A DNA stretch of 64,000 nt from positions 4,786 to 68,785 of the forward strand of contig JAGOBM010000003.1 in the NCBI GenBank assembly GCA_017983435.1, in the 5' to 3' direction. The DNA comes from Candidatus Moraniibacteriota bacterium. Its GTDB lineage: Bacteria > Patescibacteriota > Minisyncoccia > Moranbacterales > UBA1568. Of this stretch, positions 1 to 64,000 are shown piece after piece. Numbering within the stretch: position 1 is the first letter of the stretch; each line of letters starts with the position of its first letter. The translations under genes were made by a program, and so were the position numbers. The notes beneath the pieces are model-generated. The model made no database searches and had not been told where the DNA came from. It saw only the letters and a list, made by a program, of their open reading frames with translations.

Positions 1-951
1 GGTAAGGCAGCGGAAACCTTCGAAGATCCCTTAATCGCTCTCGAAAAGTCCTATACCAAGGGCATCACCGATGAATTCGTCGAGCCGACCATTATCGCCT
101 CGGACAAGCAGCCGTTTACCCCTATCAAGGACGATGACGCCATCATTTTTTTCAACTTCCGAGAAGACCGGGCCCGTGAGCTGACCAAGGCCTTCGTCAC
201 ACGGGAATTTGACGGCTTTGATCGTGAGTATCTCGAGACTTTCTTCGTCACTATGACCGAATACGAACGAAACTTACCAGTGCATGTCGCCTTTGCCCCC
301 GAAGAAGTTGAGAACAGCCTCGGCGAGACGCTCTCGCTCGCCAGCAAGACGCAGCTCCGCATCGCCGAGACCGAGAAATACGCTCACGTCACGTACTTCT
401 TCAATGGCGGCAAGGAAAAACCGTTCCCAGGAGAAGACCGCATGCTCATCCCCTCCCCGACCGTCTCCCATTTCGACGAGGTCCCCGAAATGAGCGCGCC
501 CGAGGTCACTGAGAAGCTCGTCGAGACGCTCGAGCAAGACGCGTACGATTTCATCCTCGTCAACTACGCCAATGCGGATATGGTCGGTCATACCGGCAAT
601 GAAGAAGCGACTATCATCGCCTGCCAGGCCGCTGACAAAAGCCTCTCTCTCCTGATTCCTGCAGTACTTCGGCGCGGAGGCGCGCTTTTCATCACGGCCG
701 ATCACGGCAACGCCGAAGAGCTCAAGAATCTCGAGACTGGAGAAATCGATACCGAACATTCGACCAACCCGATCCCTCTCTGGTTCATCGCTCCCGACAA
801 CCATCGCGAGAAATCCGCCGACGAAATGGTCCGAGAGCAAAACGAGATCCGAGGCCTCCTCTCCGACGTCGCCCCGACTATTCTCGACCTCATGGGTGTC
901 AAGAAACCGGATGAAATGAACGGTGCTAGCCTCCTGAAAATCCTCCAGTGA
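1..951 (+). CDS. gpmI: 2,3-bisphosphoglycerate-independent phosphoglycerate mutase, C-terminal part (5' end lies outside the window)
   Basis: Frame 1 is open from base 1 to the stop at 951. Motifs NYANADMVGHTG and ITADHGNAE are typical of iPGM. Confidence 0.85.
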   Translation, partial: GKAAETFEDPLIALEKSYTKGITDEFVEPTIIASDKQPFTPIKDDDAIIFFNFREDRARELTKAFVTREFDGFDREYLETFFVTMTEYERNLPVHVAFAPEEVENSLGETLSLASKTQLRIAETEKYAHVTYFFNGGKEKPFPGEDRMLIPSPTVSHFDEVPEMSAPEVTEKLVETLEQDAYDFILVNYANADMVGHTGNEEATIIACQAADKSLSLLIPAVLRRGGALFITADHGNAEELKNLETGEIDTEHSTNPIPLWFIAPDNHREKSADEMVREQNEIRGLLSDVAPTILDLMGVKKPDEMNGASLLKILQ

Positions 952-1017
952 TCGATACTGGCCCAGCCGAAATCATGGTATAATAAGAAAGCTGGAGATA
1001 ATCAAGATAAAAAACGT

Positions 1018-1599
1018 ATGCAAAAATTCATGCATCAAGGACTCTACTGGAGCAAAGTGGTGGTGCTCGGCGTCATCCTCGGCATCGGAATACAATTCGC
1101 GGAAGCCTGGACCAACCCAACTGTTTCCCCTCCAGGCGGCAACATCGCTGGACCACTCAATACGGGAATTATAGATCAAATCAAAAACGCCTCTCTCGGT
1201 CTCACCGGAAATTTAGTGATTGGTGCCGGAGGAGGAGGTAATTCCCTTTGCCTCAACGGAGACTGTCGTACCACTTGGCCGAGTGGAGGTGCGACTATTT
1301 CAAATGGCAATTGTGCTGCTGGACAGGTAGTCCAATCTATCAGTCCCACCGGTGTCGTCACTTGCGGTTCAGACAATACCACTATTGGGTCAATCGTTGC
1401 TGGATGCTTCGGACAATGCTCAATGATAATCAATAATCCATCCTGCTCTAACGGACGTCAGTGTTGGGGCGGTGCCACCTACGGCAGAGACGGGATAATA
1501 ACCTGCCCATCCGGCACAAGTGTCATAAGACAGCTTGTGACGATTCCGGATTCTGAAGGCGGCTCATACTCAGCAGATGGTTTTTGCATCAAGCGGTAA
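1018..1599 (+). CDS. hypothetical secreted/membrane-anchored Cys- and Gly-rich protein
   Basis: N-terminal hydrophobic segment, 12 or more Cys, Gly-rich; no recognisable family. Confidence 0.45.
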   Translation: MQKFMHQGLYWSKVVVLGVILGIGIQFAEAWTNPTVSPPGGNIAGPLNTGIIDQIKNASLGLTGNLVIGAGGGGNSLCLNGDCRTTWPSGGATISNGNCAAGQVVQSISPTGVVTCGSDNTTIGSIVAGCFGQCSMIINNPSCSNGRQCWGGATYGRDGIITCPSGTSVIRQLVTIPDSEGGSYSADGFCIKR

Positions 1600-1621
1600 C
1601 CTTAAAGATATCCAGCAGAAA

Positions 1622-1654
1622 TCAAAAACACCCTTACGACGGGTGTTTTTGATT
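1622..1654 (+). terminator. rho-independent terminator-like hairpin (ACACCC...GGGTGT followed by a T-run)
   Basis: GC stem plus T-tract immediately after the 1018-1599 ORF. Confidence 0.5.
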
Positions 1655-1673
1655 TCCATTCTTGCATGCATTC

Positions 1674-2264
1674 TTACCCGATCATCCGATCGACGATGCC
1701 GTATTTCACCGCCTCTTCAGCTGACATGAAATAATCCCGGTCCGTGTCTTTCTCGATCTTGGCGATCTTCTGGCCGGTATGCTTGGCTAGGATCTTGTTG
1801 AGCCGATCCCGAGTCCGGAGTATATGCCGGGCATGAATATCGATTTCCGTCGCCTGCCCCTGTGTCCCACCAAGCACCTGATGGATCATCACCTCACTAT
1901 TCGGCAATACCATCCGTTTCCCTTTCTGGCCGGATGCCAGGAGGAGCGCCGCGGCCGAAGCGGCCATGCCGACGCAGATGGTCTGCACGTCCGCTTTCAC
2001 ATACTGCATCGTATCGTAGATAGCGAGCGCTGATGTCACCGAACCGCCCGGACTGTTGATATACATCTTGATATCCTCTTTCGGATTCTGGGAATCCAGG
2101 AAGAGGAGCTCAGCAATCACCGTATTGGCGACCGCGTCATCGATCGGCGATCCGATGAAGACGATACGATCGAGCAGGAGACGCGAATAGATATCGTACG
2201 CCCGCTCGCCGAAGCTCGTCTTCTCGACCACCATGGGAACCAAATAGTTGTTGTGCATAGACAT
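1674..2264 (-). CDS. clpP: ATP-dependent Clp protease proteolytic subunit
   Basis: INSPGGSV and [14 protein letters not shown] motifs, 196 aa. Confidence 0.9.
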
Positions 2265-2485
2265 ATCCTACTATTCAGGGATTAGGAAAGACATTGGAGA
2301 TGCGAGATATTTCTCTGTCGTCGTTTCCTTTCGGGAGCCGCTTTTCACCGAAGCGGGCCGGTTTTCTGTTCGAAGAACAGAAAGAGCGCAGGTGAAAAAA
2401 GAATGAGCGGAGCCGCTGGGCGGAGCGAGTGCGCTCCCGAAGGGAAATGCGACGGGGAAATATCCTTTCCCCCTGCTCAATAGAA

Positions 2486-3790
2486 CTACAGCTTCTCGAG
2501 CATCTCGAAGACCTTTTCGTTGCGGAGACGTCCGCGTGTCGAAGCATAGAGCCGTTCAAGATCGATATTCTTCTCGGCATCCTTGACCCGCTTGTAGTAC
2601 TGAAGCGTGTTATTCATCTCTTCCTCGACTTCCTTCGAATCGATCTCGACCTCATCCTCATCTGCGAGCTTCTCCAGAATGATACCGGCCGAGAGCCGCT
2701 TCTTCGCCTGTTCATTCCAATCCTTCCGAAGATCATCCAAAGACTTCTTGGAATGCTCCAGATACTGCTCAAACGGAATGCCCATCATCTCGACCTGAGA
2801 CTGGAATTCCTGTGTCATACGATTAAGCTCTTCGGCGACCAGGATTTCGGGAAACTCGATAGTCGCCTTGCCGACCAGCGCATCCAAAATCGCAGTCCGT
2901 CCTTCTTCCTTTCCTTTGTGCTTCTTCTCTTCCAGGATGCCTTCCGAAAGCGTCTTCTTGAAATCCTCGAGTGTCTCGAAGGAGCCGAGGCTCTTGGCAA
3001 ATTCGTCATCGATAGCCGGGATCTGGCGCTCCTGCACCAGCCGCAGCTTCACGGCAAACTCAGCCGGCTTACCTGCCAGATGCGTCGCGTGATAATCCTC
3101 CGGAAATGAGAGCGTCATCGTTTTTTCTTCCCCTTCCTGCATACCGACGATCCCTTCCTCAAAGCCCGGGATAAAGACACCCTTACCGAGCACGAGCGGG
3201 TGCTTCTCGCTTTTCCCGCCTTCGATCACGACACCATCCTGCTTGACTTCAAAATCAACTTCTACGCTGTCCTCAAGCTGCGCCGGACGCGCGACAGTCA
3301 CGAACTTCGCCCGCATCGTCGCCAGCCGGTTCAATTCATCCTCGATCTCTTTCGGTTCGACTGCGAGCGCAGTCATCTTCTTGGCGTGAGCCGCGTTGGC
3401 TTCTTTGACAGCTTTCTTCCATTCGGCGAGCTTCACTTCCGGCATCACCGCTGTCGTGATCACATAAGCCAGAGATTCACCCTCCTTGACGGCTTCAAGC
3501 TTCACTTCCGGCTGTCCGATCGCATCGACTTTCTCCTGTTCGAGCGCCCGCGCATACGAATGAGACACCGCGTGCTCAGCAGCCTCCATCAAGAGAGCCT
3601 CTTTTCCATAGCGCTTCTCCAGCACATCGCGAGGCACCTTGCCTGGACGAAACCCGGGGATCTTCACATCTTTGGCCATATGTTCCGCAGCGTGATCCAT
3701 CTCCTTCTTCCATTCATCCCACGCGAGCGTGATAGAGAGCTCCGCCTTCGACTGCGGCAATTTCTTTACGACGATATCCATACTCAGCAA
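2486..3790 (-). CDS. tig: trigger factor
   Basis: 434 aa with a PPIase-type middle domain (GFRPGKVP). Sits directly upstream of clpP, as in many bacteria. Confidence 0.85.
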   Translation of the reverse strand: MLSMDIVVKKLPQSKAELSITLAWDEWKKEMDHAAEHMAKDVKIPGFRPGKVPRDVLEKRYGKEALLMEAAEHAVSHSYARALEQEKVDAIGQPEVKLEAVKEGESLAYVITTAVMPEVKLAEWKKAVKEANAAHAKKMTALAVEPKEIEDELNRLATMRAKFVTVARPAQLEDSVEVDFEVKQDGVVIEGGKSEKHPLVLGKGVFIPGFEEGIVGMQEGEEKTMTLSFPEDYHATHLAGKPAEFAVKLRLVQERQIPAIDDEFAKSLGSFETLEDFKKTLSEGILEEKKHKGKEEGRTAILDALVGKATIEFPEILVAEELNRMTQEFQSQVEMMGIPFEQYLEHSKKSLDDLRKDWNEQAKKRLSAGIILEKLADEDEVEIDSKEVEEEMNNTLQYYKRVKDAEKNIDLERLYASTRGRLRNEKVFEMLEKL

Positions 3791-3804
3791 TCAGCAATGA
3801 CGAA

Positions 3805-4338
3805 TTATTTGGAAAACTTCTCCTTATACATCTTGAGTCCTTTCTTCACGGTAGCGATAGCCGCTGCCTTGTTCTCGACGCCCTTCACGACTACCTTCTT
3901 GCCATCCTCGATCGTCTTGTAGGTCTCGAAGAAATGCTGGATTTCTTTGATCGTATGCTTGTTGATATCGCCGAGATTGATGACATCATCGAAGCGGGGA
4001 TCACTCTTCGGCACCGCGATAATCTTGTCATCGCCTTCACCGCAATCGATGACCCGCATCACCGCGACCGGCCGGGCCTCGACGAGGATACCTGGGACGA
4101 GCGGCGAGGTCGTCAACAGTACGACATCGAGCGGATCATTGTCTTCCCAGAGGCTCTGCGGAACGAATCCGTAATCGAACGGGTAATCCTGGCTTGTCTT
4201 CATGGCGCGATCGAGCTTGATCAGACCGGTTTCCTTGTCGATCTCGTACTTATTCTTCGAGCCTTTCGGTATCTCGACGATCACATTGATGATATTCGGA
4301 ACATTCTTCCCGCAGGAGATTTCATGCCACAAATTCAT
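3805..4338 (-). CDS. ppa: inorganic pyrophosphatase (family I)
   Basis: 177 aa with a DPLDVVLL-type signature. Confidence 0.85.
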   Translation of the reverse strand: MNLWHEISCGKNVPNIINVIVEIPKGSKNKYEIDKETGLIKLDRAMKTSQDYPFDYGFVPQSLWEDNDPLDVVLLTTSPLVPGILVEARPVAVMRVIDCGEGDDKIIAVPKSDPRFDDVINLGDINKHTIKEIQHFFETYKTIEDGKKVVVKGVENKAAAIATVKKGLKMYKEKFSK

Positions 4339-4396
4339 AAGCTTGCAGATTGAAAAAAATTATTCGGATACGGAGATGATACAGGTAGCTGCTTCG

Positions 4397-5716
4397 TTAC
4401 TCCGCTTTCGCTTCGGATGCGACTTCCGCGGCCGATTCAACGCCCTCCGCTACCGTCTCTTCCGAGATCTCGATCGGAGCCACTGGCTCAGTATCGCTCA
4501 TCACCGGTTCGGCATCTGCCAAAAGCGTCGCCTCATCTCCAGCTACATCGATCTTCCAGCCCGAAAGCTTGGCGGCCAGACGCACGTTCTGCCCACGCTT
4601 GCCGATAGCGAGCGAAAGCTGATCCTGAGGCACTTTTACGAGCGCGCGCTTCTCTTCTTCGAACAGCTCGACGGAGAGCGCCTTAGCTGGTGACAAAGCT
4701 GCAGTAATGAATTTCTTCGCGTCATCGCTCCATTCGATGATATCGATCTTCTCGCCTCCCAGCTCATCAATGACCGCCTGGACGCGCGTACCCTTCTGAC
4801 CGACACATGAACCGATCGGATCGACTCCTTCTTCGGAAGTCGAGACAGCCAGCTTGGTGCGAGACCCGGCTTCCCGGGCGATCGCCTTGATTTCCACCGT
4901 TCCGGTGAAGATCTCCGGCACTTCGAGCGAGAACAGGTGGCGGACCATCTCCGGATGCGTGCGGGACAAGAGCAGTCCCGGACCGCGGGTATCAGCTTCG
5001 ACACGGACGAGATACACTTTCAGATGCTGACCGATACGATAATTCTCGCCTTCGACCTGTTCGGAAGGAAACAGGACACCGATCGACTTACCCAAATCAA
5101 TGAAGACATTGCGGCCTTCGATGCGCTGGATGATGCCGTTCACGACCTGACCCTCCTTCTCCTTGTATTCTTCATACATCGTCTCGCGCTCCGCCTCACG
5201 GATGCGCTGGATGACGACCTGCTTCGCGGTCTGCGCTGCGACACGGCCGAACTCCTCATGCGCCTCAAGCGGCAGCTCCAGGACATCTCCGACCTGGGCA
5301 TCTTTCTTAATCAGGCGAGCCTCTTCGAGCGTCAGATCGCGCTCGGCGTTGTACCGCGGCAGACGATCTTCATCACCCTCGACATGCTCAGGCTCTTCAT
5401 GCTGCGAAGCCGGCGCGCCCTCTTCGAGGATTTCCTCCTCCACAAATTCGCGAGTCGTCTCATCGACCACTTCCTTCACGAGAAAATACGAAGCTGCCTT
5501 CGAAACCTCATCGAATTTCGATTTGATCACCTGGCCCTTCTTGCCATAATCCTTCTTGTAAGCAGCTGCCAGCGCCGCTTCGACGACTTCCAGGACGCGA
5601 TCCTTCGAAAGCCCCTTCTCATCGGCGATCTGCATGACCGCGCTGCCAAATTCCCCGAGACGTCCCGAAAGACTCTCTCCGGCATCTACCGGTTCTGCGA
5701 CTTTTTTGGTCGGCAT
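4397..5716 (-). CDS. nusA: transcription termination/antitermination factor NusA
   Basis: S1 domain (VNGIIQRIEGRNVFIDLG), KH domains, acidic C-terminal tail; 439 aa. Confidence 0.85.
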   Translation of the reverse strand: MPTKKVAEPVDAGESLSGRLGEFGSAVMQIADEKGLSKDRVLEVVEAALAAAYKKDYGKKGQVIKSKFDEVSKAASYFLVKEVVDETTREFVEEEILEEGAPASQHEEPEHVEGDEDRLPRYNAERDLTLEEARLIKKDAQVGDVLELPLEAHEEFGRVAAQTAKQVVIQRIREAERETMYEEYKEKEGQVVNGIIQRIEGRNVFIDLGKSIGVLFPSEQVEGENYRIGQHLKVYLVRVEADTRGPGLLLSRTHPEMVRHLFSLEVPEIFTGTVEIKAIAREAGSRTKLAVSTSEEGVDPIGSCVGQKGTRVQAVIDELGGEKIDIIEWSDDAKKFITAALSPAKALSVELFEEEKRALVKVPQDQLSLAIGKRGQNVRLAAKLSGWKIDVAGDEATLLADAEPVMSDTEPVAPIEISEETVAEGVESAAEVASEAKAE

Positions 5717-5871
5717 ACATTTCTTCTTAATAATGACTTATATAATGAGTGAAACTATGGTTTTGTGCCATATTTCAAGAAAAAAAGCCCGCTTACGCGA
5801 ACTTCATCCCTCCTTCACTGTACGCTCCCAGTATAGCAAAAACCGGACCGGCCGTCAATACAAGATAAACG

Positions 5872-6867
5872 CTAATACCCATTGTCCTCAAGCCGGCTGA
5901 AATACATGTCGACATCGCTGATCCACTTCTTGACGCTCTCCCGACTATGACCCTCACAGGAAAACCCGCATTTCCAGAGAATCATCTTTTCTGGCGTATT
6001 GAGCTGCTCGGAATAGACGAGCTTCTCGATTCTTCGCGCGACCGTATCGACCGCATCCTTGCGACTATTGAAACAGGTATGGCCTCCAGTCCCCATCAGA
6101 CGCCGCACTCCGCGATAGCCCCAATAATTGAAGCAGTCCTGACCCTCAAGCACCGGGACCCGCTTCCCCCAATTGCTCTCCTTTTTCGCGATGCTCACCA
6201 AGAATGCCGCAACGGTCCGGTCTTTCTCGAAGATATACGGAAGCATCGGTTCGATTGGATATCCCTTCACCATCTCGGTGATCTTGGTTCGGTATTCCTC
6301 TTCCGCCACTTCGCTGAAATATTCCAAAAAGACGTCTTCCTGCGAAGCGGAGATAGTAGCGGATTCATCTTCGAGAAAAGTCTCGGCCATAGTCTCGGCG
6401 GCATCCGGCTTCTCCTCGGCCAGCGGAGCGGTCTCCTCCTCGATCGCAGCCATATCAGCATCCGACTGAGCCAGCACTCCATGATCAAGCAGCATAAAAG
6501 TCATCGCCGTCATGAATACGCCGAATGCGACTCCACCAAAAACAGAGACATAGAAAGTTTGACGGGAAGAGAGCGCCAGAGCCGGCGTATGCGAGAACAC
6601 TCCACTATCAAAAGCTCGGGTCCGACGCCAGAGCCCGAGAATGTACGCTCTGAGCCCGCTCCACCGATCCCTGAGACTCCGACGTGGTAGCGGATCAAGA
6701 GTCAATTTTTGTGCCACAACCACACCATCCAGCATACGTTGCTGGACCCGTGTTCGATCGATAGATGTCTGCGGCTGCGTCGGAGCCGGATGATGCCGAT
6801 AGGCGATAGCCGGTCTTTCTGACCGTATACCATCCATACCCCCCTGACGCCGTGCTTTGATGTCCAT
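5872..6867 (-). CDS. membrane-anchored protein with a glucosaminidase-like (FlgJ-type) C-terminal domain; putative peptidoglycan hydrolase
   Basis: Internal TM helix and a KKESNWG motif resembling the ESGWG motif of mannosyl-glycoprotein endo-beta-N-acetylglucosaminidases. The assignment is tentative. Confidence 0.4.
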   Translation of the reverse strand: MDIKARRQGGMDGIRSERPAIAYRHHPAPTQPQTSIDRTRVQQRMLDGVVVAQKLTLDPLPRRSLRDRWSGLRAYILGLWRRTRAFDSGVFSHTPALALSSRQTFYVSVFGGVAFGVFMTAMTFMLLDHGVLAQSDADMAAIEEETAPLAEEKPDAAETMAETFLEDESATISASQEDVFLEYFSEVAEEEYRTKITEMVKGYPIEPMLPYIFEKDRTVAAFLVSIAKKESNWGKRVPVLEGQDCFNYWGYRGVRRLMGTGGHTCFNSRKDAVDTVARRIEKLVYSEQLNTPEKMILWKCGFSCEGHSRESVKKWISDVDMYFSRLEDNGY

Positions 6868-6875
6868 TTTCTGTC

Positions 6876-7292
6876 TTATTTTGTATTCTCAGCTCCGGAA
6901 GATACCACTGACATATCCAATCCGGCTTTTTCTGCCAGAACCTTCTCGACACCAGGCTCGCCAATGTAGCACTGTCCATCCGCATAGAGGAAGGGCACCC
7001 CGATCTCTTTCGAATCAAGATTACATGCCTTGGCACGGCGTTCCATTTCCCTGGCATTCGTCCGATCTTTCCAGGTCTCTTTCTTCACGAATTGCACCTT
7101 CTCTGCGATCTTATTCGTCTCGATGAATTCATCGACTTTCTTGCAGTGTGGGCAGCCATCCCCCCAGTACAGCGTCATCTGCTCATCGAGCGGCCCATCC
7201 TGATTCGCTCCAGGATCCGACGACACCCCCCAGTAGATAATACCCGCCAAAACGCACGCGAGTAGGACAAAAAAAAGAGTCAGTTGTTTCAT
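6876..7292 (-). CDS. thioredoxin-fold protein (CPHC active site), membrane-anchored
   Basis: N-terminal TM/signal and WGDGCPHCKK CxxC motif. Confidence 0.6.
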   Translation of the reverse strand: MKQLTLFFVLLACVLAGIIYWGVSSDPGANQDGPLDEQMTLYWGDGCPHCKKVDEFIETNKIAEKVQFVKKETWKDRTNAREMERRAKACNLDSKEIGVPFLYADGQCYIGEPGVEKVLAEKAGLDMSVVSSGAENTK

Positions 7293-7319
7293 GTCGGTAC
7301 AGTTATAATAGTCTTTCTA

Positions 7320-8153
7320 TTATACCATATCCCGATACTTCCCCCGGAGGAGCCACAGAATCACCCCGCCCAGACCGATCAACCCGAGAGAGAGCCATTG
7401 TCCGAGTGAAAATTCGAAGGCCAGGAGCCCTACCTGGATATCCGGCTCGCGGAAATATTCCAACAGAAAACGTACCCATCCATAGAGGAAAAGAAACCAT
7501 GCCCCCATCTGTCCAGACCGAGATACGACATAACGACGGAGCAGGCTCAGGACAACGAAGAGTAACACACCCTCGCCGAGCGCCTCATAGAGAGGTGACG
7601 GATGCCGCAGCACGCTATCCGCCAGAGGGAAATAGACTCCCCACACCATTTCCGTTGGACGCCCCCAAAGCTCGCCATTCATGAAGTTTCCGATACGCCC
7701 GAAGAATATCCCCAACGGAACCGCGAGAACGATACGGTCTATCCAGATCAGGAAATCCTGCTGCTGTCGCGCCGTCCAGATGAAACAAGCGAGCGCGAGA
7801 CCGACAAGCGCTCCATGGAAACTCAGTCCGGAAAATCCGACGTACCCTCCGGAGAGAGGATCGAACGGCGAGATGAGGGCCAGCGGATACTCCAGGAAAT
7901 ATGCCGGGGCATACCAGAGAGCGTAGCCGAGACGTGCCCCTATCAGAGCACCGATCAGCATGACGAACAAGAACTCATCTACAAGCGCACTGCGAGCGCC
8001 CCCGAGATGATGTTTCTGATCTCTTTTGAGCCAGAGCCACACGGCGGCGATACCCAGTAGAAAACAGATACCATACCAATGCACCGACAAAAAACCGATC
8101 GAGAACGCGACCGGATCGAGCCATTCGAGAAGATGCTGCCACATGCCGATCAT
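7320..8153 (-). CDS. lgt: prolipoprotein diacylglyceryl transferase
   Basis: GRIGNFMNGELWG signature, multi-TM, 277 aa. Confidence 0.85.
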   Translation of the reverse strand: MIGMWQHLLEWLDPVAFSIGFLSVHWYGICFLLGIAAVWLWLKRDQKHHLGGARSALVDEFLFVMLIGALIGARLGYALWYAPAYFLEYPLALISPFDPLSGGYVGFSGLSFHGALVGLALACFIWTARQQQDFLIWIDRIVLAVPLGIFFGRIGNFMNGELWGRPTEMVWGVYFPLADSVLRHPSPLYEALGEGVLLFVVLSLLRRYVVSRSGQMGAWFLFLYGWVRFLLEYFREPDIQVGLLAFEFSLGQWLSLGLIGLGGVILWLLRGKYRDMV

Positions 8154-9223
8154 GCTCCGGTTTTCGCTTCGTTATAAGCCTTCAGCTGACGATGGAATTC
8201 GACCATGTAGATTTCTGACAACGCCATGAACAGTGCCACGATGATCGGTCCGATGATGAACCCGGAAAGACCGAACAATGAAAGTCCTCCAAGCGTCGCG
8301 AAGAAGACCAGGAGCGGATGCATATCTGTGTCCTTGCCGACCAGTTTCGGACGGAGCACATTGTCAATCGTCGATATGACGCCGGCTCCGACACCGAGGA
8401 TGAATATTCCCTCCCAGACATGTCCCAGAAGCAGCATACTCACGCCCGCCGGGACCCAGACAATGCCCGCTCCGACCATCGGAATAACCGAGAACAGCAC
8501 CATGATCATGCCCCAGATAAGCGGCGACGGCACTCCGGCCACCCAGAACATCAGTCCTCCGAGCACACCCTGTACAATACCCACCAAGAGCGTCCCCTTG
8601 AGGGTCGCGCGGCTGATGGAGACGAATTTGCGCATGAGCAGCTTGTCATGCTCATCACGGAGCGGACTGATACGCATGAGATAGTCGAGCGCGCGGTGAC
8701 CATCGATGAGAAAATAATAAAGCGCGAAGAACATAACGAAGACCCAGAGCAGGAAGCTCGCGATACCCTGATAGGCTGCCTGGAGCAATCCCAGAGCATT
8801 CTTGCCTATCTCGCGGAGATCCGCGGAGAAGGTATCGATATTGACGATATCCGGTCCAAAAGCCGGGCCGATGACCGGTATCTGATTCACCTGCGCTATG
8901 AAAGAGCGGATCGATGATTCGAGAGACTGTCCTGATCCGGCCGCGTGATAGAGGTCATTCGCCTCATTGACCGCAAAACTGAGGGCCGTAAAGATAGGTG
9001 CGATGATGACGACCGCCACGATCAGACAGGTGATGAGAGCGCTCGTCACCTCGCTACCTCGCAGCCACCGGAGCAATCGCTGATAGGTTTTCTGGAAAAG
9101 CACCGCGAGTATAGCCGCCACGACCATCGCCGTAAAAAACGGCAGGAAAAGGAAGATGACTCCGACTCCGACAATCAGGAGCAGCAGGAAAAAGAAAGAG
9201 ATGTTGAAATGACGTAGTTCCAT
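8150..9223 (-). CDS. AI-2E family transporter (PerM/YhhT-like)
   Basis: Eight predicted TM helices; the GIVQGVLGGLMFWVAGVPSPLIWGMIMVLFSVIPMVG region is typical of AI-2E. Confidence 0.8.
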   Translation of the reverse strand: MELRHFNISFFFLLLLIVGVGVIFLFLPFFTAMVVAAILAVLFQKTYQRLLRWLRGSEVTSALITCLIVAVVIIAPIFTALSFAVNEANDLYHAAGSGQSLESSIRSFIAQVNQIPVIGPAFGPDIVNIDTFSADLREIGKNALGLLQAAYQGIASFLLWVFVMFFALYYFLIDGHRALDYLMRISPLRDEHDKLLMRKFVSISRATLKGTLLVGIVQGVLGGLMFWVAGVPSPLIWGMIMVLFSVIPMVGAGIVWVPAGVSMLLLGHVWEGIFILGVGAGVISTIDNVLRPKLVGKDTDMHPLLVFFATLGGLSLFGLSGFIIGPIIVALFMALSEIYMVEFHRQLKAYNEAKTGA

Positions 9224-9309
9224 AGTGATTCCATTATCGCATGAGATACGGAGAGAAACAACTCACTTCTGGGTAACTATCTCAAACCTCACCATGAGGT
9301 TTGAGATAG

Positions 9310-10275
9310 TTACTGATCCAAAAACTCCACGAATGCCTTTTTCTCATGTCGAGGAAAAGAGGCCTTGCCGGAAAGGATCTGTACATTGACGAGTATGACT
9401 CCCCGTCGCATATCTTTCTTAGGCGGTCTTACCGAGACACTGAGACCGAAGCGGCGGAGAAACCAGTCTTTGATACCGCTCCGCGACGATGCATAGCCTT
9501 TCGGCAGGATAAACGGCTGATAGCGGTCGTTCCGTGAAGAGAGATACTCGCGATGCCCCTCATGCAGCACGATATATGTCTTGGCACGCGACCAATCGAC
9601 GGATGAGCTCGCTATTTCTTTCTCGACGCTCTCGCCTACACCCTTCTCCCGTCGATACCGGCAGCGCGCTGCGAGCGGGCAGGCGCCACATTTCGGACGG
9701 CCGGTGCAGAGACTACTTCCGAGATCCATGAGCGCTGCGTTGAGCTCCGGCGCGGCGAGCGTCAGTCGATCTTCCACATCATAGACGTCCGCCACTCTCT
9801 TGCTCCCGAAAAAGAACCGACCGATCACCCGCCGAAGATTTGTATCCCAAGCGATGATCTGCTGTCCATAGGCGAAACTGAGAATAGCAGCGGCCGTATA
9901 GGGACCAATACCCGGAATATTTTCAAGCGCCTTTCTGTCCTGAGGAAATATTCCCTGATACTTCTCCATGATCAAAACCGCCGCCTTGAGCATGTTTCGG
10001 CCGCGCGCGTAATAACCCAAACCCTCGTAGTAAGGCAAGAACTCCTCCCACGTCGCTTGCGCCAATGTCTCCAGAGTCGGGAAGCGCTCAAGAAATCTCG
10101 TATAATAAGCGATGACCCGCGAGACCTGGGTCTGCTGCAGCATGATCTCGGACACCCAGACCTCATACGCCGTAATGTTTTTCTTCCGCCACGGCAGATG
10201 TTCACGACCGGCTTTATGGAAAAAGTCAGCCACGGTCTGTTCAAAAAAATCTACCTTGTCTTTCCGAATCAACAT
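9310..10275 (-). CDS. mutY: A/G-specific adenine DNA glycosylase (HhH-GPD plus 4Fe-4S)
   Basis: LQQTQV and GIGPYTAAAIL HhH-GPD motifs; CxxxxxxCxxCxxxxxC cluster loop. Confidence 0.75.
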   Translation of the reverse strand: MLIRKDKVDFFEQTVADFFHKAGREHLPWRKKNITAYEVWVSEIMLQQTQVSRVIAYYTRFLERFPTLETLAQATWEEFLPYYEGLGYYARGRNMLKAAVLIMEKYQGIFPQDRKALENIPGIGPYTAAAILSFAYGQQIIAWDTNLRRVIGRFFFGSKRVADVYDVEDRLTLAAPELNAALMDLGSSLCTGRPKCGACPLAARCRYRREKGVGESVEKEIASSSVDWSRAKTYIVLHEGHREYLSSRNDRYQPFILPKGYASSRSGIKDWFLRRFGLSVSVRPPKKDMRRGVILVNVQILSGKASFPRHEKKAFVEFLDQ

Positions 10276-10287
10276 AAGGGTTCATCA

Positions 10288-11343
10288 TCACTGCTCCAGA
10301 ATCACGCCGCCTCCGAGACAGTATCCGCGATCATAGAAGACGGCATACTGTCCGGCCGCGATACCTTTGTCCGGCTCAGCGAGCCTGACGGTCGCCGCAC
10401 CATCCCGGTGCAGCACGATTCGCGATCGATATACCTTCTCTCCGTGCCGGATCTTCACGCCGAGATTCCGCGTCTCCGGCAGACCGGCGATCCAATTGAT
10501 CGCGACCACACGGAAAGTATCCCGCACCATATCCTCGCTCCGATAGAGATTGGAAACGAGTATCTCATTGGTCTCTGGCCGCTTCCTGGCCACGTACCAT
10601 GGACCACCCGAAAGACCGATACTGCGCCGCTGCCCGATCGTGTAGTACCAGAACCCGTTGTGCTCTCCAAGCTTTTTCCCCGTCTTCGCGTCGATGATAT
10701 CCCCTGTCTGATTGCCCAGATGGTACTCGAGGAACTTATCAAAGGCGATCTCGCCGAGAAAGCAGATTCCCTGACTATCCTTCCGTGAAGCATTCGGCAA
10801 TGCATACCGCTCAGCCAGCTTCCGTACCTCTGGTTTCTCGAGATGTCCGATCGGAAAACAGGCACGCGCTATCTGCTCCTGTGACAGCTGAGACAGGAAA
10901 TATGTCTGATCCTTGATCGGATCGGGAGACATCTTGAGATAGGTCCGCCCGTCCCGCTCTTCGGTCTGTGCGTAGTGCCCCGTCGCTATCGTGTCGAAGT
11001 CTTTCCCAAACGCATCGGCGAAGGCTCCGAATTTGATCCGGGCATTGCAGAGCATATCCGGATTCGGCGTCCGACCCGCACGCACCTCGGCGATCGTATG
11101 CGCGACGACTCGCTCCCAGTATTCTTTCTGAAACGGCACGACCGAGAGTGGGACTCCCGCCTGCTCGCACACCGCCCGGACATAGGAGAGGTCTTCTTCC
11201 CACGGACACTCACCCAGAAAAGCCAGCTCATCCTCAAGCCAGATTTTCATGTAGAAAGCCTCGATCTCATGCCCGGCATCCTGAAGCAGCCGCAACGCGA
11301 CCGAACTATCCACACCACCAGAGATAAGCATCGCGATTTTCAT
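10288..11343 (-). CDS. mnmA: tRNA-specific 2-thiouridylase
   Basis: N-terminal SGGVDSSVA PP-loop, 351 aa. Confidence 0.9.
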   Translation of the reverse strand: MKIAMLISGGVDSSVALRLLQDAGHEIEAFYMKIWLEDELAFLGECPWEEDLSYVRAVCEQAGVPLSVVPFQKEYWERVVAHTIAEVRAGRTPNPDMLCNARIKFGAFADAFGKDFDTIATGHYAQTEERDGRTYLKMSPDPIKDQTYFLSQLSQEQIARACFPIGHLEKPEVRKLAERYALPNASRKDSQGICFLGEIAFDKFLEYHLGNQTGDIIDAKTGKKLGEHNGFWYYTIGQRRSIGLSGGPWYVARKRPETNEILVSNLYRSEDMVRDTFRVVAINWIAGLPETRNLGVKIRHGEKVYRSRIVLHRDGAATVRLAEPDKGIAAGQYAVFYDRGYCLGGGVILEQ

Positions 11344-11397
11344 GAAGCAAACGTGTTTAAAAAAAATATCCTACTGCTTGTGTATTATTTCAGGCAA

Positions 11398-11584
11398 GAC
11401 AGTCTTTTGTAGGATTTTTCCGCCGCCATCTTTCTTCTCGCCGGGCACCGCTCCTCGCATAAGCGCCGGTACAAAAGATCCGTGACGCGAGTCTTCCGTA
11501 GCGGACAGGAGATTTTGTCGGCGTGATGCTCGAGAGCGGTCGGAAGAAGAAACTGGCGGAGAAAAATCCTACAAAATGGCTGTC
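11398..11584. repeat. 187-bp element with 27-30-bp terminal inverted repeats (MITE-like or large regulatory hairpin)
   Basis: Arm GACAGTCTTTTGTAGGATTTTTCCGCC at about 11398-11424 pairs with GGCGGAGAAAAATCCTACAAAATGGCTGTC at about 11555-11584. Confidence 0.5.
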
Positions 11585-11643
11585 TGATTCCAGAAATCAT
11601 TTGAAACGTCAGTCATCCACTCTCTCGCATTTCGAGGGAAAAA

Positions 11644-13416
11644 TCAATAGGTGGAGCGCAACGCATTGACGATGACGACCACATCGATCACCTCCTGAAG
11701 AATAGCTCCATAGACCGGTGGAATGAAGCCGAAAAAGGCGAATATCATGCCGATGAGAGAGAGTCCGATGCCGATGATAATGCTCTGCCTGGCCACCTGA
11801 TACGAACGGCGGCCAATATGCACCGCATCGCGGATTTTCCAGGCATCGCGGCCGAGAATCGCGACATCCGCCGCTTCGATCGAAGCACTGTTCTCAGTAC
11901 CGGAAAACACGATGCCCACATCGGCGAGCGCCAAGGCTGGCGCGTCATTCATACCATCACCGACCATGCCGACCAGACTCCCTCCCTGCTGCTGTCGCAA
12001 GACCAGGGCTGATTTCTTGGCTGGCGAACACTCCGCATAGACCGGGATACGGAAACGGCCGAAAAGCCGATGGGCATTGGCCCGTTTATCCCCGGTCAGG
12101 ATGCCAATCGAATAATCTCGTGTCCGGAAATATTCGAACAACTTCTCGACATCTTCCTTGATCGTATCGTCAAACGAGAACCGCGCGATGACTGTTCCTT
12201 CACAGGAAAGCTCCGAGATGATGCCGCTACCGGCATGTGACGCATCCGATTTGCCGATGCGATAGCGCTTCCCATCAATGACACCGTAGATACCGTCGCC
12301 GATCTTCTCTTCGACATGCTTGGCCGAAAGCAGTGCTCCTCCCCGGTCCTCATTGGCATGCACGAGACTCTTGGCTACCGGATGAAGAGAGCTCCATTCG
12401 AGCGCCGCAGCGATCTCGAGCACCTGCCGCTCAGTATAGAAAGCCTGCAGCACCTCGATTCCCTTGAGCTCCGGCTCGCCGAGCGTCAATGTCCCGGTCT
12501 TGTCGAAGAAAAGTGTCTTCGTCTTGGCGAGCGCCTCGAGGACAGACGGACTCTTGATGACGATGCTATTGCGGGCTGCCCGACTCAATCCCCCCAAGAA
12601 GCTCACGGGGGCTGCAATCAGGAGCGGACAGGGCGTCGCAATGACGAGTACCGCCAAGAAACGTTCCCAATCCTGGAAGACTATCAGCGCACCAAAAGCG
12701 AAAATGAGCGTCACAAGCGTAAACATCCAATTCGATCGTTCAGCCAGCCGCACCAGGGGCGACTGCTGCTGCTTGCCGCGCTCGACCAGCGTCAGGATTT
12801 TCCGATAACTCGAGTGCTCAAAATTCCCGCGAGCCTCAAGTAAGATCACCGGCCCGAGATTGACGCAGCCGCTTTTGACGAATTTCCCCTTCCGATATTC
12901 GACCGGTTCCATCTCTCCGGTCAGATTTGCCTCATTCAAAAGCGCATCATCCGCCAAGAGCGTCGCATCAAGCGGCACCATCTCATTGGTCCGAACCAGA
13001 AACGCTTCTCCTTCATTCACCTCCTGGATAGGTTTCGAAAGCACGCCGCTCTCGGTCTGCATCAACACTTCTTTGGGAAACTTATCAAACAGCCCTCGCA
13101 GCGTTTTCTCGGCACGGCGTGTCCCAAAGGATTCGAGTGCCGCGCTCACAGAAACCATCAGCGCGAGAACAGCTCCGGAAAGCCATTCCCCGAAAAATGC
13201 AGCCGTGAAGAGCGCCAGGAAAGCGATATAATCCAGATTCCATTTATGTTCCCGTATCCGCTCCCATGATTCGATACAGAGAATGCCGAGACCGACTGAG
13301 ACCGCCAAGGCGCGCAACATATCCGGAGCGACGAAAAACGAAACGCTCCCAAGCAGCACGATGATGATCGGAGCAAGAAACTCACGGCTGGAGAGCGCGG
13401 TACGCAGAGTATCCAT
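11644..13416 (-). CDS. P-type ATPase, P1B-5-like (TPCP motif), no N-terminal metal-binding domain
   Basis: DKTGTLT, MVGDGMNDAPAL and a TPCP motif in TM6. Start is set at MDTLRT to avoid overlap with the upstream protease. Confidence 0.8.
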   Translation of the reverse strand: MDTLRTALSSREFLAPIIIVLLGSVSFFVAPDMLRALAVSVGLGILCIESWERIREHKWNLDYIAFLALFTAAFFGEWLSGAVLALMVSVSAALESFGTRRAEKTLRGLFDKFPKEVLMQTESGVLSKPIQEVNEGEAFLVRTNEMVPLDATLLADDALLNEANLTGEMEPVEYRKGKFVKSGCVNLGPVILLEARGNFEHSSYRKILTLVERGKQQQSPLVRLAERSNWMFTLVTLIFAFGALIVFQDWERFLAVLVIATPCPLLIAAPVSFLGGLSRAARNSIVIKSPSVLEALAKTKTLFFDKTGTLTLGEPELKGIEVLQAFYTERQVLEIAAALEWSSLHPVAKSLVHANEDRGGALLSAKHVEEKIGDGIYGVIDGKRYRIGKSDASHAGSGIISELSCEGTVIARFSFDDTIKEDVEKLFEYFRTRDYSIGILTGDKRANAHRLFGRFRIPVYAECSPAKKSALVLRQQQGGSLVGMVGDGMNDAPALALADVGIVFSGTENSASIEAADVAILGRDAWKIRDAVHIGRRSYQVARQSIIIGIGLSLIGMIFAFFGFIPPVYGAILQEVIDVVVIVNALRSTY

Positions 13417-13441
13417 ACTTTTTTTTGGGCCATGACAGCTA

Positions 13442-14863
13442 TTATCGCTTCGTATCACGCACACGGACAGTGATACGCTCTTCGCCGTATTTCTTCTCAT
13501 GCCGCTTCCGTTCATCATCATGGAGACGCTGCCGCAGACTGGCTATCTCCCCCTCTTCGCGACGTATCTGCCGGACCAGCCAAAAGAGCGCTGCTCCAAA
13601 AATAGAGGAGAGGAACAGTATCGCCCCGAGCAAGGTCGCCATCGGAAGATCGATGCTTTCTGCACGATCCTTCACCATGTCCCACCGGGTATCGAGAGCC
13701 TGTCCGTTCGCCTGTATCGAGCGACAGCGCTCACGATACGGTTCCATCGATTTTTCCAGGGAAAAAATCTCATTCACGGACCCAGCCTGATGGAAATACT
13801 CAAAAGCCTCTCCACACCGCCGATGCTCATAGGCATCGATACCCTGAGTAAAGGCCCTAAAAATCTCATGCCGATCGAGTGCGAGTCCGATTTTCTCGGC
13901 TTCTTCCCGAATAAGCGCCGCTGGCAGGGCAAAAGCGAAATTATCGCCTGATGACCGCTCGAGCTCACTCGTCTGAAACGTGACCAACCCGACGACTTCC
14001 CCAAAATCATTGAACAGCGGCCCGCCGCTTGATCCCTGCGATACTTTGGCATCGGTCTGATAGATCGGAAAATCTTTGCTGGCAGCCGTCTTGATAGCGC
14101 TCACCACTCCGCGGGTAAACGTCGCTTCAGTCGGACTCTTGCTATTGAACTCGGCAGTCCCAGGAAAACCGAAAACATACGCCGTGCTTCCCACCGATAG
14201 CGTGCTTCCGGAGGCGATCGGCAGAGCTGGCAATCGATCCAGATCGACCCGGATGATAGCGACATCCCGATCATCTTCCATGAAGTTCTCATTCAGGCTT
14301 TCCACGCTGGCCGGAAACGCTTCGCGCACCAGATCAGCCGGCCGTTCTTTGATGGATCGGGGATCAAGCACAAAGGTCTCGGTCCGGAGATCGAATCGGC
14401 TATTCTCAATCACGGTCCGCAAGACTTGCTTACCGAATGCTTCGGCCCCGTCCGATTGCAGGAACGATTGTGCCTCCTCGTCCGAAAGATACAATACATT
14501 CTCATAGAAGGCCGCCATGGCCGATTCGGAGGCCAGCATCTGCTTGATCGTCTCCTGCGAGACGACATGGGCATTGGTCGCTATATATCCGTCCGGATGG
14601 ATGATCAGACCGCTGCCGGAAATATACTCATCCACGCTGATCTTGATTGGATCGACCGATGTATCGACCGCGATCAGTCCTTGGCGGACATCCACCTTTA
14701 TAGAAGCGATCTCAGCCTCGCCGGCCGTATGTGTCATGATGCGGGCCACGGACGGCTTGACGAGATTTGCTAGAACTTCAGGCGCATACGGACCAGCCGC
14801 GTGCACCCGGACAACCGTGCCGCAAGAGCCCAATAGAAGCAAGAGAACAAGAAGGCGTCGCAT
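13442..14863 (-). CDS. S1-family trypsin-like serine protease with C-terminal TM helix and basic tail
   Basis: HVV...DVAIIRV...GSSGGPLF catalytic triad context; N-terminal signal. Confidence 0.75.
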   Translation of the reverse strand: MRRLLVLLLLLGSCGTVVRVHAAGPYAPEVLANLVKPSVARIMTHTAGEAEIASIKVDVRQGLIAVDTSVDPIKISVDEYISGSGLIIHPDGYIATNAHVVSQETIKQMLASESAMAAFYENVLYLSDEEAQSFLQSDGAEAFGKQVLRTVIENSRFDLRTETFVLDPRSIKERPADLVREAFPASVESLNENFMEDDRDVAIIRVDLDRLPALPIASGSTLSVGSTAYVFGFPGTAEFNSKSPTEATFTRGVVSAIKTAASKDFPIYQTDAKVSQGSSGGPLFNDFGEVVGLVTFQTSELERSSGDNFAFALPAALIREEAEKIGLALDRHEIFRAFTQGIDAYEHRRCGEAFEYFHQAGSVNEIFSLEKSMEPYRERCRSIQANGQALDTRWDMVKDRAESIDLPMATLLGAILFLSSIFGAALFWLVRQIRREEGEIASLRQRLHDDERKRHEKKYGEERITVRVRDTKR

Positions 14864-15048
14864 GATTTTTTCTTTTGTTTCAAAAACCGCTCACGCCAGG
14901 ATATTCTCCAGCGGAACTTGCCTTTCATTGTATCACAAAACAGTCGTCTTCTCGTTGACCAGAGCCTCTTTCTATGGTAGCGTGAGGAGAATTTCCTCTG
15001 CCACCAGAGGCAGTAATAATTCTTTTATTCTGAGCTGAATTTTATCCT

Positions 15049-16164
15049 ATGTTTACCTCTCTCTCGACACGTTTCCCTTGGATTTCCCGCTGGCCGTTTT
15101 TTGCGATCATCACGCTATCCGCCGCTCTCGGCATCAGCGTCTATTGGTCCGCTTCCGATACATCATCCCTCGAAGACCAGACTGAAAAAAACGCGCCGAC
15201 TCCTCTCACTGTCAGTACCAGCCGCGTCTCCGAACAGCATTCGATCGTGTTCGATTTCTCTGCCGCCGGTACTGTGGAACACGAAAGCGAGGCTCATCTC
15301 TCGGCCTCTATCAATGGCACCGTCGTCTTCGTCGGAAGCGATCTCGGCCGCATGGTCGGAGTCGGTCAGACGCTCTTCCGGATCGATGCGCCCGGCAGCA
15401 GCATCCCCTCGAATCAGGGATTCCGGAGCAGCGAACTCGAGAGCGCCGCGCTCTCGCTCGCCAATGCGAAAAAATCCTATCAGCTCGCCAAACACGATGA
15501 CGATCGGGATGAGACGACTGCTTCAGAAATAGCCAAAGACCAGGCCCGCAACGATCGCGATATCGCAGCACTCGCCTATCAGGCGATACTTGATCAGCAT
15601 ATCGTCAGAAGCCCGATCGCCGGCAGCATGACCGCGCGCTTCGTAGCGCCCGGCGACACGGTCTCAGTCGGCACGCCGCTCGGCACCGTCAGCCGCGGGA
15701 AGAAACTCATCCGTTTTTCGGTCAATGATACCGAACACGCTCTGCTCTCTCTCGGACAGTCGCTATCCTTCTCCAAGACATCCGATGGGAAGAATGCGCT
15801 CTCCGGCCGCATCATCCGTATCTCGCCGATCGCCGATACGGACAGTCGACGCTTCCTCATCGAGGCCGAAAGCAGTGATATCGCTTTCAAAGATATCGCT
15901 TCCGGATCTATCGTCACGGTCTCGGTCTCAGCATCGAAACAAGCCGGGGCAGGCAATTTCTTTCTGCCGCTCTCAGCTGTGTCCCAGGATCAGGATGGCA
16001 GCGCCGTATTCATCTACGAGGACGGTCAGGCCCGAAGACAGACGGTGACTCTCATCAATATCGATGGAGAAATCGTCGAGTTGTCCGGATTGGATCCCGA
16101 CACCCGCATCATCACGACCGGAGTGAAGCGTCTCAAGGAAGGCGATGCCGTAACTCTCGAGTAA
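15049..16164 (+). CDS. efflux RND transporter periplasmic adaptor subunit
   Basis: HlyD/biotin-lipoyl-like hairpin architecture (IVRSPIAGSMTARFVAPGDTV); directly upstream of the RND pump. Confidence 0.8.
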   Translation: MFTSLSTRFPWISRWPFFAIITLSAALGISVYWSASDTSSLEDQTEKNAPTPLTVSTSRVSEQHSIVFDFSAAGTVEHESEAHLSASINGTVVFVGSDLGRMVGVGQTLFRIDAPGSSIPSNQGFRSSELESAALSLANAKKSYQLAKHDDDRDETTASEIAKDQARNDRDIAALAYQAILDQHIVRSPIAGSMTARFVAPGDTVSVGTPLGTVSRGKKLIRFSVNDTEHALLSLGQSLSFSKTSDGKNALSGRIIRISPIADTDSRRFLIEAESSDIAFKDIASGSIVTVSVSASKQAGAGNFFLPLSAVSQDQDGSAVFIYEDGQARRQTVTLINIDGEIVELSGLDPDTRIITTGVKRLKEGDAVTLE

Positions 16165-16176
16165 ACTCTCTCCCTT

Positions 16177-19100
16177 ATGACCGAACCAGCCCCCAAGGAA
16201 TCATCATCAGACTCCCGCTATCTTTCCCGGCTCTCTTTCGATCCGGCGCTTCGCAACGGGTTCCTGAATTTTTTCGTCACCCACACGCGCGTCATCGTGC
16301 TCCTGCTTATCCTGCTCTCCGGCTGGGGTACCTATGCCTACCGTACGCTGCCTCGCGAATCGAATCCCGAAGTGAAGCTCCCCTACGTCATCATCACCAC
16401 CGCCTATCCCGGAGCATCACCGAGCGATGTCGAGGAGCTCGTCACCAAAAAGATCGAAACAGAAGTCTCGTCGCTCAGAGGGGCTGACAAAGTCACTTCG
16501 ACGTCCGCGAATTCCATCTCGTCCATCAGTATCCAATTCGCATCCGGCGAAGATATCGAAGATGCCACCCGCCGGGTCCGCGATGCGGTGGACAATGTCC
16601 GGCCGGAGCTGCCGGAAGAAGTGAGTGATCCGACCATCTCAGAGATGTCCTTCGATGACCAGCCTATCCTGACGATCGCGCTCACCGGACCCTACGACGG
16701 ATTTACGCTCCGCGAACATGCCGAGACGCTCAAGGATGAACTCGAGAAGATCCCTGATGTCCGTGAAGTCAGACTCTCCGGCGGAGACGAGCGGGAATTC
16801 TCGATCGCCTATGATCCCGCCCGACTCTCCCGGTACGGTCTCTCCGCTGAAACCGCCAACCAAGCCGTGCAGGCCAGCAATATAGCTATGCCCGGAGGCA
16901 ATTTCGATGGCCGATCCTTCGTCTATCCGATACGTTCGGATGGACGGTTCTTCGACGCGTCGACGCTCGCCCGGATCTCGGTCGCTCGCACAGCCGACGG
17001 AACACTGATCAAATTGAGCGACATCGCGACAGTCGAAGAGCGGGCTATCAAGCGCACCATGATATCCCGACTCTCCATCGATGGCAGCCTGCCAGAAAAC
17101 GCTGTCACCATCGATATCATCAAGAAAACCGGTGGGTCGATCATCCATATCGTCTCTGCCGCCAAACAGACCGGCGAGTCGCTCCTCGCCGGATTCCCGA
17201 GCGGCATGCGTATGGATACGACGGTCGATTTTTCCGATGCCATGCGCAAGGATTTCGAGCAGCTCGGGCATGACTTCATGCTGACCATCGCGCTCGTGAT
17301 GATTACGCTCATCCTCGTCATCGGCATCAAGGAAGCGATCATCGCCGGATTGACCATCCCGCTCGTCTTCTTCGCGACGTTCGGCGTGATGCAAATGACC
17401 GGCACTTCACTCAATTTCCTCTCGCTCTTCTCCCTCCTGCTCGCGCTCGGGCTCCTCGTCGATGACGCTATCGTCGTCGTATCGGCGACGAAGCAGTACC
17501 TCCGGACGGGGAAATTCACGCCAGAAGAAGCGGTGCTGCTCGTACTGCGCGACTTCAAGGTCGTCCTCCTCACGACGACGCTCGCGACCACCTTCGCCTT
17601 CCTGCCGCTCCTCTTGGCCACCGGCATCATCGGCGAATTCATCAAATCCATTCCTGTCACCGTATCGGTCACGCTCATATCGTCGCTCATCATCGCGATC
17701 ATCATCAATCATCCGCTCGCGGCCGCACTCGAACGCATCCGCTTCACCCGCGGCATGTACTGGCTCGCACTCGCCGGGAGCCTCGGTACTGCTCTCTTGT
17801 CCATCGGATATCTCGGAGGCATATCGCGCTTCGCTCTGGCAGCTTTCGGCTTCGGCATCGTCTTCTGGCTCGCCCGCTTCCGCTATCTCGCCGGCGGCGA
17901 TGTCATCCTCCTGGCCAATGAGCGCCTCGTCGAACAGGAACGAGAGGATGACCAGCTCATCAAGGACAAGCTGGCGCATCAGATCAGCGATGAGGCCGGC
18001 TTTCTGGACCGGCTCATGCACGGCATCGTGCATATCGATCACATCATCCCTCACTACGAACGCCTGCTCCGCTTCGTGCTCTCGACGAAGAAACGCCGAG
18101 TCATCACGCTCGTATCGACGATCGGACTCTTCATCGGGACACTCCTCCTTCCCGCAACCGGCATCGTGAAATCAGAATTCTTCCCCGCATCGGACGAGAC
18201 GATGCTGTTCATCAATATCACCGGACCGATCGGTCTCCGGCTCGAAGAAACCGATACGATCGTCCAGGAAGCCGAATCCGCGCTCGTCAAATACCCGGAA
18301 ATCAAGAATTTCTCGACCGTCATCGGCGGACAGGTATCTTCGCAAAACAGCGCCGGCGGTTCCTCAGGCAGCGCATCGCACACCGCCGGAATCATCGTCA
18401 CCCTGGTCGATCAGAAAGAGCGATCAATCACTTCATTCGACCTCGCCACCAAGATCAGACATGAGCTCTCGGCGATACAGACTGCCGATATCACTGTCGA
18501 ATCGCAGCAAGGAGGTCCGCCGGCCGGAGCCGCTTTTGAAGCCCAGGTCCGTGGAGAGGATCTCGAAGAACTCGGGCGGATAGCGAGCGACCTCAAGGAC
18601 ATACTGGCGACGATCCCGGGGACTGCCGGCATCGATACTTCTCTCAAGGAAGCCCCAGCTGAATATACTTTCACCCTCGATCAGGACCGGCTCCGGATCT
18701 ACGGACTCTCATCCGCCTCGGTCGGATCGACGCTCCGCATGGCCGTATCAGGAACCGAGATCACCAAGGTGATCCGCGATAATGACGAGATTTCAGTCGT
18801 CGCCCGCTTCGATGAGCGCGCCCTCGCGACACTCCAGTCCCTGCAGAATATCGAGATCACGAACCAATCAGGCATCCCGGTCTATCTCAAGGACGTCGCA
18901 ACCATCGAACTCATCCCTTCTGTAAACGCGATCAAGCGCGTCGATGAACAGCGCGTCGTCTCGATCACTGCGGGTGTCGACGGCACGACGAGCGGACAGA
19001 CGGTACTCTTGGCCTTCCAGGACAAACTATCAGCTGGCGAATACCGGCTGCCTGATGGCTACGTCATCTCATACGGCGGCGAGAATGAAGAGAACGCCAA

Positions 19101-19596
19101 ATCGGTGCAATCGATACTGCAGGCGATGATCATCGCCGCGCTCCTCATCGTCTCGACACTCGTCATACAGTTCAACTCATTCCGCAAATCGCTCCTCGTG
19201 CTCGTCACGCTCCCGCTCGCGCTCATCGGAGTCTTCGTCGGCCTGGCCCTCTTCGGCGTACCACTCTCCTTCCCCGGACTGATCGGCATTCTCGCTCTCT
19301 TCGGCATCGTCGTGAAAAATGCGATCATCCTGGTCGACAAGATCAACATCAACCTCCGCATCGGTATACCGTTTGAGGAAGCCATAATCGACGCCGGAAA
19401 ATCGAGACTCGAAGCCATATGCATCACTTCGCTCTGTACCATACTCGGTATCATTCCGGTCACCCTCTCCAACGCCATGTGGCAGGCGCTCGGCTCCGCC
19501 ATCATCTTCGGACTCATGTTTTCCTCGTTCCTGACGCTCTTCATCATCCCGGTCCTCTATCGCATGCTCGCCAGCCGACAGGAGCGACACTCGTAA
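16177..19596 (+). CDS. efflux RND transporter permease (AcrB family)
   Basis: 1139 aa with 12-TM/2-loop architecture and typical AcrB motifs. Confidence 0.9.
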   Translation: MTEPAPKESSSDSRYLSRLSFDPALRNGFLNFFVTHTRVIVLLLILLSGWGTYAYRTLPRESNPEVKLPYVIITTAYPGASPSDVEELVTKKIETEVSSLRGADKVTSTSANSISSISIQFASGEDIEDATRRVRDAVDNVRPELPEEVSDPTISEMSFDDQPILTIALTGPYDGFTLREHAETLKDELEKIPDVREVRLSGGDEREFSIAYDPARLSRYGLSAETANQAVQASNIAMPGGNFDGRSFVYPIRSDGRFFDASTLARISVARTADGTLIKLSDIATVEERAIKRTMISRLSIDGSLPENAVTIDIIKKTGGSIIHIVSAAKQTGESLLAGFPSGMRMDTTVDFSDAMRKDFEQLGHDFMLTIALVMITLILVIGIKEAIIAGLTIPLVFFATFGVMQMTGTSLNFLSLFSLLLALGLLVDDAIVVVSATKQYLRTGKFTPEEAVLLVLRDFKVVLLTTTLATTFAFLPLLLATGIIGEFIKSIPVTVSVTLISSLIIAIIINHPLAAALERIRFTRGMYWLALAGSLGTALLSIGYLGGISRFALAAFGFGIVFWLARFRYLAGGDVILLANERLVEQEREDDQLIKDKLAHQISDEAGFLDRLMHGIVHIDHIIPHYERLLRFVLSTKKRRVITLVSTIGLFIGTLLLPATGIVKSEFFPASDETMLFINITGPIGLRLEETDTIVQEAESALVKYPEIKNFSTVIGGQVSSQNSAGGSSGSASHTAGIIVTLVDQKERSITSFDLATKIRHELSAIQTADITVESQQGGPPAGAAFEAQVRGEDLEELGRIASDLKDILATIPGTAGIDTSLKEAPAEYTFTLDQDRLRIYGLSSASVGSTLRMAVSGTEITKVIRDNDEISVVARFDERALATLQSLQNIEITNQSGIPVYLKDVATIELIPSVNAIKRVDEQRVVSITAGVDGTTSGQTVLLAFQDKLSAGEYRLPDGYVISYGGENEENAKSVQSILQAMIIAALLIVSTLVIQFNSFRKSLLVLVTLPLALIGVFVGLALFGVPLSFPGLIGILALFGIVVKNAIILVDKININLRIGIPFEEAIIDAGKSRLEAICITSLCTILGIIPVTLSNAMWQALGSAIIFGLMFSSFLTLFIIPVLYRMLASRQERHS

Positions 19597-19616
19597 TCAG
19601 ACCCCGTTTCTCGCAA

Positions 19617-19650
19617 CGAAAAAACACCCGGGAAACCGGGTGTTTTTTCG
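19617..19650. terminator. bidirectional rho-independent terminator (ACACCCGG-GAAA-CCGGGTGT flanked by A/T runs)
   Basis: Lies between the convergent RND permease and pilT. Confidence 0.6.
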
Positions 19651-19661
19651 TCTCTTTATGC

Positions 19662-20843
19662 TTACACGAAAAATTCCACGGCTGGCCGATGATCCAAATA
19701 CGGCGCGACAGCCGCATGATCCACCTTGCCATCAAGAATGAGTTTCCCAGCTGAGTGTTCGAATGTGAGCATCCCCTCATCGGCTGACATGGCAATAGTA
19801 TTGACAAGCTGCGCCACGTCACCGTTGCGTACCGAATTTTGCACCGCATAATTCGCCACCAGCATCTCAAATATGGCCACGCGACCACCATCGGTCGAGC
19901 GCACGAGGCGCTGATTCACAATACCAAGCAAAGCATCAGCCATTTGATTGAGCACCATGTCACGCTCTTCGGGAGGAAACATACGCGCGATACGATAGAG
20001 CGTCTGCGCCGCATTGGTCGCATGGACAGTCGTGATTACCAAGTGACCCGTCGCCACGAGATTAAACACCGCTTGGGCTGTTTCGCGATCGCGCACCTCG
20101 CCTACCACGATAATATCCGGATCCTGACGCATAGCCGCCCGGAGCGACTTCTCAAACGAGAGCGTATCGGTATTGAGCTCCCGCTGGGAGACCATGCACT
20201 GCTTACTTTCGAATACGTGTTCGATCGGATCTTCAAGCGTCAAGATATGATCATGACGTGTTGCGTTGATTTCTTCGATCATCGCTGCCATCGTCGTCGT
20301 TTTTCCGTGACCAGTCGGTCCGCAAACCAAAATCATTCCTTGGCGTTCCCGGATCAATTCGTGCAATTTCTCAGGCGCCCCCAATTGATCGAGAGTCGGA
20401 ATGAGAGTATTGATCCGACGCATCGCAATCGAAAGATTATCATTTTTGTAGTACGCGTTGCACCGATAATGCACGTGATTCGTATGCGTAAATGAGAAGT
20501 CGAGCTCACGCGTCTGGCGCAATGTCTCCCGATCGCTCGCATCCGTAATCATGCCAAAGATAAGTTCTTCAGCGATACCAGAGGCGATAGCAGCATAGGG
20601 CAGGAATTCAAGCTCACCATTCACCCGCAGCGCTATTCTTCCTTGTCCAGAAAAATGAATATCTGAAGCCCCGCATTCTGAGGCCATCCGGAGAGCGGTA
20701 TCAAAAGCAGCCCGATCAAACACTGCGAGTGCTTCAGTCGGTACCAAAACCTCCTCTTCTGCCTCCAATTGACGCAGCATGGCCTCCAGATCAGTGACCG
20801 GAGCCACATTGGCTGGAACAGTTGCAACATTTACTGGGTGCAT
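19662..20843 (-). CDS. pilT: type IV pilus retraction ATPase PilT
   Basis: Walker A CGPTGHGKTTT, Asp box, PilT-type His box; 393 aa. Confidence 0.85.
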   Translation of the reverse strand: MHPVNVATVPANVAPVTDLEAMLRQLEAEEEVLVPTEALAVFDRAAFDTALRMASECGASDIHFSGQGRIALRVNGELEFLPYAAIASGIAEELIFGMITDASDRETLRQTRELDFSFTHTNHVHYRCNAYYKNDNLSIAMRRINTLIPTLDQLGAPEKLHELIRERQGMILVCGPTGHGKTTTMAAMIEEINATRHDHILTLEDPIEHVFESKQCMVSQRELNTDTLSFEKSLRAAMRQDPDIIVVGEVRDRETAQAVFNLVATGHLVITTVHATNAAQTLYRIARMFPPEERDMVLNQMADALLGIVNQRLVRSTDGGRVAIFEMLVANYAVQNSVRNGDVAQLVNTIAMSADEGMLTFEHSAGKLILDGKVDHAAVAPYLDHRPAVEFFV

Positions 20844-21045
20844 ACGAGCATGTCTAGGAATAAAATTATGGCTACATTGACGAACGTTTTATGGTATCAT
20901 ACTTTTAGTATTATGTCAATACTCTATACAACATAAACAGCTTAAATAAGCCATTTATAAATAAATATCAGGTGCGGATTTGGCCGGTCTGCTTGACTTT
21001 CCGCCCGATCGAGCCCATACTCACAAGATTCATTTATTCAGCCCT

Positions 21046-21783
21046 ATGCCGAAACCGAAGCCCATCATACCAGCACCAGCGGACCCTTCCGCCCCGATGC
21101 GTCTCAACCGCTATCTCGCGCTGCATGGCATCGCCACCCGGCGTGAAGCAGATACTCTGATCGAACAGGGGCGCGTCTTCGTCAACGGACAGAAGGCCGA
21201 GCTCGGCATGCGCGTCACCGATGCCGACGATATCGCCGTCGAGGAGGCCAATCGCCGCAAGCTCGTCTACATCGCCTACTACAAGCCGCGCGGCATCATC
21301 ACGCATTCGCCCCAAGGCGTCAAAGAGCGCGCTATCACCGACATCGTCGAGATGCCAGGCGTCTTCCCGGTCGGCCGGCTCGACAAAGCGTCCGAGGGTC
21401 TCATCATCCTGACCAACGATGGCCGCATCACCGAGCGACTGCTCCATCCCCGTTTCGCGCATGAAAAAGAATATGAGGTCGTGGTCCAAGAATCATTCGA
21501 TCCAAAAAAGCTCGCCGCCCTCGAACAGGGCGTCATGGATCAGGGAGAGCTCCTGACCGCCAAAAAGGCTTTCATCACCGGGAAAAATACGCTTTCTATC
21601 ATTCTGACCGAGGGCAAGAAACACCAGATCCGCCGTATGCTCTCGGCCATCCACCTGACCGTCGTCTCGCTCAAGCGTGTCCGCATCATGCAGGTCCATC
21701 TCGGAGCGCTCAAGCCTGGACAATCGCGTCCGCTCGCCGGCATGGCCCGCGCATCTTTCCTCAACGATCTCGAACTCCGATAA
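21046..21783 (+). CDS. rRNA pseudouridine synthase, RsuA/RluB family
   Basis: S4 domain (MRLNRYLALHGIATRREA) and catalytic GRLDKASEGLIILTNDG. Confidence 0.8.
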   Translation: MPKPKPIIPAPADPSAPMRLNRYLALHGIATRREADTLIEQGRVFVNGQKAELGMRVTDADDIAVEEANRRKLVYIAYYKPRGIITHSPQGVKERAITDIVEMPGVFPVGRLDKASEGLIILTNDGRITERLLHPRFAHEKEYEVVVQESFDPKKLAALEQGVMDQGELLTAKKAFITGKNTLSIILTEGKKHQIRRMLSAIHLTVVSLKRVRIMQVHLGALKPGQSRPLAGMARASFLNDLELR

Positions 21784-21941
21784 AAATTTGGAGCTTCTTT
21801 TTCTTGTCTGATATGCTCAGAGAAGCAAGGAGAAGAAAGATTGCTTTCGGCATTCCCTTGTCTTCCTGTGGATTCTCAGGCATCCAACGGTCGCCAATGA
21901 AACGACCGAAAGCAATCTTTCTCACCAAAAAACAAAATCCT

Positions 21942-22319
21942 ATGCTCATACACATATTCGGCAATCCCGATCTTCCCTGCGACGCGCTCCCCGTCCTGCT
22001 TTTGCCGCGCCTGGCGGAAGCCTTGCCGCAGTACACCTTCCGTTTCACTGATCCCAACGAGCTCGACCTTCCCCGAGAAGGCGAGGACTTCATCGCCATC
22101 GATACGGTCGACGGCCTCAAATCGATACGGGAGATAGGTATCGAGGAGATCGCAGCGCTCAAAGCCAGAGCGACGACCCATGATTTCGATCTTTCATCTT
22201 TCCTCTTGCTCGCGAAGAAACTCCGCCCGGGCATCAGTATCCGTATCATCGGCGTCCCGATGCAGAGCGAAGCGGATACGGCCTTCGCGACCCTAGTCCC
22301 GATTCTCGAAACCCTCTAA
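21942..22319 (+). CDS. hydrogenase maturation endopeptidase (HycI/HybD-like)
   Basis: About 126 aa; N-terminal FGNPDL, AIDTVD and THDFDL positions parallel HycI Glu/Asp/His. Convergent with the hydrogenase genes. Alternative start at 21897. Confidence 0.55.
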   Translation: MLIHIFGNPDLPCDALPVLLLPRLAEALPQYTFRFTDPNELDLPREGEDFIAIDTVDGLKSIREIGIEEIAALKARATTHDFDLSSFLLLAKKLRPGISIRIIGVPMQSEADTAFATLVPILETL

Positions 22320-22336
22320 AAACCTGCAATAGAAAA

Positions 22337-22363
22337 GAAAACCGCCTATCCAGGCGGTTTTTC
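22337..22363. terminator. bidirectional terminator hairpin AAAACCGCC-TATCCA-GGCGGTTTT
   Basis: Lies between the convergent protease and hydrogenase large-subunit genes. Confidence 0.55.
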
Positions 22364-22387
22364 TGATACTTCATACTGCGTCTCCGA

Positions 22388-23713
22388 TCAGATCTCCCGT
22401 AGCTTCAACTTGAGGAAGTGCGAAGCGCAGCTCATACACGGATCATAAGCGCGGATAATCTTCTCGCACTCGATACCGAGCTGGTCCCGATCCATCGAAA
22501 GATTCGCCTCGATGAATTCCCCGAGGTCCTTCTCGATCGTAATCTGATTCTGCCCCGTCGGAACGATAACCTCGCCCTTGATCACGATCCCCTTCTCATC
22601 GGTCTCGTACTTATGGTAGAGCGTCCCGCGCGGTGCTTCGACGACGCCGACACAGACCGCTGCCTGAGGCTTGATCTGCTGGAGCGGCTCTTTGACGAAG
22701 GTTGCGTTCGAGAGGATATCGATCGACTCATCCACCGAATGGAGGATGGCGATCGCCTGGGCCAAGCCGTTGTCATGCACATCGTGCGATGGGAACCGCT
22801 TGAGCGCTTCGGCCGCATCGCGCTTCGTGTTCGGATGAAAAGCGTCCTTGTTGAGATTGACACGAGCCAGCGCTCCGACCCGGTAGATCTGGCCATCAAA
22901 AGTATAACCAGAAGCTTCGGAATACGGGATGACGACGTGCTCAAGATGGCTCCGGTATCCGCTCTCATCGCACACCTTGCCATTCATATCCCAAAGTTCC
23001 CCCTCGAGATAGGAGAACGGATCCGACTTGAGACCGATATAATTCGTCTCGCGGACCAGTGAGAACGGGCAGTGCGCGAACAGCTCGATGGCGCGCAGTA
23101 CGGCCGGCCGGATCGCCTTGAGCTCCTCAAGCGATTTGTCCATCTCCGCCTTCTCCGGCACCTTGGCAAATCCTCCCGGCATGAGGAACGGCGCATGCAC
23201 ACTCCGCCCACCCGCCAAGATGGAGAGATGATTGCCGACCGACTTGATATCGAAAGCATCATGCAAGACATCGTGCTGCTTCGGATCATGCTCATCGAAC
23301 TCAAGCAGAGAATCCTTGCCGAAGAAATCCGGCGCGACGAAGACGAAGAGATGGAGCGCATGATCACGGATGATGAGTCCATGATACGCCAGGGTGCGGA
23401 GCAGCTTGGTCTGCTCGGTCGGCACGAGCCCGAAGCCTTTCTCAACCGCTTCGATGCTCGCCGCCAGATGCGCGTTGGAACAGGTGCCGCAGATACGCGC
23501 GAGCATCTGCGGGATAGCGATGATCGGCTTGCCCACCATCGCCTGGGTGAAAAACCGCTTGTATTCATTGATAGCGAACTGCACCGACGTCACCTTGCCA
23601 TCCTCGATCAGGACATCAAGACCGGCCGATCCCTCGATCTTCGTGATCTCTTTGACGCTGAACGAGCTCATTTCCGATACCTGATGCATAGACGAAAAAG
23701 TTACAAGAGACAA
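22388..23713 (-). CDS. [NiFe]-hydrogenase large subunit
   Basis: N-terminal RICGTCSNAH (L1) and C-terminal DPCMSCASHF (L2), with a short cleavable extension after the His; 441 aa. Confidence 0.85.
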   Translation of the reverse strand: MSLVTFSSMHQVSEMSSFSVKEITKIEGSAGLDVLIEDGKVTSVQFAINEYKRFFTQAMVGKPIIAIPQMLARICGTCSNAHLAASIEAVEKGFGLVPTEQTKLLRTLAYHGLIIRDHALHLFVFVAPDFFGKDSLLEFDEHDPKQHDVLHDAFDIKSVGNHLSILAGGRSVHAPFLMPGGFAKVPEKAEMDKSLEELKAIRPAVLRAIELFAHCPFSLVRETNYIGLKSDPFSYLEGELWDMNGKVCDESGYRSHLEHVVIPYSEASGYTFDGQIYRVGALARVNLNKDAFHPNTKRDAAEALKRFPSHDVHDNGLAQAIAILHSVDESIDILSNATFVKEPLQQIKPQAAVCVGVVEAPRGTLYHKYETDEKGIVIKGEVIVPTGQNQITIEKDLGEFIEANLSMDRDQLGIECEKIIRAYDPCMSCASHFLKLKLREI

Positions 23714-23727
23714 ATTACAATCCTGAA

Positions 23728-24231
23728 TTAATCCTTTGTTGGAGCCTCCACGACACCGAACTCAACCAGCGCGTCATTCAGAACCTTGATAAACGCTTCC
23801 TCGGACATCGGACAGCCATTCACTGTGGCATCCACGGTCACCAGCTCATCCAGCTTCTTGGCTTTCTTCCCATAATGGAATTTTTCCAGAAGAAAATGAA
23901 TCTCTTCCTGCACTTCCGGAGGAAACTCGTTGCGCTGAGTCGAAAAATTGCCAGCGACAGCGCAAGACCCGATCGCCACGAGCTTCGTAGCGAGCCCGCG
24001 GATCTCAAGCAGCTTTTCTTCCTGCTCCGGCGAAGCGATCGCCCCCTCGACAAAGGCGACGTCCATCTGATCGATCACGTTCTTCGATTTGAAAACCTTG
24101 GCATAGCGGATATCGAGGAGCGGCAGCCATTCCTGATAATGATCATTCAGATACTCCGCAAACATGACGGTACTATCCTCGCAGCAGGAGAACGAGAACC
24201 ATCCGATACGCAGTTTTTTTCCGGTAGGCAT
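23728..24231 (-). CDS. [NiFe]-hydrogenase small subunit, NuoB-like, single proximal cluster
   Basis: 167 aa with Cys at FSCCED, GSCAVAG and NGCPM, a NuoB/group-4-like 4-Cys pattern; 14 bp upstream of the large subunit. Confidence 0.7.
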   Translation of the reverse strand: MPTGKKLRIGWFSFSCCEDSTVMFAEYLNDHYQEWLPLLDIRYAKVFKSKNVIDQMDVAFVEGAIASPEQEEKLLEIRGLATKLVAIGSCAVAGNFSTQRNEFPPEVQEEIHFLLEKFHYGKKAKKLDELVTVDATVNGCPMSEEAFIKVLNDALVEFGVVEAPTKD

Positions 24232-24314
24232 ACAGGTTCGACGATTAAGCGACTTGATTACGCTTACATTCTACCACTTCTCTTCGGAGCTCACCATAAA
24301 AATACTTAAGAAAA

Positions 24315-24402
24315 GCTCCTGGGCTACGAAAGCAGATTTTTCCCTTGCTATCGCCTCGGAAGTCTCGGGCATCAGGAAAAATCTCTTTCGCAGCCCAGGA
24401 GC
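24315..24402. repeat. long-hairpin repeat, copy 1 (about 29-bp stem; conserved core loop)
   Basis: Arms GCTCCTGGGCTACGAAAGCAGATTTTTCC and GGAAAAATCTCTTTCGCAGCCCAGGAGC enclose the core CTTGCTATCGCCTCGGAAGTCTCGGGCATCA. Confidence 0.6.
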
Positions 24403-24432
24403 ATTCGCTTCAACCGGACCAATACATCCCTA

Positions 24433-24858
24433 TCAGTCATCGCATTTCACGCAGAGACACCCTTCTTTCGTCAGTATCCCTTCAAAATAATCCTTGCCAT
24501 AGTTATAGGTCAGCTCTTCACCAGCCTTGATCTGCCGACGGGACACGATGAATATGCGCCCGCGACGATTGATCGCCTCGCAGTTCGGCCGGCAGGAATG
24601 GTTGATATAGCGGGCCGTGTTCCAGCGCGGACTCCCATCGATATCGACACGCGTGCTGACATTGAAGACATAGCGATTATTGAGCGTATCGCCATGGCTC
24701 GAATGCAGACGATGGCCCACATATTCGATGATGGTCTCCCCCTTTTTGATCGCCTCGAAGGCATAGAGCCCGAGACCGGCGCTCGACCGCTTCACTCGGA
24801 CATCGAATTTTGATTTCGTCGCTTCCATACATTTAAAAAATATCACAGATAAGCACAA
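24433..24858 (-). CDS. SET-domain protein (putative protein-lysine methyltransferase)
   Basis: NHSCRPNC and ELTYNYG motifs plus a post-SET Cys cluster CLCVKC; 141 aa. Confidence 0.8.
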   Translation of the reverse strand: MCLSVIFFKCMEATKSKFDVRVKRSSAGLGLYAFEAIKKGETIIEYVGHRLHSSHGDTLNNRYVFNVSTRVDIDGSPRWNTARYINHSCRPNCEAINRRGRIFIVSRRQIKAGEELTYNYGKDYFEGILTKEGCLCVKCDD

Positions 24859-24951
24859 TCACCGGGTGCGGAAGAGGTTTTTCCTGATGCCCGAGATTTC
24901 CGAAGCGATAGCAAGGGAAAAATCTCTTCCGCACCCGGTGATCCCCAATAG
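24859..24951. repeat. long-hairpin repeat, copy 2 (inverted relative to copy 1)
   Basis: Arms CACCGGGTGCGGAAGAGGTTTTTCC and GGAAAAATCTCTTCCGCACCCGGTG; loop is the reverse complement of the copy-1 core, about 90% identical. Confidence 0.6.
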
Positions 24952-25117
24952 ATCTTTCGTTATCTCGGAAAGCATACCTCCGCCAGGTATTCTGAAAAGA
25001 TACAAGGGCCATTCTATCAGTCATCTCCATTCTTATCAAGAAAAAACGAGACCATCGGAGGATCCCGTTTCTTGCATGACTGCGAATGAGAGTGATTAGA
25101 TCGCCATCTATTTCCTC

Positions 25118-25798
25118 TTATTGCTGTACCGGCATCCCGGCTGGCAATTCGAATGACTGCGCATCCGGGACCGATCCCTGGTTCGGTATGACTGCCTTCA
25201 TATCCTTTGGCATCTGTTTCATCAATTCCGAGAGATCGGTGAATTGCACAGCCGTCGGAGGTGTGAAGTCGGATTCGGACACGGTCGTCGCGTCGCAATC
25301 ATATGTGACCCCCGAAGCTTCGAGCGATCGGGCCCATCCCTGCCAATCTTTTGGATCAGTCTTCGACTCCCCCGCTTGCGGCGGCATCACGGATGTGGCG
25401 GGTGTCAGAGCGATCTTCATCCCCTGCGTCCCGCTCCACATATAGGCATACTGACCATCGTTGATCATCGTACCGGAAGACATCCCCGCTTTCGGATCAG
25501 CGGCTGGAACCTGGATCCCTTCGATACGCGCGCGCTTACCATCAGTCACCACGGTATACTGACCATCCTTGCTCGTGATAGCGCACTTCGCCGCTCCGCG
25601 CGTCGTCAAGAAATCCAAGAGCCCGGGTGTATCTTCGGCGGGCATCGATTCGGTCTCGAGAGTTGTCTCTCCGGGAACCGCGTCTCCAGCCGGCTGCCCT
25701 GATACCGCCGGCGCATCCGCCTGCTTGACAGCGAAAAAATAGACTCCGCCAGCCACTGCCAATGCGATAATTATACCGATCACTATTTTCCGATTCAT
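25118..25798 (-). CDS. hypothetical secreted/membrane-anchored protein adjacent to the pilin genes
   Basis: N-terminal TM/signal; no recognised domain. Confidence 0.45.
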   Translation of the reverse strand: MNRKIVIGIIIALAVAGGVYFFAVKQADAPAVSGQPAGDAVPGETTLETESMPAEDTPGLLDFLTTRGAAKCAITSKDGQYTVVTDGKRARIEGIQVPAADPKAGMSSGTMINDGQYAYMWSGTQGMKIALTPATSVMPPQAGESKTDPKDWQGWARSLEASGVTYDCDATTVSESDFTPPTAVQFTDLSELMKQMPKDMKAVIPNQGSVPDAQSFELPAGMPVQQ

Positions 25799-25851
25799 AT
25801 ATTTTGGCTATTCCTCGGAAGAGCCAGTTAAAAAATAGCTAGAAGAAAGCC

Positions 25852-26340
25852 TCAGCGAGAGACTGAGGCGATTTCTTCGTCCGCGGAATCACAAGCCTGG
25901 ACCGTCACGATATTGTTCTCATTCACCTGCACCGAATAGCGGGTGTGAGACTCGGAACCTTCTTCCGGATCATACGGCATCATCTTGAGATACTTGGCCA
26001 GCGATCCGGAAAGATCGACGCAGTCCCCGCTGCCCGATACATGACAGATATCAGTATCGATACCGCAACCGGATCCGGATGACGCGATCTCACGCTCCGT
26101 CGTATCGATACCCGCCGGCAACGCGCCGCGGTTATCCACGATGGACTGATGGATAGCAGATAGGATGCTCTGGATATCCGAGAGGCGGCGGGCATCTTTG
26201 GCATTCTGAAAACGGGTCGCCGGATCCAAAGAGACCGCAACCACGGTCGCCAAAACAGCGATAATCCCGATGACCAGCAAGATCTCGAGAAGCGTGAACC
26301 CTGATACTTTTGTATGTGGAGACGTCATAGACTTGGACAA
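25852..26340 (-). CDS. type IV pilin (prepilin-type N-terminal cleavage/methylation domain)
   Basis: G|FTLLEILLVIGIIAVLA class III signal; 4 conserved Cys in the C-terminal domain. Confidence 0.75.
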   Translation of the reverse strand: MSKSMTSPHTKVSGFTLLEILLVIGIIAVLATVVAVSLDPATRFQNAKDARRLSDIQSILSAIHQSIVDNRGALPAGIDTTEREIASSGSGCGIDTDICHVSGSGDCVDLSGSLAKYLKMMPYDPEEGSESHTRYSVQVNENNIVTVQACDSADEEIASVSR

Positions 26341-26342
26341 GA

Positions 26343-26813
26343 CTATTGTATCACGTATCGCTCGGAAGAATCACAAGCTTTGACGACAATGCGATTCCCC
26401 GCGGCTTCGCGCCGTATCGTGTACCGGGTATGCTCGGCCGTACCCGTATCCGGATCTTCCGGAATCGCCGGGAGATACGATCGGAGCGCCGGGCCGAGAT
26501 CGATGCAATCCCCATCCCCGGCCACGGAACAGAATCCATTATCGATCGAGCAGCCCGAGGTCCCGGTCCCCAGCTGGCGCTCTCTTTCGTCGATACCTTC
26601 CGGGAAATCACCCTTCTTATCCACCAAATACTGATGTGCTGCGCTGCTGAGCGCGCGGATATCCGAAAGACGGCGCGCTTCACGGGCATTGCGAAACCGC
26701 TCCGCCGGATCAAGCGTCACGATGATCAGCGTCGCGAGCAGCGCCAGCACGCCGATGACGATCATCACTTCGAGCAGGGTGAACCCGGATCGATGCCGAT
26801 AGATGGAATACAT
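26343..26813 (-). CDS. type IV pilin paralogue
   Basis: GFTLLEVMIVIGVLALLA; paralogous to 25852-26340 with the same 4-Cys pattern. Start trimmed to MYSIYRHRSGF. Confidence 0.7.
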   Translation of the reverse strand: MYSIYRHRSGFTLLEVMIVIGVLALLATLIIVTLDPAERFRNAREARRLSDIRALSSAAHQYLVDKKGDFPEGIDERERQLGTGTSGCSIDNGFCSVAGDGDCIDLGPALRSYLPAIPEDPDTGTAEHTRYTIRREAAGNRIVVKACDSSERYVIQ

Positions 26814-26823
26814 AGATTCGTTA

Positions 26824-27684
26824 TCAAAAAAAATTTCTATACCATGGCCGCGGCACCGCATCAGAAAAATCAAGTGTCGTATCGTCACGATGCCACCGAG
26901 AAGCCAAAGAAGCTCCCAATAGAGGATCCAGCGTCATATCCGCTACCTCCCACTCCGCTGGCAACTGGCCCAACGATACACTCTCAAATCCCGAGCAATA
27001 TATCTTCGTCACCAGCTTCTGCTTTTTCTGCTGGCAGAATTCGAGAAATCCGGTGATATCCGCTCCCGAGAAATCCGCTTTCTTCATCAGGACCGAGGCC
27101 GATACTTTTCCGGATTCGCAGCAGACCAAGAGCGTCGATACGGCATCCTTCCGATGAATGATCAGTACCGGTTGCTCCTCATGCACCAGGGCGGCCAATG
27201 CCGAAGATTCCGGGATGATGCTCTCAAAAACCAAGCCCTGTGTAGCCGACAAATCCGAAAGTGTGTCACGCCACGATGCCTTCATCTCAGTCACCTCAAG
27301 CAGACTCTCGTGTTCGCCCCGCGAGATGACCCGATAATCCCACAGTGTCATCTGGCTCGACTCTGGAAAACAACTTTGCAAAGCCTCCTCCACTTGCGGC
27401 CGAGCGAATATGCCCGACAAAGGCAACGACACCGCAAACGTATACACACCCTCTTCCGCCACTACCAGCCGAATACGTCCGTCGCAATCATGGCAGGCCT
27501 CCACGACCGTTGATTTCCCTTCAGGACTGAACGCGCATTTTTGCTCGTCCATCAATGTCCGCTTGACGCCACGCGCCACCAGACGCGCCACTCGAAGAGT
27601 CTGCCCGTCAATGAATCCGACCCGCTGTTGTATCTGAAACCATTGCATATCCGTATTGTACCCTATCGAGATATTTCCTTCCAT
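26824..27684 (-). CDS. hypothetical cytoplasmic protein in the pilus locus (possible assembly component)
   Basis: 286 aa, no TM; the only support is its position between the pilins and pseudopilins. Confidence 0.35.
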   Translation of the reverse strand: MEGNISIGYNTDMQWFQIQQRVGFIDGQTLRVARLVARGVKRTLMDEQKCAFSPEGKSTVVEACHDCDGRIRLVVAEEGVYTFAVSLPLSGIFARPQVEEALQSCFPESSQMTLWDYRVISRGEHESLLEVTEMKASWRDTLSDLSATQGLVFESIIPESSALAALVHEEQPVLIIHRKDAVSTLLVCCESGKVSASVLMKKADFSGADITGFLEFCQQKKQKLVTKIYCSGFESVSLGQLPAEWEVADMTLDPLLGASLASRWHRDDTTLDFSDAVPRPWYRNFF

Positions 27685-28046
27685 GACTGCACTGCGATCC
27701 CTTCCGGGAGGCTTTCGAAACGCACTTCTAGAGTCCGCTCATATCCTTCCCGGATACCGGTCACCGTCATGATCCGCTCCGTATCCTGCCGTTCGATACT
27801 GATCTGACATTCACCCCCCGGCAAGCCCGATACGGTCTCCTCGGATTCCGGGTGATCGCGCAGCCACAGCAATTGCTCCTCAGCACAGCTCTGGGCCAAC
27901 AACCGGCTCTGCAGCCCTCGATACGCAGCCACATCCATCTGCGCGGCATTGAGCGATGCATCCAGCACGGAGAAGGAAAGCACTGTCCCCATAACCAAAA
28001 ACGTGAGGACCATAAACATTGCCGCAAATCCCTTCTGTGTACGCAT
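27663..28046 (-). CDS. PilX-like/minor-pilin-like membrane protein
   Basis: N-terminus MRTQKGFAAMFMVLTFLVMGTVLS resembles PilX N-terminal domains. Confidence 0.45.
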   Translation of the reverse strand: MRTQKGFAAMFMVLTFLVMGTVLSFSVLDASLNAAQMDVAAYRGLQSRLLAQSCAEEQLLWLRDHPESEETVSGLPGGECQISIERQDTERIMTVTGIREGYERTLEVRFESLPEGIAVQSWKEISR

Positions 28047-28052
28047 ATGACT

Positions 28053-28553
28053 CTATTCCCATGTATTACGGAGTGTAGCTCCGCTTCGGATATTCAGATT
28101 CTCTCCTTCCCCCGCGGTTTCCCAATCGGGCCGCAGCGTCAGCAGAAACACTATCTGCTGCGACCGGCCATCCGAAGTATGTGTTTCTTCGAAGCGCATA
28201 TCCGCTCCCCGAACATCCGAGCCGAGCAGTGCCGATACGCTCGATCCATCATCGACCAGGATATTTCCCTCGCTGAAATATATGGCCGTCGTATCGCTCG
28301 AATCAGGATCGCCCAGCTCTATCCGGTCAGCCGAAAAATATTCCAGACTATCAGCATGACGGATGATCGACCCCAGCCGCTGCGTGGCAACCCGTGCCTC
28401 AGTGGCGACCGACTGCATATGTCCATTGCGTTCGCTCACGCTCGTGGTATTCCAGAAAAACACCGACAACGCCAGACCGAGCAGCGTCATCAGACCGAGA
28501 TATATCAGTATCTCGATCAAAGTGAATCCCCTCTCTCGGCGTAGACTCTTCAT
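28053..28553 (-). CDS. pseudopilin/minor pilin (prepilin N-terminal domain)
   Basis: RGFTLIEILIYLGLMTLLGLA. Confidence 0.65.
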   Translation of the reverse strand: MKSLRRERGFTLIEILIYLGLMTLLGLALSVFFWNTTSVSERNGHMQSVATEARVATQRLGSIIRHADSLEYFSADRIELGDPDSSDTTAIYFSEGNILVDDGSSVSALLGSDVRGADMRFEETHTSDGRSQQIVFLLTLRPDWETAGEGENLNIRSGATLRNTWE

Positions 28554-29023
28554 AGGACTGGTTCCTCCCAAAATGTGATATATTCGGAAAATTCGACCGT
28601 CTCCGGCTGACCAGGACTCGGCTCCCAATACACTCTCGACGTGACCTTCAATGTTCGCGTATCTTCTGTACCGTCATCAGCGATCATACTACCACTGTCA
28701 CGGTGAGCGTATTCGATCGTCAGACGACGCTCATACTGTTCAAACCGATCCCCGCTCTCGCTGGTGAAATCCCAACCGTCCGATCCGTTCCATGCGATAG
28801 TCCCCTCATGCACCGTCTGCAACGAGGCAAACCCATGCTGATGGATCGCTCGCACGAGTTCCAAACCCTCTTCCGCATAGGCGATCGCTCCCATCAGGTC
28901 AGCATTCCGTCTCCCGCTCTCAAGCGACTGCAGCAGGATGCCCGCTAGTGACGCTGAAAAAACGATGAAAATCGCCCCGGCCAGCACCACTTCCACTATT
29001 GAAAAACCTGATTGTTTCCGCAT
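28550..29023 (-). CDS. pseudopilin/minor pilin (prepilin N-terminal domain)
   Basis: SGFSIVEVVLAGAIFIVF. Confidence 0.65.
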   Translation of the reverse strand: MRKQSGFSIVEVVLAGAIFIVFSASLAGILLQSLESGRRNADLMGAIAYAEEGLELVRAIHQHGFASLQTVHEGTIAWNGSDGWDFTSESGDRFEQYERRLTIEYAHRDSGSMIADDGTEDTRTLKVTSRVYWEPSPGQPETVEFSEYITFWEEPVL

Positions 29024-29037
29024 AACGGCCAGAGTAT

Positions 29038-29481
29038 TTATTCCGATCTTTCCACAGCTCCCTCACGATTCACAGAGAAGACGACCGGCGTGCCGGCACT
29101 CTGAATACTGATTCCAGAGAGTATCTCCGGGAGTCGCCCGCTCTCCCGTTCAAACACCACTTCATCGAACCCGGAAAGCGTCGCCCCTCGCGGAAGTGTC
29201 ACTCGCTCATCAAACGCAGGGTCCCGATGGGCATATTCCGTACCAAGGAATACAATCAGTTCATCGTTCCGGAGGGCTACCCCCCACATCGTAGCGTTCT
29301 TTCCATTCATCGAATAGAGTTGGGCTTTCCTCAGATTGGAACGCAGCATATAGAGCACCGCTTCGGAAGAGGCTGACCCCAAAGTCAGGTTCGGGATAGT
29401 CATAGAAATCGCCCCCACCACCATGATGATAGCCAGGACCAGGATGATCTCGATAAATGTGAAGCCAGAGCGCTGTACCAT
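29038..29481 (-). CDS. pseudopilin (GspH/FimT-like)
   Basis: SGFTFIEIILVLAIIMVVGA. Confidence 0.65.
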   Translation of the reverse strand: MVQRSGFTFIEIILVLAIIMVVGAISMTIPNLTLGSASSEAVLYMLRSNLRKAQLYSMNGKNATMWGVALRNDELIVFLGTEYAHRDPAFDERVTLPRGATLSGFDEVVFERESGRLPEILSGISIQSAGTPVVFSVNREGAVERSE

Positions 29482-29490
29482 AGGGATCTC

Positions 29491-30534
29491 TTAGCGGTGG
29501 ACCGAACCGGTGAGCTGATAGATCGGGGACAGGATAGCCAGCGCCAAAAAGATAACGACTGACGCGATGATAATCAGGAGCGCCGGCTCAAGCACGACGG
29601 TAAAATTTTTCGCATTCCTATCCACTTCTTCATCCAGGAAATCCCCAAGGTAGAGGAATGTCTCGCTCAATCGCCCGGACTGCTCGCCGGCAAAAATCAT
29701 CTTCGTCACCACGGAGGGAGCAAGCGAGGCATAGCGGCCCGACAGTTCCGCTGACAGTGTCCTCCCCTCGAGAGAGGACGTATGGAGTCCTCGGGCCATA
29801 TCGGCAAATACCCAGTTCTGTGCGGCTCGCTCTTCTACCAGCAGCGCCTGGGATATCGACAGCCCGCTCCCAAGCATCACACCCATATCCCGGAAAAATT
29901 GCGCCAGATAGAGACTCCGAAGAAAGGCTCCCACCACCGGCAGACGGAGCAGGACCCGATGCCAGTACGGACGGATTATCGGAAGCAGCGTCACTCCGCG
30001 AAAAACAACTGCTAGAATACCTATCATCAAGAGCGCTATGACACCGTATTCCTTCATCAAAAGCGAGAACGCGAGCAATATCCGTGTCGAGAGCGGAAGC
30101 AGCATATCGAAAGACGCGAAGAGCTTCATCAGTTTCGGCAATACAAAAACACTGATCAGCCCGGTCAGCGTCACCGAAGTCGCCAGTACGATCGCCGGAT
30201 AGAGGAGTACGCTCTGTATCTTCTTTTTCAGCTGATAGGTTTTTTCCAATTGCAACGCAAGGAATTCCAGATTCTTCGACAGCGCCCCTGAACGTTCGCC
30301 TATTCCGACCAGACTGACGAAGAGATGACTGAAGACCTTCGGATGCCGTTCCAAGGCATACGCAAGCGGCTGCCCATTCTCGATATCCTCGATGACCGTC
30401 TCGATCACGCGCCGCATCGAAGAGAATTGCGACTGCTCAGCAATCGAGACCAGCGCCTCGCGCAAAGGCACACCGCTTTTCAGCAGCACCGAAAGCTCCC
30501 GGGTAAACAGCAGTTTTTCCACGTTCTGTATCAT
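29491..30534 (-). CDS. pilC: type IV pilus platform protein PilC (T2SS F family)
   Basis: Two T2SSF-type repeats, 347 aa, 3 or more TM helices; immediately downstream of pilB. Confidence 0.8.
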   Translation of the reverse strand: MIQNVEKLLFTRELSVLLKSGVPLREALVSIAEQSQFSSMRRVIETVIEDIENGQPLAYALERHPKVFSHLFVSLVGIGERSGALSKNLEFLALQLEKTYQLKKKIQSVLLYPAIVLATSVTLTGLISVFVLPKLMKLFASFDMLLPLSTRILLAFSLLMKEYGVIALLMIGILAVVFRGVTLLPIIRPYWHRVLLRLPVVGAFLRSLYLAQFFRDMGVMLGSGLSISQALLVEERAAQNWVFADMARGLHTSSLEGRTLSAELSGRYASLAPSVVTKMIFAGEQSGRLSETFLYLGDFLDEEVDRNAKNFTVVLEPALLIIIASVVIFLALAILSPIYQLTGSVHR

Positions 30535-30572
30535 ACAAAAGTATCACCGACAAACCATCTCTCGCCCGCTGC

Positions 30573-32273
30573 CTATTCCCGGGACACACGGAAGATCTCT
30601 TCTATCGTCGTCATGCCATTCTTGACCTTGAGCAAACCATCATCGAGGAGCGTCGTCATACCCGCTCGGCGCGCGATCGTCTCTATGTCTCCGGCATCCT
30701 TCCGTTCCAGAATAGCGTGGCGCAACGCGTCATCAAGCACCAGCACCTCAAACACGCCGGTCCGCCCCTGCAGTCCGGTGCCGTGGCATGCCGGACAGCC
30801 CTTGCCATGATACATACGCACTTTCGCATCAGGAGCCAGCTCGCCGAATACCCGCTTCACGCTCTCCGCACCGACCCGATCGATCAGCTCTTGGACCGGG
30901 ACTTCCTGACTGACACGACAGGCCTCATGGATTTTCCTGACCAAGCGTTCCGCGATGATCGCATTGACCGTCGAAGCGATCAGAAACGGTTCGGCGCCCA
31001 TATCGACCAGCCGAGGAATCGCCGTCGCGGCGTTGTTGGTATGCAGGGTCGACAGGACGAGGTGCCCCGTCATCGCGAGATTGATGGCGATACCAGCCGT
31101 CTCGGTATCCCGGATTTCTCCGACCAGGATGATATTCGGATCCTGCCGGAGTATACTCCTCAATCCCGTCGCAAATGTCAGATTGGCGTGCGGATTCACC
31201 TGGATCTGATTGACTCCTTCGACATCGTACTCGACCGGATCCTCGATCGTCATGATATTCACATTCCGACGATTGAGCAGCTTGAGGAAAGAGTAGAGCG
31301 TCGTCGTCTTGCCGCAGCCGGTCGGCCCGGTCACAAGCACCATGCCATATGGCTTCTGATACGCTTCCTGTATCTTCATCAGATCCGCCGTTCCGATACC
31401 GAGATTGCTGAGCGAAAATTGCCTCGAACGATCCGAGAGGAGACGCAGCACGAGTTTCTCGCCGTTCGTAATCGGGATGATCGAGACGCGGATGTCGATC
31501 TGCTCACCATCGATATCCGTCTGCAGCTTGCCGTCCTGGGGCGCCTGATGTTCATCCGTCCGCAGCTGTGCCAGGACCTTGATACGGGAGACGATCTGGG
31601 GATGCAACGCTGCCGGCAGCTTCGCGATATCATGCAGGATGCCATCGATACGGAAACGGATAAGCGCATCATGATCACGCGGCTCCAAATGGATATCCGA
31701 GGCTTTGTTCCGATAAGCATACCCGAACAAAGCGTCTACCACCCGTATGATCGGCGGATCGATAGGCGTACCGAGGCCCTGCTGAGCGGTCTCAAGATTT
31801 TCCTTGAGAATATCTCCGAACGCTTCGGTCGCATTCTTCCGATAGCGATTGAGCGCTTCGCTGATATCGCGTTCCGTCGCATAGTGCCTCCGTACCACTA
31901 TGCCGGTCTTCCGCTCGAGGAAATTGAAAAATTCGATATCTGTCGGATCAGCCGTCGCCAACGCGATACCCTCCGTGTCCACAGAAAACACGATCGCCTG
32001 ATGCCGCTGCGCGACCAGCTCAGAGATCTGCTGCAAGACATCTTCGGGAATCGCCTTCTCTCGCAGGTTGACGAACGGGATACTGAAATACTCCGCCAAC
32101 AATTTGCCTATCTCCTCATCGGACAGGAAATTGTGCCACAAAATCGCGCTCCGGAGCGTCGTCTCCTCAAGGTTGGCTCGCTCCTCGGCCAGCTTGAGCT
32201 GATCTTCGGACAACAACCCATAGTCGAGCAACATTTTCCGTAATGCCTCTGACGCGATGATATCTGATTGCAT
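30573..32273 (-). CDS. pilB: type IV pilus assembly ATPase PilB (GspE family)
   Basis: Walker A VTGPTGCGKTTT, GEIRD, tetracysteine CPACHGTG; 566 aa. Confidence 0.9.
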   Translation of the reverse strand: MQSDIIASEALRKMLLDYGLLSEDQLKLAEERANLEETTLRSAILWHNFLSDEEIGKLLAEYFSIPFVNLREKAIPEDVLQQISELVAQRHQAIVFSVDTEGIALATADPTDIEFFNFLERKTGIVVRRHYATERDISEALNRYRKNATEAFGDILKENLETAQQGLGTPIDPPIIRVVDALFGYAYRNKASDIHLEPRDHDALIRFRIDGILHDIAKLPAALHPQIVSRIKVLAQLRTDEHQAPQDGKLQTDIDGEQIDIRVSIIPITNGEKLVLRLLSDRSRQFSLSNLGIGTADLMKIQEAYQKPYGMVLVTGPTGCGKTTTLYSFLKLLNRRNVNIMTIEDPVEYDVEGVNQIQVNPHANLTFATGLRSILRQDPNIILVGEIRDTETAGIAINLAMTGHLVLSTLHTNNAATAIPRLVDMGAEPFLIASTVNAIIAERLVRKIHEACRVSQEVPVQELIDRVGAESVKRVFGELAPDAKVRMYHGKGCPACHGTGLQGRTGVFEVLVLDDALRHAILERKDAGDIETIARRAGMTTLLDDGLLKVKNGMTTIEEIFRVSRE

Positions 32274-32420
32274 AGGAGTGATACGACTGATAACTTCAAA
32301 TACGATCGAGCTTTTCTTACTTAGAATTTACCATAGAACGACTGCTCCGACCATGCTCAAAAAGATGGAAAATCACGCCCTGAAAAAAGCGTGATCGGAA
32401 AACTCATATTTCTCTCCCTG

Positions 32421-33647
32421 TTATTCGTACCGCAGCGCCTCGATCGGATTGAGCTTCGCCGCGCGATGCGCCGGATAATAGCCGAATACGATGCCGATAG
32501 CGGCCGAGACCGCAAAGGCCAGTATCACGGAACCCGATGAGACACTCGCGGCCAACCCATACGCATTCGCCCCGACGGATACCAGCCAGCCGAGCAGGAT
32601 GCCGATGGCTCCGCCGGTAAACGTCAGCACGATAGCTTCGAAAAGGAATTGCTTGCGGATATCGCCACCCTGGGCCCCGATAGCCTTGCGCAGACCGATC
32701 TCCCGGGTACGCTCCGTCACGGTGGTCAGCATCATATTCATGATGCCGATGCCGCCGACGATGAGCGAGATGCCTGCCACCGCGCCGAGCAGCATGGTAA
32801 ACGTACTCGTGACCGATGAGGCAGTCGAGACGATATCTGCCTGGTTCATGATGGAAAAATCAGCCTTTGCCGCATCGGTGATGCCGTGCGCCGCAAGCAG
32901 CGCTGTCTTCACCTCAGATGAAGCGGTATTCATATCAGCATCGCTCTTTACCTGGATATTGATAGATGAGAGATACTCATTGCCGGTAAAGAACTGCTGT
33001 GCGGTCGAAAGAGGAACGTAGATCACATCATCCGAACTGCCGAAACCGGTGCCTCCGCGAGCCACCGTCACGCCGATGACCGTGAAGTCAGTGCTGCCGA
33101 TACGGATTTTCTTGCCGACCGGACTGGCGGCATTCTCGCCAAACAACGCCGTCACGACATCCGGACCGAGTACCGCGACTTTCGACATCTGCTTCGACTG
33201 CATGGCGCTGATAAAAACGCCATCCGCTATATTCACGTTGCGCACCGCCGCATAGGTCTCGGTCACGCCCGTCACGCTCGTATTCGTATTGTTTCCCTCC
33301 GCCGTCACCTGCCTGCTGCGGGCTGAGACTTCCGGAGCGATTGATCCGATAGCCGAGACGTCCGCGGCCAGCGTTTCCAAGTCACCGAGCACGAGCGATT
33401 GTGCCGATCCCTGCGCTCCCACGACCGGCGATCCCGGCCCCCGGTCAGCCCCCGGGCGCACCATGAGTAGATTCGATCCGATAGCCTGGATGCTCGACTG
33501 GATGGAGCTCTGCGCTCCGCGGCCGATCGACACCATAATGATGACCGAAGCGATACCGATGACGATGCCGAGCACGGTCAATCCGGACCGCGATTTGTTC
33601 ACGGTCACGGCGGTATATATTTCCTGTGCGAGATCGGAAGCAAGCAT
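32421..33647 (-). CDS. ABC transporter permease, FtsX/MacB family
   Basis: N-terminal TM, large periplasmic domain, C-terminal FtsX-like 3-TM bundle. Confidence 0.8.
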   Translation of the reverse strand: MLASDLAQEIYTAVTVNKSRSGLTVLGIVIGIASVIIMVSIGRGAQSSIQSSIQAIGSNLLMVRPGADRGPGSPVVGAQGSAQSLVLGDLETLAADVSAIGSIAPEVSARSRQVTAEGNNTNTSVTGVTETYAAVRNVNIADGVFISAMQSKQMSKVAVLGPDVVTALFGENAASPVGKKIRIGSTDFTVIGVTVARGGTGFGSSDDVIYVPLSTAQQFFTGNEYLSSINIQVKSDADMNTASSEVKTALLAAHGITDAAKADFSIMNQADIVSTASSVTSTFTMLLGAVAGISLIVGGIGIMNMMLTTVTERTREIGLRKAIGAQGGDIRKQFLFEAIVLTFTGGAIGILLGWLVSVGANAYGLAASVSSGSVILAFAVSAAIGIVFGYYPAHRAAKLNPIEALRYE

Positions 33648-33663
33648 AGCAGTATGCGAAAAA

Positions 33664-34359
33664 TTAGACGGCCTGGCGGTTATTCCGGGTATCGTTCACC
33701 AAGAGACCGTCACGGATCAGAAGGGTACGGTCAGCATGGGCGGCCACTTCCGCTTCATGGGTGATGAGGATGATCGTATGGCCGTGTTCCCGGTTGAGCT
33801 TCTCAAAAGTCTCAAGCACATGCTCGCCCGTCTTGGTATCGAGATTGCCGGTCGGCTCGTCGGCGAGAATCAGCGACGGATTATTGACGAGAGCCCGCGC
33901 GATAGCGACCCGCTGCATCTGACCGCCCGACAGCTGATTCGACTGATGCGTCCAGCGTTCTTCGTCGAGTCCGACCGCCCGCAAAGCCGCTTCTACCCGC
34001 TTCTTTCGTTCCTCAAGAGGGGTTTCCTGATAGATGAGCGGCAGCGTGACATTGCGGATGACGCTCGTACGCGGCAGGAGGTTGAATGACTGAAAGACGA
34101 AGCCGATCTTATCGCGGCGGATCCGAGCCAGCTCATCATCGGCCAATGCCGACATATCCTGGCCATCGAGCAGATATTGCCCGCCGGTCGGACTGTCGAG
34201 CGCCCCGAGTATATGCATGAGCGTCGATTTTCCCGATCCGCTCGGCCCCATGATCGAGACGAACTCTCCGTCGGCGATATCGAAAGAGACGCCTTTGAGC
34301 ACTTCCGTGTCGCCGCCTTCGTTATGATAGGTTTTTCTGATATTCCGACAGCTGATCAT
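33664..34359 (-). CDS. ABC transporter ATP-binding protein (MacB/LolD-like)
   Basis: Walker [25 protein letters not shown], Walker [12 protein letters not shown]. Confidence 0.9.
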
Positions 34360-34376
34360 AGAGGTATATCCGATAT

Positions 34377-35498
34377 CTATCGGCGATTGCTTCCGGTGCC
34401 TCGAAAGAGCGAGCTCAGGATTCCAGTGCTTTGTGTCGCCGTCGTTTTCGTCGCGGACACGGACGGCAGGATTACACTCTCACCTTCTGAGAGCCCGCTG
34501 GTGATTTCCGTCATAGCATCATCCGTCAGTCCCGTCTTCACTCCCTCCACCGTCGAGACGCTCGTATCTTTTCCGGTCTTCTTCACCGTTGTCCTCCCTT
34601 CTTTGACCGTCAAAGCGGCATTCGGTACCAACACCACATCCTCGCGTTCCGCTACGACGATCTCCGCACTGACACTCATACCTGGCTTAAGCGAGGCATG
34701 CTGCTGATCCAACTCGATTTCCGCCTCATACGAGACGACATTTGAGCTGATCGTGCCGATAGTGGCGATTTTCGAGATCTTTCCAGATACTTCCATCTCC
34801 GGCAGCGCATCCAGTGTCAGCACCGTACGCGCTCCCTCGGTCACTTTGGCCGCATCCACCTCATTGAGCGTGATGACGACTTTCATATCGCTCGTGATCA
34901 CCGAAGCGATCACCGTCTCACGAGACACCGAGTCGCCCGCTTCGACATCGAGGCCGGTCACGATACCGTCGAATGGCGCCCGGATAGAATAATCCGCCAA
35001 TTTTTCCCGAGCCTCAGCCAACGCGATACGACGCTGCTTCACCGATATCTCCTGTGTCTGACGATTCCAGCGATCTTCTTTGGTCTCCCGATCGTACTGA
35101 TCATCCGTCTGCTTCTGCTTGAGCAAGGCACTCTCAAGATCGAGCTCCGCGCTCGCGATATCGCGCACCGCATCGCCGGTATCGAGCGTCGCGATGACCT
35201 GATTCTTCTTGACCGCTTGATTGTTCTTGACCCAGACCGATACGACGTCGATACCATCACCGGCAATGACCGGCTGAAGATCGACCTGCGAGACCGCTTC
35301 GATCTGGCCGCTGCCCGACACGGCAATCCGGAGATCTCCCCGTTCAACCCGAACCGTCTTCACGATCGCCGTCGCATCCGTATCGCCCGAACTGCCACCG
35401 AAATACCAGACAACGGCGCCACCGATCACCAGGGCGACGACGAGTACCTTCTTGTGCCGATCTGCCCACATCATGAGATCTTTCATACAACTCTGCAT
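34377..35498 (-). CDS. HlyD/MacA-family periplasmic adaptor
   Basis: N-terminal TM, coiled-coil hairpin and barrel domains. Confidence 0.75.
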   Translation of the reverse strand: MQSCMKDLMMWADRHKKVLVVALVIGGAVVWYFGGSSGDTDATAIVKTVRVERGDLRIAVSGSGQIEAVSQVDLQPVIAGDGIDVVSVWVKNNQAVKKNQVIATLDTGDAVRDIASAELDLESALLKQKQTDDQYDRETKEDRWNRQTQEISVKQRRIALAEAREKLADYSIRAPFDGIVTGLDVEAGDSVSRETVIASVITSDMKVVITLNEVDAAKVTEGARTVLTLDALPEMEVSGKISKIATIGTISSNVVSYEAEIELDQQHASLKPGMSVSAEIVVAEREDVVLVPNAALTVKEGRTTVKKTGKDTSVSTVEGVKTGLTDDAMTEITSGLSEGESVILPSVSATKTTATQSTGILSSLFRGTGSNRR

Positions 35499-35522
35499 CT
35501 CTGCTTATAAATATACGGCGCT

Positions 35523-36020
35523 CTACCGATCCGGTCCGAAAGGAAAACGCCTATCATCGCCATCCATGCGCGGCTCCAGCACGCGGACGAAATCCGCTAC
35601 GACGGCGCCATCATCACCCGGCTTACCGACCACGGCAATCTTTTCGCCCGCAACCAGCTGACTGACCTCGATCCGCTCACGCTGCTTCATGATGACCGTC
35701 TCTCCGCTGATCCGCACTGTCGATTCCTGGTTTTCCCAGTCTTTCATCAGCAGCGTATCTCCCGATACGGACACGACTTCACCGAGAGCGCCATGCGGAT
35801 TACGAAAGCCTTGTCCGTCCGGGATACCCATGCCCCGCATCGGGCCCTGCCCACCCATGAAACGCTGCTCATATTTCTCTCCCCAGGCATAGGAGAAGCG
35901 CGCCTTATGCAGGCCGACCGCCACCCCGGAAGCGAAGCTGACCAGAGCGACGAGGAGCACTCCCACCACGATGACTCCGGTCCGAAACGTCTTCGACTGC
36001 GTGTATTCTTGAATATTCAT
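35523..36020 (-). CDS. hypothetical membrane-anchored protein
   Basis: N-terminal TM; no family recognised. Confidence 0.4.
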   Translation of the reverse strand: MNIQEYTQSKTFRTGVIVVGVLLVALVSFASGVAVGLHKARFSYAWGEKYEQRFMGGQGPMRGMGIPDGQGFRNPHGALGEVVSVSGDTLLMKDWENQESTVRISGETVIMKQRERIEVSQLVAGEKIAVVGKPGDDGAVVADFVRVLEPRMDGDDRRFPFGPDR

Positions 36021-36034
36021 AATAATATGTGCGA

Positions 36035-36454
36035 TTAGGCGATTACGAGAGATGACTGCTGAAAATGGTAACGCTTCTCAACTGAAGCGTGCATACCGAT
36101 CGATACCAGGAGGAGAAAAATCGGCGCCAGGAAGAGAGCAAGCGGCCATGCCGGAAACGTCTCCAAGAAAAACCAGAGGAGATTGCTGCCAGAAGCGGAG
36201 AGCCATGCTACGTCCGACAGGAAGACCGAGAGCAGCTGCACGAATTCCGACCCAAGCAGAGCGGATCCCGCGAAGAAGATTCCCGAAAGGGCCAGTACGA
36301 ACGAAAGGGCCAGCCTGGCATATGACCAGACGAGCGCCCGGCGCGCCTCCTGCTGTCGCAGCTCTGCGAGACGAGCCAACACCTTCCCCTCAAGTCCTGA
36401 TGGCATATCAGGCTCTGGAAGCTGCTTATAGAGTGATGTGAGTGGCTGTGGCAT
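36035..36454 (-). CDS. putative anti-sigma factor (membrane protein downstream of the ECF sigma)
   Basis: Multi-TM protein directly downstream of and overlapping the ECF sigma ORF. Start placed at MPQPLTSL; assignment is by position only. Confidence 0.4.
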   Translation of the reverse strand: MPQPLTSLYKQLPEPDMPSGLEGKVLARLAELRQQEARRALVWSYARLALSFVLALSGIFFAGSALLGSEFVQLLSVFLSDVAWLSASGSNLLWFFLETFPAWPLALFLAPIFLLLVSIGMHASVEKRYHFQQSSLVIA

Positions 36455-36494
36455 AGAGATATTGTGAGTACGATAGTATCGACGATTCCGACGC

Positions 36495-37073
36495 TCATTC
36501 GGAAGAAAATGCTTTCTTAAGCGATAGTATTGCTCGTCCATGCCGGCTCTTGATCGTATTGTACGGCTCATCGAGTATCTCCGCGATCTCACTCAGTGAA
36601 AAATCCTCCCGATAGCGCAGCTCGAGTATCCGGCGAAAATCCTCCGGCAGACCGGCGAGCTTCTCCCCGAGGAGATGGGCCGTATCCTCCCGGATCAGGA
36701 GCTCATCCGCGAGCGGCTCTTCATCCGCGATCCGATCCGCCCATGACTCCCGACTGTCGTCCTCATCGGCTTCCGCAAAGGCAGAAAATAGCAATGCCTT
36801 CTTTTTCTTCAGCGCGTCGTAGGCGGTATTTTTGGCAATGGCGAATATCCATGTCTTGAAACTTCTCGAGGTATCGAAGCCATCCAGATGCTTCCAGGCC
36901 TTGATACAAGTCTCCTGGGTCACGTCTTCCGCCATCGGCACATCATGCGTGATCGAGAGCGCAAAAGCATACACGGGTCGGATATACCGTAAAATCAGGC
37001 CCTCAAAAGCCTGGTCATCGCCCGATCGACTGGCCCGTATCAGTGCCGATTCGCTCTGTATCATAGTATTCAT
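36495..37073 (-). CDS. RNA polymerase ECF-type sigma factor (sigma-70 family)
   Basis: Region 2 (DVTQETCIKAWK) and region 4 (LSEIAEILDEPYNTIKSRHGRA). Confidence 0.85.
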   Translation of the reverse strand: MNTMIQSESALIRASRSGDDQAFEGLILRYIRPVYAFALSITHDVPMAEDVTQETCIKAWKHLDGFDTSRSFKTWIFAIAKNTAYDALKKKKALLFSAFAEADEDDSRESWADRIADEEPLADELLIREDTAHLLGEKLAGLPEDFRRILELRYREDFSLSEIAEILDEPYNTIKSRHGRAILSLKKAFSSE

Positions 37074-37167
37074 GCCGCACGGATACTCTTCTGGAAATCA
37101 CACTACAAAACCGGATCCGATAAGATCTTCCCTCTTGTATACGAACTCACCCCAGAACGCGACTCAC

Positions 37168-37968
37168 TCATACGCGAATTTTTTGCGAAAAATCAGGATC
37201 ATCCCCGTACTCACGCGCCCGATCGTTGATCAAATGCTTTTTCCGTAACTGCCTGAAAGGGAGCGACTGGTCGAGCAAACCGATCGAATAGGCCAATTCA
37301 TCCGCCAAAGTGGCTATGAGCAGCTTATAGCTCCACGGAATCCGTTTGGGAGCAATCGCATTCGCATGCGCGACAATATTTGTCAGACAGGTATTCGTAA
37401 ACGGATTGTAGAATTCCGGCTCTTGCTGTAGGCGCTGCGCCCGCTTCAGCATATCCACCAACAAAGCCTGCGCCTGGGAAGGTGTCGCCTGGACCGGATA
37501 GAGATAGACCGTATCCTGGCGATAATTCGTCCGGAGCCGAATCAAGTCCCGCTCATCACCGATGACATAGACCAGCTCATGCCGGCGCAAAAAAAACAGC
37601 ACCGCCAGCTGAGAAAAAACCTGCCCGACCGTCTTGCGTATCTCAACAGAAATCGCGATATAGGTGCCATCAGAAAGCCCAAAACTGACGAGCGTATGAG
37701 CTGCCACGACCGAGAATGGCTCGACCATGAACCAGACCGTCTGGATATCCGACACCGCAAACGTCCGGTCATAGTAGCCCGGCGTATAATCAGTCACACT
37801 CCGGTACGTGAAATTCCGGATAGAACGTATAGTCACGGTACCATCACTCCCAAACGTAATCTCGGGTAACCGAACCAAATCTGGCGACCAGTTCCGATCA
37901 TTGGTTGGCCGGCGAAAAACCAACACTCGCAAAAGGGCGCGACCGAACCAGCGTGCATGATCCAACAT
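37168..37968 (-). CDS. hypothetical protein (DUF4105-like?)
   Basis: 266 aa; weak recollection-based resemblance only. Confidence 0.3.
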   Translation of the reverse strand: MLDHARWFGRALLRVLVFRRPTNDRNWSPDLVRLPEITFGSDGTVTIRSIRNFTYRSVTDYTPGYYDRTFAVSDIQTVWFMVEPFSVVAAHTLVSFGLSDGTYIAISVEIRKTVGQVFSQLAVLFFLRRHELVYVIGDERDLIRLRTNYRQDTVYLYPVQATPSQAQALLVDMLKRAQRLQQEPEFYNPFTNTCLTNIVAHANAIAPKRIPWSYKLLIATLADELAYSIGLLDQSLPFRQLRKKHLINDRAREYGDDPDFSQKIRV

Positions 37969-38032
37969 ATTTGAGACGTTTCAACGATACACTCCTCTTC
38001 GTACCTATCATACCATCCCACACGACACACAA

Positions 38033-38060
38033 ATAAAGAGGCTTATCTTAGCCTCTTTAT
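38033..38060. terminator. terminator hairpin AAAGAGGCT-TATCT-TAGCCTCTTT
   Basis: Perfect 9-bp stem flanked by A/T runs. Confidence 0.55.
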
Positions 38061-38175
38061 ACTGCCATAGGGAAGGCAAGCCGCGTACCAGCAGAAGACT
38101 ATCAACTGTCCGAGAAGACCCAAGAAAAAACGGCCGCTCTCATTGAGAGACGGCCGTCTGCTTTGCGGTCAGGCT

Positions 38176-38526
38176 TCACGCGGAAGCCGGACACACCCTA
38201 CTCGCTTGATTCCGGTATTCAGCGTAGGCTTTCGGAATATCCGAGAAGTGCTGCCGCTGAGCGAACAAGGATTCCCAAAACGGCATATCCGTATACTGGG
38301 CGAGATCGAGAAATATGACTCCTGATTTCGCCGGATGGAAGAACCAATGGCGGAAACGGCCTGAGACTGACAGGTCTCCGCCCTCCCATTCGCAGAGATA
38401 CCGATTGGAGGACTCACCACGACTAACATGGACGTCTTCCGCTTTTGGATCAGCATTCGGAAAGGCTTTCTGGATCGCTACAGCAAAGGCTTGCCGTGCG
38501 AGCTCTTCGAGCTTTGCGCTTTTCAT
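38176..38526 (-). CDS. hypothetical protein
   Basis: 116-aa ORF in a coding-dense context; no family recognised. Confidence 0.4.
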   Translation of the reverse strand: MKSAKLEELARQAFAVAIQKAFPNADPKAEDVHVSRGESSNRYLCEWEGGDLSVSGRFRHWFFHPAKSGVIFLDLAQYTDMPFWESLFAQRQHFSDIPKAYAEYRNQASRVCPASA

Positions 38527-38641
38527 GCTTGAAACTCCTCTATTTGTACTAAAGAACGGTTACGGTACTACAAATATATATGGTAGCACAAAAATAGAAT
38601 ATAGTCAATACTCCACTCCTGAGCACCTGTGCTATGATAGC

Positions 38642-39442
38642 CTTATTCAAGCCTTGAATCAAGAATCTATGCCCACCACCAAACCCATGCCTGTCCTCTT
38701 CATCGGTCACGGATCACCGGACAACGCTTTTGAAGACAATGATTTCACCCGGGAATGGCGCCGCCTCGCGATAACCCTTCCCAAACCCAAGGCCATCCTC
38801 GCGATTTCAGCTCATTGGGTGACCGAAGGAGCGACGCTCGTGACCGGCATGGCGCAACCGGAGACTATCCATGATTTCTACGGCTTCCCTGAGTCTTATT
38901 CCGCGTTCCGCTATCCGGCTCCAGGCGCTCCGGAGTTCGCCGCACGGATCAGAGAGCGCATCACGACCGTTCCGGTACGGCTCGATGATTCTTGGGGACT
39001 CGACCATGGCACCTGGTCGATCCTGACGCATCTCTATCCGCAGGCCGACGTCCCCGTCATCCAAATGAGTATCGACTCTCGCCTCTCCGCACAAGAGCAC
39101 TGGCTGCTCGGCCAGGAAATCAGTGTGCTCCGCGATGAAGGCGTCCTCATACTCGGCAGCGGCAATATCGTCCATCACCTCGGTATGATCCGCTGGGGCG
39201 GCGAGCCATACGAGTGGGCTACGGAGTTCGATGCGACCGTCAGACAGACACTCCGCCATCAAGACGCTCCGGCATTGATACGCTATCCGGAACTCAAGCA
39301 TGCTAGCCTAGCCATACCGACGAGCGAGCACTATCTGCCGCTGCTCTACATCATCGGCGCCTCACGCGGCGAGACTCCTCAGTTCTTCAACGAATCCATC
39401 TTCGCCTCGTCTATCTCCATGACCGGAGTTGTCTTCGGTTAA
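38642..39442 (+). CDS. class III extradiol ring-cleavage dioxygenase (YgiD/4,5-DOPA dioxygenase-like, LigB family)
   Basis: PVLFIGHGSP N-terminus, ISAHW, HDFYGFP, GSGNIVHHL. Start set at MPTTKP within the longer ORF. Confidence 0.75.
   Translation, partial: LIQALNQESMPTTKPMPVLFIGHGSPDNAFEDNDFTREWRRLAITLPKPKAILAISAHWVTEGATLVTGMAQPETIHDFYGFPESYSAFRYPAPGAPEFAARIRERITTVPVRLDDSWGLDHGTWSILTHLYPQADVPVIQMSIDSRLSAQEHWLLGQEISVLRDEGVLILGSGNIVHHLGMIRWGGEPYEWATEFDATVRQTLRHQDAPALIRYPELKHASLAIPTSEHYLPLLYIIGASRGETPQFFNESIFASSISMTGVVFG
39361..39442. repeat. about 80-bp direct repeat, copy 1 (3' end of the dioxygenase gene)
   Basis: About 85% identical to 40665-40746. Confidence 0.7.
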
Positions 39443-39503
39443 TCAATCAAGGCGACCAATAAAAAGAGGTCCGCAAGGACCTCTTTTTATAATACTCTTC
39501 TGA

Positions 39504-40541
39504 CTACTCACCGATCTTCATCACGATACGTCCATCGATACTGCCCTGTTTCATGCGATCAAAAATATCGTTGATAGCATCCATGGTCTCAACTGTGATA
39601 TTTGCCTTCACGAGCCCTCTTCCGGCGAAATCAAGACATTCCTCCAGATCGAGCCGCGTTCCGACGATTGACCCGCGAATCGTCTTCCGATTGAGCACGA
39701 GGTCGAATATCGAAACTGGAAAATCTCCAGGCGGCAAACCGACAAGTGACAGGGTGCCACGGCGGCGCAACATTCCAATCGCCTGTTGAAATGCGGAGGT
39801 TGAAACCGCGGTGACCAGCACTCCATGAGCACCGCCGATTGTCCGAGTGATTTCCGCTACCGGGTCCTGTTCAGTTGCATTGATAACGATTTCCGCTCCC
39901 AAGCGTGTAGCCAGATCCAGCTTGCTCGCTACCGTATCCACCGCCACCACCCGCAGACCCATGGCCTTGGCATACTGCACCGCCATATGCCCCAGACCAC
40001 CGATACCAGAAATAACCACCCACTGCCCCGGCTTCGTATCAGTCTCTTTCAGTCCCTTATACACCGTCACACCCGCACACAGAAGAGGGGCCGCTTCCTC
40101 GAAGGAAAGGCTGTCCGGCAAACGCCCAACGTATTTTGGATCAGCAAGAGCGTATTCCGCATATCCTCCGTTCACGGTATAGCCAGTCATCTGCTGCTTA
40201 AGACAAAGAGTTTCCCAGCCTGACAGACAATACTCACAACTCCCGCAAGAAGTATGCAGCCAGGGAATACCCACCCGATCTCCTATCTTCACTTCCGTAA
40301 CTCCTTCACCGAGAGCGACCACAGTGCCTACTCCCTCGTGCCCTGGAACAAAAGGCAACGCCGGCTTGACTGGCCAATCCCCGCACGCCGCATGCAAGTC
40401 GGTATGACAGACGCCGGTGGCGGCGATTTTCACCAGCACTGTCCCCGGTTTGACCTCAGGAACATCAATCTCCTGAATGCGGAGAGGCGCGCCAAACTCC
40501 TCAACAACCGCCGCCTTCATCTTCTTGGGAATCTCCTCCAT
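39504..40541 (-). CDS. zinc-dependent alcohol dehydrogenase (MDR family)
   Basis: GVCHTDLHA, GHEGVGTVV, and a GxGxxG NAD-binding site (ISGIGGLGHMA). Confidence 0.85.
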   Translation of the reverse strand: MEEIPKKMKAAVVEEFGAPLRIQEIDVPEVKPGTVLVKIAATGVCHTDLHAACGDWPVKPALPFVPGHEGVGTVVALGEGVTEVKIGDRVGIPWLHTSCGSCEYCLSGWETLCLKQQMTGYTVNGGYAEYALADPKYVGRLPDSLSFEEAAPLLCAGVTVYKGLKETDTKPGQWVVISGIGGLGHMAVQYAKAMGLRVVAVDTVASKLDLATRLGAEIVINATEQDPVAEITRTIGGAHGVLVTAVSTSAFQQAIGMLRRRGTLSLVGLPPGDFPVSIFDLVLNRKTIRGSIVGTRLDLEECLDFAGRGLVKANITVETMDAINDIFDRMKQGSIDGRIVMKIGE

Positions 40542-40664
40542 AAGAAAGAATAATATAGATTACTTTTCTATCTTACTCCTCAAAAGAATGGAAAGAAAGA
40601 TTCTTCTCTCTGCGTCTTCATTATCTTTAAATCAGACACCCTCAACGACTCCGTCCTCGGTGTC

Positions 40665-40746
40665 TCACGCGGTGAGATTCCTCAGCTTTTCAACGAATCT
40701 ATCTTCGCCTCTTCCATCTCCATGACCGGGGTACTCTCCGACTGAT
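40665..40746. repeat. about 80-bp direct repeat, copy 2 (overlaps the 3' end of the PDGLE gene on the minus strand)
   Basis: Plus strand encodes a relic dioxygenase C-terminus (NESIFASSISMTG); minus strand encodes the PDGLE C-terminus (PVMEMEEAKIDSLKS). Confidence 0.7.
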
Positions 40747-41035
40747 CCGGAATCGAAAAAATCCGGCTACCAAAAAGAAACAACATACCGAAAACACCGA
40801 GTGTGCCGATGATACCGGAGAGCGCTGTCGCTAGCCGCTCATTCTCTATACCCGGCATCTGGTGGTCCGGCATCAGCCCGGGCAGATATTGCGCCGATCG
40901 ATCGATGAAGCCCTGCTCCTGTGCGACTTTTTCCAATCCGTCCGGCGATGACGAAGCCAGAAGCGACAGGCCCCCACCAATCACCACGGCTAGAGCCAAT
41001 ACCTGCCACCACTTATTGTTCGTCTGATGATTCAT
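40682..41035 (-). CDS. PDGLE-domain protein (CbiN/NikN-like accessory component)
   Basis: SSPDGLEKVAQE motif, TM helices at both ends, overlaps the cbiM-like gene. Confidence 0.6.
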   Translation of the reverse strand: MNHQTNNKWWQVLALAVVIGGGLSLLASSSPDGLEKVAQEQGFIDRSAQYLPGLMPDHQMPGIENERLATALSGIIGTLGVFGMLFLFGSRIFSIPDQSESTPVMEMEEAKIDSLKS

Positions 41036-41762
41036 CTGGAAATGCCGCTACTTTGAAATGCCGCTGTATCAGAATCGCGAGGACAGCGACCGTAATCGCG
41101 CCTTCGGCCGCACCGATCACGATATGCAAGAGCGTCATCGCCGGCAGCACCGTCGAGAGCGGCTCTGTCCCGGAGATCGCCATTTCGAGTGCAGCCGCGA
41201 TCGCGGCACCGATGACCGATACCCAGGCCGCTACAAAAGCGCTGCGCAAGAATATCTTCTTCTTATCTTTGGCCCCACGCAGGAGAAACTGGAAAAAAGC
41301 GTAGCCGCCGAGAGCGCCGACCACTCCCATATTGAAAATATTGGCACCGAGTGCCACGATACCACCGTCGCCAAACATCAGGGCTTGCATCGAAAGAATG
41401 AGCGCCATGACAATGAGCGCCGCAAACGGGCCGACGGCCAGCGCAGCGAGCACGCCGCCGAGCAAGTGTCCGGATGTCCCATCCGCCACCGGAAAATTCA
41501 CCATCTGGGCCGCGAAGATGAGCGCTCCCGCGACCGCCATCCGCCAGACCTGCTCGCGTCCATATCTCGACAGCCGACTCTCCAGGCTCATCCCCGACTC
41601 TCCGCCGAAATCAGGAAACGATGCCAAACGCATCTTGAGCACCGGTATCTTTTCCATGAATGCCTGTCGGACCTTGTGCACGGCAAATCCGACCATGGCC
41701 GCGGCCGCACCGGCCAGACTGGCTGCTGCACCGCTATTGATAAACTCATCCGGAAGATGCAT
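41013..41762 (-). CDS. CbiM/NikM-family ECF transporter substrate-capture component (Co/Ni)
   Basis: N-terminal MHLPDEF (CbiM MHIxDG-type), about 7 TM, 249 aa. Confidence 0.75.
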   Translation of the reverse strand: MHLPDEFINSGAAASLAGAAAAMVGFAVHKVRQAFMEKIPVLKMRLASFPDFGGESGMSLESRLSRYGREQVWRMAVAGALIFAAQMVNFPVADGTSGHLLGGVLAALAVGPFAALIVMALILSMQALMFGDGGIVALGANIFNMGVVGALGGYAFFQFLLRGAKDKKKIFLRSAFVAAWVSVIGAAIAAALEMAISGTEPLSTVLPAMTLLHIVIGAAEGAITVAVLAILIQRHFKVAAFPDESSDEQ

Positions 41763-41794
41763 ACAGTGTTCTTACAAAAAGTTATCGTTCCATC

Positions 41795-42316
41795 CTAGGC
41801 ATTCTGCAGCTGTTCGATATCCAGCTTTTTCATACTGAGCATGGCAGCCATGACCCGTCCGGCCTTCGCTTTGTCAGTATCAGCCAAGAGCGTAGCGAGT
41901 ATCGTCGGCACGATCTGCCACGAAACACCGTACTTGTCCTTGAGCCAACCACACTGCTGCGCCCGCTCATCACCACCCTCCGAGAGCTTCTCCCAATAAT
42001 GATCTACTTCTACCTGCGTCTCGCAATTCACGACGAAGGATACCGCCTCAGTGAACTTGAAAAGCGGCCCACCATTGAGCGCCGTAAACGGCTGCCCCTC
42101 GATTTCGAACTCTACCGTCAGGACGGATCCTTCCGGCCGACCAGAGACCTCGGCAGATGCCTGATCATACCGAGTTACCTGCATGATTTTCGATTGTTTG
42201 AAAATCGAGACGTAGAACGCAGTGGCTTCCTCCGCCTTCGTATCAAACCAGAGACAGGGAGTGATTTTCTGCATAGGTTTCGCTGATGAAGATATTACCT
42301 CTGCAGTATACAACAA
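41795..42316 (-). CDS. VOC-family protein (PhnB-like glyoxalase/bleomycin-resistance fold)
   Basis: ITPCLWFD...ATAFYVSIF...VSWQIVP pattern. Confidence 0.6.
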   Translation of the reverse strand: MLYTAEVISSSAKPMQKITPCLWFDTKAEEATAFYVSIFKQSKIMQVTRYDQASAEVSGRPEGSVLTVEFEIEGQPFTALNGGPLFKFTEAVSFVVNCETQVEVDHYWEKLSEGGDERAQQCGWLKDKYGVSWQIVPTILATLLADTDKAKAGRVMAAMLSMKKLDIEQLQNA

Positions 42317-42376
42317 AAAAAGACACCTCCATCAGATGTCTCTCCCCTGTTGATTGCAAAATTTCCTCTGCCTCCC

Positions 42377-42796
42377 CTACACTGCCAATACGTGCTTCTT
42401 GAAATTATCCAGGATAGCCTGCCAGCCTGCCCGCTGGAGCTCGATCGGATTGGTCTCTTCCGTCTCAAAGGTCTCGACGACCCGGCAGCCGTCCGGATGC
42501 GCTGCAAACTCGACGCTTACTTTCCTCGCATCCTCCCCGTCCATGACGTATTCGATCCGCTGCCGCTCCTCGACGACAGCATATGTCCCGCTGAAATCAA
42601 ATCCGGCGCTCCCATCCCGCGCTTCCATACGATAACTGAAACGGCCCCCGACCCGGAGATCATTCGTGGCGCTCGGAGCATGCCAGTCATCCGAGGCGAA
42701 GTTCCAATGCGTGATATGCTCCGGCTCGGCCCAGCACATCCAGACCTTCTCGATCGGCGCAGCGATGACGGTTTCTACAGTAACGGCGGTTTTCAT
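42377..42796 (-). CDS. SRPBCC-family protein (AHSA1/activator-of-Hsp90-ATPase-like)
   Basis: APIEKVWMCWAEPEHITHWN pattern, 139 aa. Confidence 0.7.
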   Translation of the reverse strand: MKTAVTVETVIAAPIEKVWMCWAEPEHITHWNFASDDWHAPSATNDLRVGGRFSYRMEARDGSAGFDFSGTYAVVEERQRIEYVMDGEDARKVSVEFAAHPDGCRVVETFETEETNPIELQRAGWQAILDNFKKHVLAV

Positions 42797-42814
42797 ATGA
42801 CAGCTTTAAACGAT

Positions 42815-43489
42815 TTAGCTTTCGGACAATACTACGGTCTCTACGGCAGAGCACCAGGCATCCACTGTCTCTCTGGACTGATCGGAAGCCCGGATGCCCC
42901 GGATACCGCACTGCGCGGCAGCCTCAAGATTTTCCATCCGGTCATCGATGAAGAGCAGACTATCGAATCCGCAGCCCAGGTTCCGCTTTACGGCATAGAA
43001 CATCTCGTGCCCCGGACTTCGCTTCGTCGCGCCGATCGCCTGCGAAAGGATGATACGCTGCTCGGGAAAATAGCGATCGAGCTCGAGCCGCCGCCACTGC
43101 TTCGCGAACCAGAAATCGACATTGTTGCTGCAGATACCGAGCGACATCCCCTTTTCCAGAAGCCTCTCCAGGGTCATCCGTATCCGCTCCGGCTCGATCG
43201 GCTGGATATACCTATCGGTCTCGCGGATAAGATACTCAACTGTCAGCTCTTCGGGATGCTCCGGCAGAGCTGCCAGAAAATCCATCCACCAAGCTTCTTC
43301 CTGTTCGATCAGCGGATGCATCCATCTCGAACATTCGTATTTCCCGCACAGCTCGACGCCGATCCGAGCCACGTCTTTTCGAGACAGATGGAATCGGTCA
43401 GCGATGTTGTCCTCCGCACGCAAAAGCATCCATTCCCACGGGTCACGGATCAGCACGCCTCCAAGATCAAATACGACCGCCTGTATCAT
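42815..43489 (-). CDS. HAD-superfamily hydrolase
   Basis: VVFDLGGVL motif I, 224 aa. Confidence 0.75.
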   Translation of the reverse strand: MIQAVVFDLGGVLIRDPWEWMLLRAEDNIADRFHLSRKDVARIGVELCGKYECSRWMHPLIEQEEAWWMDFLAALPEHPEELTVEYLIRETDRYIQPIEPERIRMTLERLLEKGMSLGICSNNVDFWFAKQWRRLELDRYFPEQRIILSQAIGATKRSPGHEMFYAVKRNLGCGFDSLLFIDDRMENLEAAAQCGIRGIRASDQSRETVDAWCSAVETVVLSES

Positions 43490-43515
43490 GTTTTTGATGA
43501 TATCATGATCTCGCC

Positions 43516-44634
43516 CTACTCCGCATAATCCTTGTGATCATGCTTTCTCAGATCCTTTTTTGCTTTTTGGATGAATTTCCCGAAACGGCGGCTTTTCTGC
43601 TTTTTTTCCAGGGCGGTCAGCGCATAGTGACCAGATTCTTTTTTTAGACTGAGCGAATGCATGTATCTCTCCTTATTCAGAGCTCCTGACGCGAGCGCCG
43701 AGAGGACCGCGCACCCCGGCTCTTGCGTATGTCCGCAATCCGTAAACCGGCACTGTGAAGACAAAGCAGCTATCTCATCGAACAAGCTCTCGATACCGGC
43801 TTCCACATCCGTCACCCCGACCTCTCGTACTCCGGGATTGTCGATGACGATAGCACCGCTCTGCAACCAGTACATCTCCCTCGCGGTTGTCGTGTGTTTC
43901 CCTCTGCCGGAAGACGATCCGATTTCTCCGGTCCGGAGCTCATTCCCGCCGAGCAGAGCATTGATCAAGGAAGACTTGCCGACACCGGACGAACCGAGGA
44001 AACAATACGTCTTCCCAGACTCCATGAAGCTCCGCAGCCGGTCCAGTCCCGCTTCGGTCACCGTGCTCGTCGGAATGATCTCGATATCCTTGAATCGCTC
44101 CCTCATCTGGGCCAGCTTCTCATCGAGCTCTTCCGGAGCGATCAGATCCGTCTTGTTGAAGATAACCGCCGGCACCACTCCGCCGTCGCGCGCTATGGCG
44201 AAATACCTTTCGAAGCGATTCAGACTATAGTCCCGGTCGGCCGATTCGATGACCAGGGCGACATCGACATTCACTGCTATGATCTGGACATCATCGTGCT
44301 CGCCGTATTTCCTCCGTACGACGGTCTTCCTCGGCAGCATACCCTGAATCGTCGCCTGCTCCGCATCCAGTACCGTGATCAGCACCCAATCGCCGACTGC
44401 CGGATAGGCCTCTCTGGACGAGGCGAGAAATGTCTGCTTACCGGTTATTTTGGCCAGATATTCTCCATCGACCGCCCTGACCCGATACGCGCCCCGATGC
44501 TCGGAAACCACTCGTGCAACCGCAACACCCTCCGCTCCGGCCTTCACCCGAGCAGCTTCAAAAAAATCATTATACCCTAGATCCTCGATAGTCATAGGTT
44601 CTCTGCCCATATCTGCTACCTTACCATACTTCAT
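43516..44634 (-). CDS. rsgA: ribosome small-subunit-dependent GTPase A
   Basis: GSSGVGKSSLINAL, DIEII, C-terminal CxxxCxHxxxxxC zinc finger (CRFTDCGHTQEPGC). Confidence 0.85.
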   Translation of the reverse strand: MKYGKVADMGREPMTIEDLGYNDFFEAARVKAGAEGVAVARVVSEHRGAYRVRAVDGEYLAKITGKQTFLASSREAYPAVGDWVLITVLDAEQATIQGMLPRKTVVRRKYGEHDDVQIIAVNVDVALVIESADRDYSLNRFERYFAIARDGGVVPAVIFNKTDLIAPEELDEKLAQMRERFKDIEIIPTSTVTEAGLDRLRSFMESGKTYCFLGSSGVGKSSLINALLGGNELRTGEIGSSSGRGKHTTTAREMYWLQSGAIVIDNPGVREVGVTDVEAGIESLFDEIAALSSQCRFTDCGHTQEPGCAVLSALASGALNKERYMHSLSLKKESGHYALTALEKKQKSRRFGKFIQKAKKDLRKHDHKDYAE

Positions 44635-44637
44635 CCT

Positions 44638-45015
44638 TTAAGCACGCTTCGATGCACCGAGCAGAGAATGGATGGCCGTCGCCAGGATCGACCAATAGAA
44701 AACAAAATAGATACCGACAAACGGAGGAGGTGGATCTTCCTTCAAGAAATTCACCTGAGGCAGAGCCAATGGTCCTATCAAAACAATTTTGAGAGGCAAT
44801 ATGATCACAGATGCCGTCCTCTTCCAGGCGATCAGTGAGTCACTGCCGGTATTCAGGATAGAATCGGGCGAATGAGGGAAACCCCGAGGGCCCGTTGATC
44901 CCAGAAGCGTCGTGGTGATAAACATGAAAACAAACCCGGAAACAACAAAGAGGATGACAAATTTTTTTCTTGAGATATTCATAAGCATCCAATACTCACT
45001 CTGTACGCATATCAA
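44638..45015 (-). CDS. small 2-TM membrane protein (paralogue of 53655-53999)
   Basis: 125 aa; about 75% identical to the 53655-53999 product (GPRGFP...IVLIGPLALPQ...FLKEDPPPPF); 4-bp overlap with the upstream CcdA-thioredoxin gene. Confidence 0.5.
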   Translation of the reverse strand: MICVQSEYWMLMNISRKKFVILFVVSGFVFMFITTTLLGSTGPRGFPHSPDSILNTGSDSLIAWKRTASVIILPLKIVLIGPLALPQVNFLKEDPPPPFVGIYFVFYWSILATAIHSLLGASKRA

Positions 45016-46772
45016 GAGAAGGTAAATGCGTATACCGCTGTCCCGGGTGTTTCAAATTCCAGACGCAGCGTGTGTTCACCAGCCACCCCGTTCCCATCAA
45101 AGAGCTCATAAAGCTTCTCAGCATCTACCGACACCCTTCCGTCAATGACATCCCCGCCAGACAGATCCCGCTCAATCACGTTCTGATCCAGAAATACCTT
45201 TACACTCCCCGATGAAGTATCATCCGACGGAGCCATGACCAGAAATACTTTCTTTCCATAAAAATGAATGCTCAGAGTGGCGTTACTTCCGGCGATGGCT
45301 CTTTCAGATTCCACCTTCCAGGCCCCGCTATAAGCAAAATAATGTTTCTTCAAACCAGTCGGCAGAGTAAATGCCTGCATCTCTCCGGTCACTCGCTCCG
45401 GCGATTGGAACCGCTCCATACGGTCGCTCCCCAGATACGTTTCCGGGGTCTGGCTTCTCCCGGGCGTATCGGCCACTATCCCGGTCAAAGTATCAGAACC
45501 CACCGTCCTCCCTGCCTCCTCCAAGAGACTCTGGATCGCTTGCTCTGTTTCTTGATAATTTCCCTCACCGAAATGATATTCGCGTATCCTTCCTTCGCTA
45601 TCTATCAAATAATGCGCCGGCCAATACCGATTATTATAAGCTTGCCAGGTGCCATACCGGTTGTCCTGAGCCACGGGATAATTGATTTTGTATTGCTCCA
45701 GGGCATCAGTGACATTGGCCGTCTTTTTCTCAAACTCAAACTCCGGCGTGTGCACTCCGATCACCACGAATCCCTGGTCTTTGTACTTCTCATACCAGCC
45801 CGTCACATAGGGGAGGGTCCGGATACAATTGATGCAGCTATATGTCCAGAAGTCGACCAATACCACTTTGCCACGCAATTTATCCATAGTCAGTGCCGAG
45901 TCAGTATTGAGCCATTGCTCTATACCCACAAACTCCGGGGCTTGCCCGTACTGAGGAAGATTTTTTTTCATATTTAATTTCGGCTCTTCTTTTTTAAGAA
46001 GCGGATTTTCTCCATCAACGCCCTTGAGTTCATCGAGTTTCTGTTTTACCGTATCGTTTTTTTCCAATCCATTCAGAAAGCTCTCATAATTCGGAAAGGT
46101 ATCCAAGAGCTTCGTCTGGAGCGCCTTATCATACCCAGTATAGATCGCTCCTGCCGCCAGAATCATAATCAGACCGAATACCTGCTGAATATACTTCGTA
46201 TATGGTGCCAGCACTCTGGTCTTCGTCAGTATCTTTTTCCCCAACACAGCCAGGATAAAGAGTGGCGATGCCACGCCGATCACGAACGCCACTGTGATCA
46301 GCACCACCTGAAAGTTGACAGCCTGGGTCGCAGCCAGAGCAGCGATCGTCGCCAGGATAGGACCAGCACAAGGCGACCATACCAGGCCTAAGGCAAACCC
46401 CGTCAGGAAACCGCCCCAGAAACCAGTCCCAGAACTTTGCGTCCACCGTCCGCCGAAAGAAGCGAAGCGGCTGACCATCCCTTCCAGTCGTGCCCCGAGA
46501 GCCGGGATAACAAGGGTCAACCCGAGCAAAGCTATCACGAAAACCGCGAACAGACGCAGAACATCAGGATCAAAAGGAATGATTTGAACCACCCAAGCGA
46601 GCGCGAGCGTCGCCAAGAGAAAACTCGTAGCCAGACCCGTGACGATACCGAGCGGCTTCCGCTCCCCGCCGGTCGCCCCGGATGATAACACGATAGGCAG
46701 TATCGGCCAGATACACGGCGCAAAAATCGTCACGACCCCTGATAGGAAGGCAAAAAGAACGAGAATGGTCAT
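45012..46772 (-). CDS. CcdA/DsbD-type membrane domain fused to a TlpA/ResA-like thioredoxin domain
   Basis: N-terminal CcdA (FAPCIWP), redoxin domain WTYSCINCIRTLP; 586 aa. Confidence 0.75.
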   Translation of the reverse strand: MTILVLFAFLSGVVTIFAPCIWPILPIVLSSGATGGERKPLGIVTGLATSFLLATLALAWVVQIIPFDPDVLRLFAVFVIALLGLTLVIPALGARLEGMVSRFASFGGRWTQSSGTGFWGGFLTGFALGLVWSPCAGPILATIAALAATQAVNFQVVLITVAFVIGVASPLFILAVLGKKILTKTRVLAPYTKYIQQVFGLIMILAAGAIYTGYDKALQTKLLDTFPNYESFLNGLEKNDTVKQKLDELKGVDGENPLLKKEEPKLNMKKNLPQYGQAPEFVGIEQWLNTDSALTMDKLRGKVVLVDFWTYSCINCIRTLPYVTGWYEKYKDQGFVVIGVHTPEFEFEKKTANVTDALEQYKINYPVAQDNRYGTWQAYNNRYWPAHYLIDSEGRIREYHFGEGNYQETEQAIQSLLEEAGRTVGSDTLTGIVADTPGRSQTPETYLGSDRMERFQSPERVTGEMQAFTLPTGLKKHYFAYSGAWKVESERAIAGSNATLSIHFYGKKVFLVMAPSDDTSSGSVKVFLDQNVIERDLSGGDVIDGRVSVDAEKLYELFDGNGVAGEHTLRLEFETPGTAVYAFTFS

Positions 46773-46858
46773 ATAGTGTTTTAAAAAAATATTACCAAGA
46801 GGAACAGCTCTGCAGAAACTGTCCCGGCTTCGTACTACTTTCTACGCCAATAGCCTCA

Positions 46859-47413
46859 TTATTTCACTTTGGTAAGCAACTCGCTCAATCCCTCGCTCCC
46901 AGACCATTTCGCGATCATATTTCCAGACGCGTCAACCTGCACCAGTGTGTGCTGATAGGTGACACCATACTGTTTCTTAAGATCCGCATTCTTGTCGTAA
47001 TCCACATCAAGAATCAGCACGTTCTGCGGAATCCGACTGAGATTCGCTTTGATATCGGCATCCAAAGCACGACAGGTCGGACACCACGAGGCACGGAAGA
47101 AGAGCACTACTTTGCCATCTTTCGCAAAAGCAATCTTTGATGCGTCATATGAGGCATATTGCCCACCCTTGATCATCACATCGCTTTGCTTCATCATGGC
47201 ATCTTCTTTGACCATCGTCTCCGGCTTTTTCTCCATCATGGCCTCAGGTTGCTGCATAGCCTCTTCTTTTTTCTCCATCGCTCCTTTTTCAGCCGTGACC
47301 TTTTCTTCCATCATGGCCTTGTCTTGCATAGCCTGTTGATTGGACGTATACCACCAGCCGCCAAGGGCAACAGCTATTCCCAACACAATCACTCCCATTA
47401 TCATTTTATTCAT
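46859..47413 (-). CDS. thioredoxin-family protein, membrane-anchored
   Basis: FFRASWCPTCRALD. Confidence 0.75.
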   Translation of the reverse strand: MNKMIMGVIVLGIAVALGGWWYTSNQQAMQDKAMMEEKVTAEKGAMEKKEEAMQQPEAMMEKKPETMVKEDAMMKQSDVMIKGGQYASYDASKIAFAKDGKVVLFFRASWCPTCRALDADIKANLSRIPQNVLILDVDYDKNADLKKQYGVTYQHTLVQVDASGNMIAKWSGSEGLSELLTKVK

Positions 47414-47464
47414 ATCGTTTCACCTCCTTTCATATGTTGATTTATACTCGAGTCATTTTTATAT

Positions 47465-47830
47465 CTAATAGTGCTTCTCGGCATAGTAGCGTCCCAGTAT
47501 TTTCGCCAATACCATCCCGGTCAGAACCAGCGGCAACCATGGATCGATCTTATGTGAAAGCGCCTGCACAATAATTCCCGTAAGCAGGAGTGTCCCGCCA
47601 GCGGTGTAGGCGAATCGAGTACCGATAAAGCGATGGAGCTGCTCACGCTCATCCATCACACTCTCCTTCCATAAAAACATAGCAAAGATCGAAAACAGAG
47701 TGACGATCAACCCGAGCAGCGTCATATGGACAGCGTCCGTCATCCAAAAACCGAACGGGTTGACAAACCACACGAGAAAAATAACCAGGAGCACTGACAC
47801 GATTTTTTCTGAAAAGATCTTCGACAACAT
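47465..47830 (-). CDS. small multi-TM membrane protein (DUF2178-like partner of the XRE regulator)
   Basis: 121 aa, 4 TM; 2-bp gap to the upstream HTH gene. Confidence 0.45.
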   Translation of the reverse strand: MLSKIFSEKIVSVLLVIFLVWFVNPFGFWMTDAVHMTLLGLIVTLFSIFAMFLWKESVMDEREQLHRFIGTRFAYTAGGTLLLTGIIVQALSHKIDPWLPLVLTGMVLAKILGRYYAEKHY

Positions 47831-47832
47831 AC

Positions 47833-48039
47833 TTATGCTTTAATGGTAAATATCTTCTCCATGGGAACACAAAAATATTTTGCTATCTTGAGCGCCAAGA
47901 GCACCGAGGGAGTATAATTCCCTTTCTCGAGAGCGATAATCGTCTGGCGCGTAACACCCACGGCCTGTGCAAGCTGTTCCTGGGTGAGCCCTCGCATCTT
48001 CCTCAAATCTTCTATTCTATTTTCGACCATTTCCTGCAT
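47833..48039 (-). CDS. XRE-family helix-turn-helix transcriptional regulator
   Basis: [29 protein letters not shown]. Confidence 0.8.
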
Positions 48040-48042
48040 ACA

Positions 48043-48066
48043 ATATGTAAAACTGACTTTACATAT
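48043..48066. promoter_or_regulatory. perfect palindrome ATATGTAAA-N6-TTTACATAT upstream of the XRE gene (candidate operator); a further half-site CTTTACATAT at about 48112
   Basis: 9-bp inverted repeat about 5 bp upstream of the XRE start codon. Confidence 0.45.
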
Positions 48067-48198
48067 TCATTCTAGACTATTCACACACAATGTCAAGCTT
48101 ACTTTACATATTTTTTCTCTCAAAATTCACGTATATCTTAGATAACAAAAAAACCGCCCTCATTACTGAGAGCGGCTACGTGATTTTAAGCCAGTTCT

Positions 48199-48585
48199 TT
48201 ATCCTTCTACTTCAACCTTGAATCCACCATAAGCCATGCGCTTCATATCGACAGGCATCACCATATCTTTATATTCTTCCGCCTTCTCGCCCATCTCTTC
48301 CATCACCTTGGCATTGACTTCGTCTCGATGCTCTTTGGAGTTGAAGACGATAAATGAGAACCAAACCGTCTCATCACTGGTTGCTCCAGTCATTTCAGGA
48401 AATGCGCGTGTCTTTTCGTCACCCATTTCCTGAGGAGCAAGATCATCTCCGCGGCACTCATAGTATTCAAGTGCACCATATTTCATCCAGGCATCGCGAC
48501 CACCTTCTGCCATTTTCTTGTATTCTTCAGCTTTGTCTTTTGGAACCACCAGCACGAATCCATCCACATATTTTCCTTCGTTCAT
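48199..48585 (-). CDS. DUF1428-family protein
   Basis: VDGFVLVVPKDKAEEYKKMAE...YGALEYYEC. Confidence 0.6.
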   Translation of the reverse strand: MNEGKYVDGFVLVVPKDKAEEYKKMAEGGRDAWMKYGALEYYECRGDDLAPQEMGDEKTRAFPEMTGATSDETVWFSFIVFNSKEHRDEVNAKVMEEMGEKAEEYKDMVMPVDMKRMAYGGFKVEVEG

Positions 48586-48640
48586 ACGCTTAACGCTAAA
48601 AATTACCTTTCTAGTATATCAGGCCTCCTCTATGGTGTAC

Positions 48641-48674
48641 AAAAAATAGGCTTAAATAAGCCTATTTTTATTTG
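48641..48674. terminator. bidirectional terminator hairpin AGGCTTA-AA-TAAGCCT with A/T flanks
   Basis: Downstream of the DUF1428 gene and directly followed by the att-like repeat. Confidence 0.55.
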
Positions 48675-48716
48675 CTTCGACGGCTGGAACACTCACTGCT
48701 CTCCGCCAGCTGGCGG
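48675..48716. repeat. degenerate copy of the tRNA-Asn 3' end (CTTCGACGGCTGGAA) plus the 14-bp palindrome CCGCCAGCTGGCGG
   Basis: 16 of 18 nt match TTGGCTCCGACGGCTGGA, the tRNA-Asn 3' end at 57931. The palindrome is also present at about 52677 and 53218. Confidence 0.45.
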
Positions 48717-48968
48717 ATGCGCTCTATAGGGCTTTCCACCTCGGCTTCGCCTTAGCGAGACGGGCCGCCCTTCTAGTCCTCGGAAGACCTCGGTCACCCC
48801 AAACGGGAAACTCCTGTTTCCCGACCCCTGCCTACCGGCAGGCAGGCCTTCCCGTTCGAATCCAACCGCTTTGAATAAATACAAAAAAGGCGCCCCAATG
48901 GACGCTCTTTTTGCATATGCTCCGAGCGATGAAAGAAGTTCGAACCGCCATCAAAAGCTCTACATTCA

Positions 48969-50051
48969 CTACTTTCTAAGCAGATCAAAAAATGCCCTAT
49001 GGAAATAAAGTCTTTCTCTGCCGATTTTTTCACTTTTGAGCAGGCCTATCCTTTCAAGCTCTACCAGATATTTTCCTGCAGTTTTTTCTTTCACGATTCC
49101 AGCATCGACAAGAAACTTTCTCTTGGAATACGGCAACTGAAAGAGAGTGTTTACCAGTTCTTTCGAATAGATATTCGGCGCCTTTTCTTTGATCATCTGC
49201 TCAGTCGATTCCATTAGAGAGCAGATATCATGGATCTTTTGCTCTGTATACTTTGCGGTCTGCTCCACAGCGTCCAGCATATATAAAATCCACGATTCCC
49301 ATTCCTCTCTTTCCGTCACTCCGCGCAACTTCACATAATAATCACTCTTATTCTCCAATATATATTTACTAAGATACAGGATAGGATGTTCCAAGAGACC
49401 CGTAAGAACGAGGAAGAGGATATTCAAAATACGTCCCGTCCTTCCGTTTCCATCATGAAAAGGATGAATAGACTCAAATTGATAGTGCAGAACCGCCATC
49501 TTCACCAAAGGATCTATTCCGTCCTTCTGATCATTTATGTACTGTTCCAAATTCTTCAGTTTCTCAAGAATAACAGCCTCTCCTTCCGGTGGCGTGTACA
49601 CAATCTCTCCCGTGGCAGGATTGGCAATTTTTGTCCCAGGAATCTTTCGAATACCTCCGTCCGTCTGTTTGATAGCCTGCATCATCTCTATGAGAACTCT
49701 AGCACTGATAAATCCGTTCTCGCGTATAAAGCCATAGCCGTACCACAATGCTTTCGGGTAAGAAATAACTTCTTTTAAATTTGGATCTGTGACGCTTTCC
49801 AATGCTAACGACTGGTAGAGCTCATCATTCGTGGTGACAATATTTTCAATTTCCGAACTCAACTTCGCTTCCTGAAGAATAACCGCATTCGCAAGCAGAG
49901 ATTCATTTGGCAATCTTTTGTTCGATGCATCAAGAGCAGCGAGAGCGGCTCTAGCCCCTATCGCTTTTTTCAAAATAGCTGCGGTTTCTAATTCCTTCAG
50001 GGGCGGAAGGAGTGGTAAATCGTTATATGGTTTCTGACGATCAAAAGACAT
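48969..50051 (-). CDS. Fic-family protein (putative AMPylator)
   Basis: HPFHDGNGRTGR Fic motif; 360 aa; lower-GC gene. Confidence 0.85.
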   Translation of the reverse strand: MSFDRQKPYNDLPLLPPLKELETAAILKKAIGARAALAALDASNKRLPNESLLANAVILQEAKLSSEIENIVTTNDELYQSLALESVTDPNLKEVISYPKALWYGYGFIRENGFISARVLIEMMQAIKQTDGGIRKIPGTKIANPATGEIVYTPPEGEAVILEKLKNLEQYINDQKDGIDPLVKMAVLHYQFESIHPFHDGNGRTGRILNILFLVLTGLLEHPILYLSKYILENKSDYYVKLRGVTEREEWESWILYMLDAVEQTAKYTEQKIHDICSLMESTEQMIKEKAPNIYSKELVNTLFQLPYSKRKFLVDAGIVKEKTAGKYLVELERIGLLKSEKIGRERLYFHRAFFDLLRK

Positions 50052-50422
50052 ATATTTCTTTTAATACTTATAGGGTTCTTTGCTATTTTGATAATAGTAC
50101 ATACGGGCAATAAAGTAAAGTAAATGCCCGTATTCGTTTAATACGGGCATTCAATGCCCCTACCATAAAAATGCAGGCATTTATACAAAAATCATGCCTC
50201 AATCAATAAAAATCCAATGACGTTCGAACTGATTTTATAGCATAAAAGAGCCAAAATATGGCTCTTTTATGAACTAGCTCCCCTTAGTGGATGAACTTAG
50301 AACTTTAGATTGGAGAAGGATTGGGAAGATGGTAACAGAAATGGAGCGGGTTTTAGTGTAAAAATTTTTGAAGCCGCTGGGTGATACCATGCGGCCTCTG
50401 TATTCGCGCCCCGTTCGGACGC

Positions 50423-50692
50423 CTAGTTGGTCTTCATCTTGGCCATGTAGATCATGGTGCTGTGGCCGTTGATGCCGAACTCGGTCTGGATGCGGAAAGT
50501 AACGAATCCTTCACCGAGCTTCTGCTTGATCGTCTCTTCCCAGCTGGGGCCAAAGTAGCCAGCCCAGAACTCTGCCACCTGCGTCAGGTCCAGGTTCTGG
50601 TTTGCGATGATCGTGAGCAGCTGCTCGGGATTTTCGACACCACCGCGCAGAGCTTGTTCGATGACTTCGCGAGAAACGCCTTGCATGTTCAT
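50423..50692 (-). CDS. hypothetical small protein with atypical GC-rich codon usage
   Basis: 89-aa ORF; GC3-rich, unlike the AT-rich flanks. Confidence 0.35.
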   Translation of the reverse strand: MNMQGVSREVIEQALRGGVENPEQLLTIIANQNLDLTQVAEFWAGYFGPSWEETIKQKLGEGFVTFRIQTEFGINGHSTMIYMAKMKTN

Positions 50693-50794
50693 CTCCTTGT
50701 GAGAACTTTCCCTTTCAGCCGGGAACGTGGCCGTTGCTCAGTCAGAACTTGCAACTATGAAGTATAGCACCTTTCACGTCCGGTGTCAATATAA

Positions 50795-50830
50795 AAACAT
50801 AAATAGAGGCTCATATAAGCCTCTATTTGG
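50795..50830. terminator. bidirectional terminator hairpin AGAGGCT-CATATA-AGCCTCT
   Basis: Perfect 7-bp stem with A/T flanks. Confidence 0.55.
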
Positions 50831-51040
50831 AACTTGCTCCGCCTACTGAACACTATTAGAACCTCTATCCAGGAAGACAAGGCGTCAAAGCTCTACTACT
50901 TTGGCTTGAAAAGGTTTATGAAATGAATTACCTCGCAGCAAACTCCGAGGAATTCTCTTGAATTAAGGGCGGCTCTTATCCGTATTTTGTACCCCCCTTC
51001 AGAGTACCGTATTTTCATATCGCCTATTTTGTATCTTTCA

Positions 51041-51478
51041 CTAGAGTTGATCTATAGCGCTCTTCATCTCTGCGACAAGCGCCCGGACATCACCCTCGGA
51101 CAGTACCGTACGGACCGTGTTGGCATGATTCAAATCGCCCAGCCGCGTATTGGGAATGAGGTGATAGTGCAAATGTTCCACACTCTTGGCTCCACTTTTC
51201 CCCTCCCGAACCATGAGAGAAAAGTCCTCATATCCGAGATAGCGGAGGATGCGGGAACTTTTCTGAACCAAATCCCAAATATCACCCCACTCCTCCACTC
51301 CGATATCGAAAAAGGATTTCCGATGCTCTTTGGGAATGATAAGAAGATGGTGTTTGTGATATGGAGCGATCGCATAGGTGACATAGGCTGTCTCATTCTC
51401 AATCAACCGACGATCATCGGAAGCACAGAACGGACACGTCCCCACAGGAAGTGCTTGTACGTATTCGGCGTACTTCAT
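51041..51478 (-). CDS. HIT-family (histidine triad) protein
   Basis: HLHYHLIP histidine triad, 145 aa. Confidence 0.8.
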   Translation of the reverse strand: MKYAEYVQALPVGTCPFCASDDRRLIENETAYVTYAIAPYHKHHLLIIPKEHRKSFFDIGVEEWGDIWDLVQKSSRILRYLGYEDFSLMVREGKSGAKSVEHLHYHLIPNTRLGDLNHANTVRTVLSEGDVRALVAEMKSAIDQL

Positions 51479-51541
51479 ACTGGAACAGTCATACTAAGAG
51501 TGTAGGGTATCCTTCGATACATTTCTAGTATACCACTAGTT

Positions 51542-52543
51542 TCAACCATTGTTTCCATGAGCAGAGAACCATTGACCTTCGCTGCTCTTTTTGAGAACTT
51601 TGCCCGTCGGAATAGAGGCGGAGTGGTAGAAATAATCAAAAACTTTGCCAAGGGTAATGACAGGAACATCGGGAATAACATGCGCACGGACCAGAGGAAG
51701 ATTCCCAAACGGCACTGATGGCAACAGGTGATGTTCAAAATGATACCAGGTATGATGGGGCAGAAATAAGGCCCGCTGCCATACAGTGGCATAAAAACGG
51801 TGCGTACCCGGAGTGCCGACATGTTCAGTCCAAACCCTCAGTCGGAAAACTGCAAAACAGGACGTGAGGAGAGAGAATATCCAAATTCCAAATACCCAAA
51901 GCATACCAGCGTACCAGAAAACACCCAGAATAAGCCCCCAGTACAGAAACATCTGGCTCTCTATGGGAACGTCTTTGCCCCCTTGTCCAGAAAGCGTGTC
52001 TTCTGTCTTGGTATCGAGAGCGCCATGAACATACCTCTTACCGAAAAACTGCAAAATGGTTCTTCTCTTATACCATACGATTCCGATACCCGTTAAGTCG
52101 CTCAGGATGATGCCTAGGAGTCGGACAGGCGAAATGGGTATATCCCAGGCTGGCGCCTCCAGAAACTTGCTCTCCAGCTCTGGATCTCTTTCCGTACCAA
52201 GGAATCGATGGTGACGGAAGTGATACTCCCGATATTCCCCAAGGGGGAGAAAAATCGGCCAGCTCGCCAACGCTCGTGTCAAAAAATCGTTCAGCTTCAG
52301 ATTATTCGTTATGAGCCAGTGGGCACCATCATGGGAAAGAATGCCCAGCGCGTGTTGGCGTGTACCGATGACAGCAATCGCAAAGAAAGCCGCCCACCAG
52401 GTCTGAAATGAAAACACAAAAACATAGGCCATGAGAATGACAGACCAATCGAAAAATACATTTCCGAGCCAGCGCCAGATATTCTTGTGGCCTAGCTGAG
52501 GCTGAGCAAGAATGGAGTCGCCCGATAATGACCGCTCTTTCAT
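51542..52543 (-). CDS. membrane fatty-acid desaturase family protein
   Basis: Three His boxes (HDGAHW, HRFHH-like YHFRHHRF, FEHHLLP); multi-TM. Confidence 0.8.
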   Translation of the reverse strand: MKERSLSGDSILAQPQLGHKNIWRWLGNVFFDWSVILMAYVFVFSFQTWWAAFFAIAVIGTRQHALGILSHDGAHWLITNNLKLNDFLTRALASWPIFLPLGEYREYHFRHHRFLGTERDPELESKFLEAPAWDIPISPVRLLGIILSDLTGIGIVWYKRRTILQFFGKRYVHGALDTKTEDTLSGQGGKDVPIESQMFLYWGLILGVFWYAGMLWVFGIWIFSLLTSCFAVFRLRVWTEHVGTPGTHRFYATVWQRALFLPHHTWYHFEHHLLPSVPFGNLPLVRAHVIPDVPVITLGKVFDYFYHSASIPTGKVLKKSSEGQWFSAHGNNG

Positions 52544-52657
52544 ACGTTATCCGCTATTCACTCTGACACACTGATTTTAGCTGCTATCACAAAATGACGC
52601 AAAGGATTTCAGAGGAGTAAACCAGCTTATCGTAGGTTTTCACTTTCATGCAGCGTA

Positions 52658-52708
52658 GCAACAAAAAACAAGGCTTCCGCCAGCTGGCGGATATGGCCTT
52701 GTTTTTAA
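52658..52708. repeat. copy B of the GCAACAAAAAACAAGGCTT terminator-type repeat, with the CCGCCAGCTGGCGGATATG insert in its loop
   Basis: 19-nt identity with the tRNA-Asn-proximal terminator at 57894. Confidence 0.5.
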
Positions 52709-52779
52709 CTGCCCGCCTAGATTACCCCCTTCAGTATGCCGGGTCTCGCCTTCGCTTTTTTATATGCTAAAATACGCAT

Positions 52780-53187
52780 ATGAATACTATTCAGAATATA
52801 AAAAATGGTAGTACTCTCCCCGAAGAAAAACCGGGAGCGCCTATCTACCCTGAAGACGTTGGCCTCGGCAGTATTGGGGAAGAGGCGGCCAGCAACCTTC
52901 CCGATCATCTTCAAAAAATAGAGGGGAGAATGAAGAAAGATAATGTCTGGTCGCCTGTTCAGACAGAAAGCGACACCCGATTTATGCCACTTCCTGAGTG
53001 GATAACGCTTGTGATGGTTCCAAGGGATACAATGAACTTAGAAAAACTTCTTCTACCGGGAAATTATTGTGTCGGCGGCATGGCAGCATATGAACAAAAA
53101 GCCGGGGCTTTCCCTAACCTATCACCAGAACTTATGAAACTTTTTGAAGAATATGAGGAAATGCTGGCAAACCTGAGAAAAATATGA
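52780..53187 (+). CDS. hypothetical protein
   Basis: 135-aa ORF bracketed by repeat copies B and C. Confidence 0.4.
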   Translation: MNTIQNIKNGSTLPEEKPGAPIYPEDVGLGSIGEEAASNLPDHLQKIEGRMKKDNVWSPVQTESDTRFMPLPEWITLVMVPRDTMNLEKLLLPGNYCVGGMAAYEQKAGAFPNLSPELMKLFEEYEEMLANLRKI

Positions 53188-53198
53188 GTATTTTTTGA

Positions 53199-53250
53199 GC
53201 AACAAAAAACAAGGCTTCCGCCAGCTGGCGGATATAGCCTCGTTTTCTCA
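53199..53250. repeat. copy C of the same terminator-type repeat, with the palindrome insert
   Basis: GCAACAAAAAACAAGGCTT-CCGCCAGCTGGCGGATATA-GCCTCGTTTT. Confidence 0.5.
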
Positions 53251-53334
53251 GCTCAACTTGTTGGATGCTGTTGAGAGTCCACTGAATCCATTTCCAGTTG
53301 GAGAATCCCCCAGATGTATTCTAGCGACGATTAC

Positions 53335-53598
53335 TCATTTGGAACGATGCACGCAACCGGCCCAACAACAGGGTCTGCGCATGCCAGACTTGAGTTTTGA
53401 AAGACCCACTTCGATTCGACGCTTTCTTGTTTCCTCCTTCTTGGCATCGAGAATCCAACAAATCCACTCATTACGTGCGAGTGGCGTAATATCCTGCCAG
53501 AGAGCATGCGCCAAAGGTGTCGCCGTAAGTGCTTTCCGCCAATCTGCCGGCACACTATGCACCATGCCCTCGGGAATTTCTTTTTTGAACTGACGCAT
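53335..53598 (-). CDS. YdeI/OmpD-associated family protein
   Basis: ARNEWICWILDAKKEETRKRRI pattern, 87 aa. Confidence 0.5.
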   Translation of the reverse strand: MRQFKKEIPEGMVHSVPADWRKALTATPLAHALWQDITPLARNEWICWILDAKKEETRKRRIEVGLSKLKSGMRRPCCWAGCVHRSK

Positions 53599-53654
53599 AG
53601 TTGAAAGTATTCTTCTTCATTGTGAGTATACCGCGCTTGCATCTTTCCCATCCT

Positions 53655-53999
53655 TTAAGGACGTTCTGTTTTTCCGAAGAAATGACGGATAGTTAAGGCA
53701 AGGATAGTCCAGTAGCAGACGAGATAGATACCGATAAACGGCGGTGGAGGGTCTTCTTTCAAGAAATGAATCTGAGGCAAAGCCAAGGGTCCTATGAGGA
53801 CGATTTTTATAGGCAAGAGAACTGTGGACACGACACGCTTCCAGACGATCGGTGAGTCGCTACCGGTCCTAAGGACAGAGTCGGGAGGCTGAGGAAAACC
53901 TCGGGGTCCTGTTGTTCCTAAAAGCGAGGTGGTGATAAAAAGAAAAGCAAATCCAGAAACGAGGAAGAGGACGACGAATTTTTTCCTTGAAGTGTTCAT
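53655..53999 (-). CDS. small 2-TM membrane protein (paralogue of 44638-45015)
   Basis: 114 aa; about 75% amino-acid and about 75-80% nucleotide identity to the 44638-45015 gene. Confidence 0.5.
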   Translation of the reverse strand: MNTSRKKFVVLFLVSGFAFLFITTSLLGTTGPRGFPQPPDSVLRTGSDSPIVWKRVVSTVLLPIKIVLIGPLALPQIHFLKEDPPPPFIGIYLVCYWTILALTIRHFFGKTERP

Positions 54000-54091
54000 A
54001 TCGATCGAACACCGAATCCCTTGCGTTAGTTACAAGTATCGGGTCTGGGCTTCCATCTCAATCTTATCACACGTTCTAACCCTCACTTTGA

Positions 54092-54157
54092 GCAACAAAA
54101 AACAAGGCTTCATTAGGCCTCGTTTTCTTAGCTCGCCTGGCGGGACAACTTCCGAAC
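54092..54157. repeat. copy D of the terminator-type repeat followed by a degenerate tRNA-Asn 3'-end-like segment
   Basis: GCAACAAAAAACAAGGCTT-CATTAG-GCCTCGTTTTCTT then AGCTCGCCTGGCGGGACAACTTCCGAAC, about 65% matched to GGCTCCGACGGCTGGATTCGAACC. Confidence 0.45.
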
Positions 54158-54227
54158 TTTTGACTGGGAGAAGGCTTTCCCTGATCCGAATGTTTCACTG
54201 AGAGAAATACAGGGATTACTAGCTCTT

Positions 54228-55286
54228 CTATAGCTGATATTTCCCCCTCACTATTTCTTTTGCAACGTCGTCTCTTACCTGCTTTTTTGGCGACTTAAAC
54301 ATCAGGCTACTTATTTCCTCCAAATGACCCGACTCACCGTTATCTAACGCTATTTTCATAGCCCGAATGACATCAACCATTATCCCAGCACTATTCGGAC
54401 TATCCTCAACACTCAACTTTAAGTCCACTTCAAACGGAATATTTCCAAATTGACGGCCTTTTATGTTGATATAACAGACTTTATTATCCTTCAAATGTGG
54501 TATAAAATCGCTTGGTCCGATACGAACATCTGCCAGACCCCCATCAAGAATAGAGGTCACCGCCTGAGTTTTAGATTTCCTCTTACTCAATAGACGATTC
54601 TGATCGAGCATATTTTCAAAATCTGAATTCCCACCGACATTCAGTTGAAATGTACTGTCAATAACTTGTCCCCGATCTTCTATGAGTCGCGATAATACCC
54701 TGTGAATGATTGTGGCTCCGACTTGAGACTTTATGTCATCACCAGCGCACGGCAATCCTTTCTCCCTAAATTTATCTATCCACTCATCGTCAGAACAAAT
54801 AAACTCCGGTATGGCATTGATAAAACCGATACCAGCATCAATAGCTGCCTGCGCATAAAACCGGGCGGCTTTCGCGCTTCCAACCGGAAGATAGCATATG
54901 AGCATGTCCGCTCCGGAACGCTCCAATTCACCGATGACATCGCATTCTTTTTGCGACTCATCGACAAGAAAAGTCTGTCGCATATGATCAGCAACACCAT
55001 CCAGAATTGGCGCCTTCTGAACAATCACTCCAGTAACCGAGACATCGCATATCTCTTTCGTGCAGTTCGATCCAGCATTGATCGCTACAGAAAGATCATT
55101 CCCAACTTTTCTCTTATCGACATCAAATGCGGCAACAAACTCTATGTCACTTACGTGATATCCACCAAATTCAGCATGAAGTAGACCAACGACTGGATTA
55201 TCCTTATTCGTATAATACACACAGCCCTGTATCAATGAACTTGCACAGTTGCCGACCCCGGCTATGGCTACCCTTATCTTTCCCAT
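54228..55286 (-). CDS. inositol-3-phosphate (myo-inositol-1-phosphate) synthase, short type
   Basis: N-terminal Rossmann fold VAIAGVGNCASSL; 352 aa like archaeal/bacterial MIPS; low GC. Confidence 0.65.
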   Translation of the reverse strand: MGKIRVAIAGVGNCASSLIQGCVYYTNKDNPVVGLLHAEFGGYHVSDIEFVAAFDVDKRKVGNDLSVAINAGSNCTKEICDVSVTGVIVQKAPILDGVADHMRQTFLVDESQKECDVIGELERSGADMLICYLPVGSAKAARFYAQAAIDAGIGFINAIPEFICSDDEWIDKFREKGLPCAGDDIKSQVGATIIHRVLSRLIEDRGQVIDSTFQLNVGGNSDFENMLDQNRLLSKRKSKTQAVTSILDGGLADVRIGPSDFIPHLKDNKVCYINIKGRQFGNIPFEVDLKLSVEDSPNSAGIMVDVIRAMKIALDNGESGHLEEISSLMFKSPKKQVRDDVAKEIVRGKYQL

Positions 55287-55291
55287 ATGTA

Positions 55292-55858
55292 TTACTCTTT
55301 ACCGAATTCATTCCGACTGAGGTACGAGGAGACACCAACATGCAATGTAGCCTCCTTCATTTCTCCACTCTTCATTTTCTCTAATAACTCTTCGAGTGAC
55401 ATCCTTATCAAACGAATATTTTCACTCTCATCCTGAGAATAAGAATTTCCCGTGTCCTCTTTTAATTCTGTCGCGAGAAAAATATGCTTCGTACATGTCG
55501 TTCTTCCCGAATCGGGATAGTACGTAAGAAGTTTCTCCATATGATTCGCCAACATCCCGGTTTCTTCCGCTAATTCTCTCCTCGCGGCATCAATCGGTTG
55601 TTCGCCCTTTTCGACACCGCCACCGGGCAAATCTATCGTAACATCCCCAACGGCATGTCTATACTGCTTTACTAGAAAGACATTGTTATCTCTATCGACA
55701 GCCAGAATCGCAATGAGCTCCCCTCCTTCCACCGTATAAAAATCATCCAATATCTTACCATTCGGTAACTCAACTGTTTCTTTCTTCACCTTGAGCCACC
55801 TCGTATCAAGAGCATGTTCCGATCCCAGAGACTTCCAAAATAGTTTTTTGTCTTCCAT
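55292..55858 (-). CDS. NUDIX hydrolase
   Basis: NUDIX box GGVEKGEQPIDAARRELAEETG. Start set at MEDKKLFW to avoid overlap. Confidence 0.75.
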   Translation of the reverse strand: MEDKKLFWKSLGSEHALDTRWLKVKKETVELPNGKILDDFYTVEGGELIAILAVDRDNNVFLVKQYRHAVGDVTIDLPGGGVEKGEQPIDAARRELAEETGMLANHMEKLLTYYPDSGRTTCTKHIFLATELKEDTGNSYSQDESENIRLIRMSLEELLEKMKSGEMKEATLHVGVSSYLSRNEFGKE

Positions 55859-55871
55859 ATAATTTTGACAA

Positions 55872-57032
55872 TTACTGATAAATAAGTTCCAAAGATTCCA
55901 ATTGTTTAGCGAGGGAAAATTCAGATCGGATAGAGCGCTTCCCACCACTTACCAGTATAGCTGACAAAACACTGTCATTCCTAATACGCAGTATTTTATC
56001 GGCCAGATCCTTCGGATCCATTGGTTTTGACAACAACCCGTTGACCTCATCCTTTATGACCTCATCTATACCGAAAGTGTTGCTCCCGATTACTGGAATA
56101 CCAGCGGCCATTCCCTCAAGCAAAACGATCCCCAGCCCTTCCACGTGTGATGGCAATACACAAACATCACAATTTGCAAGAACATGTGGCATAGTCTCCA
56201 GACTTTCTTTGTCTACAACAATTTTTACCCTATCGAGAAGTCCATTCTTTTCTATATACTCATTGATCAGCGTCAGATACTCACCAGATCCATTCTTCAC
56301 AGATGTGGGAACAAAAAGCTTTATCTTTCTATCACCAAGAATTTGTATGGCTTTTATAAGATCTAAAATACCCTTTCGACGTATCATTCTCGCTGGACAC
56401 GCAACGATAAAATCATCCTTCTCGTAACCGTATCGTGTCCTCCACGAGGGATCTTTTTCTACCGAAAAATCCTTTTCATCGATCCCGTGATAAACAAGCC
56501 TAGTTTTGCTTTCGTCAGCCCCCAACTTCAATGCCCAATCGTAGTAATAACGACTTGGGCACACAAGCGTATCATAAAACGGCAGTTTTATGATAAATGA
56601 AGCGAAAGCTTTCTCTACGCTGTAATCGGAAAAATGACCAATAATTTTCCCTTCTTCAGGAATCGGCGTGCTGTGAAACGTAAATATAGTCTTCTTGGTC
56701 CTCACTAAGGACAAGAGTGAAGCATAGGCAAGCCCTGGCATGAAGTTATGAACATGCACCACATCAAAGGTATCATCCGAGATAGCCTTCGCAAAATCAT
56801 CGAGAATGGCGCGAAAAGAAGCTTTCCCTTTCTCGAAGTCCCTAAAACCTCCGATTCTTATCACGGAAAATCTATTTTCTTCATTCTCTGACTCTGAAAG
56901 TGCGCTGTCACCTCCGGTGATAACGGTAACTTCGTGTCCCCTTTCAGAGAGTCTGGTCGCCAAAAGATACATATGTGTTTCCCCTCCACCGATTTGTGGC
57001 GGAAAACTGTGATTGATAAGACAGATCTTCAT
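55872..57032 (-). CDS. glycosyltransferase family 4 (GT-B, retaining)
   Basis: N-terminal MKICLINHSFPPQIGGGETH; C-terminal EGLGIVLLEGMAAGIPVIGS E-x7-E motif. Confidence 0.8.
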   Translation of the reverse strand: MKICLINHSFPPQIGGGETHMYLLATRLSERGHEVTVITGGDSALSESENEENRFSVIRIGGFRDFEKGKASFRAILDDFAKAISDDTFDVVHVHNFMPGLAYASLLSLVRTKKTIFTFHSTPIPEEGKIIGHFSDYSVEKAFASFIIKLPFYDTLVCPSRYYYDWALKLGADESKTRLVYHGIDEKDFSVEKDPSWRTRYGYEKDDFIVACPARMIRRKGILDLIKAIQILGDRKIKLFVPTSVKNGSGEYLTLINEYIEKNGLLDRVKIVVDKESLETMPHVLANCDVCVLPSHVEGLGIVLLEGMAAGIPVIGSNTFGIDEVIKDEVNGLLSKPMDPKDLADKILRIRNDSVLSAILVSGGKRSIRSEFSLAKQLESLELIYQ

Positions 57033-57078
57033 ACTGTTATGAATCTAAAAAAGACTCGGGTCCATATCTGGGCCCGAG

Positions 57079-57810
57079 CTAACCACTCATCCAAAACTCT
57101 TGGAAAAGAAACCCCAGATATCTTTTCCAAGTACCAAGGTCATCCCATTCGTTTCTCAAGATGTAGCATTCCCCACCGTGCTTCGCATACACCCATTCGA
57201 CAATGTCTTTCGTCATATTATATGCGCCACCAATAGACAATTGGTCTATGCACTCTCTCAGCGCGTCAAACCGAAATATGGGAATCCCGGTATATGCCAC
57301 TCTTGATTTCCGATGAAAAAACTTATGAAGCACTTTCTCGGAATTGAGTTGCACATCTATATAGTCATGGTGTGCCTCATCGCTATAGATGCCAACCATC
57401 AACAACGCGGGGGCGTTTCTTTCCACATAATATCGGAGTAAGTCCTGAACCGGCAGACGGACAAGATGGTCCCCATTCAGAACGATTACGACATCCGGCG
57501 CATAGTCACAAACTGTCTGCCAATGTTGTAGTACTGCCCCGCCGGTATCAAGTGCCGCCAGCTCAACAAGGACAGAGACATTCGGGTACTTCTCCCGGAC
57601 ATAATGCGCCACCTGTCGAGACTTGTACCGGGCAAGCACAACCGTCTTCCCTTCAACACCAGAGATGCCTCGGACATCACTGCTTTCGATGGCATAGTCG
57701 AGGATTTTCCTGTTGTTCATTGCTGGCAGAAGCGTCTTTTGGCTAAAAAACGTGGCTGGCCTAAGCCGAGTTCCTTTGCCACCAGACAAAACCAAAAACA
57801 TGACTTTCAT
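57079..57810 (-). CDS. sugar-/alcohol-phosphate nucleotidyltransferase (NTP-transferase fold)
   Basis: LSGGKGTRLRP motif. The N-terminal extension of the longer ORF merely translates the terminator repeat and is rejected. Confidence 0.65.
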   Translation of the reverse strand: MKVMFLVLSGGKGTRLRPATFFSQKTLLPAMNNRKILDYAIESSDVRGISGVEGKTVVLARYKSRQVAHYVREKYPNVSVLVELAALDTGGAVLQHWQTVCDYAPDVVIVLNGDHLVRLPVQDLLRYYVERNAPALLMVGIYSDEAHHDYIDVQLNSEKVLHKFFHRKSRVAYTGIPIFRFDALRECIDQLSIGGAYNMTKDIVEWVYAKHGGECYILRNEWDDLGTWKRYLGFLFQEFWMSG

Positions 57811-57893
57811 GGCAATCTCCCAAATATTTGAATGTGCTACCCCGACCGTATCATGCATAACCGAAATGGTCAACGGTTCGAATCCCGTTTTAG

Positions 57894-57930
57894 GTAACAA
57901 AAAACAAGGCTTTTGCAAGCCTCGTTTTGT
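57894..57930. terminator. bidirectional terminator AACAAAAAACAAGGCTT-TTGCA-AGCCTCGTTTTGTT, immediately 3' of tRNA-Asn
   Basis: Stem CAAGGCTT/AAGCCTCG with A-run and T-run flanks; master copy of repeats B, C and D. Confidence 0.6.
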
Positions 57931-58005
57931 TGGCTCCGACGGCTGGATTCGAACCAGCGACCAAGTGGTTAACAGCCACCTGCTCTACCACTGAGCTACG
58001 TCGGA
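57931..58005 (-). tRNA. tRNA-Asn (anticodon GUU), CCA encoded
   Basis: Hand-folded cloverleaf: acceptor UCCGACG/CGUCGGA, D-arm GCUC-AGUGGUA-GAGC, anticodon arm GGUGG-CUGUUAA-CCACU, T-arm GCUGG-UUCGAAU-CCAGC, discriminator G, CCA. Confidence 0.85.
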
Positions 58006-58129
58006 AGGTAAATTATTGCCCTTTACGGCAACGGTCCTATGGTATCGAAAAGGGAAGAAAAAGGCAAGCCTCAGCCAGAACAAAAGAAATCCCCGACTCT
58101 CGATGAGAGCGGGGATGGTACGGCTATGA

Positions 58130-58390
58130 TCAGCCGAAAGCAGCTGCGAAGCCGCTCGGTGATGCTGGGAGAAACCCCATATCGGCCATGAGCGCGAGGG
58201 TCTTCTCGGCTTCTCCGATATTGAGCTTCTGGAGCGCGTAGCCGACATGGACGATGACATAATCGCCGACCGCGATATCTTCGACGAGCGCGAGCGAGAT
58301 CTGTTTCTTGACCCCGCTGATATCGACCGTCGCCATATCGGATCCGTCGTTGGCCAGCGCGACAACTTCCGCTGGGATACTGAGACACAT
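58130..58390 (-). CDS. hypC: hydrogenase maturation factor HypC/HupF
   Basis: N-terminal MCLSIP signature, 86 aa. Confidence 0.8.
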   Translation of the reverse strand: MCLSIPAEVVALANDGSDMATVDISGVKKQISLALVEDIAVGDYVIVHVGYALQKLNIGEAEKTLALMADMGFLPASPSGFAAAFG

Positions 58391-58435
58391 AATGGACTCC
58401 TTTCGTAAAAAGAACTTGGGTGTTGAGCCCTGGCA

Positions 58436-59062
58436 TTATACCAGGCCGGAGGCGATTTGGAGAGACGGCATCGGCTTCTCGAAATGCTGATAATCTTTGA
58501 AGTCTGACCAATGCCCTCCCCAGACGAAGCCACGATCGAGAAAGAGCCGGACGATAGGGGCGCCGTCGATGACCGTCCCGTACACGGTGGGATCGTAGCG
58601 CGACCCGAGCGGGGCGACATAGTTGCCGCTCCGGATGCACGGGTTGTGCCACGGATTGATATCGATAGCCAGCCCGTAGCCATGCCAGGAAATACGGTCG
58701 GTCCCGTCTATCAGACGATAGTTGAAACCGGTCGTATTGTTGTCATGCATCGACCGGTCATCGTCCCAGCCATACCGCGGGTCAGCCAGAGGGATCATCT
58801 TCGCGATGGGAAAATCGATAGCTAGGAGCGCGAGAAATATCTCCTCGACCTCCCGGGCAATCATCTCATGCACGACGATCTGACCGATGTGGCACCGCCC
58901 ATCGAATGAGTGATACGGAACCTCTATCAGTCGCTGCGCTGCCAGGATGATTTTTGGACACGGCGGTATGGCTGGTTTGTGGCTTGTAGAAGAACTATGG
59001 CGAGTCATGACACTTTCCTCCTCATAGGTGATTCGCGCATACAAAGTAGCATATGGCGCCAT
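58436..59062 (-). CDS. M15-family metallopeptidase (VanY-like D-Ala-D-Ala carboxypeptidase)
   Basis: SWHGYGLAIDIN (SxHxxGxAxD) motif. The true start may be the internal MTRHSSS. Confidence 0.7.
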   Translation of the reverse strand: MAPYATLYARITYEEESVMTRHSSSTSHKPAIPPCPKIILAAQRLIEVPYHSFDGRCHIGQIVVHEMIAREVEEIFLALLAIDFPIAKMIPLADPRYGWDDDRSMHDNNTTGFNYRLIDGTDRISWHGYGLAIDINPWHNPCIRSGNYVAPLGSRYDPTVYGTVIDGAPIVRLFLDRGFVWGGHWSDFKDYQHFEKPMPSLQIASGLV

Positions 59063-59121
59063 AAAAGCAAAATCGGCGCCGGAATAGCGCCGATAATGCG
59101 AGAGAAAACCAGGTAAATTCC

Positions 59122-60546
59122 TTAGTAGTCCTTGAGCTTCTTCAGGTGATCGTGTTCACGGATCTTCTCGAGGGCCTTGGCCTCGATCTGGCGGATACGC
59201 TCACGGGTCACGCCGAATTCCTGGCCGACTTCCTCGAGCGTATGGGTCACGCCGTCCTCGAGTCCGAAGCGGATGCGGAGTATCTTCTGCTCACGCGGTG
59301 TCAGCTCATTCAGGATATCCGTGATGTGCTGCTTCAAGAGCTTGCGGGAAGCCGACTGGTTCGGCATCACCGTCTCGGTATCCTCGATGAAATCTCCGAG
59401 TACCGAGTCATCCTCGCTATCACCGACGCTGGTCTCGAGCGAGACGGTCTCCTGTGAGATCTTCTGGATATGGCGGATCTTGTCGACTTCGATATTCATT
59501 TCCGCGGCGATCTCCTCAGCGAGCGGCTCACGGCCGAGCTCCTGCACCAGCCGGCGGGTCACCTGGGCATACTTGTTGATCGTCTCCACCATGTGCACCG
59601 GGATACGGATAGTCCGCGACTGGTCAGCCAGCGCACGGGTAATCGCCTGACGAATCCACCAGGTAGCATAGGTCGAGAACTTGAAGCCTTTCTGATAATC
59701 GAATTTCTCCACGGCGCGGAACAGACCGATATTCCCCTCCTGGATGAGATCGAGGAGTGACAGATTGTGCGAGCGGCCGACATACTTCTTGGCGATCGAC
59801 ACCACGAGCCGAAGATTGGCCTCTGTGAGGCGCTGTTTGGCATTGAGATCGCCCTTCTCAATCGCCTTGGCGAGCTTGACCTCCTCTTCACCGTTCAGGA
59901 GCGGCACCCGGCCGATTTCCTTGAGATACATCTGGACCAAGTCGGCGGACACTTCATCCTCGCCCATGTCGATCAGACGCTCCTTGGCTTTGGCAGCTTC
60001 CTTGGCGCTCTTGTCATGACCATACTTCTCGCCTTCTTTGACAGTCTCGATCTTGAGCATCTCCTCCGATCCGACGATACGGATACCGCCGGTCTCGAGC
60101 TTCTCATAGAGCGCTTCGAGACCTTCGAGATCCTGCTCGACATCCGGCAGGATATGAATGATCTCATCTTCCGTCACGAAGCCGCGCTGCTTGCCGCGAG
60201 CCAGGAGCTCATCGACCGCGTTCTTCTGAGCGGCTGCTCGATTTTCCTGCTTGGCGATCGCTTTCTTCGAAATCGGCTTGACGACCTTCTTCGGTGCTGG
60301 CTTGGCAGCCTTTTTCGGAGCGACTTTCTTCGGCTTGGCAGCTGGCTTCACCACTTTCTTGACCGGCTTCTTCGCTACTTTCTTCGGTGCTGGCTTGGCA
60401 GCTTTCTTGTGAGCGACCGGCTTCTTCGCCGGCTTGTGCTTCACGGCCGGCTTGACCGCTTTCTTGGCGGCTTTTTTGACAGCCTTGTGCACGACCTTTT
60501 TGACCGGCTTGTTTACTTTCTTCGCCGCGACTTTCTTCTGTGCCAT
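59122..60546 (-). CDS. rpoD: primary sigma factor RpoD with an approximately 105-aa Lys/Ala/Pro-rich basic N-terminal extension
   Basis: Regions 2-4 conserved ([53 protein letters not shown]). The N-terminus consists of [10 protein letters not shown]-type repeats. Confidence 0.9.
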
Positions 60547-60700
60547 ACCGTTGTTTGCTTACGACATTATTTTACAAAAAAATACGGACCGACTGCCGGC
60601 CGCCTCAATACTCATGAGTGGGGAGCATACCAAAGATTGATAAAAATTGAAAGTCTGTCCCCTCAGAGACCAATGAGGTTTTTCCTGCTGCCTGACTTTT

Positions 60701-60781
60701 CCAGAAAGATACAATAGACTTTTCCCTCGCTATCGCCTCGGAAGTCTCGGGCAGCGGAAAAAATCCATTGTATCTTTCTGG
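60701..60781. repeat. long-hairpin repeat, copy 3 (same conserved core, different covarying stem), plus a partial inverted copy at about 60675-60700
   Basis: Arms CCAGAAAGATACAATAGACTTTTCCC and GGAAAAAATCCATTGTATCTTTCTGG enclose the core TCGCTATCGCCTCGGAAGTCTCGGGCAGC. Confidence 0.6.
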
Positions 60782-60792
60782 AATCTAATCCG

Positions 60793-62610
60793 TTACCGAT
60801 TCTCCCGCGAGAGGAGCATGAACCGCGAGAGGAGCTCCTTCTCCTGGTCTTTCTCCCCTGACTTCCGGGCAGCCTCGATGGCATGCTCGAGCGCGATGAG
60901 CTCTTCGCTCCGGATGACTTCTTTCTTGATATCCCGGGTCAGCTGATCAAAAATCGCGATCGCTGCGGCTGCGCGCTCCTCCTCGGGAACCGCGGAAAAA
61001 TCCGGACCGTCGAGGATACGGAACAGGAGCTTCCCCGCGAGCGACTTAAGCTCTTTGTCCTCGACCAAATCGATCGGATCGCTGTCATCGCCCGCCTGGA
61101 CGATGAAGAAATACAGCGGATGCTTCTCGAGATAGCGGAGAACCGTCTCGTCATCGAGCTCGATACCGCGCGTACGCACCGCACCAAACGCGAGCATGAG
61201 ACTGATCATCTCTTCCCGCAGGCGCTCGCTCCGCTTGGTATAGAGCGTCGTCGTTTCTTTGAAAGGATCTTTCCCGTCGGATGGGAGATTCTGCGTCCGC
61301 TTCTCCCGCTCGACACGGGCACTATGTACTACACCGTGGAGATGCTTTTCTTCCACCCGGATCGCCTGGGCGAGCTCCTTGATCCAGTACGACCGGTCGA
61401 TCTCATTTTTCGCCGCCCCGATAAACGGTACGAATTGCGCGAGCACTTCTTTCTTCCCGGCCGGTGTCTCGATATCGTGCCGACTCACGAGCTGCGCGAG
61501 GAAATATTGGAGCGCCGGCTCCGGATGAGCGATCGCATCACGGAGCGCATCCGGATGTTCACGGGCCAGATCGGCCGCATCCTTGCCCTCCGGAATCGAG
61601 ATGATGAGCGCTTCGATATCCTGTCCGAGCGCGAGCTCCGTGCTCCGGCGGGCCGCTTTCTGCCCCGCCTCATCCATATCAAAGAAGAACCGGATTTCCT
61701 TGCCATAGCGCCGCAGGAGCGCGAGCTGCTCTTCGCCGAGCGCCGTCCCCGAGGCCGCGACCGCGTTCTCGATACCCGCCTGATGACACGCGATGACATC
61801 CATATTCCCCTCGACCAGCACCGTGTAGCCCTCCTGTTTGATCGCCTGCCGGGCATACGAAAGTCCGTAGAGCACCTGGCTCTTTTTGTAGATCGGTGTC
61901 TCCGATGTATTGATATATTTCGCCTGGGTCTCATCCGCTCCCGGCCGGACACGGGCCGAATACCCGATCACTCGCCCGATCGTATCGGTGATCGGAAACA
62001 TGATCCGATCCCGGAACCGGTCATAGTATCCGTCGCCATTCTCCTTCTTGAGCGCGATACCCGCCTGGGCGAGCTCGCGGGCATCGAATCCCGACTTCAC
62101 GAGGAAATCATACAGATGGCGCCACCCCTCCGGAGCGAATCCGAGACGGAATTTCCGGATACTCTCATCCGACAAACCCCGATCACGCAGATAGCTGAGC
62201 GCGAGCTCCTTGCCCGGCCCCTCCCAGAGCTGCTTCTCATAGAACTTCGTCGCAAGCTCGTGGATCTCATAGAGCCGAGACTTCTCGTCGCGGGCTTCCT
62301 GATAGCGCTCTTTGGATTCCTGACTGTACTGCGGCAGCTCGACATTGGCCCGCTCAGCCAGCATGATGAGTGCCTCGCGGAAGCCGATACCCTCCATTTC
62401 CATGACGAAGGCAAAGGCATCGCCACCCTTGTTGCAGCCGAAACAGTGCCACATCTGGCGCTCTTCATTCACCATAAAAGACGGCGAGCGCTCGCGATGA
62501 AACGGACAGCACGCCTTCCAGTGGCTGCCTGATTTGTCGAGCTTCACATAGCCGGCGACTACGTCGACGATATTGAGCCGAGCCTTGATTTCTTCGGTAG
62601 GAGAAAGCAT
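60793..62610 (-). CDS. dnaG: DNA primase
   Basis: Zinc ribbon CCPFHRERSPSF...HCFGC and TOPRIM EGNMDVI. Start set at MLSPTEEIKARL. Confidence 0.85.
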   Translation of the reverse strand: MLSPTEEIKARLNIVDVVAGYVKLDKSGSHWKACCPFHRERSPSFMVNEERQMWHCFGCNKGGDAFAFVMEMEGIGFREALIMLAERANVELPQYSQESKERYQEARDEKSRLYEIHELATKFYEKQLWEGPGKELALSYLRDRGLSDESIRKFRLGFAPEGWRHLYDFLVKSGFDARELAQAGIALKKENGDGYYDRFRDRIMFPITDTIGRVIGYSARVRPGADETQAKYINTSETPIYKKSQVLYGLSYARQAIKQEGYTVLVEGNMDVIACHQAGIENAVAASGTALGEEQLALLRRYGKEIRFFFDMDEAGQKAARRSTELALGQDIEALIISIPEGKDAADLAREHPDALRDAIAHPEPALQYFLAQLVSRHDIETPAGKKEVLAQFVPFIGAAKNEIDRSYWIKELAQAIRVEEKHLHGVVHSARVEREKRTQNLPSDGKDPFKETTTLYTKRSERLREEMISLMLAFGAVRTRGIELDDETVLRYLEKHPLYFFIVQAGDDSDPIDLVEDKELKSLAGKLLFRILDGPDFSAVPEEERAAAAIAIFDQLTRDIKKEVIRSEELIALEHAIEAARKSGEKDQEKELLSRFMLLSRENR

Positions 62611-62805
62611 ATATTTCGTCTTTCGACGGTAGCACACAATCGCGTATCCGTCATTACTCAAAACCGAGAGGGGAAACCGCGTCATCGCTTAGCTTCAAAG
62701 GAGTTTTTCCGATGCCGTGTTCCGACGCCAAGCAAGGAAAAAATTCTTTGAAGCTAAACGATTCCTGGACAAAACAAAAACCGCCTCGCGGCGGCTCTGA
62801 TCAGT

Positions 62806-63627
62806 CTATTGTTTGGCGGCTGCCGGTGCCGCGCTATTACCGATGACTACCAGGATATCTGTGCCTTCCGGCACCGTCTCTCCGGCCGGCAATGAGCCGA
62901 CCGTCCCGCCGATCGCCATGGCGACTTCGCTTGCCTTGATCGCTGCCCGACCGGTCACATCGGCGATGATAGTGCCGACATAGTCGCTCTTCGAGGCTTT
63001 TTCCTTGGCCGTCACCGTTACGCCATCAGGATAGGCAGCCACGAGCCTATCTTCCGCAGCCTGCGTCACCCCTATCTTGGTCGACCCGTTGAGAAAGACC
63101 ACTTTGGCCGGCTCAGCCACGGCGGCTGTCTCTACCGGTGTCTCCGCTGGAGTCTCTTCGGTCACCGGCACTGCTTCCGGAGCGACCGGCGTCTCCGAAG
63201 GAGCAGCACTCTCCGGCGTTTCCGATGGTGTCGTTTCGTTTTGGATATTGATTGTCGTTACATCGACGATCTTGCCGCTCGATGGACGATAGAGTACCGC
63301 TCGGCCGGATTCGGTATAGATGAGGATCTTGTCCCCATTCTCCGCGTTCTTGAAAAACGCCTGCTCAGAGAGCTTCTCCTTGTCAGCCACCGTGGCCAAA
63401 GTCGGCGTCTCACCCGCTGGGAGCTCCATCAGCCGCTCGACTTGCCCAAGCACCTCCGCGAGCTCATTCTGCTGCGACCCCTTCTCGGAGAGCGCCGTCC
63501 GATACTGCGTATAGAAGAACACCGCCGCGCCAAGAGACAAGAGAGAAATAACCCCCGCCACCCCCATGAATACTGTATGGGTGCGACCAAAAGATCCGCC
63601 TGCTACTGTTTCTTCAGAAGACGCCAT
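62806..63627 (-). CDS. membrane-anchored protein with a C-terminal LytR_C-like domain
   Basis: N-terminal TM, Pro/Thr/Glu-rich linker, and C-terminal VVFLNGSTKIGVTQAAEDRL, typical of LytR_C. Confidence 0.5.
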   Translation of the reverse strand: MASSEETVAGGSFGRTHTVFMGVAGVISLLSLGAAVFFYTQYRTALSEKGSQQNELAEVLGQVERLMELPAGETPTLATVADKEKLSEQAFFKNAENGDKILIYTESGRAVLYRPSSGKIVDVTTINIQNETTPSETPESAAPSETPVAPEAVPVTEETPAETPVETAAVAEPAKVVFLNGSTKIGVTQAAEDRLVAAYPDGVTVTAKEKASKSDYVGTIIADVTGRAAIKASEVAMAIGGTVGSLPAGETVPEGTDILVVIGNSAAPAAAKQ

Positions 63628-63683
63628 AGGATAACAACATTAGAGATATACCAGCAGTATACCAGATTCTTTGGGACCGAGGC

Positions 63684-64000
63684 TTATGACCCGTCACGCT
63701 CGATATCGATATCGCTCGTCATCTCGATGATTTTGCCCGTCGATGGCCGATAGAGATAGGCTCTTGATGCATGCGGGTAGATAAGGATCTTGTCGCCCTG
63801 CTCCGCTTTTTGGAAAAACGCCTGTCCATCGAGCTTCTCGCGATTCGTCACCGTCGCGAGCGTCGGTCGCTCACCGCGAGGCAGCATCACTCGCTCTCCG
63901 ATGACGGTCACCCAGCGGGTCACCTCTCGCCGCTGCTGCGCTTCAGGAGAGAAGAATGACTGGTACGCGAAATACGCCGCGAGACCGAGCGCGACGACGA
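63684..64000 (-). CDS. truncated paralogue of the N-terminal region of 62806-63627 (partial; 5' end beyond the window)
   Basis: Frame stays open past 63923 to the window edge and encodes a TM helix (VVALGLAAYFAY). The LPRGERPTLATV...GDKILIY...LYRPSTGKI segment parallels the downstream gene. Confidence 0.4.
   Translation of the reverse strand, partial: VVALGLAAYFAYQSFFSPEAQQRREVTRWVTVIGERVMLPRGERPTLATVTNREKLDGQAFFQKAEQGDKILIYPHASRAYLYRPSTGKIIEMTSDIDIERDGS

Follow-up and report, generated by a model that had tools for sequence, protein, structure and literature searches.

A hyd2-type [NiFe]-hydrogenase with a predicted single-cluster small subunit in a Candidatus Moraniibacteriota bacterium, and the flavoproteins linked to its relatives

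Background

The closest described systems to the locus considered here are the group 3b [NiFe]-hydrogenases and a clade known as hyd2. Enzymes of group 3b, such as SHI and SHII of Pyrococcus furiosus (Hyh), are cytoplasmic and combine a catalytic large (alpha) subunit with beta (Fe-S) and gamma (FAD/NAD(P)) subunits and a small (delta) subunit of about 250-260 aa, which has proximal, medial and distal clusters. In the sections of Jaffe et al. 2020 (BMC Biol 18:69; PMC7304191) used here, hyd2 is described as a CPR-specific, group-3b-related clade whose small subunits are truncated, with a mean of 164 aa as against about 250, and whose beta and gamma subunits are not co-located. Its function is there called "uncertain", and near some of its genes certain PF07992 proteins and one Fe-S family are reported. 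Those sections were found to contain no mention of fusions, of tight Fd-PNDR-SSU-LSU clusters (SSU and LSU being the small and large subunits) or of a protease-DUF6390-EamA block, and a literature search on hyd2, truncated Patescibacteria small subunits, fusions and DUF6390 gave nothing beyond that paper. The function of hyd2 has been open since 2020, and the energy metabolism of the CPR bacteria that carry it is poorly understood.

The DNA analysed is a 64-kb stretch from a Candidatus Moraniibacteriota bacterium, referred to below as the window. An original prediction, made from the letters alone, had placed in it a minimal two-gene [NiFe]-hydrogenase with a single-cluster, NuoB-like small subunit and no evident electron partner, a combination thought to need classifying.

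Results

All the ORFs named in that prediction were found in the window at the coordinates it gave (Table 1), and the stripped-down, two-subunit [NiFe]-hydrogenase is real, with matches of its two genes to PF00374 and PF01058 and four conserved cysteines in the small subunit.

Table 1. Features of the hydrogenase locus and of related genes in the 64-kb window
Coordinates	Strand	Feature	Basis
21942..22319	+	Divergent HycI/HybD-like maturation endopeptidase, ~125 aa (putative)	Convergent with LSU; position and weak family matches
22338..22361	.	Terminator-like 10-bp hairpin, AAAACCGCC...GGCGGTTTT	Consensus scan, pattern match only
22388..23713	-	[NiFe]-hydrogenase large (catalytic) subunit, group-3b-related hyd2 clade	PF00374, E=1.3e-24
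23728..24231	-	Hydrogenase small subunit, hyd2-type, 167 aa	PF01058, E=2.3e-18
24433..24858	-	SET-domain gene, upstream of SSU	PF00856, E=5.4e-23
40682..41035	-	PDGLE-domain protein	PF13190, E=5e-16
41013..41762	-	CbiM/NikM-type metal (Ni or Co) uptake component	PF01891, E=1.2e-49
58130..58390	-	HypC/HupF-type maturation chaperone, 86 aa, N-terminal MCLSIP	PF01455, E=1.9e-25

The large subunit has the expected L1 and L2 motifs, RICGTCSNAH and DPCMSCASH. Behind L2 there is a nine-residue C-terminal tail, FLKLKLREI, which is predicted to be cleaved off in proteolytic maturation. The Ni-Fe ligands C67, C70, C418 and C421, together with H424, are invariant in 30 homologs. Two start codons may be considered: TTG at 23713, with AGGA 7 nt upstream, gives a protein of 441 aa, and ATG at 23689 gives one of 433 aa, the length of the homologs. 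The likeness to group 3 originally proposed for this subunit was borne out. Its best NCBIfam models are ShyA (240 bits, cut-off 700) and HydA (204 bits, cut-off 880); VhuA and FrhA score below these, and all are far under their equivalog cut-offs. Among PDB chains the alpha subunit of P. furiosus SHI is the best match (9nez_D, 3e-58), ahead of MvhA (5e-44) and HoxH (1e-28), and NuoD and HycE chains are absent from the best 60.

The small subunit contains exactly four cysteines, C16, C17, C90 and C140, each kept in at least 99% of 111 homologs. Together they form a single predicted [4Fe-4S] site, in which a tandem pair (CCEDS) stands where CxxC is usual. Its alignment to the 261-aa HydD model and to the P. 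furiosus SHI delta subunit is confined to their residues 3-155; the ferredoxin-like domain at the C-terminus, where canonical 3b delta subunits have their medial and distal clusters, is missing. Shortness is general in the family, as the top 120 homologs range from 139 to 213 aa and nearly all have 160-190 aa. An AF2 model (pLDDT 90.9) has the fold of a group 3 small subunit. In Foldseek comparisons it scored TMq 0.72 and TMt 0.48 against the N-domain of P. furiosus SHI delta, TMt 0.68-0.69 against HoxY and HydS, and TMq about 0.55 against NuoB. All its sequence matches in the PDB are small subunits of group 3, and NuoB and group 4 chains are not matched there even at E<=10. By sequence and modelled fold the small subunit is therefore of the group 3 type, the fold being nearest to the SHI delta N-domain, HoxY and HydS, and the group 4 character that had been read from its cysteine pattern did not hold. 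A tandem CC is a trait of NuoB in complex I; it is not known as a trait of group 4 hydrogenases. The supposed resemblance to group 4 comes down to this motif and nothing more.

The locus is a member of hyd2, a kind already described in 2020, and not a new class; no essential difference from hyd2 was found. It shares with that clade a CPR host, a 3b-related large subunit on a long branch, a small subunit of about 164 aa (167 aa here), the lack of co-located beta and gamma genes, and a HypC family near the loci of relatives. The original prediction had set against itself a known subgroup with equally short small subunits, together with co-localised partner subunits elsewhere in the genome; the known clade exists (mean 164 aa, PMC7304191). 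The closest loci are in Candidatus Moranbacteria MAGs, whose large subunits are 81-94% identical to that of the window, and others are in Lloydbacteria and Patescibacteria MAGs. In a neighbour-joining tree, a rough one with a single outgroup, no bootstrap or other support values and no hyd1 sequences, all of about 90 large subunits fall on a long branch distant from P. furiosus SHI alpha. No gene of the HydB/HydG type (beta and gamma) occurs in the window, nor do the neighbour families that recur across about 90 loci include one. Homologs of hyd2 number in the thousands, and the clade is widespread in CPR bacteria of groundwater, sediment and wastewater.

The genes of the locus are well maintained. 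For the large and small subunits dN ranges from 0.04 to 0.15 and dS either exceeds 1 or is saturated beyond estimation, and dN/dS is at most 0.14 wherever it can be computed for genes of the hydrogenase locus. The small subunit, large subunit and protease genes are therefore under strong purifying selection. A sigma-70 promoter scan of 21.7-24.9 kb gave no match; a candidate extended -10-like element, TGGTAGAAT, spotted by eye only, lies about 30 nt upstream of the start codon of the small subunit.

The convergent gene beside the large subunit had been called a HycI-like protease. Position and a probable metal-binding triad agree with this: in 42 of the 51 related loci whose flanks are long enough a homolog is found a short way downstream of the large subunit, in nearly every case convergent with it, and the triad residues D14, D54 and H80 are invariant in the family and correspond to the GNxxxxD(E), D and H positions of E. 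coli HycI, HybD and HyaD. Family models give sub-threshold matches. PF01750 (HycI) is matched in this way by five of ten family members, with a best E of 1.7e-4; matches to the NCBIfam models NiFeSe_H2_mat, hupD, hydrog_prot and frhD are likewise weak, and hhalign against E. coli HycI, HybD and HyaD gives E=0.014, with the three positions in register. The window protein taken alone has no Pfam or NCBIfam match, and its single-sequence AF2 model (pLDDT 51) is too poor for a fold search. Since a search of the PDB with the family profile found no hydrogenase protease, the assignment as a putative dedicated, divergent HycI-like endopeptidase comes from the weak Pfam, NCBIfam and hhalign matches and from gene position. 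Between the convergent large subunit and protease genes sits a hairpin with A and T runs on its flanks, so that it could be a terminator acting in both directions.

Several outlying genes were also as predicted. The hypC gene lies about 34 kb from the structural genes, and a NikM/PDGLE pair occupies 40682-41762; no Q/O (ECF) components adjoin this pair, which is a possible nickel supply. In two relatives (L010 and L001) hypC directly follows the protease gene. The order is DnaG-RpoD-SSU-LSU-<protease-hypC in L010 and DnaG-RpoD-M15 peptidase-hypC in the window, a difference which indicates that hypC was dispersed by rearrangement. The SET-domain and pseudouridine synthase neighbours were confirmed by Pfam. 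Among relatives, only the closest (L005-L009, L011, L013) have the former upstream, and L001, L010, L003 and every locus further removed are without it; this synteny is lineage-specific and is context only, with no sign of a functional link. Exported thioredoxin/DsbD-type proteins are abundant in the window.

No electron partner is evident in the window, as had been claimed. A tblastn search of the whole 64 kb with PNDR, Fd, NifU, POR, ACD, DUF6390, EamA and F8 found no homolog, the sole exception being a short match of DUF6390 to hypC. Pfam annotation of the approximately 55 larger ORFs gave neither a partner gene nor hypABDEF, and no membrane subunits adjoin the two structural genes. The ten closest Moranbacteria loci likewise have no flavoprotein, ferredoxin or POR gene within 10 kb, and none lies around the locus in the megabase-scale Moraniibacteriota contigs CP064989.1 and CP064994.1.

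For the family as a whole the claim fails. When about 100 related loci were compared, Fd-PNDR-SSU-LSU clusters were found to recur, and the small subunit was found fused with three kinds of flavoprotein: ferredoxin-reductase-like, thioredoxin-reductase-like and NuoF-like. There are at least 14 fusion clusters, with 45-99% identity and varied, low-complexity linkers, and several of them occur on 5-12 independent contigs. L012 has a PF07992+PF14759::PF01058 fusion with a 45-aa Pro/Ala/Ser linker, and L017 has the order fusion-LSU-protease. The thioredoxin-reductase-like fusion occurs in L096 and P0364; in P0370 a NuoF-like::SSU fusion is followed by a 430-aa large subunit, a 132-aa ORF and DUF6390. 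Ten loci have an unfused PNDR gene directly upstream of that for the small subunit. In nine of these the gap measures -8 to +38 nt, and a ferredoxin gene precedes PNDR in five. Among 55 loci with at least 3 kb of upstream sequence, a PF07992 flavoprotein occurs in 19, and at least one of flavoprotein, ferredoxin and POR in 26. POR and an acetyl-CoA synthetase (ADP-forming) are often near related small subunit genes, and Lloydbacteria have the order NifU-Fd-PNDR...ACD-POR-SSU.

The partner flavoproteins are nearest to ferredoxin, rubredoxin and putidaredoxin reductases and to thioredoxin reductases, and the ferredoxin that precedes them in relatives is of a 3-Cys type. The thioredoxin-reductase-like partners, a fusion domain in L096 and a separate gene in L054, keep the redox-active CVxC and have a thioredoxin reductase as best match (5nii, E=5.7e-46). 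In the neighbour-joining tree the flavoprotein-linked loci belong mostly to one derived clade, and basal clades are without such a link except for L054 and L096; flavoprotein coupling may therefore be neither ancestral nor universal in hyd2.

Discussion

The reading we favour, and consider fairly probable, is that the two genes encode the catalytic core of a cytoplasmic hydrogenase of the CPR-specific, group-3b-related hyd2 clade, NAD(P)H-/ferredoxin-linked by way of a partner encoded elsewhere. That the partner of the window enzyme lies elsewhere in its genome we infer by analogy with the related loci. The small subunit is the flavodoxin-like domain alone, with one predicted [4Fe-4S] site that includes a tandem-Cys ligand pair. 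The medial and distal clusters are missing, so that the single cluster would be expected at the protein surface, where a soluble partner, encoded separately, could pass electrons to it or take them from it directly. To judge from sister lineages, this partner would be an NAD(P)H-type flavoprotein of the kind that is translationally coupled or covalently fused to the small subunit there. Electrons would travel along the path NAD(P)H <-> FAD/FMN <-> [4Fe-4S] <-> [NiFe] <-> H2, ferredoxin would feed the same node, and the enzyme would serve to get rid of reducing equivalents from fermentation as H2, or to recapture them. H2 evolution from NAD(P)H is thermodynamically uphill except at low H2.

Electron transfer from ferredoxin to H2 is thermodynamically favourable. 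H2 evolution could be strictly ferredoxin-dependent, with POR-reduced ferredoxin docking on the exposed [4Fe-4S] and no flavoprotein in this lineage, the flavoprotein links being a specialisation of other clades. POR and the 3-Cys ferredoxin do cluster with hyd2 in many loci, and the window clade and the basal clades are without an adjacent flavoprotein. However, the window is without ferredoxin and POR too, and the covalent fusions of the small subunit are always with flavoproteins and never with ferredoxin; we regard this possibility as unlikely. A more specialised role, H2 uptake feeding thiol/disulfide systems in the manner of an H2-dependent thioredoxin reductase, rather than NAD(P)H balancing, is suggested by the CVxC retained in the L096 and L054 partners and by the exported thioredoxin/DsbD-type proteins of the window. 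It is very improbable, as the thioredoxin-reductase type of fusion is rare (two representatives, compared with at least 14 clusters of the ferredoxin-reductase type), the dithiol site is absent from the ferredoxin-reductase-like and NuoF-like partners, and no thioredoxin reductase is encoded in the window.

The large subunit matches 3b enzymes best, and four-subunit 3b enzymes occur in some Moranbacteria (PMC10811913), both of which could be taken to mean a canonical alpha-beta-gamma-delta sulfhydrogenase with its beta and gamma genes elsewhere in the genome. Such an enzyme is hard to reconcile with a small subunit that lacks the C-terminal domain of about 100 aa, with its medial and distal clusters, by which delta is wired to beta in P. 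furiosus SHI. This truncation is universal in more than 100 homologs, and beta- or gamma-like genes appear in no recurrent neighbour family of about 90 loci, the same finding as in the sections of Jaffe et al. 2020 cited above (PMC7304191). We therefore give it scarcely any weight, and it was rejected. Least probable of all is a decaying or non-catalytic remnant, such as a sensor or pseudo-enzyme. The absence of partner genes, and of all the Hyp set except hypC, would suit one, but the metal ligands are all invariant, dN has stayed low while synonymous sites are saturated, a dedicated protease is conserved and homologs number in the thousands. A pseudogene or relic was rejected on these grounds.

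The N-domain of the group 3b delta subunit is homologous to the window small subunit (9nez_A, 2e-12), whereas the latter matches no more than the first 155 of the 261 positions of the model, has four cysteines in total and has CC instead of CxGC as its proximal-cluster motif; beta and gamma subunits are lacking, and the large subunit misses the equivalog scores. HoxY (5xf9_C, group 3d) and HydS (7t2r_E, from the bifurcating HydABCSL) resemble it in size and in single-cluster architecture, with electrons going from one [4Fe-4S] straight into a partner module, and the NuoF/HoxF-like FMN module fused in P0370 is group 3d-like. In contrast, similarity of the large subunit to HoxH is far lower than to 3b, HoxE/F/U diaphorase genes are absent from the locus, and most hyd2 partners are PF07992 FAD proteins and not diaphorases of the complex I type. 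NuoB/PSST of complex I (cluster N2) and the group 4 small subunits share the PF01058 fold, and NuoB also the tandem cysteines, but structural similarity is lower (TMq about 0.55). A group 4-like class was rejected: the small subunit has no group 4 or NuoB sequence match in the PDB, the large subunit is not NuoD/HycE-like, and no NuoH/NuoL-like membrane subunits are adjacent.

The fusions offer a concrete, testable answer on the electron partner of hyd2, and they suggest a [NiFe]-hydrogenase of very small size, linked to NAD(P)H, which would be relevant to H2-driven cofactor recycling and to the wiring of hydrogenase modules to flavoproteins; taken by itself, the window locus is ordinary within an already published clade. 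A further reading, to which we give somewhat less than an even chance, is that hyd2 forms a modular subgroup of its own within group 3 and is not a degenerate 3b. Its small subunit, with one cluster and tandem cysteines, would be a universal plug that fits directly onto interchangeable NAD(P)H flavoproteins of any of the three kinds, and the form in the window would be free-standing, with a partner in trans. Were this so, the fused forms would be the simplest NAD(P)-linked hydrogenase known, with one flavin, one [4Fe-4S] and one NiFe site. The subgroup would also have its own accessory set, made up of the divergent HycI-like protease, DUF6390 and an EamA transporter. A protease-DUF6390-EamA block is conserved in related hyd2 loci, and DUF6390, a HypC-like protein with a HypC domain, is a candidate for a new maturation factor.

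Classification of the hydrogenase

All the ORFs of the original prediction are present in the window, which encodes an intact catalytic dimer with a single cluster site together with HypC, a probable dedicated protease and a predicted Ni/Co importer. The genomic loci with the nearest large subunits (81-94% identity) come from Candidatus Moranbacteria/Moraniibacteriota and other Patescibacteria MAGs, and the remaining window content (type IV pilus genes, PilB/PilT, few biosynthetic genes) is consistent with a CPR bacterium. The large subunit has the motifs RICGTCSNAH and DPCMSCASH, with a tail of nine residues beyond the His. Group 3b was the best NCBIfam match (ShyA 240 bits, then HydA 204, VhuA 153 and FrhA 98), all scores being far under the equivalog cut-offs of these models. 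The nearest solved structure was the alpha subunit of the Pyrococcus furiosus group 3b sulfhydrogenase, SHI (3e-58), followed by MvhA (5e-44) and HoxH (1e-28). The enzyme is exactly the CPR-specific, group-3b-related hyd2 clade already described by Jaffe et al. 2020 (PMC7304191). The locus is therefore genuine and of a known kind, ie a published clade gains one member, and the original interpretation holds in part; a four-subunit hydrogenase type is the subject of a later Moranbacteria and Berkelbacteria paper (PMC10811913). By itself the locus is of moderate interest; its added value is a partner hypothesis for the entire hyd2 clade, open to test.

The longest large-subunit ORF starts with TTG at 23713, with AGGA seven bases 5', and an alternative ATG at 23689 gives the length of the homologs (433 aa). 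Whichever start is used, only 14-38 nt separate it from the small-subunit stop. Since this gap is short and holds no terminator, and the median gap in 67 related loci is 11 nt, the two genes are very likely co-transcribed.

Coordinates of features in the window and in related hyd2 loci
Feature	Position	Strand	Remark
Glutaredoxin-like protein, secreted	6876-7292	-	
P-type (E1-E2) ATPase	11644-13521	-	~9 kb from hydrogenase
Candidate HycI-like maturation endopeptidase, 125 aa	21942-22319	+	convergent with large subunit
Hairpin, 10-bp, A and T runs on both sides	22338-22361		between large-subunit stop and 125-aa ORF
[NiFe]-hydrogenase large subunit	22388-23713	-	PF00374
Small subunit, 167 aa	23728-24231	-	PF01058
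SET-domain (lysine methyltransferase-like) gene	24433-24858	-	directly upstream of hydrogenase genes
PDGLE protein	40682-41035	-	Pfam
CbiM	41013-41762	-	Pfam
DsbD-type fusion, 586 aa, and adjoining thioredoxin	45012-47413	-	
Fic/DOC gene	48969-50051		low-GC region
Fatty-acid desaturase	51542-52543		low-GC region
Myo-inositol-1-phosphate synthase	54228-55286		low-GC region
Glycosyltransferase	55872-57032		low-GC region
Nucleotidyltransferase	57079-57918		low-GC region
tRNA-Asn	57931-58005		end of low-GC region
hypC	58130-58390	-	Pfam
M15 peptidase	58436-59062		
RpoD	59122-60546		
DnaG	60793-62685		
DUF6390, ~245 aa	L051:12046-12786	-	PF19927; aligned with 43 other loci
~150-aa gene	L046:6832-7287	+	
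~150-aa gene	L038:10343-10789	+	and 9 other loci
P-type ATPase	L053:3786-5621		
P-type ATPase	L099:6204-8549		

The small subunit

The only four cysteines of the small subunit (C16, C17, C90 and C140) and its motif CCEDS are kept in at least 99% of 111 homologs. In HMMER alignments C17 falls on the first Cys of the C-x-G-C of group 3b, 3c and 3d small subunits and the second is replaced by an invariant Ser (S20); the extra Cys lies one residue before the first-Cys position. Complex I NuoB (cluster N2) carries such a tandem CC, whereas group 4 hydrogenases such as HycG retain CxxC, so the earlier description of the Cys pattern as group 4-like was only loosely right. No NuoB or group-4 chains were found among its PDB sequence matches, even at E<=10. 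Alignment to SHI delta covers only the first ~155 of 261 residues. A high-confidence AF2 model (pLDDT 90.9) was compared by Foldseek with the SHI delta N-domain (TM-score by query 0.72, by target just 0.48), with the single-cluster HydS (7t2r_E) and HoxY (5xf9_C) at full length (by target 0.68-0.69) and with NuoB/PSST chains, which scored lower (~0.55). Together, the sequence matches and the modelled fold identify a predicted group-3 small subunit cut down to the proximal-cluster domain.

Other forms of the first cluster-ligand motif were seen in the relatives inspected (P0370, P0363, P0367, P0371, P0242 and P0267). CCEDS is the main hyd2 form; some fusions have CSEDS, leaving three Cys, and GCEGC or CDEGC takes its place in more remote single-cluster relatives. 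These variants suggest that proximal-cluster ligation may be plastic, possibly with a non-Cys ligand or a 3Fe cluster among the options.

The electron partner

The original statement that no electron partner is evident holds for the window, where tblastn over the whole stretch and Pfam searches of ~55 larger ORFs found no ferredoxin, flavoprotein, pyruvate:ferredoxin oxidoreductase (POR) or beta/gamma-like gene, but not for its hyd2 relatives. In a Lloydbacteria locus (L012) a 629-aa protein begins with a PF07992/PF14759 flavoprotein of ~410 residues and, after a Pro/Ala/Ser linker, ends in the small-subunit domain. A search with this fusion gave at least 14 such clusters of 570-629 aa and 45-99% identity; several were each seen on 5-12 independent contigs. 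Their low-complexity linkers are diverse between clusters, which argues against frameshift artefacts. A thioredoxin-reductase-type flavoprotein is fused to the small subunit in L096 and P0364, and a NuoF/HoxF-type FMN module in P0370, whose contig continues in the hyd2 order (430-aa large subunit, 132-aa ORF, DUF6390). That one and the same small subunit is fused to NAD(P)H-type flavoproteins of three unrelated families is a strong Rosetta-stone argument for direct electron exchange between its single [4Fe-4S] and a flavin.

A further 80 metagenomic loci were fetched and all neighbouring ORFs clustered. Non-redundant loci with 3 kb or more of upstream sequence numbered 55; three of them have fusions and ten a flavoprotein gene immediately 5' of the small subunit; gaps of -8 to +38 nt in 9/10 of the latter make translational coupling likely. 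A flavoprotein lies within eight genes in 19/55, and a flavoprotein, an 86-aa three-Cys ferredoxin or POR is nearby in 26/55. The Lloydbacteria order is NifU-ferredoxin-flavoprotein ... ADP-forming acetyl-CoA synthetase-PORb-PORa-small subunit-large subunit. The ferredoxin-reductase-type flavoprotein is nearest to the reductases of ferredoxin, rubredoxin and putidaredoxin. A rough NJ tree, with a single outgroup and without support values, puts most of the flavoprotein-linked loci in a derived clade. There was no adjacent partner gene in the window's Moranbacteria clade, in several basal clades, or beside the hydrogenase loci of two megabase-scale Moraniibacteriota contigs; for the window's genome the partner is therefore presumed, and would be encoded elsewhere.

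Electrons would most likely pass reversibly from [NiFe] through [4Fe-4S] to the flavin of a flavoprotein of PF07992 type (or similar), encoded in trans, and on to NAD(P)H, and/or between [4Fe-4S] and a small ferredoxin reduced by POR. A fermentative CPR cell could thus release reducing equivalents in the form of H2 or take them up again. Beside the flavoprotein fusions, direct dependence on ferredoxin is unlikely, even with ferredoxin and POR genes near some loci. H2-driven thioredoxin reduction is distinctly improbable, though the thioredoxin-reductase-like partners retain CVxC. A canonical group 3b enzyme with distant beta/gamma genes, suggested by the large-subunit scores, is a very remote prospect for a small subunit of this size. 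Against the four nearest orthologs both subunits show dN of 0.04-0.15 with dS >1 or saturated, and are therefore under purifying selection; that the hydrogenase is a relic is scarcely credible.

Maturation genes and conserved neighbours

Taken alone, the window's 125-aa ORF had no family match, and its single-sequence AF2 model was too poor for use. A homolog lies close 3' of the large subunit, nearly always convergent, in 42 of the 51 related loci whose downstream flank reaches 3 kb or more. PF01750 (HycI) matched 5/10 family members (best 1.7e-4), several NCBIfam maturation-protease models matched weakly, and profile-profile comparison with E. coli HycI, HybD and HyaD gave E=0.014, the invariant D14, D54 and H80 being in register with their GNxxxxD/E, D and H positions. 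The ORF is quite probably a divergent hydrogenase maturation endopeptidase.

Pfam upheld hypC and the candidate nickel-uptake pair (CbiM/PDGLE). In the relative L010 (6052-12329) the order is DnaG-RpoD-small subunit-large subunit-protease (convergent)-hypC. In the window DnaG, RpoD, the M15 peptidase and hypC stand together (58130-62685), 34 kb from the hydrogenase and protease genes. The hydrogenase genes have therefore been shifted ~34 kb by rearrangement, and the 'dispersed' hypC is its footprint.

In hyd2 loci of clades other than the window's, DUF6390 (33/51 loci), an EamA transporter (31/51) and often a small HypC come after the protease; in the window DUF6390 and EamA are absent and a plain HypC is present. 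The only PDB profile matches of DUF6390 were to HypC/HupF, on its C-terminal ~75 residues (E=0.009-0.02). It has an internal MDxCRISWGKV motif like the HypC N-terminus and invariant C22 and C155, and may be an uncharacterised maturation factor; a literature search found no mention of it. In 11 hyd2 loci the large subunit has close to it, mostly directly 3', a ~150-aa gene without Pfam match. The His/Cys-rich product of this gene (conserved motifs FPCAE, CFP and HHGHxGxC) could be a nickel chaperone or third subunit.

Other features of the window

Only the nearest relatives among Moranbacteria (L005-L009, L011 and L013) keep the SET-domain gene at the hydrogenase; its best NCBIfam match, a weak one, is the Legionella effector AnkI/LegAS4. 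GC is 0.43-0.47 at ~47000-58000 and ~0.55 elsewhere, and this region looks like a horizontally acquired island at a tRNA gene. A DsbD-transmembrane/redoxin/thioredoxin-like fusion, the membrane-anchored thioredoxin beside it and, further off, the glutaredoxin-like protein form an extracytoplasmic thiol-redox module, unrelated in position to the hydrogenase. In ~10 other loci, including L053 and L099, P-type ATPases likewise recur no more than 10 kb from the hyd2 genes, which could reflect metal (Ni/Co?) transport or coincidence.

Follow-up and report, generated by a model that had tools for sequence, protein, structure and literature searches.

The two long hairpins that flank a SET-domain gene in this Candidatus Moraniibacteriota genome belong to a previously undescribed family of palindromic intergenic repeats, a class of elements that is itself already known. 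The family has 13 distinct copies at 12 loci in four genomes: four in the window (the whole 64-kb stretch of DNA analysed here) and nine in three other uncultured genomes. We think it probable that the hairpins are lineage-restricted, non-autonomous insertion repeats, similar to the MITEs, ERICs and REPINs, that reside in a few Moranbacteria-like genomes of the CPR. They reveal nothing particular about the SET-domain gene and are not a SET-specific device.

The copies in the window are W1 and W2, which surround SET, and W3 and W4, which surround dnaG (Table 1). A sequence-only reading of this DNA had counted two copies; all four were found with a covariance model. Its span for W1 (24315-24402) is reproduced by the model to within a nucleotide, while its end for W2 (24951) lies about 7 nt too far. 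As it proposed, the two elements are mutually inverted, with 62-nt arms that are 92% complementary, and the stems, estimated at about 25-29 bp, are 28-29 bp each. The predicted RNA folds are very stable (-57.9 kcal/mol, z -8.6 for W1; -55.5 kcal/mol, z -8.5 for W2), with RNA z-scores of -6.7 to -8.6 for the pair and no equally stable sequence among 200 shuffles, and a 35-nt core pattern has two matches in the window, compared with 0.00 expected. The better-folding strand, which we call the R strand, is the minus strand for W1, sense to SET and 30 nt past its stop codon. For W2 it is the plus strand, antisense to SET; this copy falls within the 5' UTR predicted for SET, 29 nt ahead of the start codon. 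W3 has its R strand in the sense direction and lies 9 nt past the stop codon of dnaG, on the upstream side of rpoD; this copy is enriched in AT, yet all of its positions are paired. W4 lies upstream of dnaG with its R strand antisense, has a shortened apical hairpin, and is found 13 nt downstream of a classical terminator at 62798-62777.

Table 1. Coordinates of the hairpin copies and neighbouring features within the window.
Feature	Position	Strand	Details
Extended -10-like block TGGTAGAAT	24268..24276	-	upstream of hydrogenase small-subunit gene, downstream of W1
T-rich tract TTTTCTTAAGTATTTTT	24297..24313	-	directly 3' of W1 on the gene strand; read from sequence
Hairpin copy W1	24314..24402	-	89 nt; covariance model R2 109.2 bits, E 2e-21
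SET-domain gene	24433..24828	-	131 aa from ATG; Pfam PF00856, E 5e-23
Hairpin copy W2	24857..24944	+	88 nt; R2 model 100.3 bits
Predicted SET promoter, TTGATA-17-TAGAAT with upstream TG	25011..25039	-	10/12 matches
Ordinary intrinsic terminator of upstream 226-aa gene, GAAACGGGATC...GGTCTCGTTTTTT	25041..25072	-	read from sequence
Hairpin copy W3	60697..60784	-	R2 model 86 bits; fold -49.7 kcal/mol
Hairpin copy W4	62684..62763	+	R2 model 61.5 bits; fold -38.4 kcal/mol

The copies outside the window were found on sequences L001-L005 and L008, and a degenerate ortholog of W2 on L029 is additional to the 13. Two further sequences, L018 and L019, match the window at 99.9-100% identity, with three SNPs, all outside the hairpins. 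A pattern search of metagenomes gave 13 matches, of which eight (L006, L007, L010, L012-L014, L016 and L017) have no hairpin and were set aside as chance matches. W1 and the copy on L008 are 90% identical across 84 nt, and the best coding match between their two genomes reaches 71.6% at the nucleotide level and 62-65% at the amino-acid level; the copies are better conserved than genes between genomes. Copies are 80-90 nt long and none holds a complete ORF, although spurious read-through ORFs cross them; a search of the peptides of these ORFs against a collection of 5.8 billion proteins returned four candidates, none of them relevant. At the gathering threshold Rfam 15 matched nothing other than a tRNA elsewhere in the window, and under permissive settings the best match scored 22 bits against a threshold of 80, to a generic long hairpin. 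Our literature search found no match to the sequence, nothing that connects the CPR with REP or MITE elements, and no description of a small mobile CPR repeat. Viral contigs gave no match either, and a viral origin was rejected. A hammerhead ribozyme was also rejected, as the sequence reads CUGAUGC instead of CUGAUGA and lacks a three-way junction.

The conserved loop noted in the sequence-only reading is not an unstructured one. On the R strand it forms a small folded apical domain, which runs from a GA through a UGC/GCR helix and a 4x4 GA-rich internal loop to a helix of 3-5 bp, capped in 11 of the 13 copies by U(UCCG)A. The inner apical hairpin differs, and covaries, between copies. The apparent invariance of the core among the first matches was an artefact of the first search pattern, which demanded a conserved core. 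The compensatory changes in the stems, for which a covariance model had been suggested as a check, are real: across the 13 copies 96.9% of cells are paired, and 24 of the 35 pairs have changed on both sides (82 such cells). None of 500 shuffles scored as high, and slid alignments reached 42-56%. The 29-bp arms taken separately are 96.8% paired, with one extra base in the 3' arm in six of the 13 copies.

Conservation falls in a step along the stem: the mean between-copy identity is 0.71 over the 17 inner base pairs and 0.42 over the 12 outer ones (0.91 and 0.50, respectively, for W1 and W2). The repeat is least conserved at its ends. A consensus for the arms can still be recognised (TCTCCTGGGCCGCGAAAGAGGTTTTTCC). 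The outer stems do remain complementary, as first described, but it is not correct that they are unrelated. Unrelated loci in different genomes share them, e.g. L008 and L005c (0.88), L004 and L005b (0.83) or W1 and L008 (0.75), and therefore they travel with the element in at least seven of the 13 copies. The opposite extreme is a pair from one genome, L004 and L002a, whose inner stems (0.91) and apical domains (0.97) are nearly identical and whose outer stems agree at the level of chance (0.25).

The two strands of the repeat are not equivalent. Standard pairs make up 96.9% on the R strand and 88.1% on the other, G.U wobbles occupy 19 columns compared with five for A.C (binomial p 0.003), and the R strand folds better in every copy. 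This advantage is kept under both RNA and DNA parameters, so energetics is not decisive between RNA and ssDNA. Since the wobble pairs are one-sided, some single-stranded stage is likely. The bias is equal in sense and antisense copies. Pairing has also been maintained over time: the old, AT-enriched copies W3, W4 and L002b are all still fully paired, four compensated pairs separate the orthologs L003 and L005a, and one apical pair of W2 was first C-G, then U.G as read on the transcribed strand (the state that L029 retains), and is now U-A.

Comparison with relatives that lack the inserts, as the sequence-only reading had proposed, located empty sites for all four window copies. W1 is missing from the orthologous spacer of L023, L026 and L030-L034, W2 is missing in L023 and L030, and W3 is missing from the dnaG-rpoD spacer of L020. 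Empty-site alignments are available for W1, W2, W3 and W4, and the sites of the last three show no earlier hairpin; the whole hairpin is therefore the inserted unit. No copies were present in 133 kb taken from 8-9 relatives in which the SET-hydrogenase gene order is conserved. Elsewhere in the family, L005c sits in a 165-nt segment that is absent from the syntenic L003, L001 and L005b lie on opposite strands in a rearranged spacer, and partial copies adjoin full ones. Decay is evident in L029, a close relative, where the W2 ortholog has a broken stem with one arm replaced between flanks that are about 95% identical. We also considered whether a terminator in L031 is a deletion derivative of the repeat and rejected this, the similarity being no greater than expected at random (p = 0.59). 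Among 30 window ORFs scanned against Pfam there was no transposase, reverse transcriptase or integrase, and a crude tblastn search of 306 kb with approximate RAYT/TnpA (Y1 transposase) queries gave nothing at E < 0.6.

W1 was thought to occupy the terminator position of SET, and the relatives agree. L030, L031 and L032 carry an ordinary SET terminator with a T8 run at the position of the W1 tract, just before a conserved TGGTGAGC block. In these alignments W1 stands where SET had its ancestral terminator, and it retains the old T-tract, with which it would make up a terminator-like unit for SET. A simple terminator scan made no call at this site because it accepts only loops of 3-8 nt. The suggestion that W1 lies in the 5' leader of the hydrogenase operon is probably incorrect, as W1 is upstream of the -10-like block, which appears as TGGTAAAAT or TGGTAGAAT in L023 and L031. 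This block is a putative promoter of the operon; a promoter scan made no call there. On the other side of the gene, the architecture of the predicted SET promoter recurs in L023. The 226-aa gene upstream has kept an intact terminator of its own, distinct from W2, which aligns with the terminator in L023, L029 and L030; the simple terminator scan did not call this one.

Across the family the orientation relative to the neighbouring genes is random, the R strand being sense at six loci and antisense at six, and most copies lie 9-44 nt past a stop codon. The flanks of the 13 copies contain no common promoter, target motif, target duplication or direct repeats, and the boundary dinucleotides have none in common. 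A T-run is absent beside 12 of the 13, only W1 having one, and the terminator scan made no call at any copy. Intact terminators adjoin W2, W4 and L008. Pairs of copies that bracket a gene are commoner than chance (p about 0.01), in divergent, convergent or direct orientation. As the members of a pair are not each other's nearest relatives, simple local hopping does not explain the clustering. A role in lagging-strand priming, as for sso-like elements, was rejected: W1-W4 point in both directions although they share a single replichore in which the GC skew is uniform.

Several known systems resemble this repeat. MITEs are defined as elements of 70-300 bp with inverted repeats of 15-30 bp and no coding capacity (PMC3733652), and ours, at 80-90 nt with 29-bp inverted arms, no coding capacity and positions beside genes, is much alike. 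The sequence-only reading took a conserved loop on variable stems to be the reverse of the MITE pattern; this is not truly so, because the arms are inverted repeats with a consensus of their own. Like the bacterial MITEs with long hairpin folds (ERIC, NEMIS/Correia, RUP and Nezha), the copies are dispersed between genes in either orientation, form co-transcribed hairpins and vary in presence between relatives: there are 13 dispersed copies, and empty sites for W1-W4 and L005c. In ERIC the central region is also well conserved and compensatory evolution has been reported. The differences are that no target-site duplication is found at the boundaries of the 13 copies, the termini are least conserved, the apical domain is structured and covarying, and the host is a CPR bacterium. 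The repeat has no sequence similarity to any of the described families in the literature and Rfam searches, and no cognate IS or transposase with matching termini was seen in the window segments scanned or, by crude tblastn, in 306 kb.

REPINs are mobilised by RAYTs and carry invariant 16-mers at both ends with a variable middle; the ends of classical MITEs and REPINs are what the transposase reads (PMC3116915). Our repeat shares with them a predicted hairpin of about 90-100 nt in ssDNA or mRNA, compensation between arms, G.T pairs, an extragenic and clustered distribution, and decayed singlets beside intact units (PMC3116915, PMC3733652); G.T pairing has been reported for REP stems in particular (PMC3733652). 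However, the conservation gradient runs in the opposite direction, the flanks and ends contain no unpaired GTAG or CGTC tag, and the copy number is low, at four per 64 kb. The copies also resemble intrinsic terminators, being hairpins just past stop codons, in the case of W1 with a T-tract in the SET terminator place. Yet a 29-bp stem topped by an apical domain of 30 nt greatly exceeds the ordinary terminators found in this genome (e.g. 62798-62777), half of the copies face the wrong way for strand-specific features, and the U-tract that directly follows a GC-rich terminator hairpin has a counterpart only at W1. The attC sites are imperfect palindromes that fold as strand-specific single-stranded hairpins with an extrahelical base, their structure conserved over sequence. 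Their base (the R and L boxes) is conserved and their centre variable, and they form arrays in one orientation beside intI. In contrast, the stem base of our repeat is variable, its orientations are mixed, and the scanned genes include no integrase.

We propose that a repeat of about 89 nt has spread into intergenic spacers, with entire hairpins inserting. The apical domain and inner stem are constrained in sequence, presumably as the part that the mobilising machinery recognises, and the outer stem is mainly required to pair. Because the wobble bias is seen regardless of the orientation of copy and gene, we infer that this constraint acts on a single-stranded intermediate (ssDNA or RNA) in the life cycle of the repeat itself, and mobilisation may be performed in trans by an enzyme encoded elsewhere in the genome. 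Inserted copies would be co-transcribed with neighbouring genes as very stable RNA hairpins; W1 would have entered or replaced the SET terminator and now be the hairpin before the old T-tract. Evidence against a mobile repeat is the lack of a target-site duplication or conserved terminal motif, the fact that the ends vary most, the paired clustering that local hopping leaves unexplained, and the negative searches for a mobilising enzyme in the scanned window segments and, by crude tblastn, in 306 kb. Furthermore, the pairing of the old AT-rich copies and the compensated differences between L003 and L005a suggest selection in place, i.e. a function at the level of the host, or concerted evolution of the arms.

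Such a host function is the essence of an alternative that we regard as unlikely, in which the hairpins are beneficial cis-acting RNAs (3'-end stabilisers, terminators, RNase III sites or insulators) and insertion was only their means of arrival. The apical domain, with its UNCG-type tetraloop and GA-rich internal loop, would then bind a protein. UNCG-type loops are a classical RNA feature, and the near-universal cap, the very strong covariation with tolerated G.U pairs, the distances to stop codons, the retained T-tract of W1, the persistent pairing of old copies and the stepwise change in the W2 apical pair are all in keeping with this. The wobble-bearing strand, however, is antisense to the local transcript at six of the 12 loci with equal bias in both classes, a T-run follows W1 only, W2, W4 and L008 sit beside intact classical terminators, and 8-9 relatives do without the repeat at the same genes. 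Of the structured cis-RNA family first suggested, the hairpin family with covariation stands, and the cis-RNA part is weakened by the 6:6 orientation and the stem lost in L029. The other initial suggestion, an element that targets the loops of terminator hairpins, is borne out in that the copies are insertional. A mobile module comprising only the inner 60-66 nt or so, the outer stems being host sequence, seems improbable to us all the same. The conservation step and the L004/L002a comparison fit it, and so does W1: its outer stem and T-tract occupy exactly the position of the SET terminator in L030-L032, 30 nt past the stop codon in either case, and the stems match at 6-7 of 9-10 positions. 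Against this, unrelated loci of different genomes have outer stems in common, no hairpin is present at the empty sites of W2, W3 and W4, and adjoining classical terminators are untouched; loop targeting is not general, W1 alone coinciding with an ancestral terminator.

The context-independent wobble pairing of the R strand and the structured apical domain would also be expected if the copies were independent small-RNA genes, or retro-copies of a single structured small RNA, with transcription from the R strand. We consider this very improbable, as the R strands have no common upstream promoter or downstream terminator, that of W2 would need transcription coming out of the coding sequence of SET, the 30 window ORFs scanned by Pfam include no reverse transcriptase, and Rfam gave no match. 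Hardly credible is a composite mobile unit or recombination cassette, bounded in the style of attC sites or IS elements, with SET inside. Inverted copies do flank one small gene, and pairs that bracket a single gene recur, but dnaG is bracketed as well, pair orientations are mixed, and no integrase or transposase was found in the scanned window ORFs. SET has 1812 homologs at E <= 1e-20; the 120 listed are 60-97% identical, and those of them that carry a name come from Moranbacteria. The SET-hydrogenase gene order is kept in at least eight relatives, all without hairpins, so SET is a resident gene rather than cargo. This conserved synteny and the bracketing of dnaG rule out SET as the cargo of a composite element, and the arrangement around SET is not special, as it had first appeared to be.

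CPR (Patescibacteria) genomes are tiny, and we know of few small mobile repeats that have been reported from them. Near relatives differ in which copies they carry, and these differences mark how the genome of an uncultured lineage has changed recently. The family also offers natural material for the study of compensatory evolution, and its strand signature is clear. W1 exemplifies a repeat that seizes a terminator slot, and W2 the entry of one into a 5' UTR. If the hairpin tip is read by a mobilising activity, the element would be non-autonomous in a way that is new in its mechanism.

A more specific form of this idea, to which we give a rather low probability, is a tip-recognised hairpin replicator, in which the apical domain of one strand, as RNA or ssDNA, would be the binding site of an enzyme or ribonucleoprotein that sets the boundaries of the element by structure or by distance along the stem of about 29 bp. 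Tip recognition would explain ends that are free but paired, the missing target duplication and terminal motif, and the mosaic modules. We group with it, at the same low probability, the possibility that inverted copies in the 5' and 3' UTRs of one mRNA (SET, dnaG) pair with each other, circularising the transcript or marking it for RNase III. The predicted duplex of about 84 bp has an energy of -127.9 kcal/mol, compared with -107.1 kcal/mol for two local hairpins.

The SET-domain gene of the window is flanked by two long hairpins, W1 and W2, which are copies of one repeat family. In the reading best supported by our results, this family probably consists of palindromic insertion repeats of the MITE, ERIC or REPIN kind, non-autonomous and confined to one lineage. 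The two hairpins are mutually inverted, with 62-nt arms that are 92% complementary. Each has a stem of 28-29 bp; RNA z-scores lie between -6.7 and -8.6, and no fold among 200 shuffles equalled their stability. A 35-nt core pattern matches the window twice, against 0.00 expected. Fold, shuffles and pattern counts thus bear out the two inverted hairpins described in the sequence-only reading, which located both and placed the end of the second slightly too far.

Coordinates of the hairpin copies and other features (CM, found by covariance models)
Feature	Sequence	Position	Strand	Remarks
SET-domain gene, 131 aa	window	24433-24828	minus	Pfam PF00856, E 5e-23
Hairpin W1	window	24314-24402		beside SET gene
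Hairpin W2	window	24857-24944		other side of SET gene
Hairpin W3	window	60697-60784		CM
Hairpin W4	window	62684-62763		CM
Hairpin copy	L005	2361-2449		CM
Hairpin copy	L005	883-972		CM
Hairpin copy	L002	5460-5539		CM
Hairpin L002a	L002	4940-5031		
Decayed partial copies (solo arms, arm + apical fragments)	L004	about 1320-1372		
	L005	2300-2325		
	L001	155-175		
	L003	6730-6745		
SET-hydrogenase genes	window	22388-24828		
Predicted SET promoter	window	25039-25011		10/12 matches
Predicted SET transcript	window	25003-24296		
Palindrome upstream of dnaG	L020	about 6425-6465		17-bp, perfect
Separate long hairpin	window	21832-21923		
ORF overlapping it	window	21761-22249		no Pfam match
Low-GC segment	window	46000-58005		Fic/DOC, DUF1428, fatty-acid desaturase, inositol-1-phosphate synthase, NUDIX, GT4 glycosyltransferase, NTP-transferase
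tRNA gene	window	57934-58005		only one in the window

The first search used a degenerate core pattern; as this pattern demanded the loop sequence, its matches agree in the loop by construction. It recovered four copies in the MAG CAZOKB01, and 13 matches in metagenomes, of which five are true copies (three of them distinct) and the remaining eight are chance matches without a hairpin. The viral contigs searched with this pattern gave no match. For this reason covariance models were built, and they recovered copies whose apical parts have diverged (CM in the table); a full-sensitivity model scan puts the number in the window at exactly four. All searches together give 13 distinct copies, spread over 12 loci of four genomes. 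A fifth contig, L029, additionally carries a degenerate ortholog of W2.

Homologs of the window proteins bear the names Moranbacteria or Moraniibacteriota, therefore the host is a CPR bacterium; the contig was found again at 99.9-100% identity in the JAHZTL01 and JAHZTK01 assemblies. CAZOKB01 (contigs L001-L004), which has at least four copies, carries the label 'uncultured Bdellovibrionales'. It nevertheless has this family in common with the Moranbacteria-matching window, and also pilin-like genes (55-59% identity). A mistaken label is possible, as is movement of the element between lineages. Compensatory changes, G.T pairs and effects on neighbouring transcripts are familiar features of palindromic intergenic repeats. 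The hairpin family is a new member of this class: no Rfam family matches it, and neither its sequence nor a comparable CPR repeat was found in the searchable literature. Its structural and evolutionary signal is unusually clean, and its host lineage is poorly explored.

The better-folding strand of every copy, which we call the R strand, is the complement of the strand on which a core was originally described. It forms a stem of 29 bp, whose 3′ arm is one base longer in 6 of 13 copies, and then an apical domain that consists of GA, a UGC/GCR helix, a 4x4 GA-rich internal loop and a short capped helix. The cap is U(UCCG)A in 11 of the 13; nine copies close it with C-G, three with U-A and one with G-C. 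What had been taken for a plain conserved loop is therefore a folded domain, whose inner helices in L005c and L002b differ wholly in sequence yet still pair. The proposed compensatory covariation is confirmed. In a model-based alignment of the 13 copies, itself fitted to the structure, 96.9% of cells hold standard pairs and 24 of 35 pairs changed on both sides (82 cells). For each of five covariation measures, no column shuffle out of 500 came as high, and sliding the structure by 1-3 columns lowers pairing to 42-56%. MAFFT alignments agree, with both-side changes at 16/35 and 19/29 pairs.

Conservation rises towards the tip: mean pairwise identity is 0.42 for the outer 12 bp of the stem and 0.71 for its inner 17 bp, and reaches 0.85 for the apical domain, with a step near stem pair 15. 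L004 and L002a, from one genome, agree at 0.91 (inner) and 0.97 (apical) and at only 0.25 in the outer stem, while L008 and L005c agree at 0.88 in the outer stem and only 0.63 in the apical hairpin. Outer stems are common to unrelated loci and genomes (W1/L008 0.75, L004/L005b 0.83; consensus TCTCCTGGGCCGCGAAAGAGG) and therefore belong to the repeat itself in seven copies or more. The L002a outer stem is unrelated to every other; each of its arms contains the self-complementary octamer CTGATCAG and so could fold on itself. The AT-enriched copies W3, W4 and L002b (GC 0.43, 0.43 and 0.34) depart from the consensus mostly by transitions, with pairing still full.

The two strands are not equivalent. 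Read on the complementary strand, the same alignment gives 88.1% standard pairs, against 96.9% on the R strand. G.U pairs are found in 19 columns and A.C mismatches in 5 (p = 0.003, counting each column once). Of the G.U columns, three have been inherited by the majority of copies, but some 17 more events each occur in a single copy or column. The R strand lies sense to neighbouring genes in 6 cases and antisense in 6, and faces both ways inside one replichore of uniform GC skew, therefore a mutation bias linked to replication or transcription cannot produce this signature. We infer a strand-specific single-stranded intermediate behind it. The R-strand advantage is kept with DNA energy parameters (1.6-5.3 kcal/mol), so energetics cannot separate RNA from ssDNA. 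An earlier report of G.T pairing in REP stems took it to hint at a function in RNA (PMC3733652).

Every copy is intergenic, most lying 9-44 nt downstream of a stop codon. Flanks oriented by the R strand have no common promoter, T-run, target motif or duplication. The second window pair, W3 and W4, flanks dnaG, with rpoD directly downstream and W4 13 nt beyond a classical terminator. Bracketing is therefore neither specific to SET nor a sign of cargo. Nothing in these results links the element functionally to the SET gene. Two bracketing pairs among four copies have a chance p of about 0.01, and such pairs recur in L002, L003/L001 and L005; copies therefore cluster locally. Pair members are divergent, convergent or direct in orientation and are not mutual closest relatives.

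Comparison with relatives identifies the copies as insertions. SET homologs are widespread in Moranbacteria (60-97% identity among the matches listed), and the gene lies directly upstream of [NiFe]-hydrogenase small and large subunit genes in at least eight Moranbacteria-like genomes (the window's, L023, L026 and L030-L034); a functional link of the SET methyltransferase with the hydrogenase is conceivable. This adjacency is kept in contigs L023-25, L026-28 and L030-L034, where the spacers measure 52-191 nt, and scans of about 120 kb and 133 kb from these relatives gave 0 copies by either covariance model. The closest that still shares extended gene order is L023/L024, whose hydrogenase large subunit is 91% identical. 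Upstream of SET, relatives have a terminator, a TTGATA-N17-TAGAAT-type promoter and a short leader; the window retains the terminator and the predicted promoter, and W2 is an additional block inside the leader. In L030, L031 and L032 the SET-hydrogenase spacer holds an ordinary terminator (e.g. CGCTTCTGAA-AAG-TTCAGGAGCG, then T8), which stops just short of a conserved promoter-like TGGTGAGC...TGGTAGAAT block. W1 starts 30 nt from the SET stop codon, the relatives' terminator distance, and is followed by TTTTCTTAAGTATTTTT and that same block. The window has no separate SET terminator, therefore W1 entered or replaced it, and presumably works as the terminator now. The L031 terminator was considered as a deletion remnant of the element and rejected as such, because its similarity is at chance level (p = 0.59). 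Both dnaG spacers of the relative L020, which is without the family, lack a large hairpin. Upstream of its dnaG is another palindrome, GTGTACATATTTTACTACGGTCGTAGTAAAATATGTACA; similar positions in other lineages may be occupied by hairpin repeats of their own.

Copies also turn over. L003 and L001 are syntenic with L005 at about 78-85% nucleotide identity, and one copy is common to both regions (L003 vs L005a, four compensated pair differences). L005c lies within a 165-nt segment absent from L003, while L001 and L005b occupy opposite strands of a spacer which is rearranged and contains a solo arm as well. No more than a few tens of bases separate decayed partial copies from intact ones, and at L004, L001 and L003 they adjoin full copies; this suggests that insertion or rearrangement recurred at these spots. 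In L029, whose SET gene is 97% (protein) and 91% (nucleotide) identical to the window's and whose flanks are about 95% identical, the W2 ortholog keeps its apical domain; one arm is mostly replaced, with indels, and the stem is therefore lost. One covarying apical pair is C-G in the family, C.A in L029 (U.G on the transcribed strand) and U-A in W2; L029 preserves the intermediate, a compensatory change caught in place.

An insertion repeat of this kind would be recognised through its apical domain and inner stem and mobilised by an enzyme acting in trans; no transposase was found by Pfam on 30 window ORFs or by tblastn of 306 kb with approximate queries. By the definition used here (PMC3733652), the element is MITE-like in its size and inverted arms, in coding for nothing and in its polymorphic dispersion, but differs in having no target duplication. 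REPINs have invariant ends and a variable middle with compensation (PMC3116915), whereas the conservation gradient here runs the opposite way. The main rival, that the hairpins are retained for an RNA-level host function, would explain why old copies are still paired, why orthologs carry compensated differences and why W1 occupies a terminator slot; we consider it unlikely, given the 6:6 orientation of strand-specific features, the relatives without the element and the broken L029 copy.

The sequence-only reading also proposed insertion into terminator loops. W1 and the conservation step within the stem fit this, but the empty sites of W2-W4, the untouched adjoining terminators and the outer stems common between copies do not, leaving it a minority possibility and a very improbable one. 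Slightly less doubtful is that the hairpins are replicators recognised at the tip with boundaries set by structure, or that paired inverted copies form a long 5′-3′ mRNA duplex. In the predicted SET transcript, W2 (5′ UTR) is complementary to W1 (3′ end), and their duplex of ~84 bp has an MFE of -127.9 kcal/mol, against -107.1 for two local hairpins; co-transcriptional folding should favour the latter.

The separate long hairpin of the window combines a perfect stem of 19 bp (GAAGAAAGATTGCTTTCGG / CCGAAAGCAATCTTTCTTC) with an apical part of ~50 nt. It reaches -48 kcal/mol on the minus strand, and the family model gives it only 14 bits. The low-GC segment (0.43-0.49, vs 0.53-0.58 elsewhere) terminates at the tRNA gene, and may be a genomic island integrated beside it.

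What the first reader, a model, noticed from the sequence alone, without database searches (positions are those of the whole stretch)
48641..58005. tRNA-Asn-anchored low-GC accretion island (about 9.3 kb) subdivided by nested copies of the tRNA-proximal terminator and degenerate tRNA 3'-end repeats
tRNA-Asn(GUU) lies on the minus strand at 57931-58005 and is followed by a bidirectional terminator at 57894-57930. A 16-of-18-nt copy of [T-run plus tRNA 3' end], TTGCTTCGACGGCTGGAA, sits about 9.25 kb to the left at 48672-48689, itself directly after another terminator hairpin. A 19-nt identical block of the tRNA terminator (GCAACAAAAAACAAGGCTT) recurs at about 52658 (B), 53199 (C) and 54092 (D). 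Copy D is followed by a degenerate tRNA 3'-end-like segment. The enclosed DNA is visibly more AT-rich than the flanks, especially the Fic gene and the MIPS/NUDIX/GT4/NTP-transferase module. Cargo is accessory in character: Fic, HIT, desaturase, YdeI-like, and a duplicated small membrane protein. A second short motif, TACCCCC(C)TTCAG, is shared at about 50995 and 52726. This pattern matches serial integrations or decay at a tRNA att site. No integrase is present in the window, so the mobilising function is missing, in trans, or unknown.
Basis: seen in the sequence. Interest (0 to 1): 0.7.

Follow-up and report, generated by a model that had tools for sequence, protein, structure and literature searches.

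The report
Gene island stacked at tRNA-Asn
A 9.4-kb stretch of foreign-looking DNA beside a tRNA-Asn gene in a Candidatus Moranbacteria (candidate phyla radiation) genome is a stack of about five separately inserted gene packets, and the scars at their joints match the attachment-site layout of large serine recombinases, a class of integrase rarely reported at tRNA genes.

Summary
I can refine it and name the likely enzyme.

- **Basic features.** tRNA-Asn, the terminator copies, the tRNA-3'-like repeat at 48.67 kb and the compositional anomaly are all real. Tetranucleotide distance is more than 8 SD above background.
- **Joints.** I found three further joints (E2, E1, F). Four joints (D, E2, E1, F) share GTTCKRA-N15-SGAGC plus a hairpin. 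The real tRNA has the same T-loop motif at N10.
- **Enzyme signature.** This 5-bp shift is the published attP/attB signature of large serine recombinases (LSRs).
- **Relatives.** LSR genes abut the same tRNA-Asn 3' end. One relative joins tRNA...GGAGC directly to the window's E1 terminator, with different cargo behind it. A full LSR element at tRNA-His repeats the +5 rule. The newest module (MIPS-NUDIX-GT4-NTP-transferase) sits next to an LSR in its closest homologues.
- **The window itself.** It holds no recombinase, so the array appears frozen.
- **Open points.** Sites A, B and C, a GC-rich 190-nt element and a palindrome remain unexplained. Low GC continues left of site A.
- **Classification.** This is a new variant of a known kind (serial tRNA islands, tycheposon-like). 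Nothing has been tested experimentally.

The parts
57931..58005 (-). tRNA-Asn(GTT), acting as the attB-type left arm. The T-loop motif GTTCGAA (57948-57954) is followed by N10 and then GGAGC (57933-57937) at the acceptor 3' end, discriminator and first downstream base.
57876..57932 (-). Site T, the proximal (P') arm of module 1. It holds the terminator hairpin 57899-57928 and then GATTCGAAC at 57876-57884.
54158..57875 (-). Module 1 cargo: NTP-transferase (57079-57813), GT4 (55872-57032), NUDIX (55292-55858) and myo-inositol-1-phosphate synthase (54228-55286). It is 68% identical in nucleotides over 3.6 kb to clusters that sit beside a full-length LSR in L167-L170.
54073..54157 (-). Site D. 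It holds the attP-type arm GTTCGGA-N15-CGAGC (54131-54157), the hairpin 54097-54126 (19-mer copy D) and GGTTAGAAC at 54073-54081.
50863..54072 (-). Module 2, which may be composite. It holds small membrane protein b (53655-53999), YdeI/OmdA (53335-53598), hairpin C (53198-53246), orf135 on the + strand (52780-53187), hairpin B (52657-52705), fatty-acid desaturase (51542-52543) and HIT (51041-51478). Hairpins B and C carry the palindrome CCGCCAGCTGGCGG in their loops.
50801..50862 (-). Site E2. It holds the attP-type arm GTTCTAA-N15-GGAGC (50836-50862) and the hairpin 50801-50828. Logan contigs from two samples start here (50864/50865).
50304..50800 (-). Module 3: orf89 (50423-50692), GC3 0.77, with its own promoter-like site TTGACA-17-TATACT.
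50222..50303 (-). Site E1. It holds the attP-type arm GTTCTAA-N15-GGAGC (50277-50303), the hairpin 50244-50268 and AGTTCGAAC at 50222-50230. The stretch from GGAGC to the motif is 96.7% identical to what directly follows tRNA-Asn in L116/L120, and is identical over 46 nt in L084.
48946..50221 (-). Module 4: Fic protein (48969-50051). It is a full-length match to the PADLOC SoFic anti-phage defence family.
48854..48945 (-). Site F. It holds the attP-type arm GTTCGAA-N15-GGAGC (48919-48945), the hairpin 48883-48912 and GATTCGAAC at 48854-48862. It is homologous (83%) to site F' in L116 at 3988-4038.
48690..48853 (.). GC-rich (about 0.60) structured non-coding element with no ORF support. It ends with the palindrome TCCGCCAGCTGGCGGA (48702-48717). 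It could be a remnant of the oldest module or an unknown RNA.
48641..48689 (-). Site A. It holds a tRNA-3'-like segment TTCCAGCCGTCGAAGC (48674-48689, 14/16 matches) and the hairpin 48641-48669. It is the leftmost detectable joint and has an attB-like rather than attP-like arm.
48199..48585 (-). DUF1428 gene, the first gene beyond site A. It also lies 7.8 kb downstream of tRNA-Asn in relative L006.

Best explanation
The segment 48641-57930 is a tandem array of about five integrative modules. Each was inserted in turn by site-specific recombination at the last bases of tRNA-Asn (…GGAGC). Each newcomer pushed the older modules away from the tRNA.

The recombinase is most likely a large serine recombinase (LSR) of a family that targets tRNA 3' ends.
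- The tRNA supplies an attB-type half-site: T-loop GTTCGAA, 10 bp, GGAGC.
- Each element supplies an attP-type half-site: GTTCKRA, 15 bp, GGAGC.
- Each element also supplies a replacement for the tRNA's last bases, a terminator hairpin and a GRTTMGAAC motif.

After integration the attP-type arm is left at the distal joint. These joints are sites D, E2, E1 and F.

The LSR genes have since been lost, or were never on the smaller modules, so the array in this genome is probably immobile. Cargo is accessory: a SoFic defence gene, HIT, a desaturase, YdeI and an inositol-phosphate/glycosyltransferase cluster.

**Shown:** the joints, their fixed geometry, the junction polymorphism among relatives at GGAGC, and LSR genes at the same tRNA in relatives.

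**Inferred:** that an LSR made these particular joints, the exact crossover base, and the order of events.
For: 1. GTTCKRA-N15-SGAGC occurs 4 times in 64 kb. All four are on the tRNA strand inside the island and each is followed by a hairpin; 0.14 are expected. In 170 fetched loci it otherwise occurs only in L116/L120 (site F') and about 100 nt downstream of a full-length LSR gene in L107.
2. The tRNA carries the same motif at N10. For LSRs, the zinc-ribbon motif in attB lies 5 bp closer to the crossover than in attP (Rutherford 2013, PMC3783163).
3. An independent complete element (L166, 466-aa LSR of the same family) sits at the tRNA-His 3' end. Its distal joint reads GTTCTAA-N13-GCCGCCCCA, against GTTCGAT-N8-GCCGCCCCA in the tRNA. 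The +5 shift is the same.
4. LSR genes or remnants lie convergent with, and overlap, the tRNA-Asn 3' end in L088, L099-L106 and L108.
5. L084/L116/L120 join tRNA...GGAGC to the window's E1 arm (96.7-100% identical, against 82-89% for neighbouring core genes). Different cargo follows, and then a homologous F' arm. L086 diverges right after GGAGC. Contigs L003, L004 and L091 end exactly at GGAGC(A).
6. The closest homologues of module 1 (68% nucleotide identity over 3.6 kb) have a divergent full-length LSR exactly where the window has only the P' arm.
7. Composition is strongly atypical and differs between modules.
8. Serial integration at tRNAs that pushes older elements inward is documented for tycheposons (bioRxiv 10.1101/2020.12.28.424599).
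Against: - No LSR or other recombinase is present in the window.
- The N15 motif was derived from the four sites themselves, although it was then recovered in L107, L116 and, in relaxed form, in L109, L008 and L166.
- The right-hand arms show no clear dyad symmetry. The GRTTMGAAC motif lies about 50-60 bp from GGAGC, beyond a hairpin, and so outside a canonical 50-bp attP.
- Canonical LSRs do not recombine attP with attL, yet serial insertion needs reuse of the regenerated tRNA site.
- Sites A, B and C do not fit the attP-arm pattern. Leave-one-out HMMs recover E2 only weakly (E = 0.15) and miss E1.
- The LSR-linked MIPS elements (L167-L170) are not next to a tRNA and lack the motif.
- All comparators are metagenome contigs, and nothing has been tested experimentally.
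Confidence: 0.65

Rival explanations
1. This is a classical tyrosine-integrase accretion. Islands integrated using a core identical to the tRNA 3' end, and the repeats are displaced tRNA fragments that have since decayed.
For: Site A keeps 14/16 identity to the tRNA 3' end plus a homologous hairpin. L006 has a 13/16 copy at 3984-3999. Tyrosine integrases account for nearly all known tRNA islands (PMC4383910, PMC7192596).
Against: The E1 terminator is 97-100% identical between the window and its relatives, while the adjacent 'tRNA-like' arm differs from the tRNA at 6 of 14 positions. That arm is therefore original element sequence, not decay. The four arms share a fixed N15 spacing, which random decay would not produce. 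No tyrosine integrase was seen at this tRNA in any relative; the recombinases found there are LSRs.
Confidence: 0.1
2. The modules are integrase-less cassettes that move as such, mobilised in trans by an LSR encoded elsewhere in the genome or on a phage. The regenerated tRNA site is reusable, so the locus would work like an integron platform.
For: All LSR-type modules keep both ends intact with no LSR pseudogene debris. Modules are as small as 0.5 kb (orf89). The Fic module and the Metallophos module of L116 share homologous ends with unrelated cargo. The GRTTMGAAC motif is conserved at the DNA level in different reading frames inside LSR genes, and it is retained in the LSR-less modules.
Against: The closest homologues of module 1 carry their own LSR. 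A truncated LSR remnant is fixed in L099-L106. Both observations point to loss of the integrase rather than cassettes that never had one. No circular or excised cassette junction was observed.
Confidence: 0.17
3. This is an ordinary hypervariable region. The repeats are a genome-wide terminator family, gene content turns over by homologous recombination or deletion, and the resemblance to att sites is chance.
For: Hairpins B and C, and the L116 copy, are not preceded by a convincing arm. The low-GC zone extends beyond site A with no detectable joints.
Against: The 19-mer and the HMM of the unit occur nowhere else in the 64-kb window or in 1.4 Mb of control loci. Junctions in relatives fall exactly at GGAGC. 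The motif geometry matches LSR elements elsewhere.
Confidence: 0.06

Closest known systems
Tycheposon-built genomic islands of Prochlorococcus (Hackl et al., bioRxiv 10.1101/2020.12.28.424599)
   Same: Both are islands seeded at a tRNA gene by successive site-specific integrations. Newcomers push older elements inward, and partial att/tRNA repeats and degenerate remnants are left behind. Cargo is adaptive or defensive, and a minority of elements use large serine recombinases.
   Different: Here the host is a CPR bacterium. The window holds no hallmark integrase or replication genes. The joints carry LSR-type attP arms rather than partial tRNAs. Modules are very small (0.2-3.8 kb).
Islander/TIGER-type tandem tRNA islands (PMC4383910, PMC7192596)
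   Same: Both show an intact tDNA at one end and a displaced tDNA-like fragment in direct orientation at the far end (site A), with tandem arrays at one tDNA.
   Different: Islander requires an integrase gene per island and considers tyrosine integrases only. Use of tRNA genes by serine integrases was called previously unreported and seen in only 14 of 297 cases.
Large serine integrase att-site logic (Listeria A118/LI integrase, phiC31, Bxb1; PMC3783163)
   Same: The identity core is short, and a recognisable outer motif lies 5 bp further from the crossover in attP than in attB. Its distance from the inferred crossover is about 13-19 bp in the tRNA and about 18-24 bp in the element arms, which fits the published 11-19 and 16-24.
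   Different: The target is a tRNA 3' end and the outer motif is the universal T-loop sequence. The right-hand arm contains a terminator hairpin and has no obvious symmetry. The recombined site appears to be reused.
CIME/accretion-mobilisation elements of streptococcal ICEs (recalled from my own knowledge: Pavlovic 2004, Bellanger 2011)
   Same: Both are att-flanked modules without recombination genes, stacked in tandem at one attachment site.
   Different: Those use tyrosine integrases at the fda locus, with a cognate ICE present. None is present here.
Integron cassette arrays / CALINs
   Same: Both are runs of small, mostly co-oriented gene cassettes, each ending in a hairpin-forming site, with no integrase nearby.
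   Different: There is no IntI. The hairpins are 25-31-nt perfect terminators rather than 57-141-nt attC sites with R/L boxes. Insertion is at a tRNA end, not at attI.

Membership tests
tRNA-anchored genomic island (tDNA + displaced fragment signature) | Intact tRNA gene at one boundary | tested here: met
   tRNA-Asn at 57931-58005; ARAGORN and Rfam 74 bits
tRNA-anchored genomic island (tDNA + displaced fragment signature) | Direct-orientation copy of the tRNA 3' end at the other boundary | tested here: met
   48674-48689 matches 14/16. With its hairpin it forms a 48-nt repeat at 77% identity.
tRNA-anchored genomic island (tDNA + displaced fragment signature) | Integrase gene inside the island | tested here: not met
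   No recombinase Pfam hit in any window ORF of 140 aa or more, and no LSR by tblastn
tRNA-anchored genomic island (tDNA + displaced fragment signature) | Atypical composition relative to the host | tested here: met
   Tetranucleotide distance 0.37-0.44 against 0.16 +/- 0.025; GC3 0.40-0.55 against 0.64-0.75
tRNA-anchored genomic island (tDNA + displaced fragment signature) | Presence/absence polymorphism in relatives with break points at the att core | tested here: met
   L084/L116/L120 join tRNA GGAGC to E1. L086 carries a different allele. Contigs L003, L004 and L091 end at GGAGC. A fully empty site was not found.
Large serine recombinase integration site | LSR gene (Resolvase + Recombinase + Zn-ribbon) next to the att site | tested here: not met
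   Absent from the window. Present at the same tRNA in relatives L088, L099-L106 (truncated) and L108 (full length), and at tRNA-His in L166.
Large serine recombinase integration site | Outer (zinc-ribbon) motif 5 bp further from the crossover in attP than in attB | tested here: met
   N15 in D, E2, E1, F, L116 F' and L107, against N10 in tRNA-Asn. N13 against N8 in L166. The rule comes from PMC3783163.
Large serine recombinase integration site | Short identity core around a central dinucleotide | tested here: met
   Identity is limited to GGAGC (5 nt) at tRNA-Asn joints and GCCGCCCCA (9 nt) in L166. The exact dinucleotide is not resolved.
Large serine recombinase integration site | Imperfect dyad symmetry of each att site within about 40-50 bp | tested here: inconclusive
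   No inverted copy of the motif lies within 25 bp to the right of GGAGC. A GRTTMGAAC motif lies about 50-60 bp away, beyond the hairpin.
Large serine recombinase integration site | Recombination catalysed by the enzyme on these sites | not testable with these tools
   Needs an in vitro or in vivo assay
Tycheposon | Hallmark integrase plus replication module on the element | tested here: not met
   None in the window. L166 has an LSR plus a Toprim primase.
Tycheposon | Integration at a tRNA with arrays of remnants | tested here: met
   description
Integron / CALIN | IntI tyrosine recombinase and attI | tested here: not met
   No Phage_integrase hit in the window
Integron / CALIN | attC sites (57-141 nt imperfect palindromes with R''/L''/L'/R' boxes) | tested here: not met
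   The hairpins are 25-31-nt perfect stems with T-runs. The motif GTTCKRA does not fit GTTRRRY. IntegronFinder was not run.
SoFic anti-phage defence (cargo of module 4) | Full-length match to the SoFic profile | tested here: met
   PADLOC PDLC03963, E = 3e-110, residues 13-359 of 360. Pfam Fic_N + Fic + SoFic-like_C. Defence activity was not tested.

The most novel reading that the evidence does not exclude
A family of large serine recombinases uses the universal tRNA T-loop sequence (GTTCGAA) as its outer recognition motif and crosses over at the acceptor 3' end. It can therefore shift between different tRNAs (Asn and His are seen). The site it regenerates behaves like a fresh attB, because attP and attB are told apart only by the left arm (N15 against N10). 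This would make the tRNA end a reusable docking platform that stacks small cargo modules, some of them possibly integrase-less and moved in trans. It would be an integron-like gene-capture system built on a serine recombinase in CPR bacteria.
Probability: 0.3. Interest if true: 0.8.

Novelty: new variant of a known kind. Interest (0 to 1): 0.6.

Why it matters
- **CPR biology.** CPR/Patescibacteria have tiny genomes, and little is known about how they acquire genes. This locus shows a concrete and repeatable route: docking at the tRNA-Asn that follows dnaG-rpoD. It brings in defence genes (SoFic) and cell-envelope or metabolic genes.
- **Recombinase biology.** Serine integrases were long thought not to target tRNA genes. 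Large surveys flagged only a handful of unverified cases. A family whose attB/attP pair can be read straight from the sequence (T-loop motif at N10 against N15) gives a directly testable model of how a serine integrase recognises a tRNA gene.
- **Tools.** If the regenerated site is reusable, this could offer integrases with natural, conserved landing sites present in every genome.

Tried and rejected
- **Rfam.** The gathering threshold on the whole window, and an E-value search on 48.55-51.1 kb, returned only the tRNA. The weak IS128 and SraG hits are hairpin artefacts.
- **Leave-one-out nhmmer models of the repeat unit.** E2 was recovered only at E = 0.15 and E1 not at all. The case for E1 and E2 therefore rests on the relatives and on the motif geometry.
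- **Generic NRAGC + perfect-hairpin scan.** This was too unspecific to reveal joints left of site A.
- **tblastn with ten LSR family members.** No remnant was found in the window.
- **Viral contigs.** The tRNA-end 16-mer matched mostly unrelated coding sequence. The GC-rich element gave no hit. The LSR profile search gave one distant relative with no clear site.
- **Phage GenBank blastn of 48.6-50.3 kb.** No match.
- **L006, L008 and L009 (70-80% RpoD identity).** Cargo after tRNA-Asn is different and the joints are only weak or variant. These are a 13/16 tRNA-end copy in L006 and GTTCTGA-N14-GGAGC in L008.
- **Integron reading.** Rejected, because there is no IntI and no attC architecture.
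- **GC-rich element as a relic of the group I intron seen in relatives' tRNA-Asn.** No sequence similarity and no Rfam hit.

Full report
**1. Observation.**
- The window comes from a Candidatus Moranbacteria (Patescibacteria/CPR) metagenome-assembled genome. The 100%-identical MIPS protein carries that name, and a 48-kb contig of GCA_020051655.1 is identical across the region.
- tRNA-Asn(GTT) lies at 57931-58005 on the minus strand, downstream of dnaG-rpoD-M15 peptidase-hypC.
- The 19-mer GCAACAAAAAACAAGGCTT is exact at 52658, 53199 and 54092, and has one mismatch at 57894. None is expected by chance.
- The repeat finder returns a 48-nt family (hairpin plus tRNA-3'-like segment) at 48641, 54098 and 57900. 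It also returns a 49-nt pair (96% identical) at 52657/53198 and the duplicated small membrane protein gene.
- GC falls from 0.55-0.56 to 0.40-0.51. Tetranucleotide distance rises to 0.37-0.44 against a background of 0.16 +/- 0.025. GC3 falls from 0.64-0.75 to 0.40-0.55, with orf89 an outlier at 0.77.
- The right edge is sharp at the tRNA. The left edge is gradual and lies left of site A, at about 44.6-46 kb.

**2. More joints than reported, with a fixed geometry.** Read in the tRNA's sense, eight places have the form [arm ending in (G/A)AGC][A-rich hairpin terminator]. These are T (the tRNA itself), D, C, B, E2, E1, F and A (alignment; map).
- Four of them (D 54131-54157, E2 50836-50862, E1 50277-50303, F 48919-48945) share GTTCKRA-N15-SGAGC.
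- That pattern occurs exactly four times in the 64-kb window. All four are on this strand in the island, against 0.14 expected.
- The tRNA has the same heptamer, its T-loop GTTCGAA, at N10 from GGAGC.
- After the hairpins of T, D, E1 and F comes a GRTTMGAAC-like motif 15-25 nt further on. All five exact matches to that pattern in the window lie in the island or the tRNA.
- An HMM of the unit finds no other copy in the window or in 1.4 Mb of control loci.
- Leave-one-out models recover E2 only weakly and miss E1. The sequence resemblance alone would therefore not have been enough.

**3. Relatives show the joints are real recombination points.** A scan of species-representative genomes with RpoD, and look-ups of contigs that encode flank proteins, gave relatives at 70-95% RpoD identity.
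- In L084, and in the long contigs L116/L120 (RpoD and DnaG 95%), the tRNA-Asn ends ...GTCGGAGC. It is followed at once by TAGTTCATAAAAGAGCC..., which is the window's E1 terminator.
- That stretch is 46/46 identical in L084 and 58/60 identical in L116, up to and including the GGTTCGAAC motif. Neighbouring core DNA is only 82-89% identical.
- Behind it L116 carries different cargo: a metallophosphatase and two unknown ORFs. Then comes a homologue of site F (GTTCTAA-N15-GGAGC plus hairpin).
- The Fic module of the window and the metallophosphatase module of L116 are therefore alternative cargos between homologous ends.
- L086, from the same population, has a different sequence from the first base after GGAGC.
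- Contigs from three other assemblies (L003, L004, L091) end exactly at GGAGC(A). Logan contigs of the window's own strain start at E2 and end at C.
- Whether L116 represents the state before the later insertions or a deletion between two GGAGC sites, the break is at the proposed core.
- A fully empty site (tRNA followed by DUF1428) was not found. L006 has DUF1428 7.8 kb from its tRNA-Asn, with unrelated cargo and an IS in between.

**4. The enzyme.**
- In L088 the tRNA-Asn is met by a convergent ORF with the recombinase zinc-ribbon domain, and the ORF overlaps the tRNA 3' end.
- Its homologues include a 251-aa truncated remnant fixed next to tRNA-Asn/rpoD/dnaG in nine contigs (L099-L106).
- They include a full-length 466-aa LSR overlapping tRNA-Asn next to rpoD-dnaG in L108.
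- They include a full-length LSR in the phage-like contig L107. There, about 100 nt past its stop codon, lies the only unrelated-locus match to GTTCKRA-N15-SGAGC.
- They include a 466-aa LSR at the 3' end of tRNA-His in a Margulisbacteria genome (L166).
- In L166 the far end of the roughly 10-kb element (HTH repressor, primase, LSR) reads GTTCTAA-N13-GCCGCCCCA. The tRNA-His reads GTTCGAT-N8-GCCGCCCCA. There is a 9-nt direct repeat and the same +5 shift.
- For serine integrases the zinc-ribbon motif sits 5 bp closer to the crossover in attB than in attP, at positions 11-19 against 16-24 (PMC3783163).
- If the crossover is placed at tRNA positions 70-74, as the junction data require, the T-loop motif lies 13-19 bp away in the tRNA and 18-24 bp away in the element arms. 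This step is inference.
- The closest homologues of module 1 have the same four genes in the same order (MIPS 77-79% identity; 68% nucleotide identity over 3.6 kb starting 39 nt before the NTP-transferase ATG). They have a divergent full-length LSR of the same family exactly where the window has only hairpin T and the GATTCGAAC motif.
- Those elements lie beside a type I restriction-modification system, not a tRNA, and lack the motif.

**5. Model.** The array is tRNA | M1 (NTP-transferase, GT4, NUDIX, MIPS) | D | M2 (membrane protein b, YdeI, orf135, desaturase, HIT) | E2 | M3 (orf89) | E1 | M4 (SoFic-type Fic) | F | M5 (GC-rich element) | A | DUF1428.
- Each distal joint equals the attP left arm of its module plus whatever followed the tRNA before that insertion.
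- The oldest module is nearest to A and the newest is nearest to the tRNA.
- No recombinase exists in the window, so the array is probably fixed.
- The truncated LSR in L099-L106 and the LSR-bearing homologues of M1 favour loss of the integrase genes.
- The clean retention of both ends in every module leaves room for cassettes mobilised in trans.

**6. What does not fit.**
- Site A has a tRNA-like (attB-like) arm rather than an N15 arm.
- Hairpins B and C share the terminator. They are preceded by poor arms and carry a 16-nt perfect palindrome in the loop. The same palindrome is found at 48702 and in L116.
- B and C flank orf135 as 49-nt direct repeats.
- The GC-rich 190-nt element folds well (z about -3.9) but matches no Rfam family.
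- The right-hand arms lack dyad symmetry.
- Canonical LSRs do not use attL as a target.
- The TACCCCC(C)TTCAG pair is real but unexplained.

**7. Comparison and novelty.**
- Serial integration at tRNAs is known from tycheposons and from Islander tandem arrays.
- Use of tRNA genes by serine integrases was described as not previously reported and rare, at 14 of 297 cases awaiting proof.
- My literature searches found nothing on such arrays in CPR bacteria.
- I class this as a new variant of a known kind, with moderate to high specialist interest. The mechanism is supported by sequence logic only.

Noticed in passing
L116 474-1058 (also L084-L086, L120): In close relatives the tRNA-Asn is interrupted in the anticodon loop (CTGT|...|TAAC) by a group I intron of roughly 580 nt that carries a 115-aa HNH-like ORF. 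The Rfam Intron_gpI match at L116 774-1050 scores 75 bits. The window's tRNA-Asn has no intron.
   Followed up: partly
window 48690-48880: A GC-rich (0.60) non-coding element of about 190 nt sits inside a 0.40-0.45 GC neighbourhood. It folds strongly on both strands (z about -3.9) and has no Rfam match. Contigs from two other assemblies break inside it, at 48732 and 48772. It may be multi-copy or variable in the population.
   Followed up: partly
window 48702-48717, 52676-52691, 53217-53232; L116 5166-5181: The perfect 16-nt palindrome TCCGCCAGCTGGCGGA sits in the loops of terminator hairpins B and C, at the end of the GC-rich element, and in a 93%-identical hairpin of the relative L116. That identity is higher than for the neighbouring core genes (82-89%).
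   Followed up: partly
window 52657-53246: 49-nt direct repeats (96% identical) flank a 492-nt segment holding orf135, the only island gene on the opposite strand. It looks like a separate small insertion or duplication inside module 2.
   Followed up: no
window 50990-51002 and 52723-52734: The short shared motif TACCCCC(C)TTCAG is real (2 matches, 0.00 expected). One copy lies just upstream of hairpin B and the other after the HIT gene. Its meaning is unknown.
   Followed up: partly
L099-L106 (for example L099 7188-7943): A 251-aa ORF corresponding to only the C-terminal (zinc-ribbon/coiled-coil) part of the LSR is conserved next to tRNA-Asn in nine contigs from several samples. It is either a fixed remnant or a domesticated fragment.
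   Followed up: no
L088, L107, L108, L166 near LSR 3' ends; window 57876, 54073, 50222, 48854: A GGTTC(T/G)AAC motif is conserved at the DNA level inside the 3' coding end of the LSR genes. It encodes different amino acids in different genes (VRT against LEP), which suggests a DNA site rather than protein conservation. The same motif survives in the LSR-less modules.
   Followed up: partly
L167 1-21065 (also L168-L170): The LSR-linked NTP-transferase/GT4/NUDIX/MIPS cluster lies in a mobile or defence-rich region. Its neighbours are a type I R-M system, a ParB-methylase, an S24 repressor, a KAP NTPase, a second LSR and a tyrosine integrase.
   Followed up: no
L109 930-1500; L008 16120-16300: Other organisms with a tRNA-Asn of the same 3' end also show stacked pseudo-ends plus hairpins downstream. 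L109 has an exact second copy of ATCCAGCCGTCGGAGC and a GTTCGCA-N15-CGAGC arm. L008 has GTTCTGA-N14-GGAGC followed by tandem hairpins ending in GGCGGAGC.
   Followed up: partly
window 48037-48118: Two 37-nt direct repeats (78% identical) with internal inverted symmetry lie just upstream of the 68-aa HTH (XRE-type) gene. They look like operator sites for that regulator.
   Followed up: no
window 44638-45015 and 53655-53999: Paralogous small membrane protein genes share about 75% nucleotide identity. One sits next to rsgA and one inside module 2. L116 has a single homologue preceded by the palindrome-bearing hairpin.
   Followed up: partly
window 22388-24231, 58130-58390, 25852-32273: This CPR genome encodes NiFe-hydrogenase large and small subunit-like genes plus HypC, and a type IV pilus cluster (PilB/PilC-like proteins and pseudopilins). 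The RpoD N-terminus is a long lysine/alanine/proline-rich repeat.
   Followed up: no
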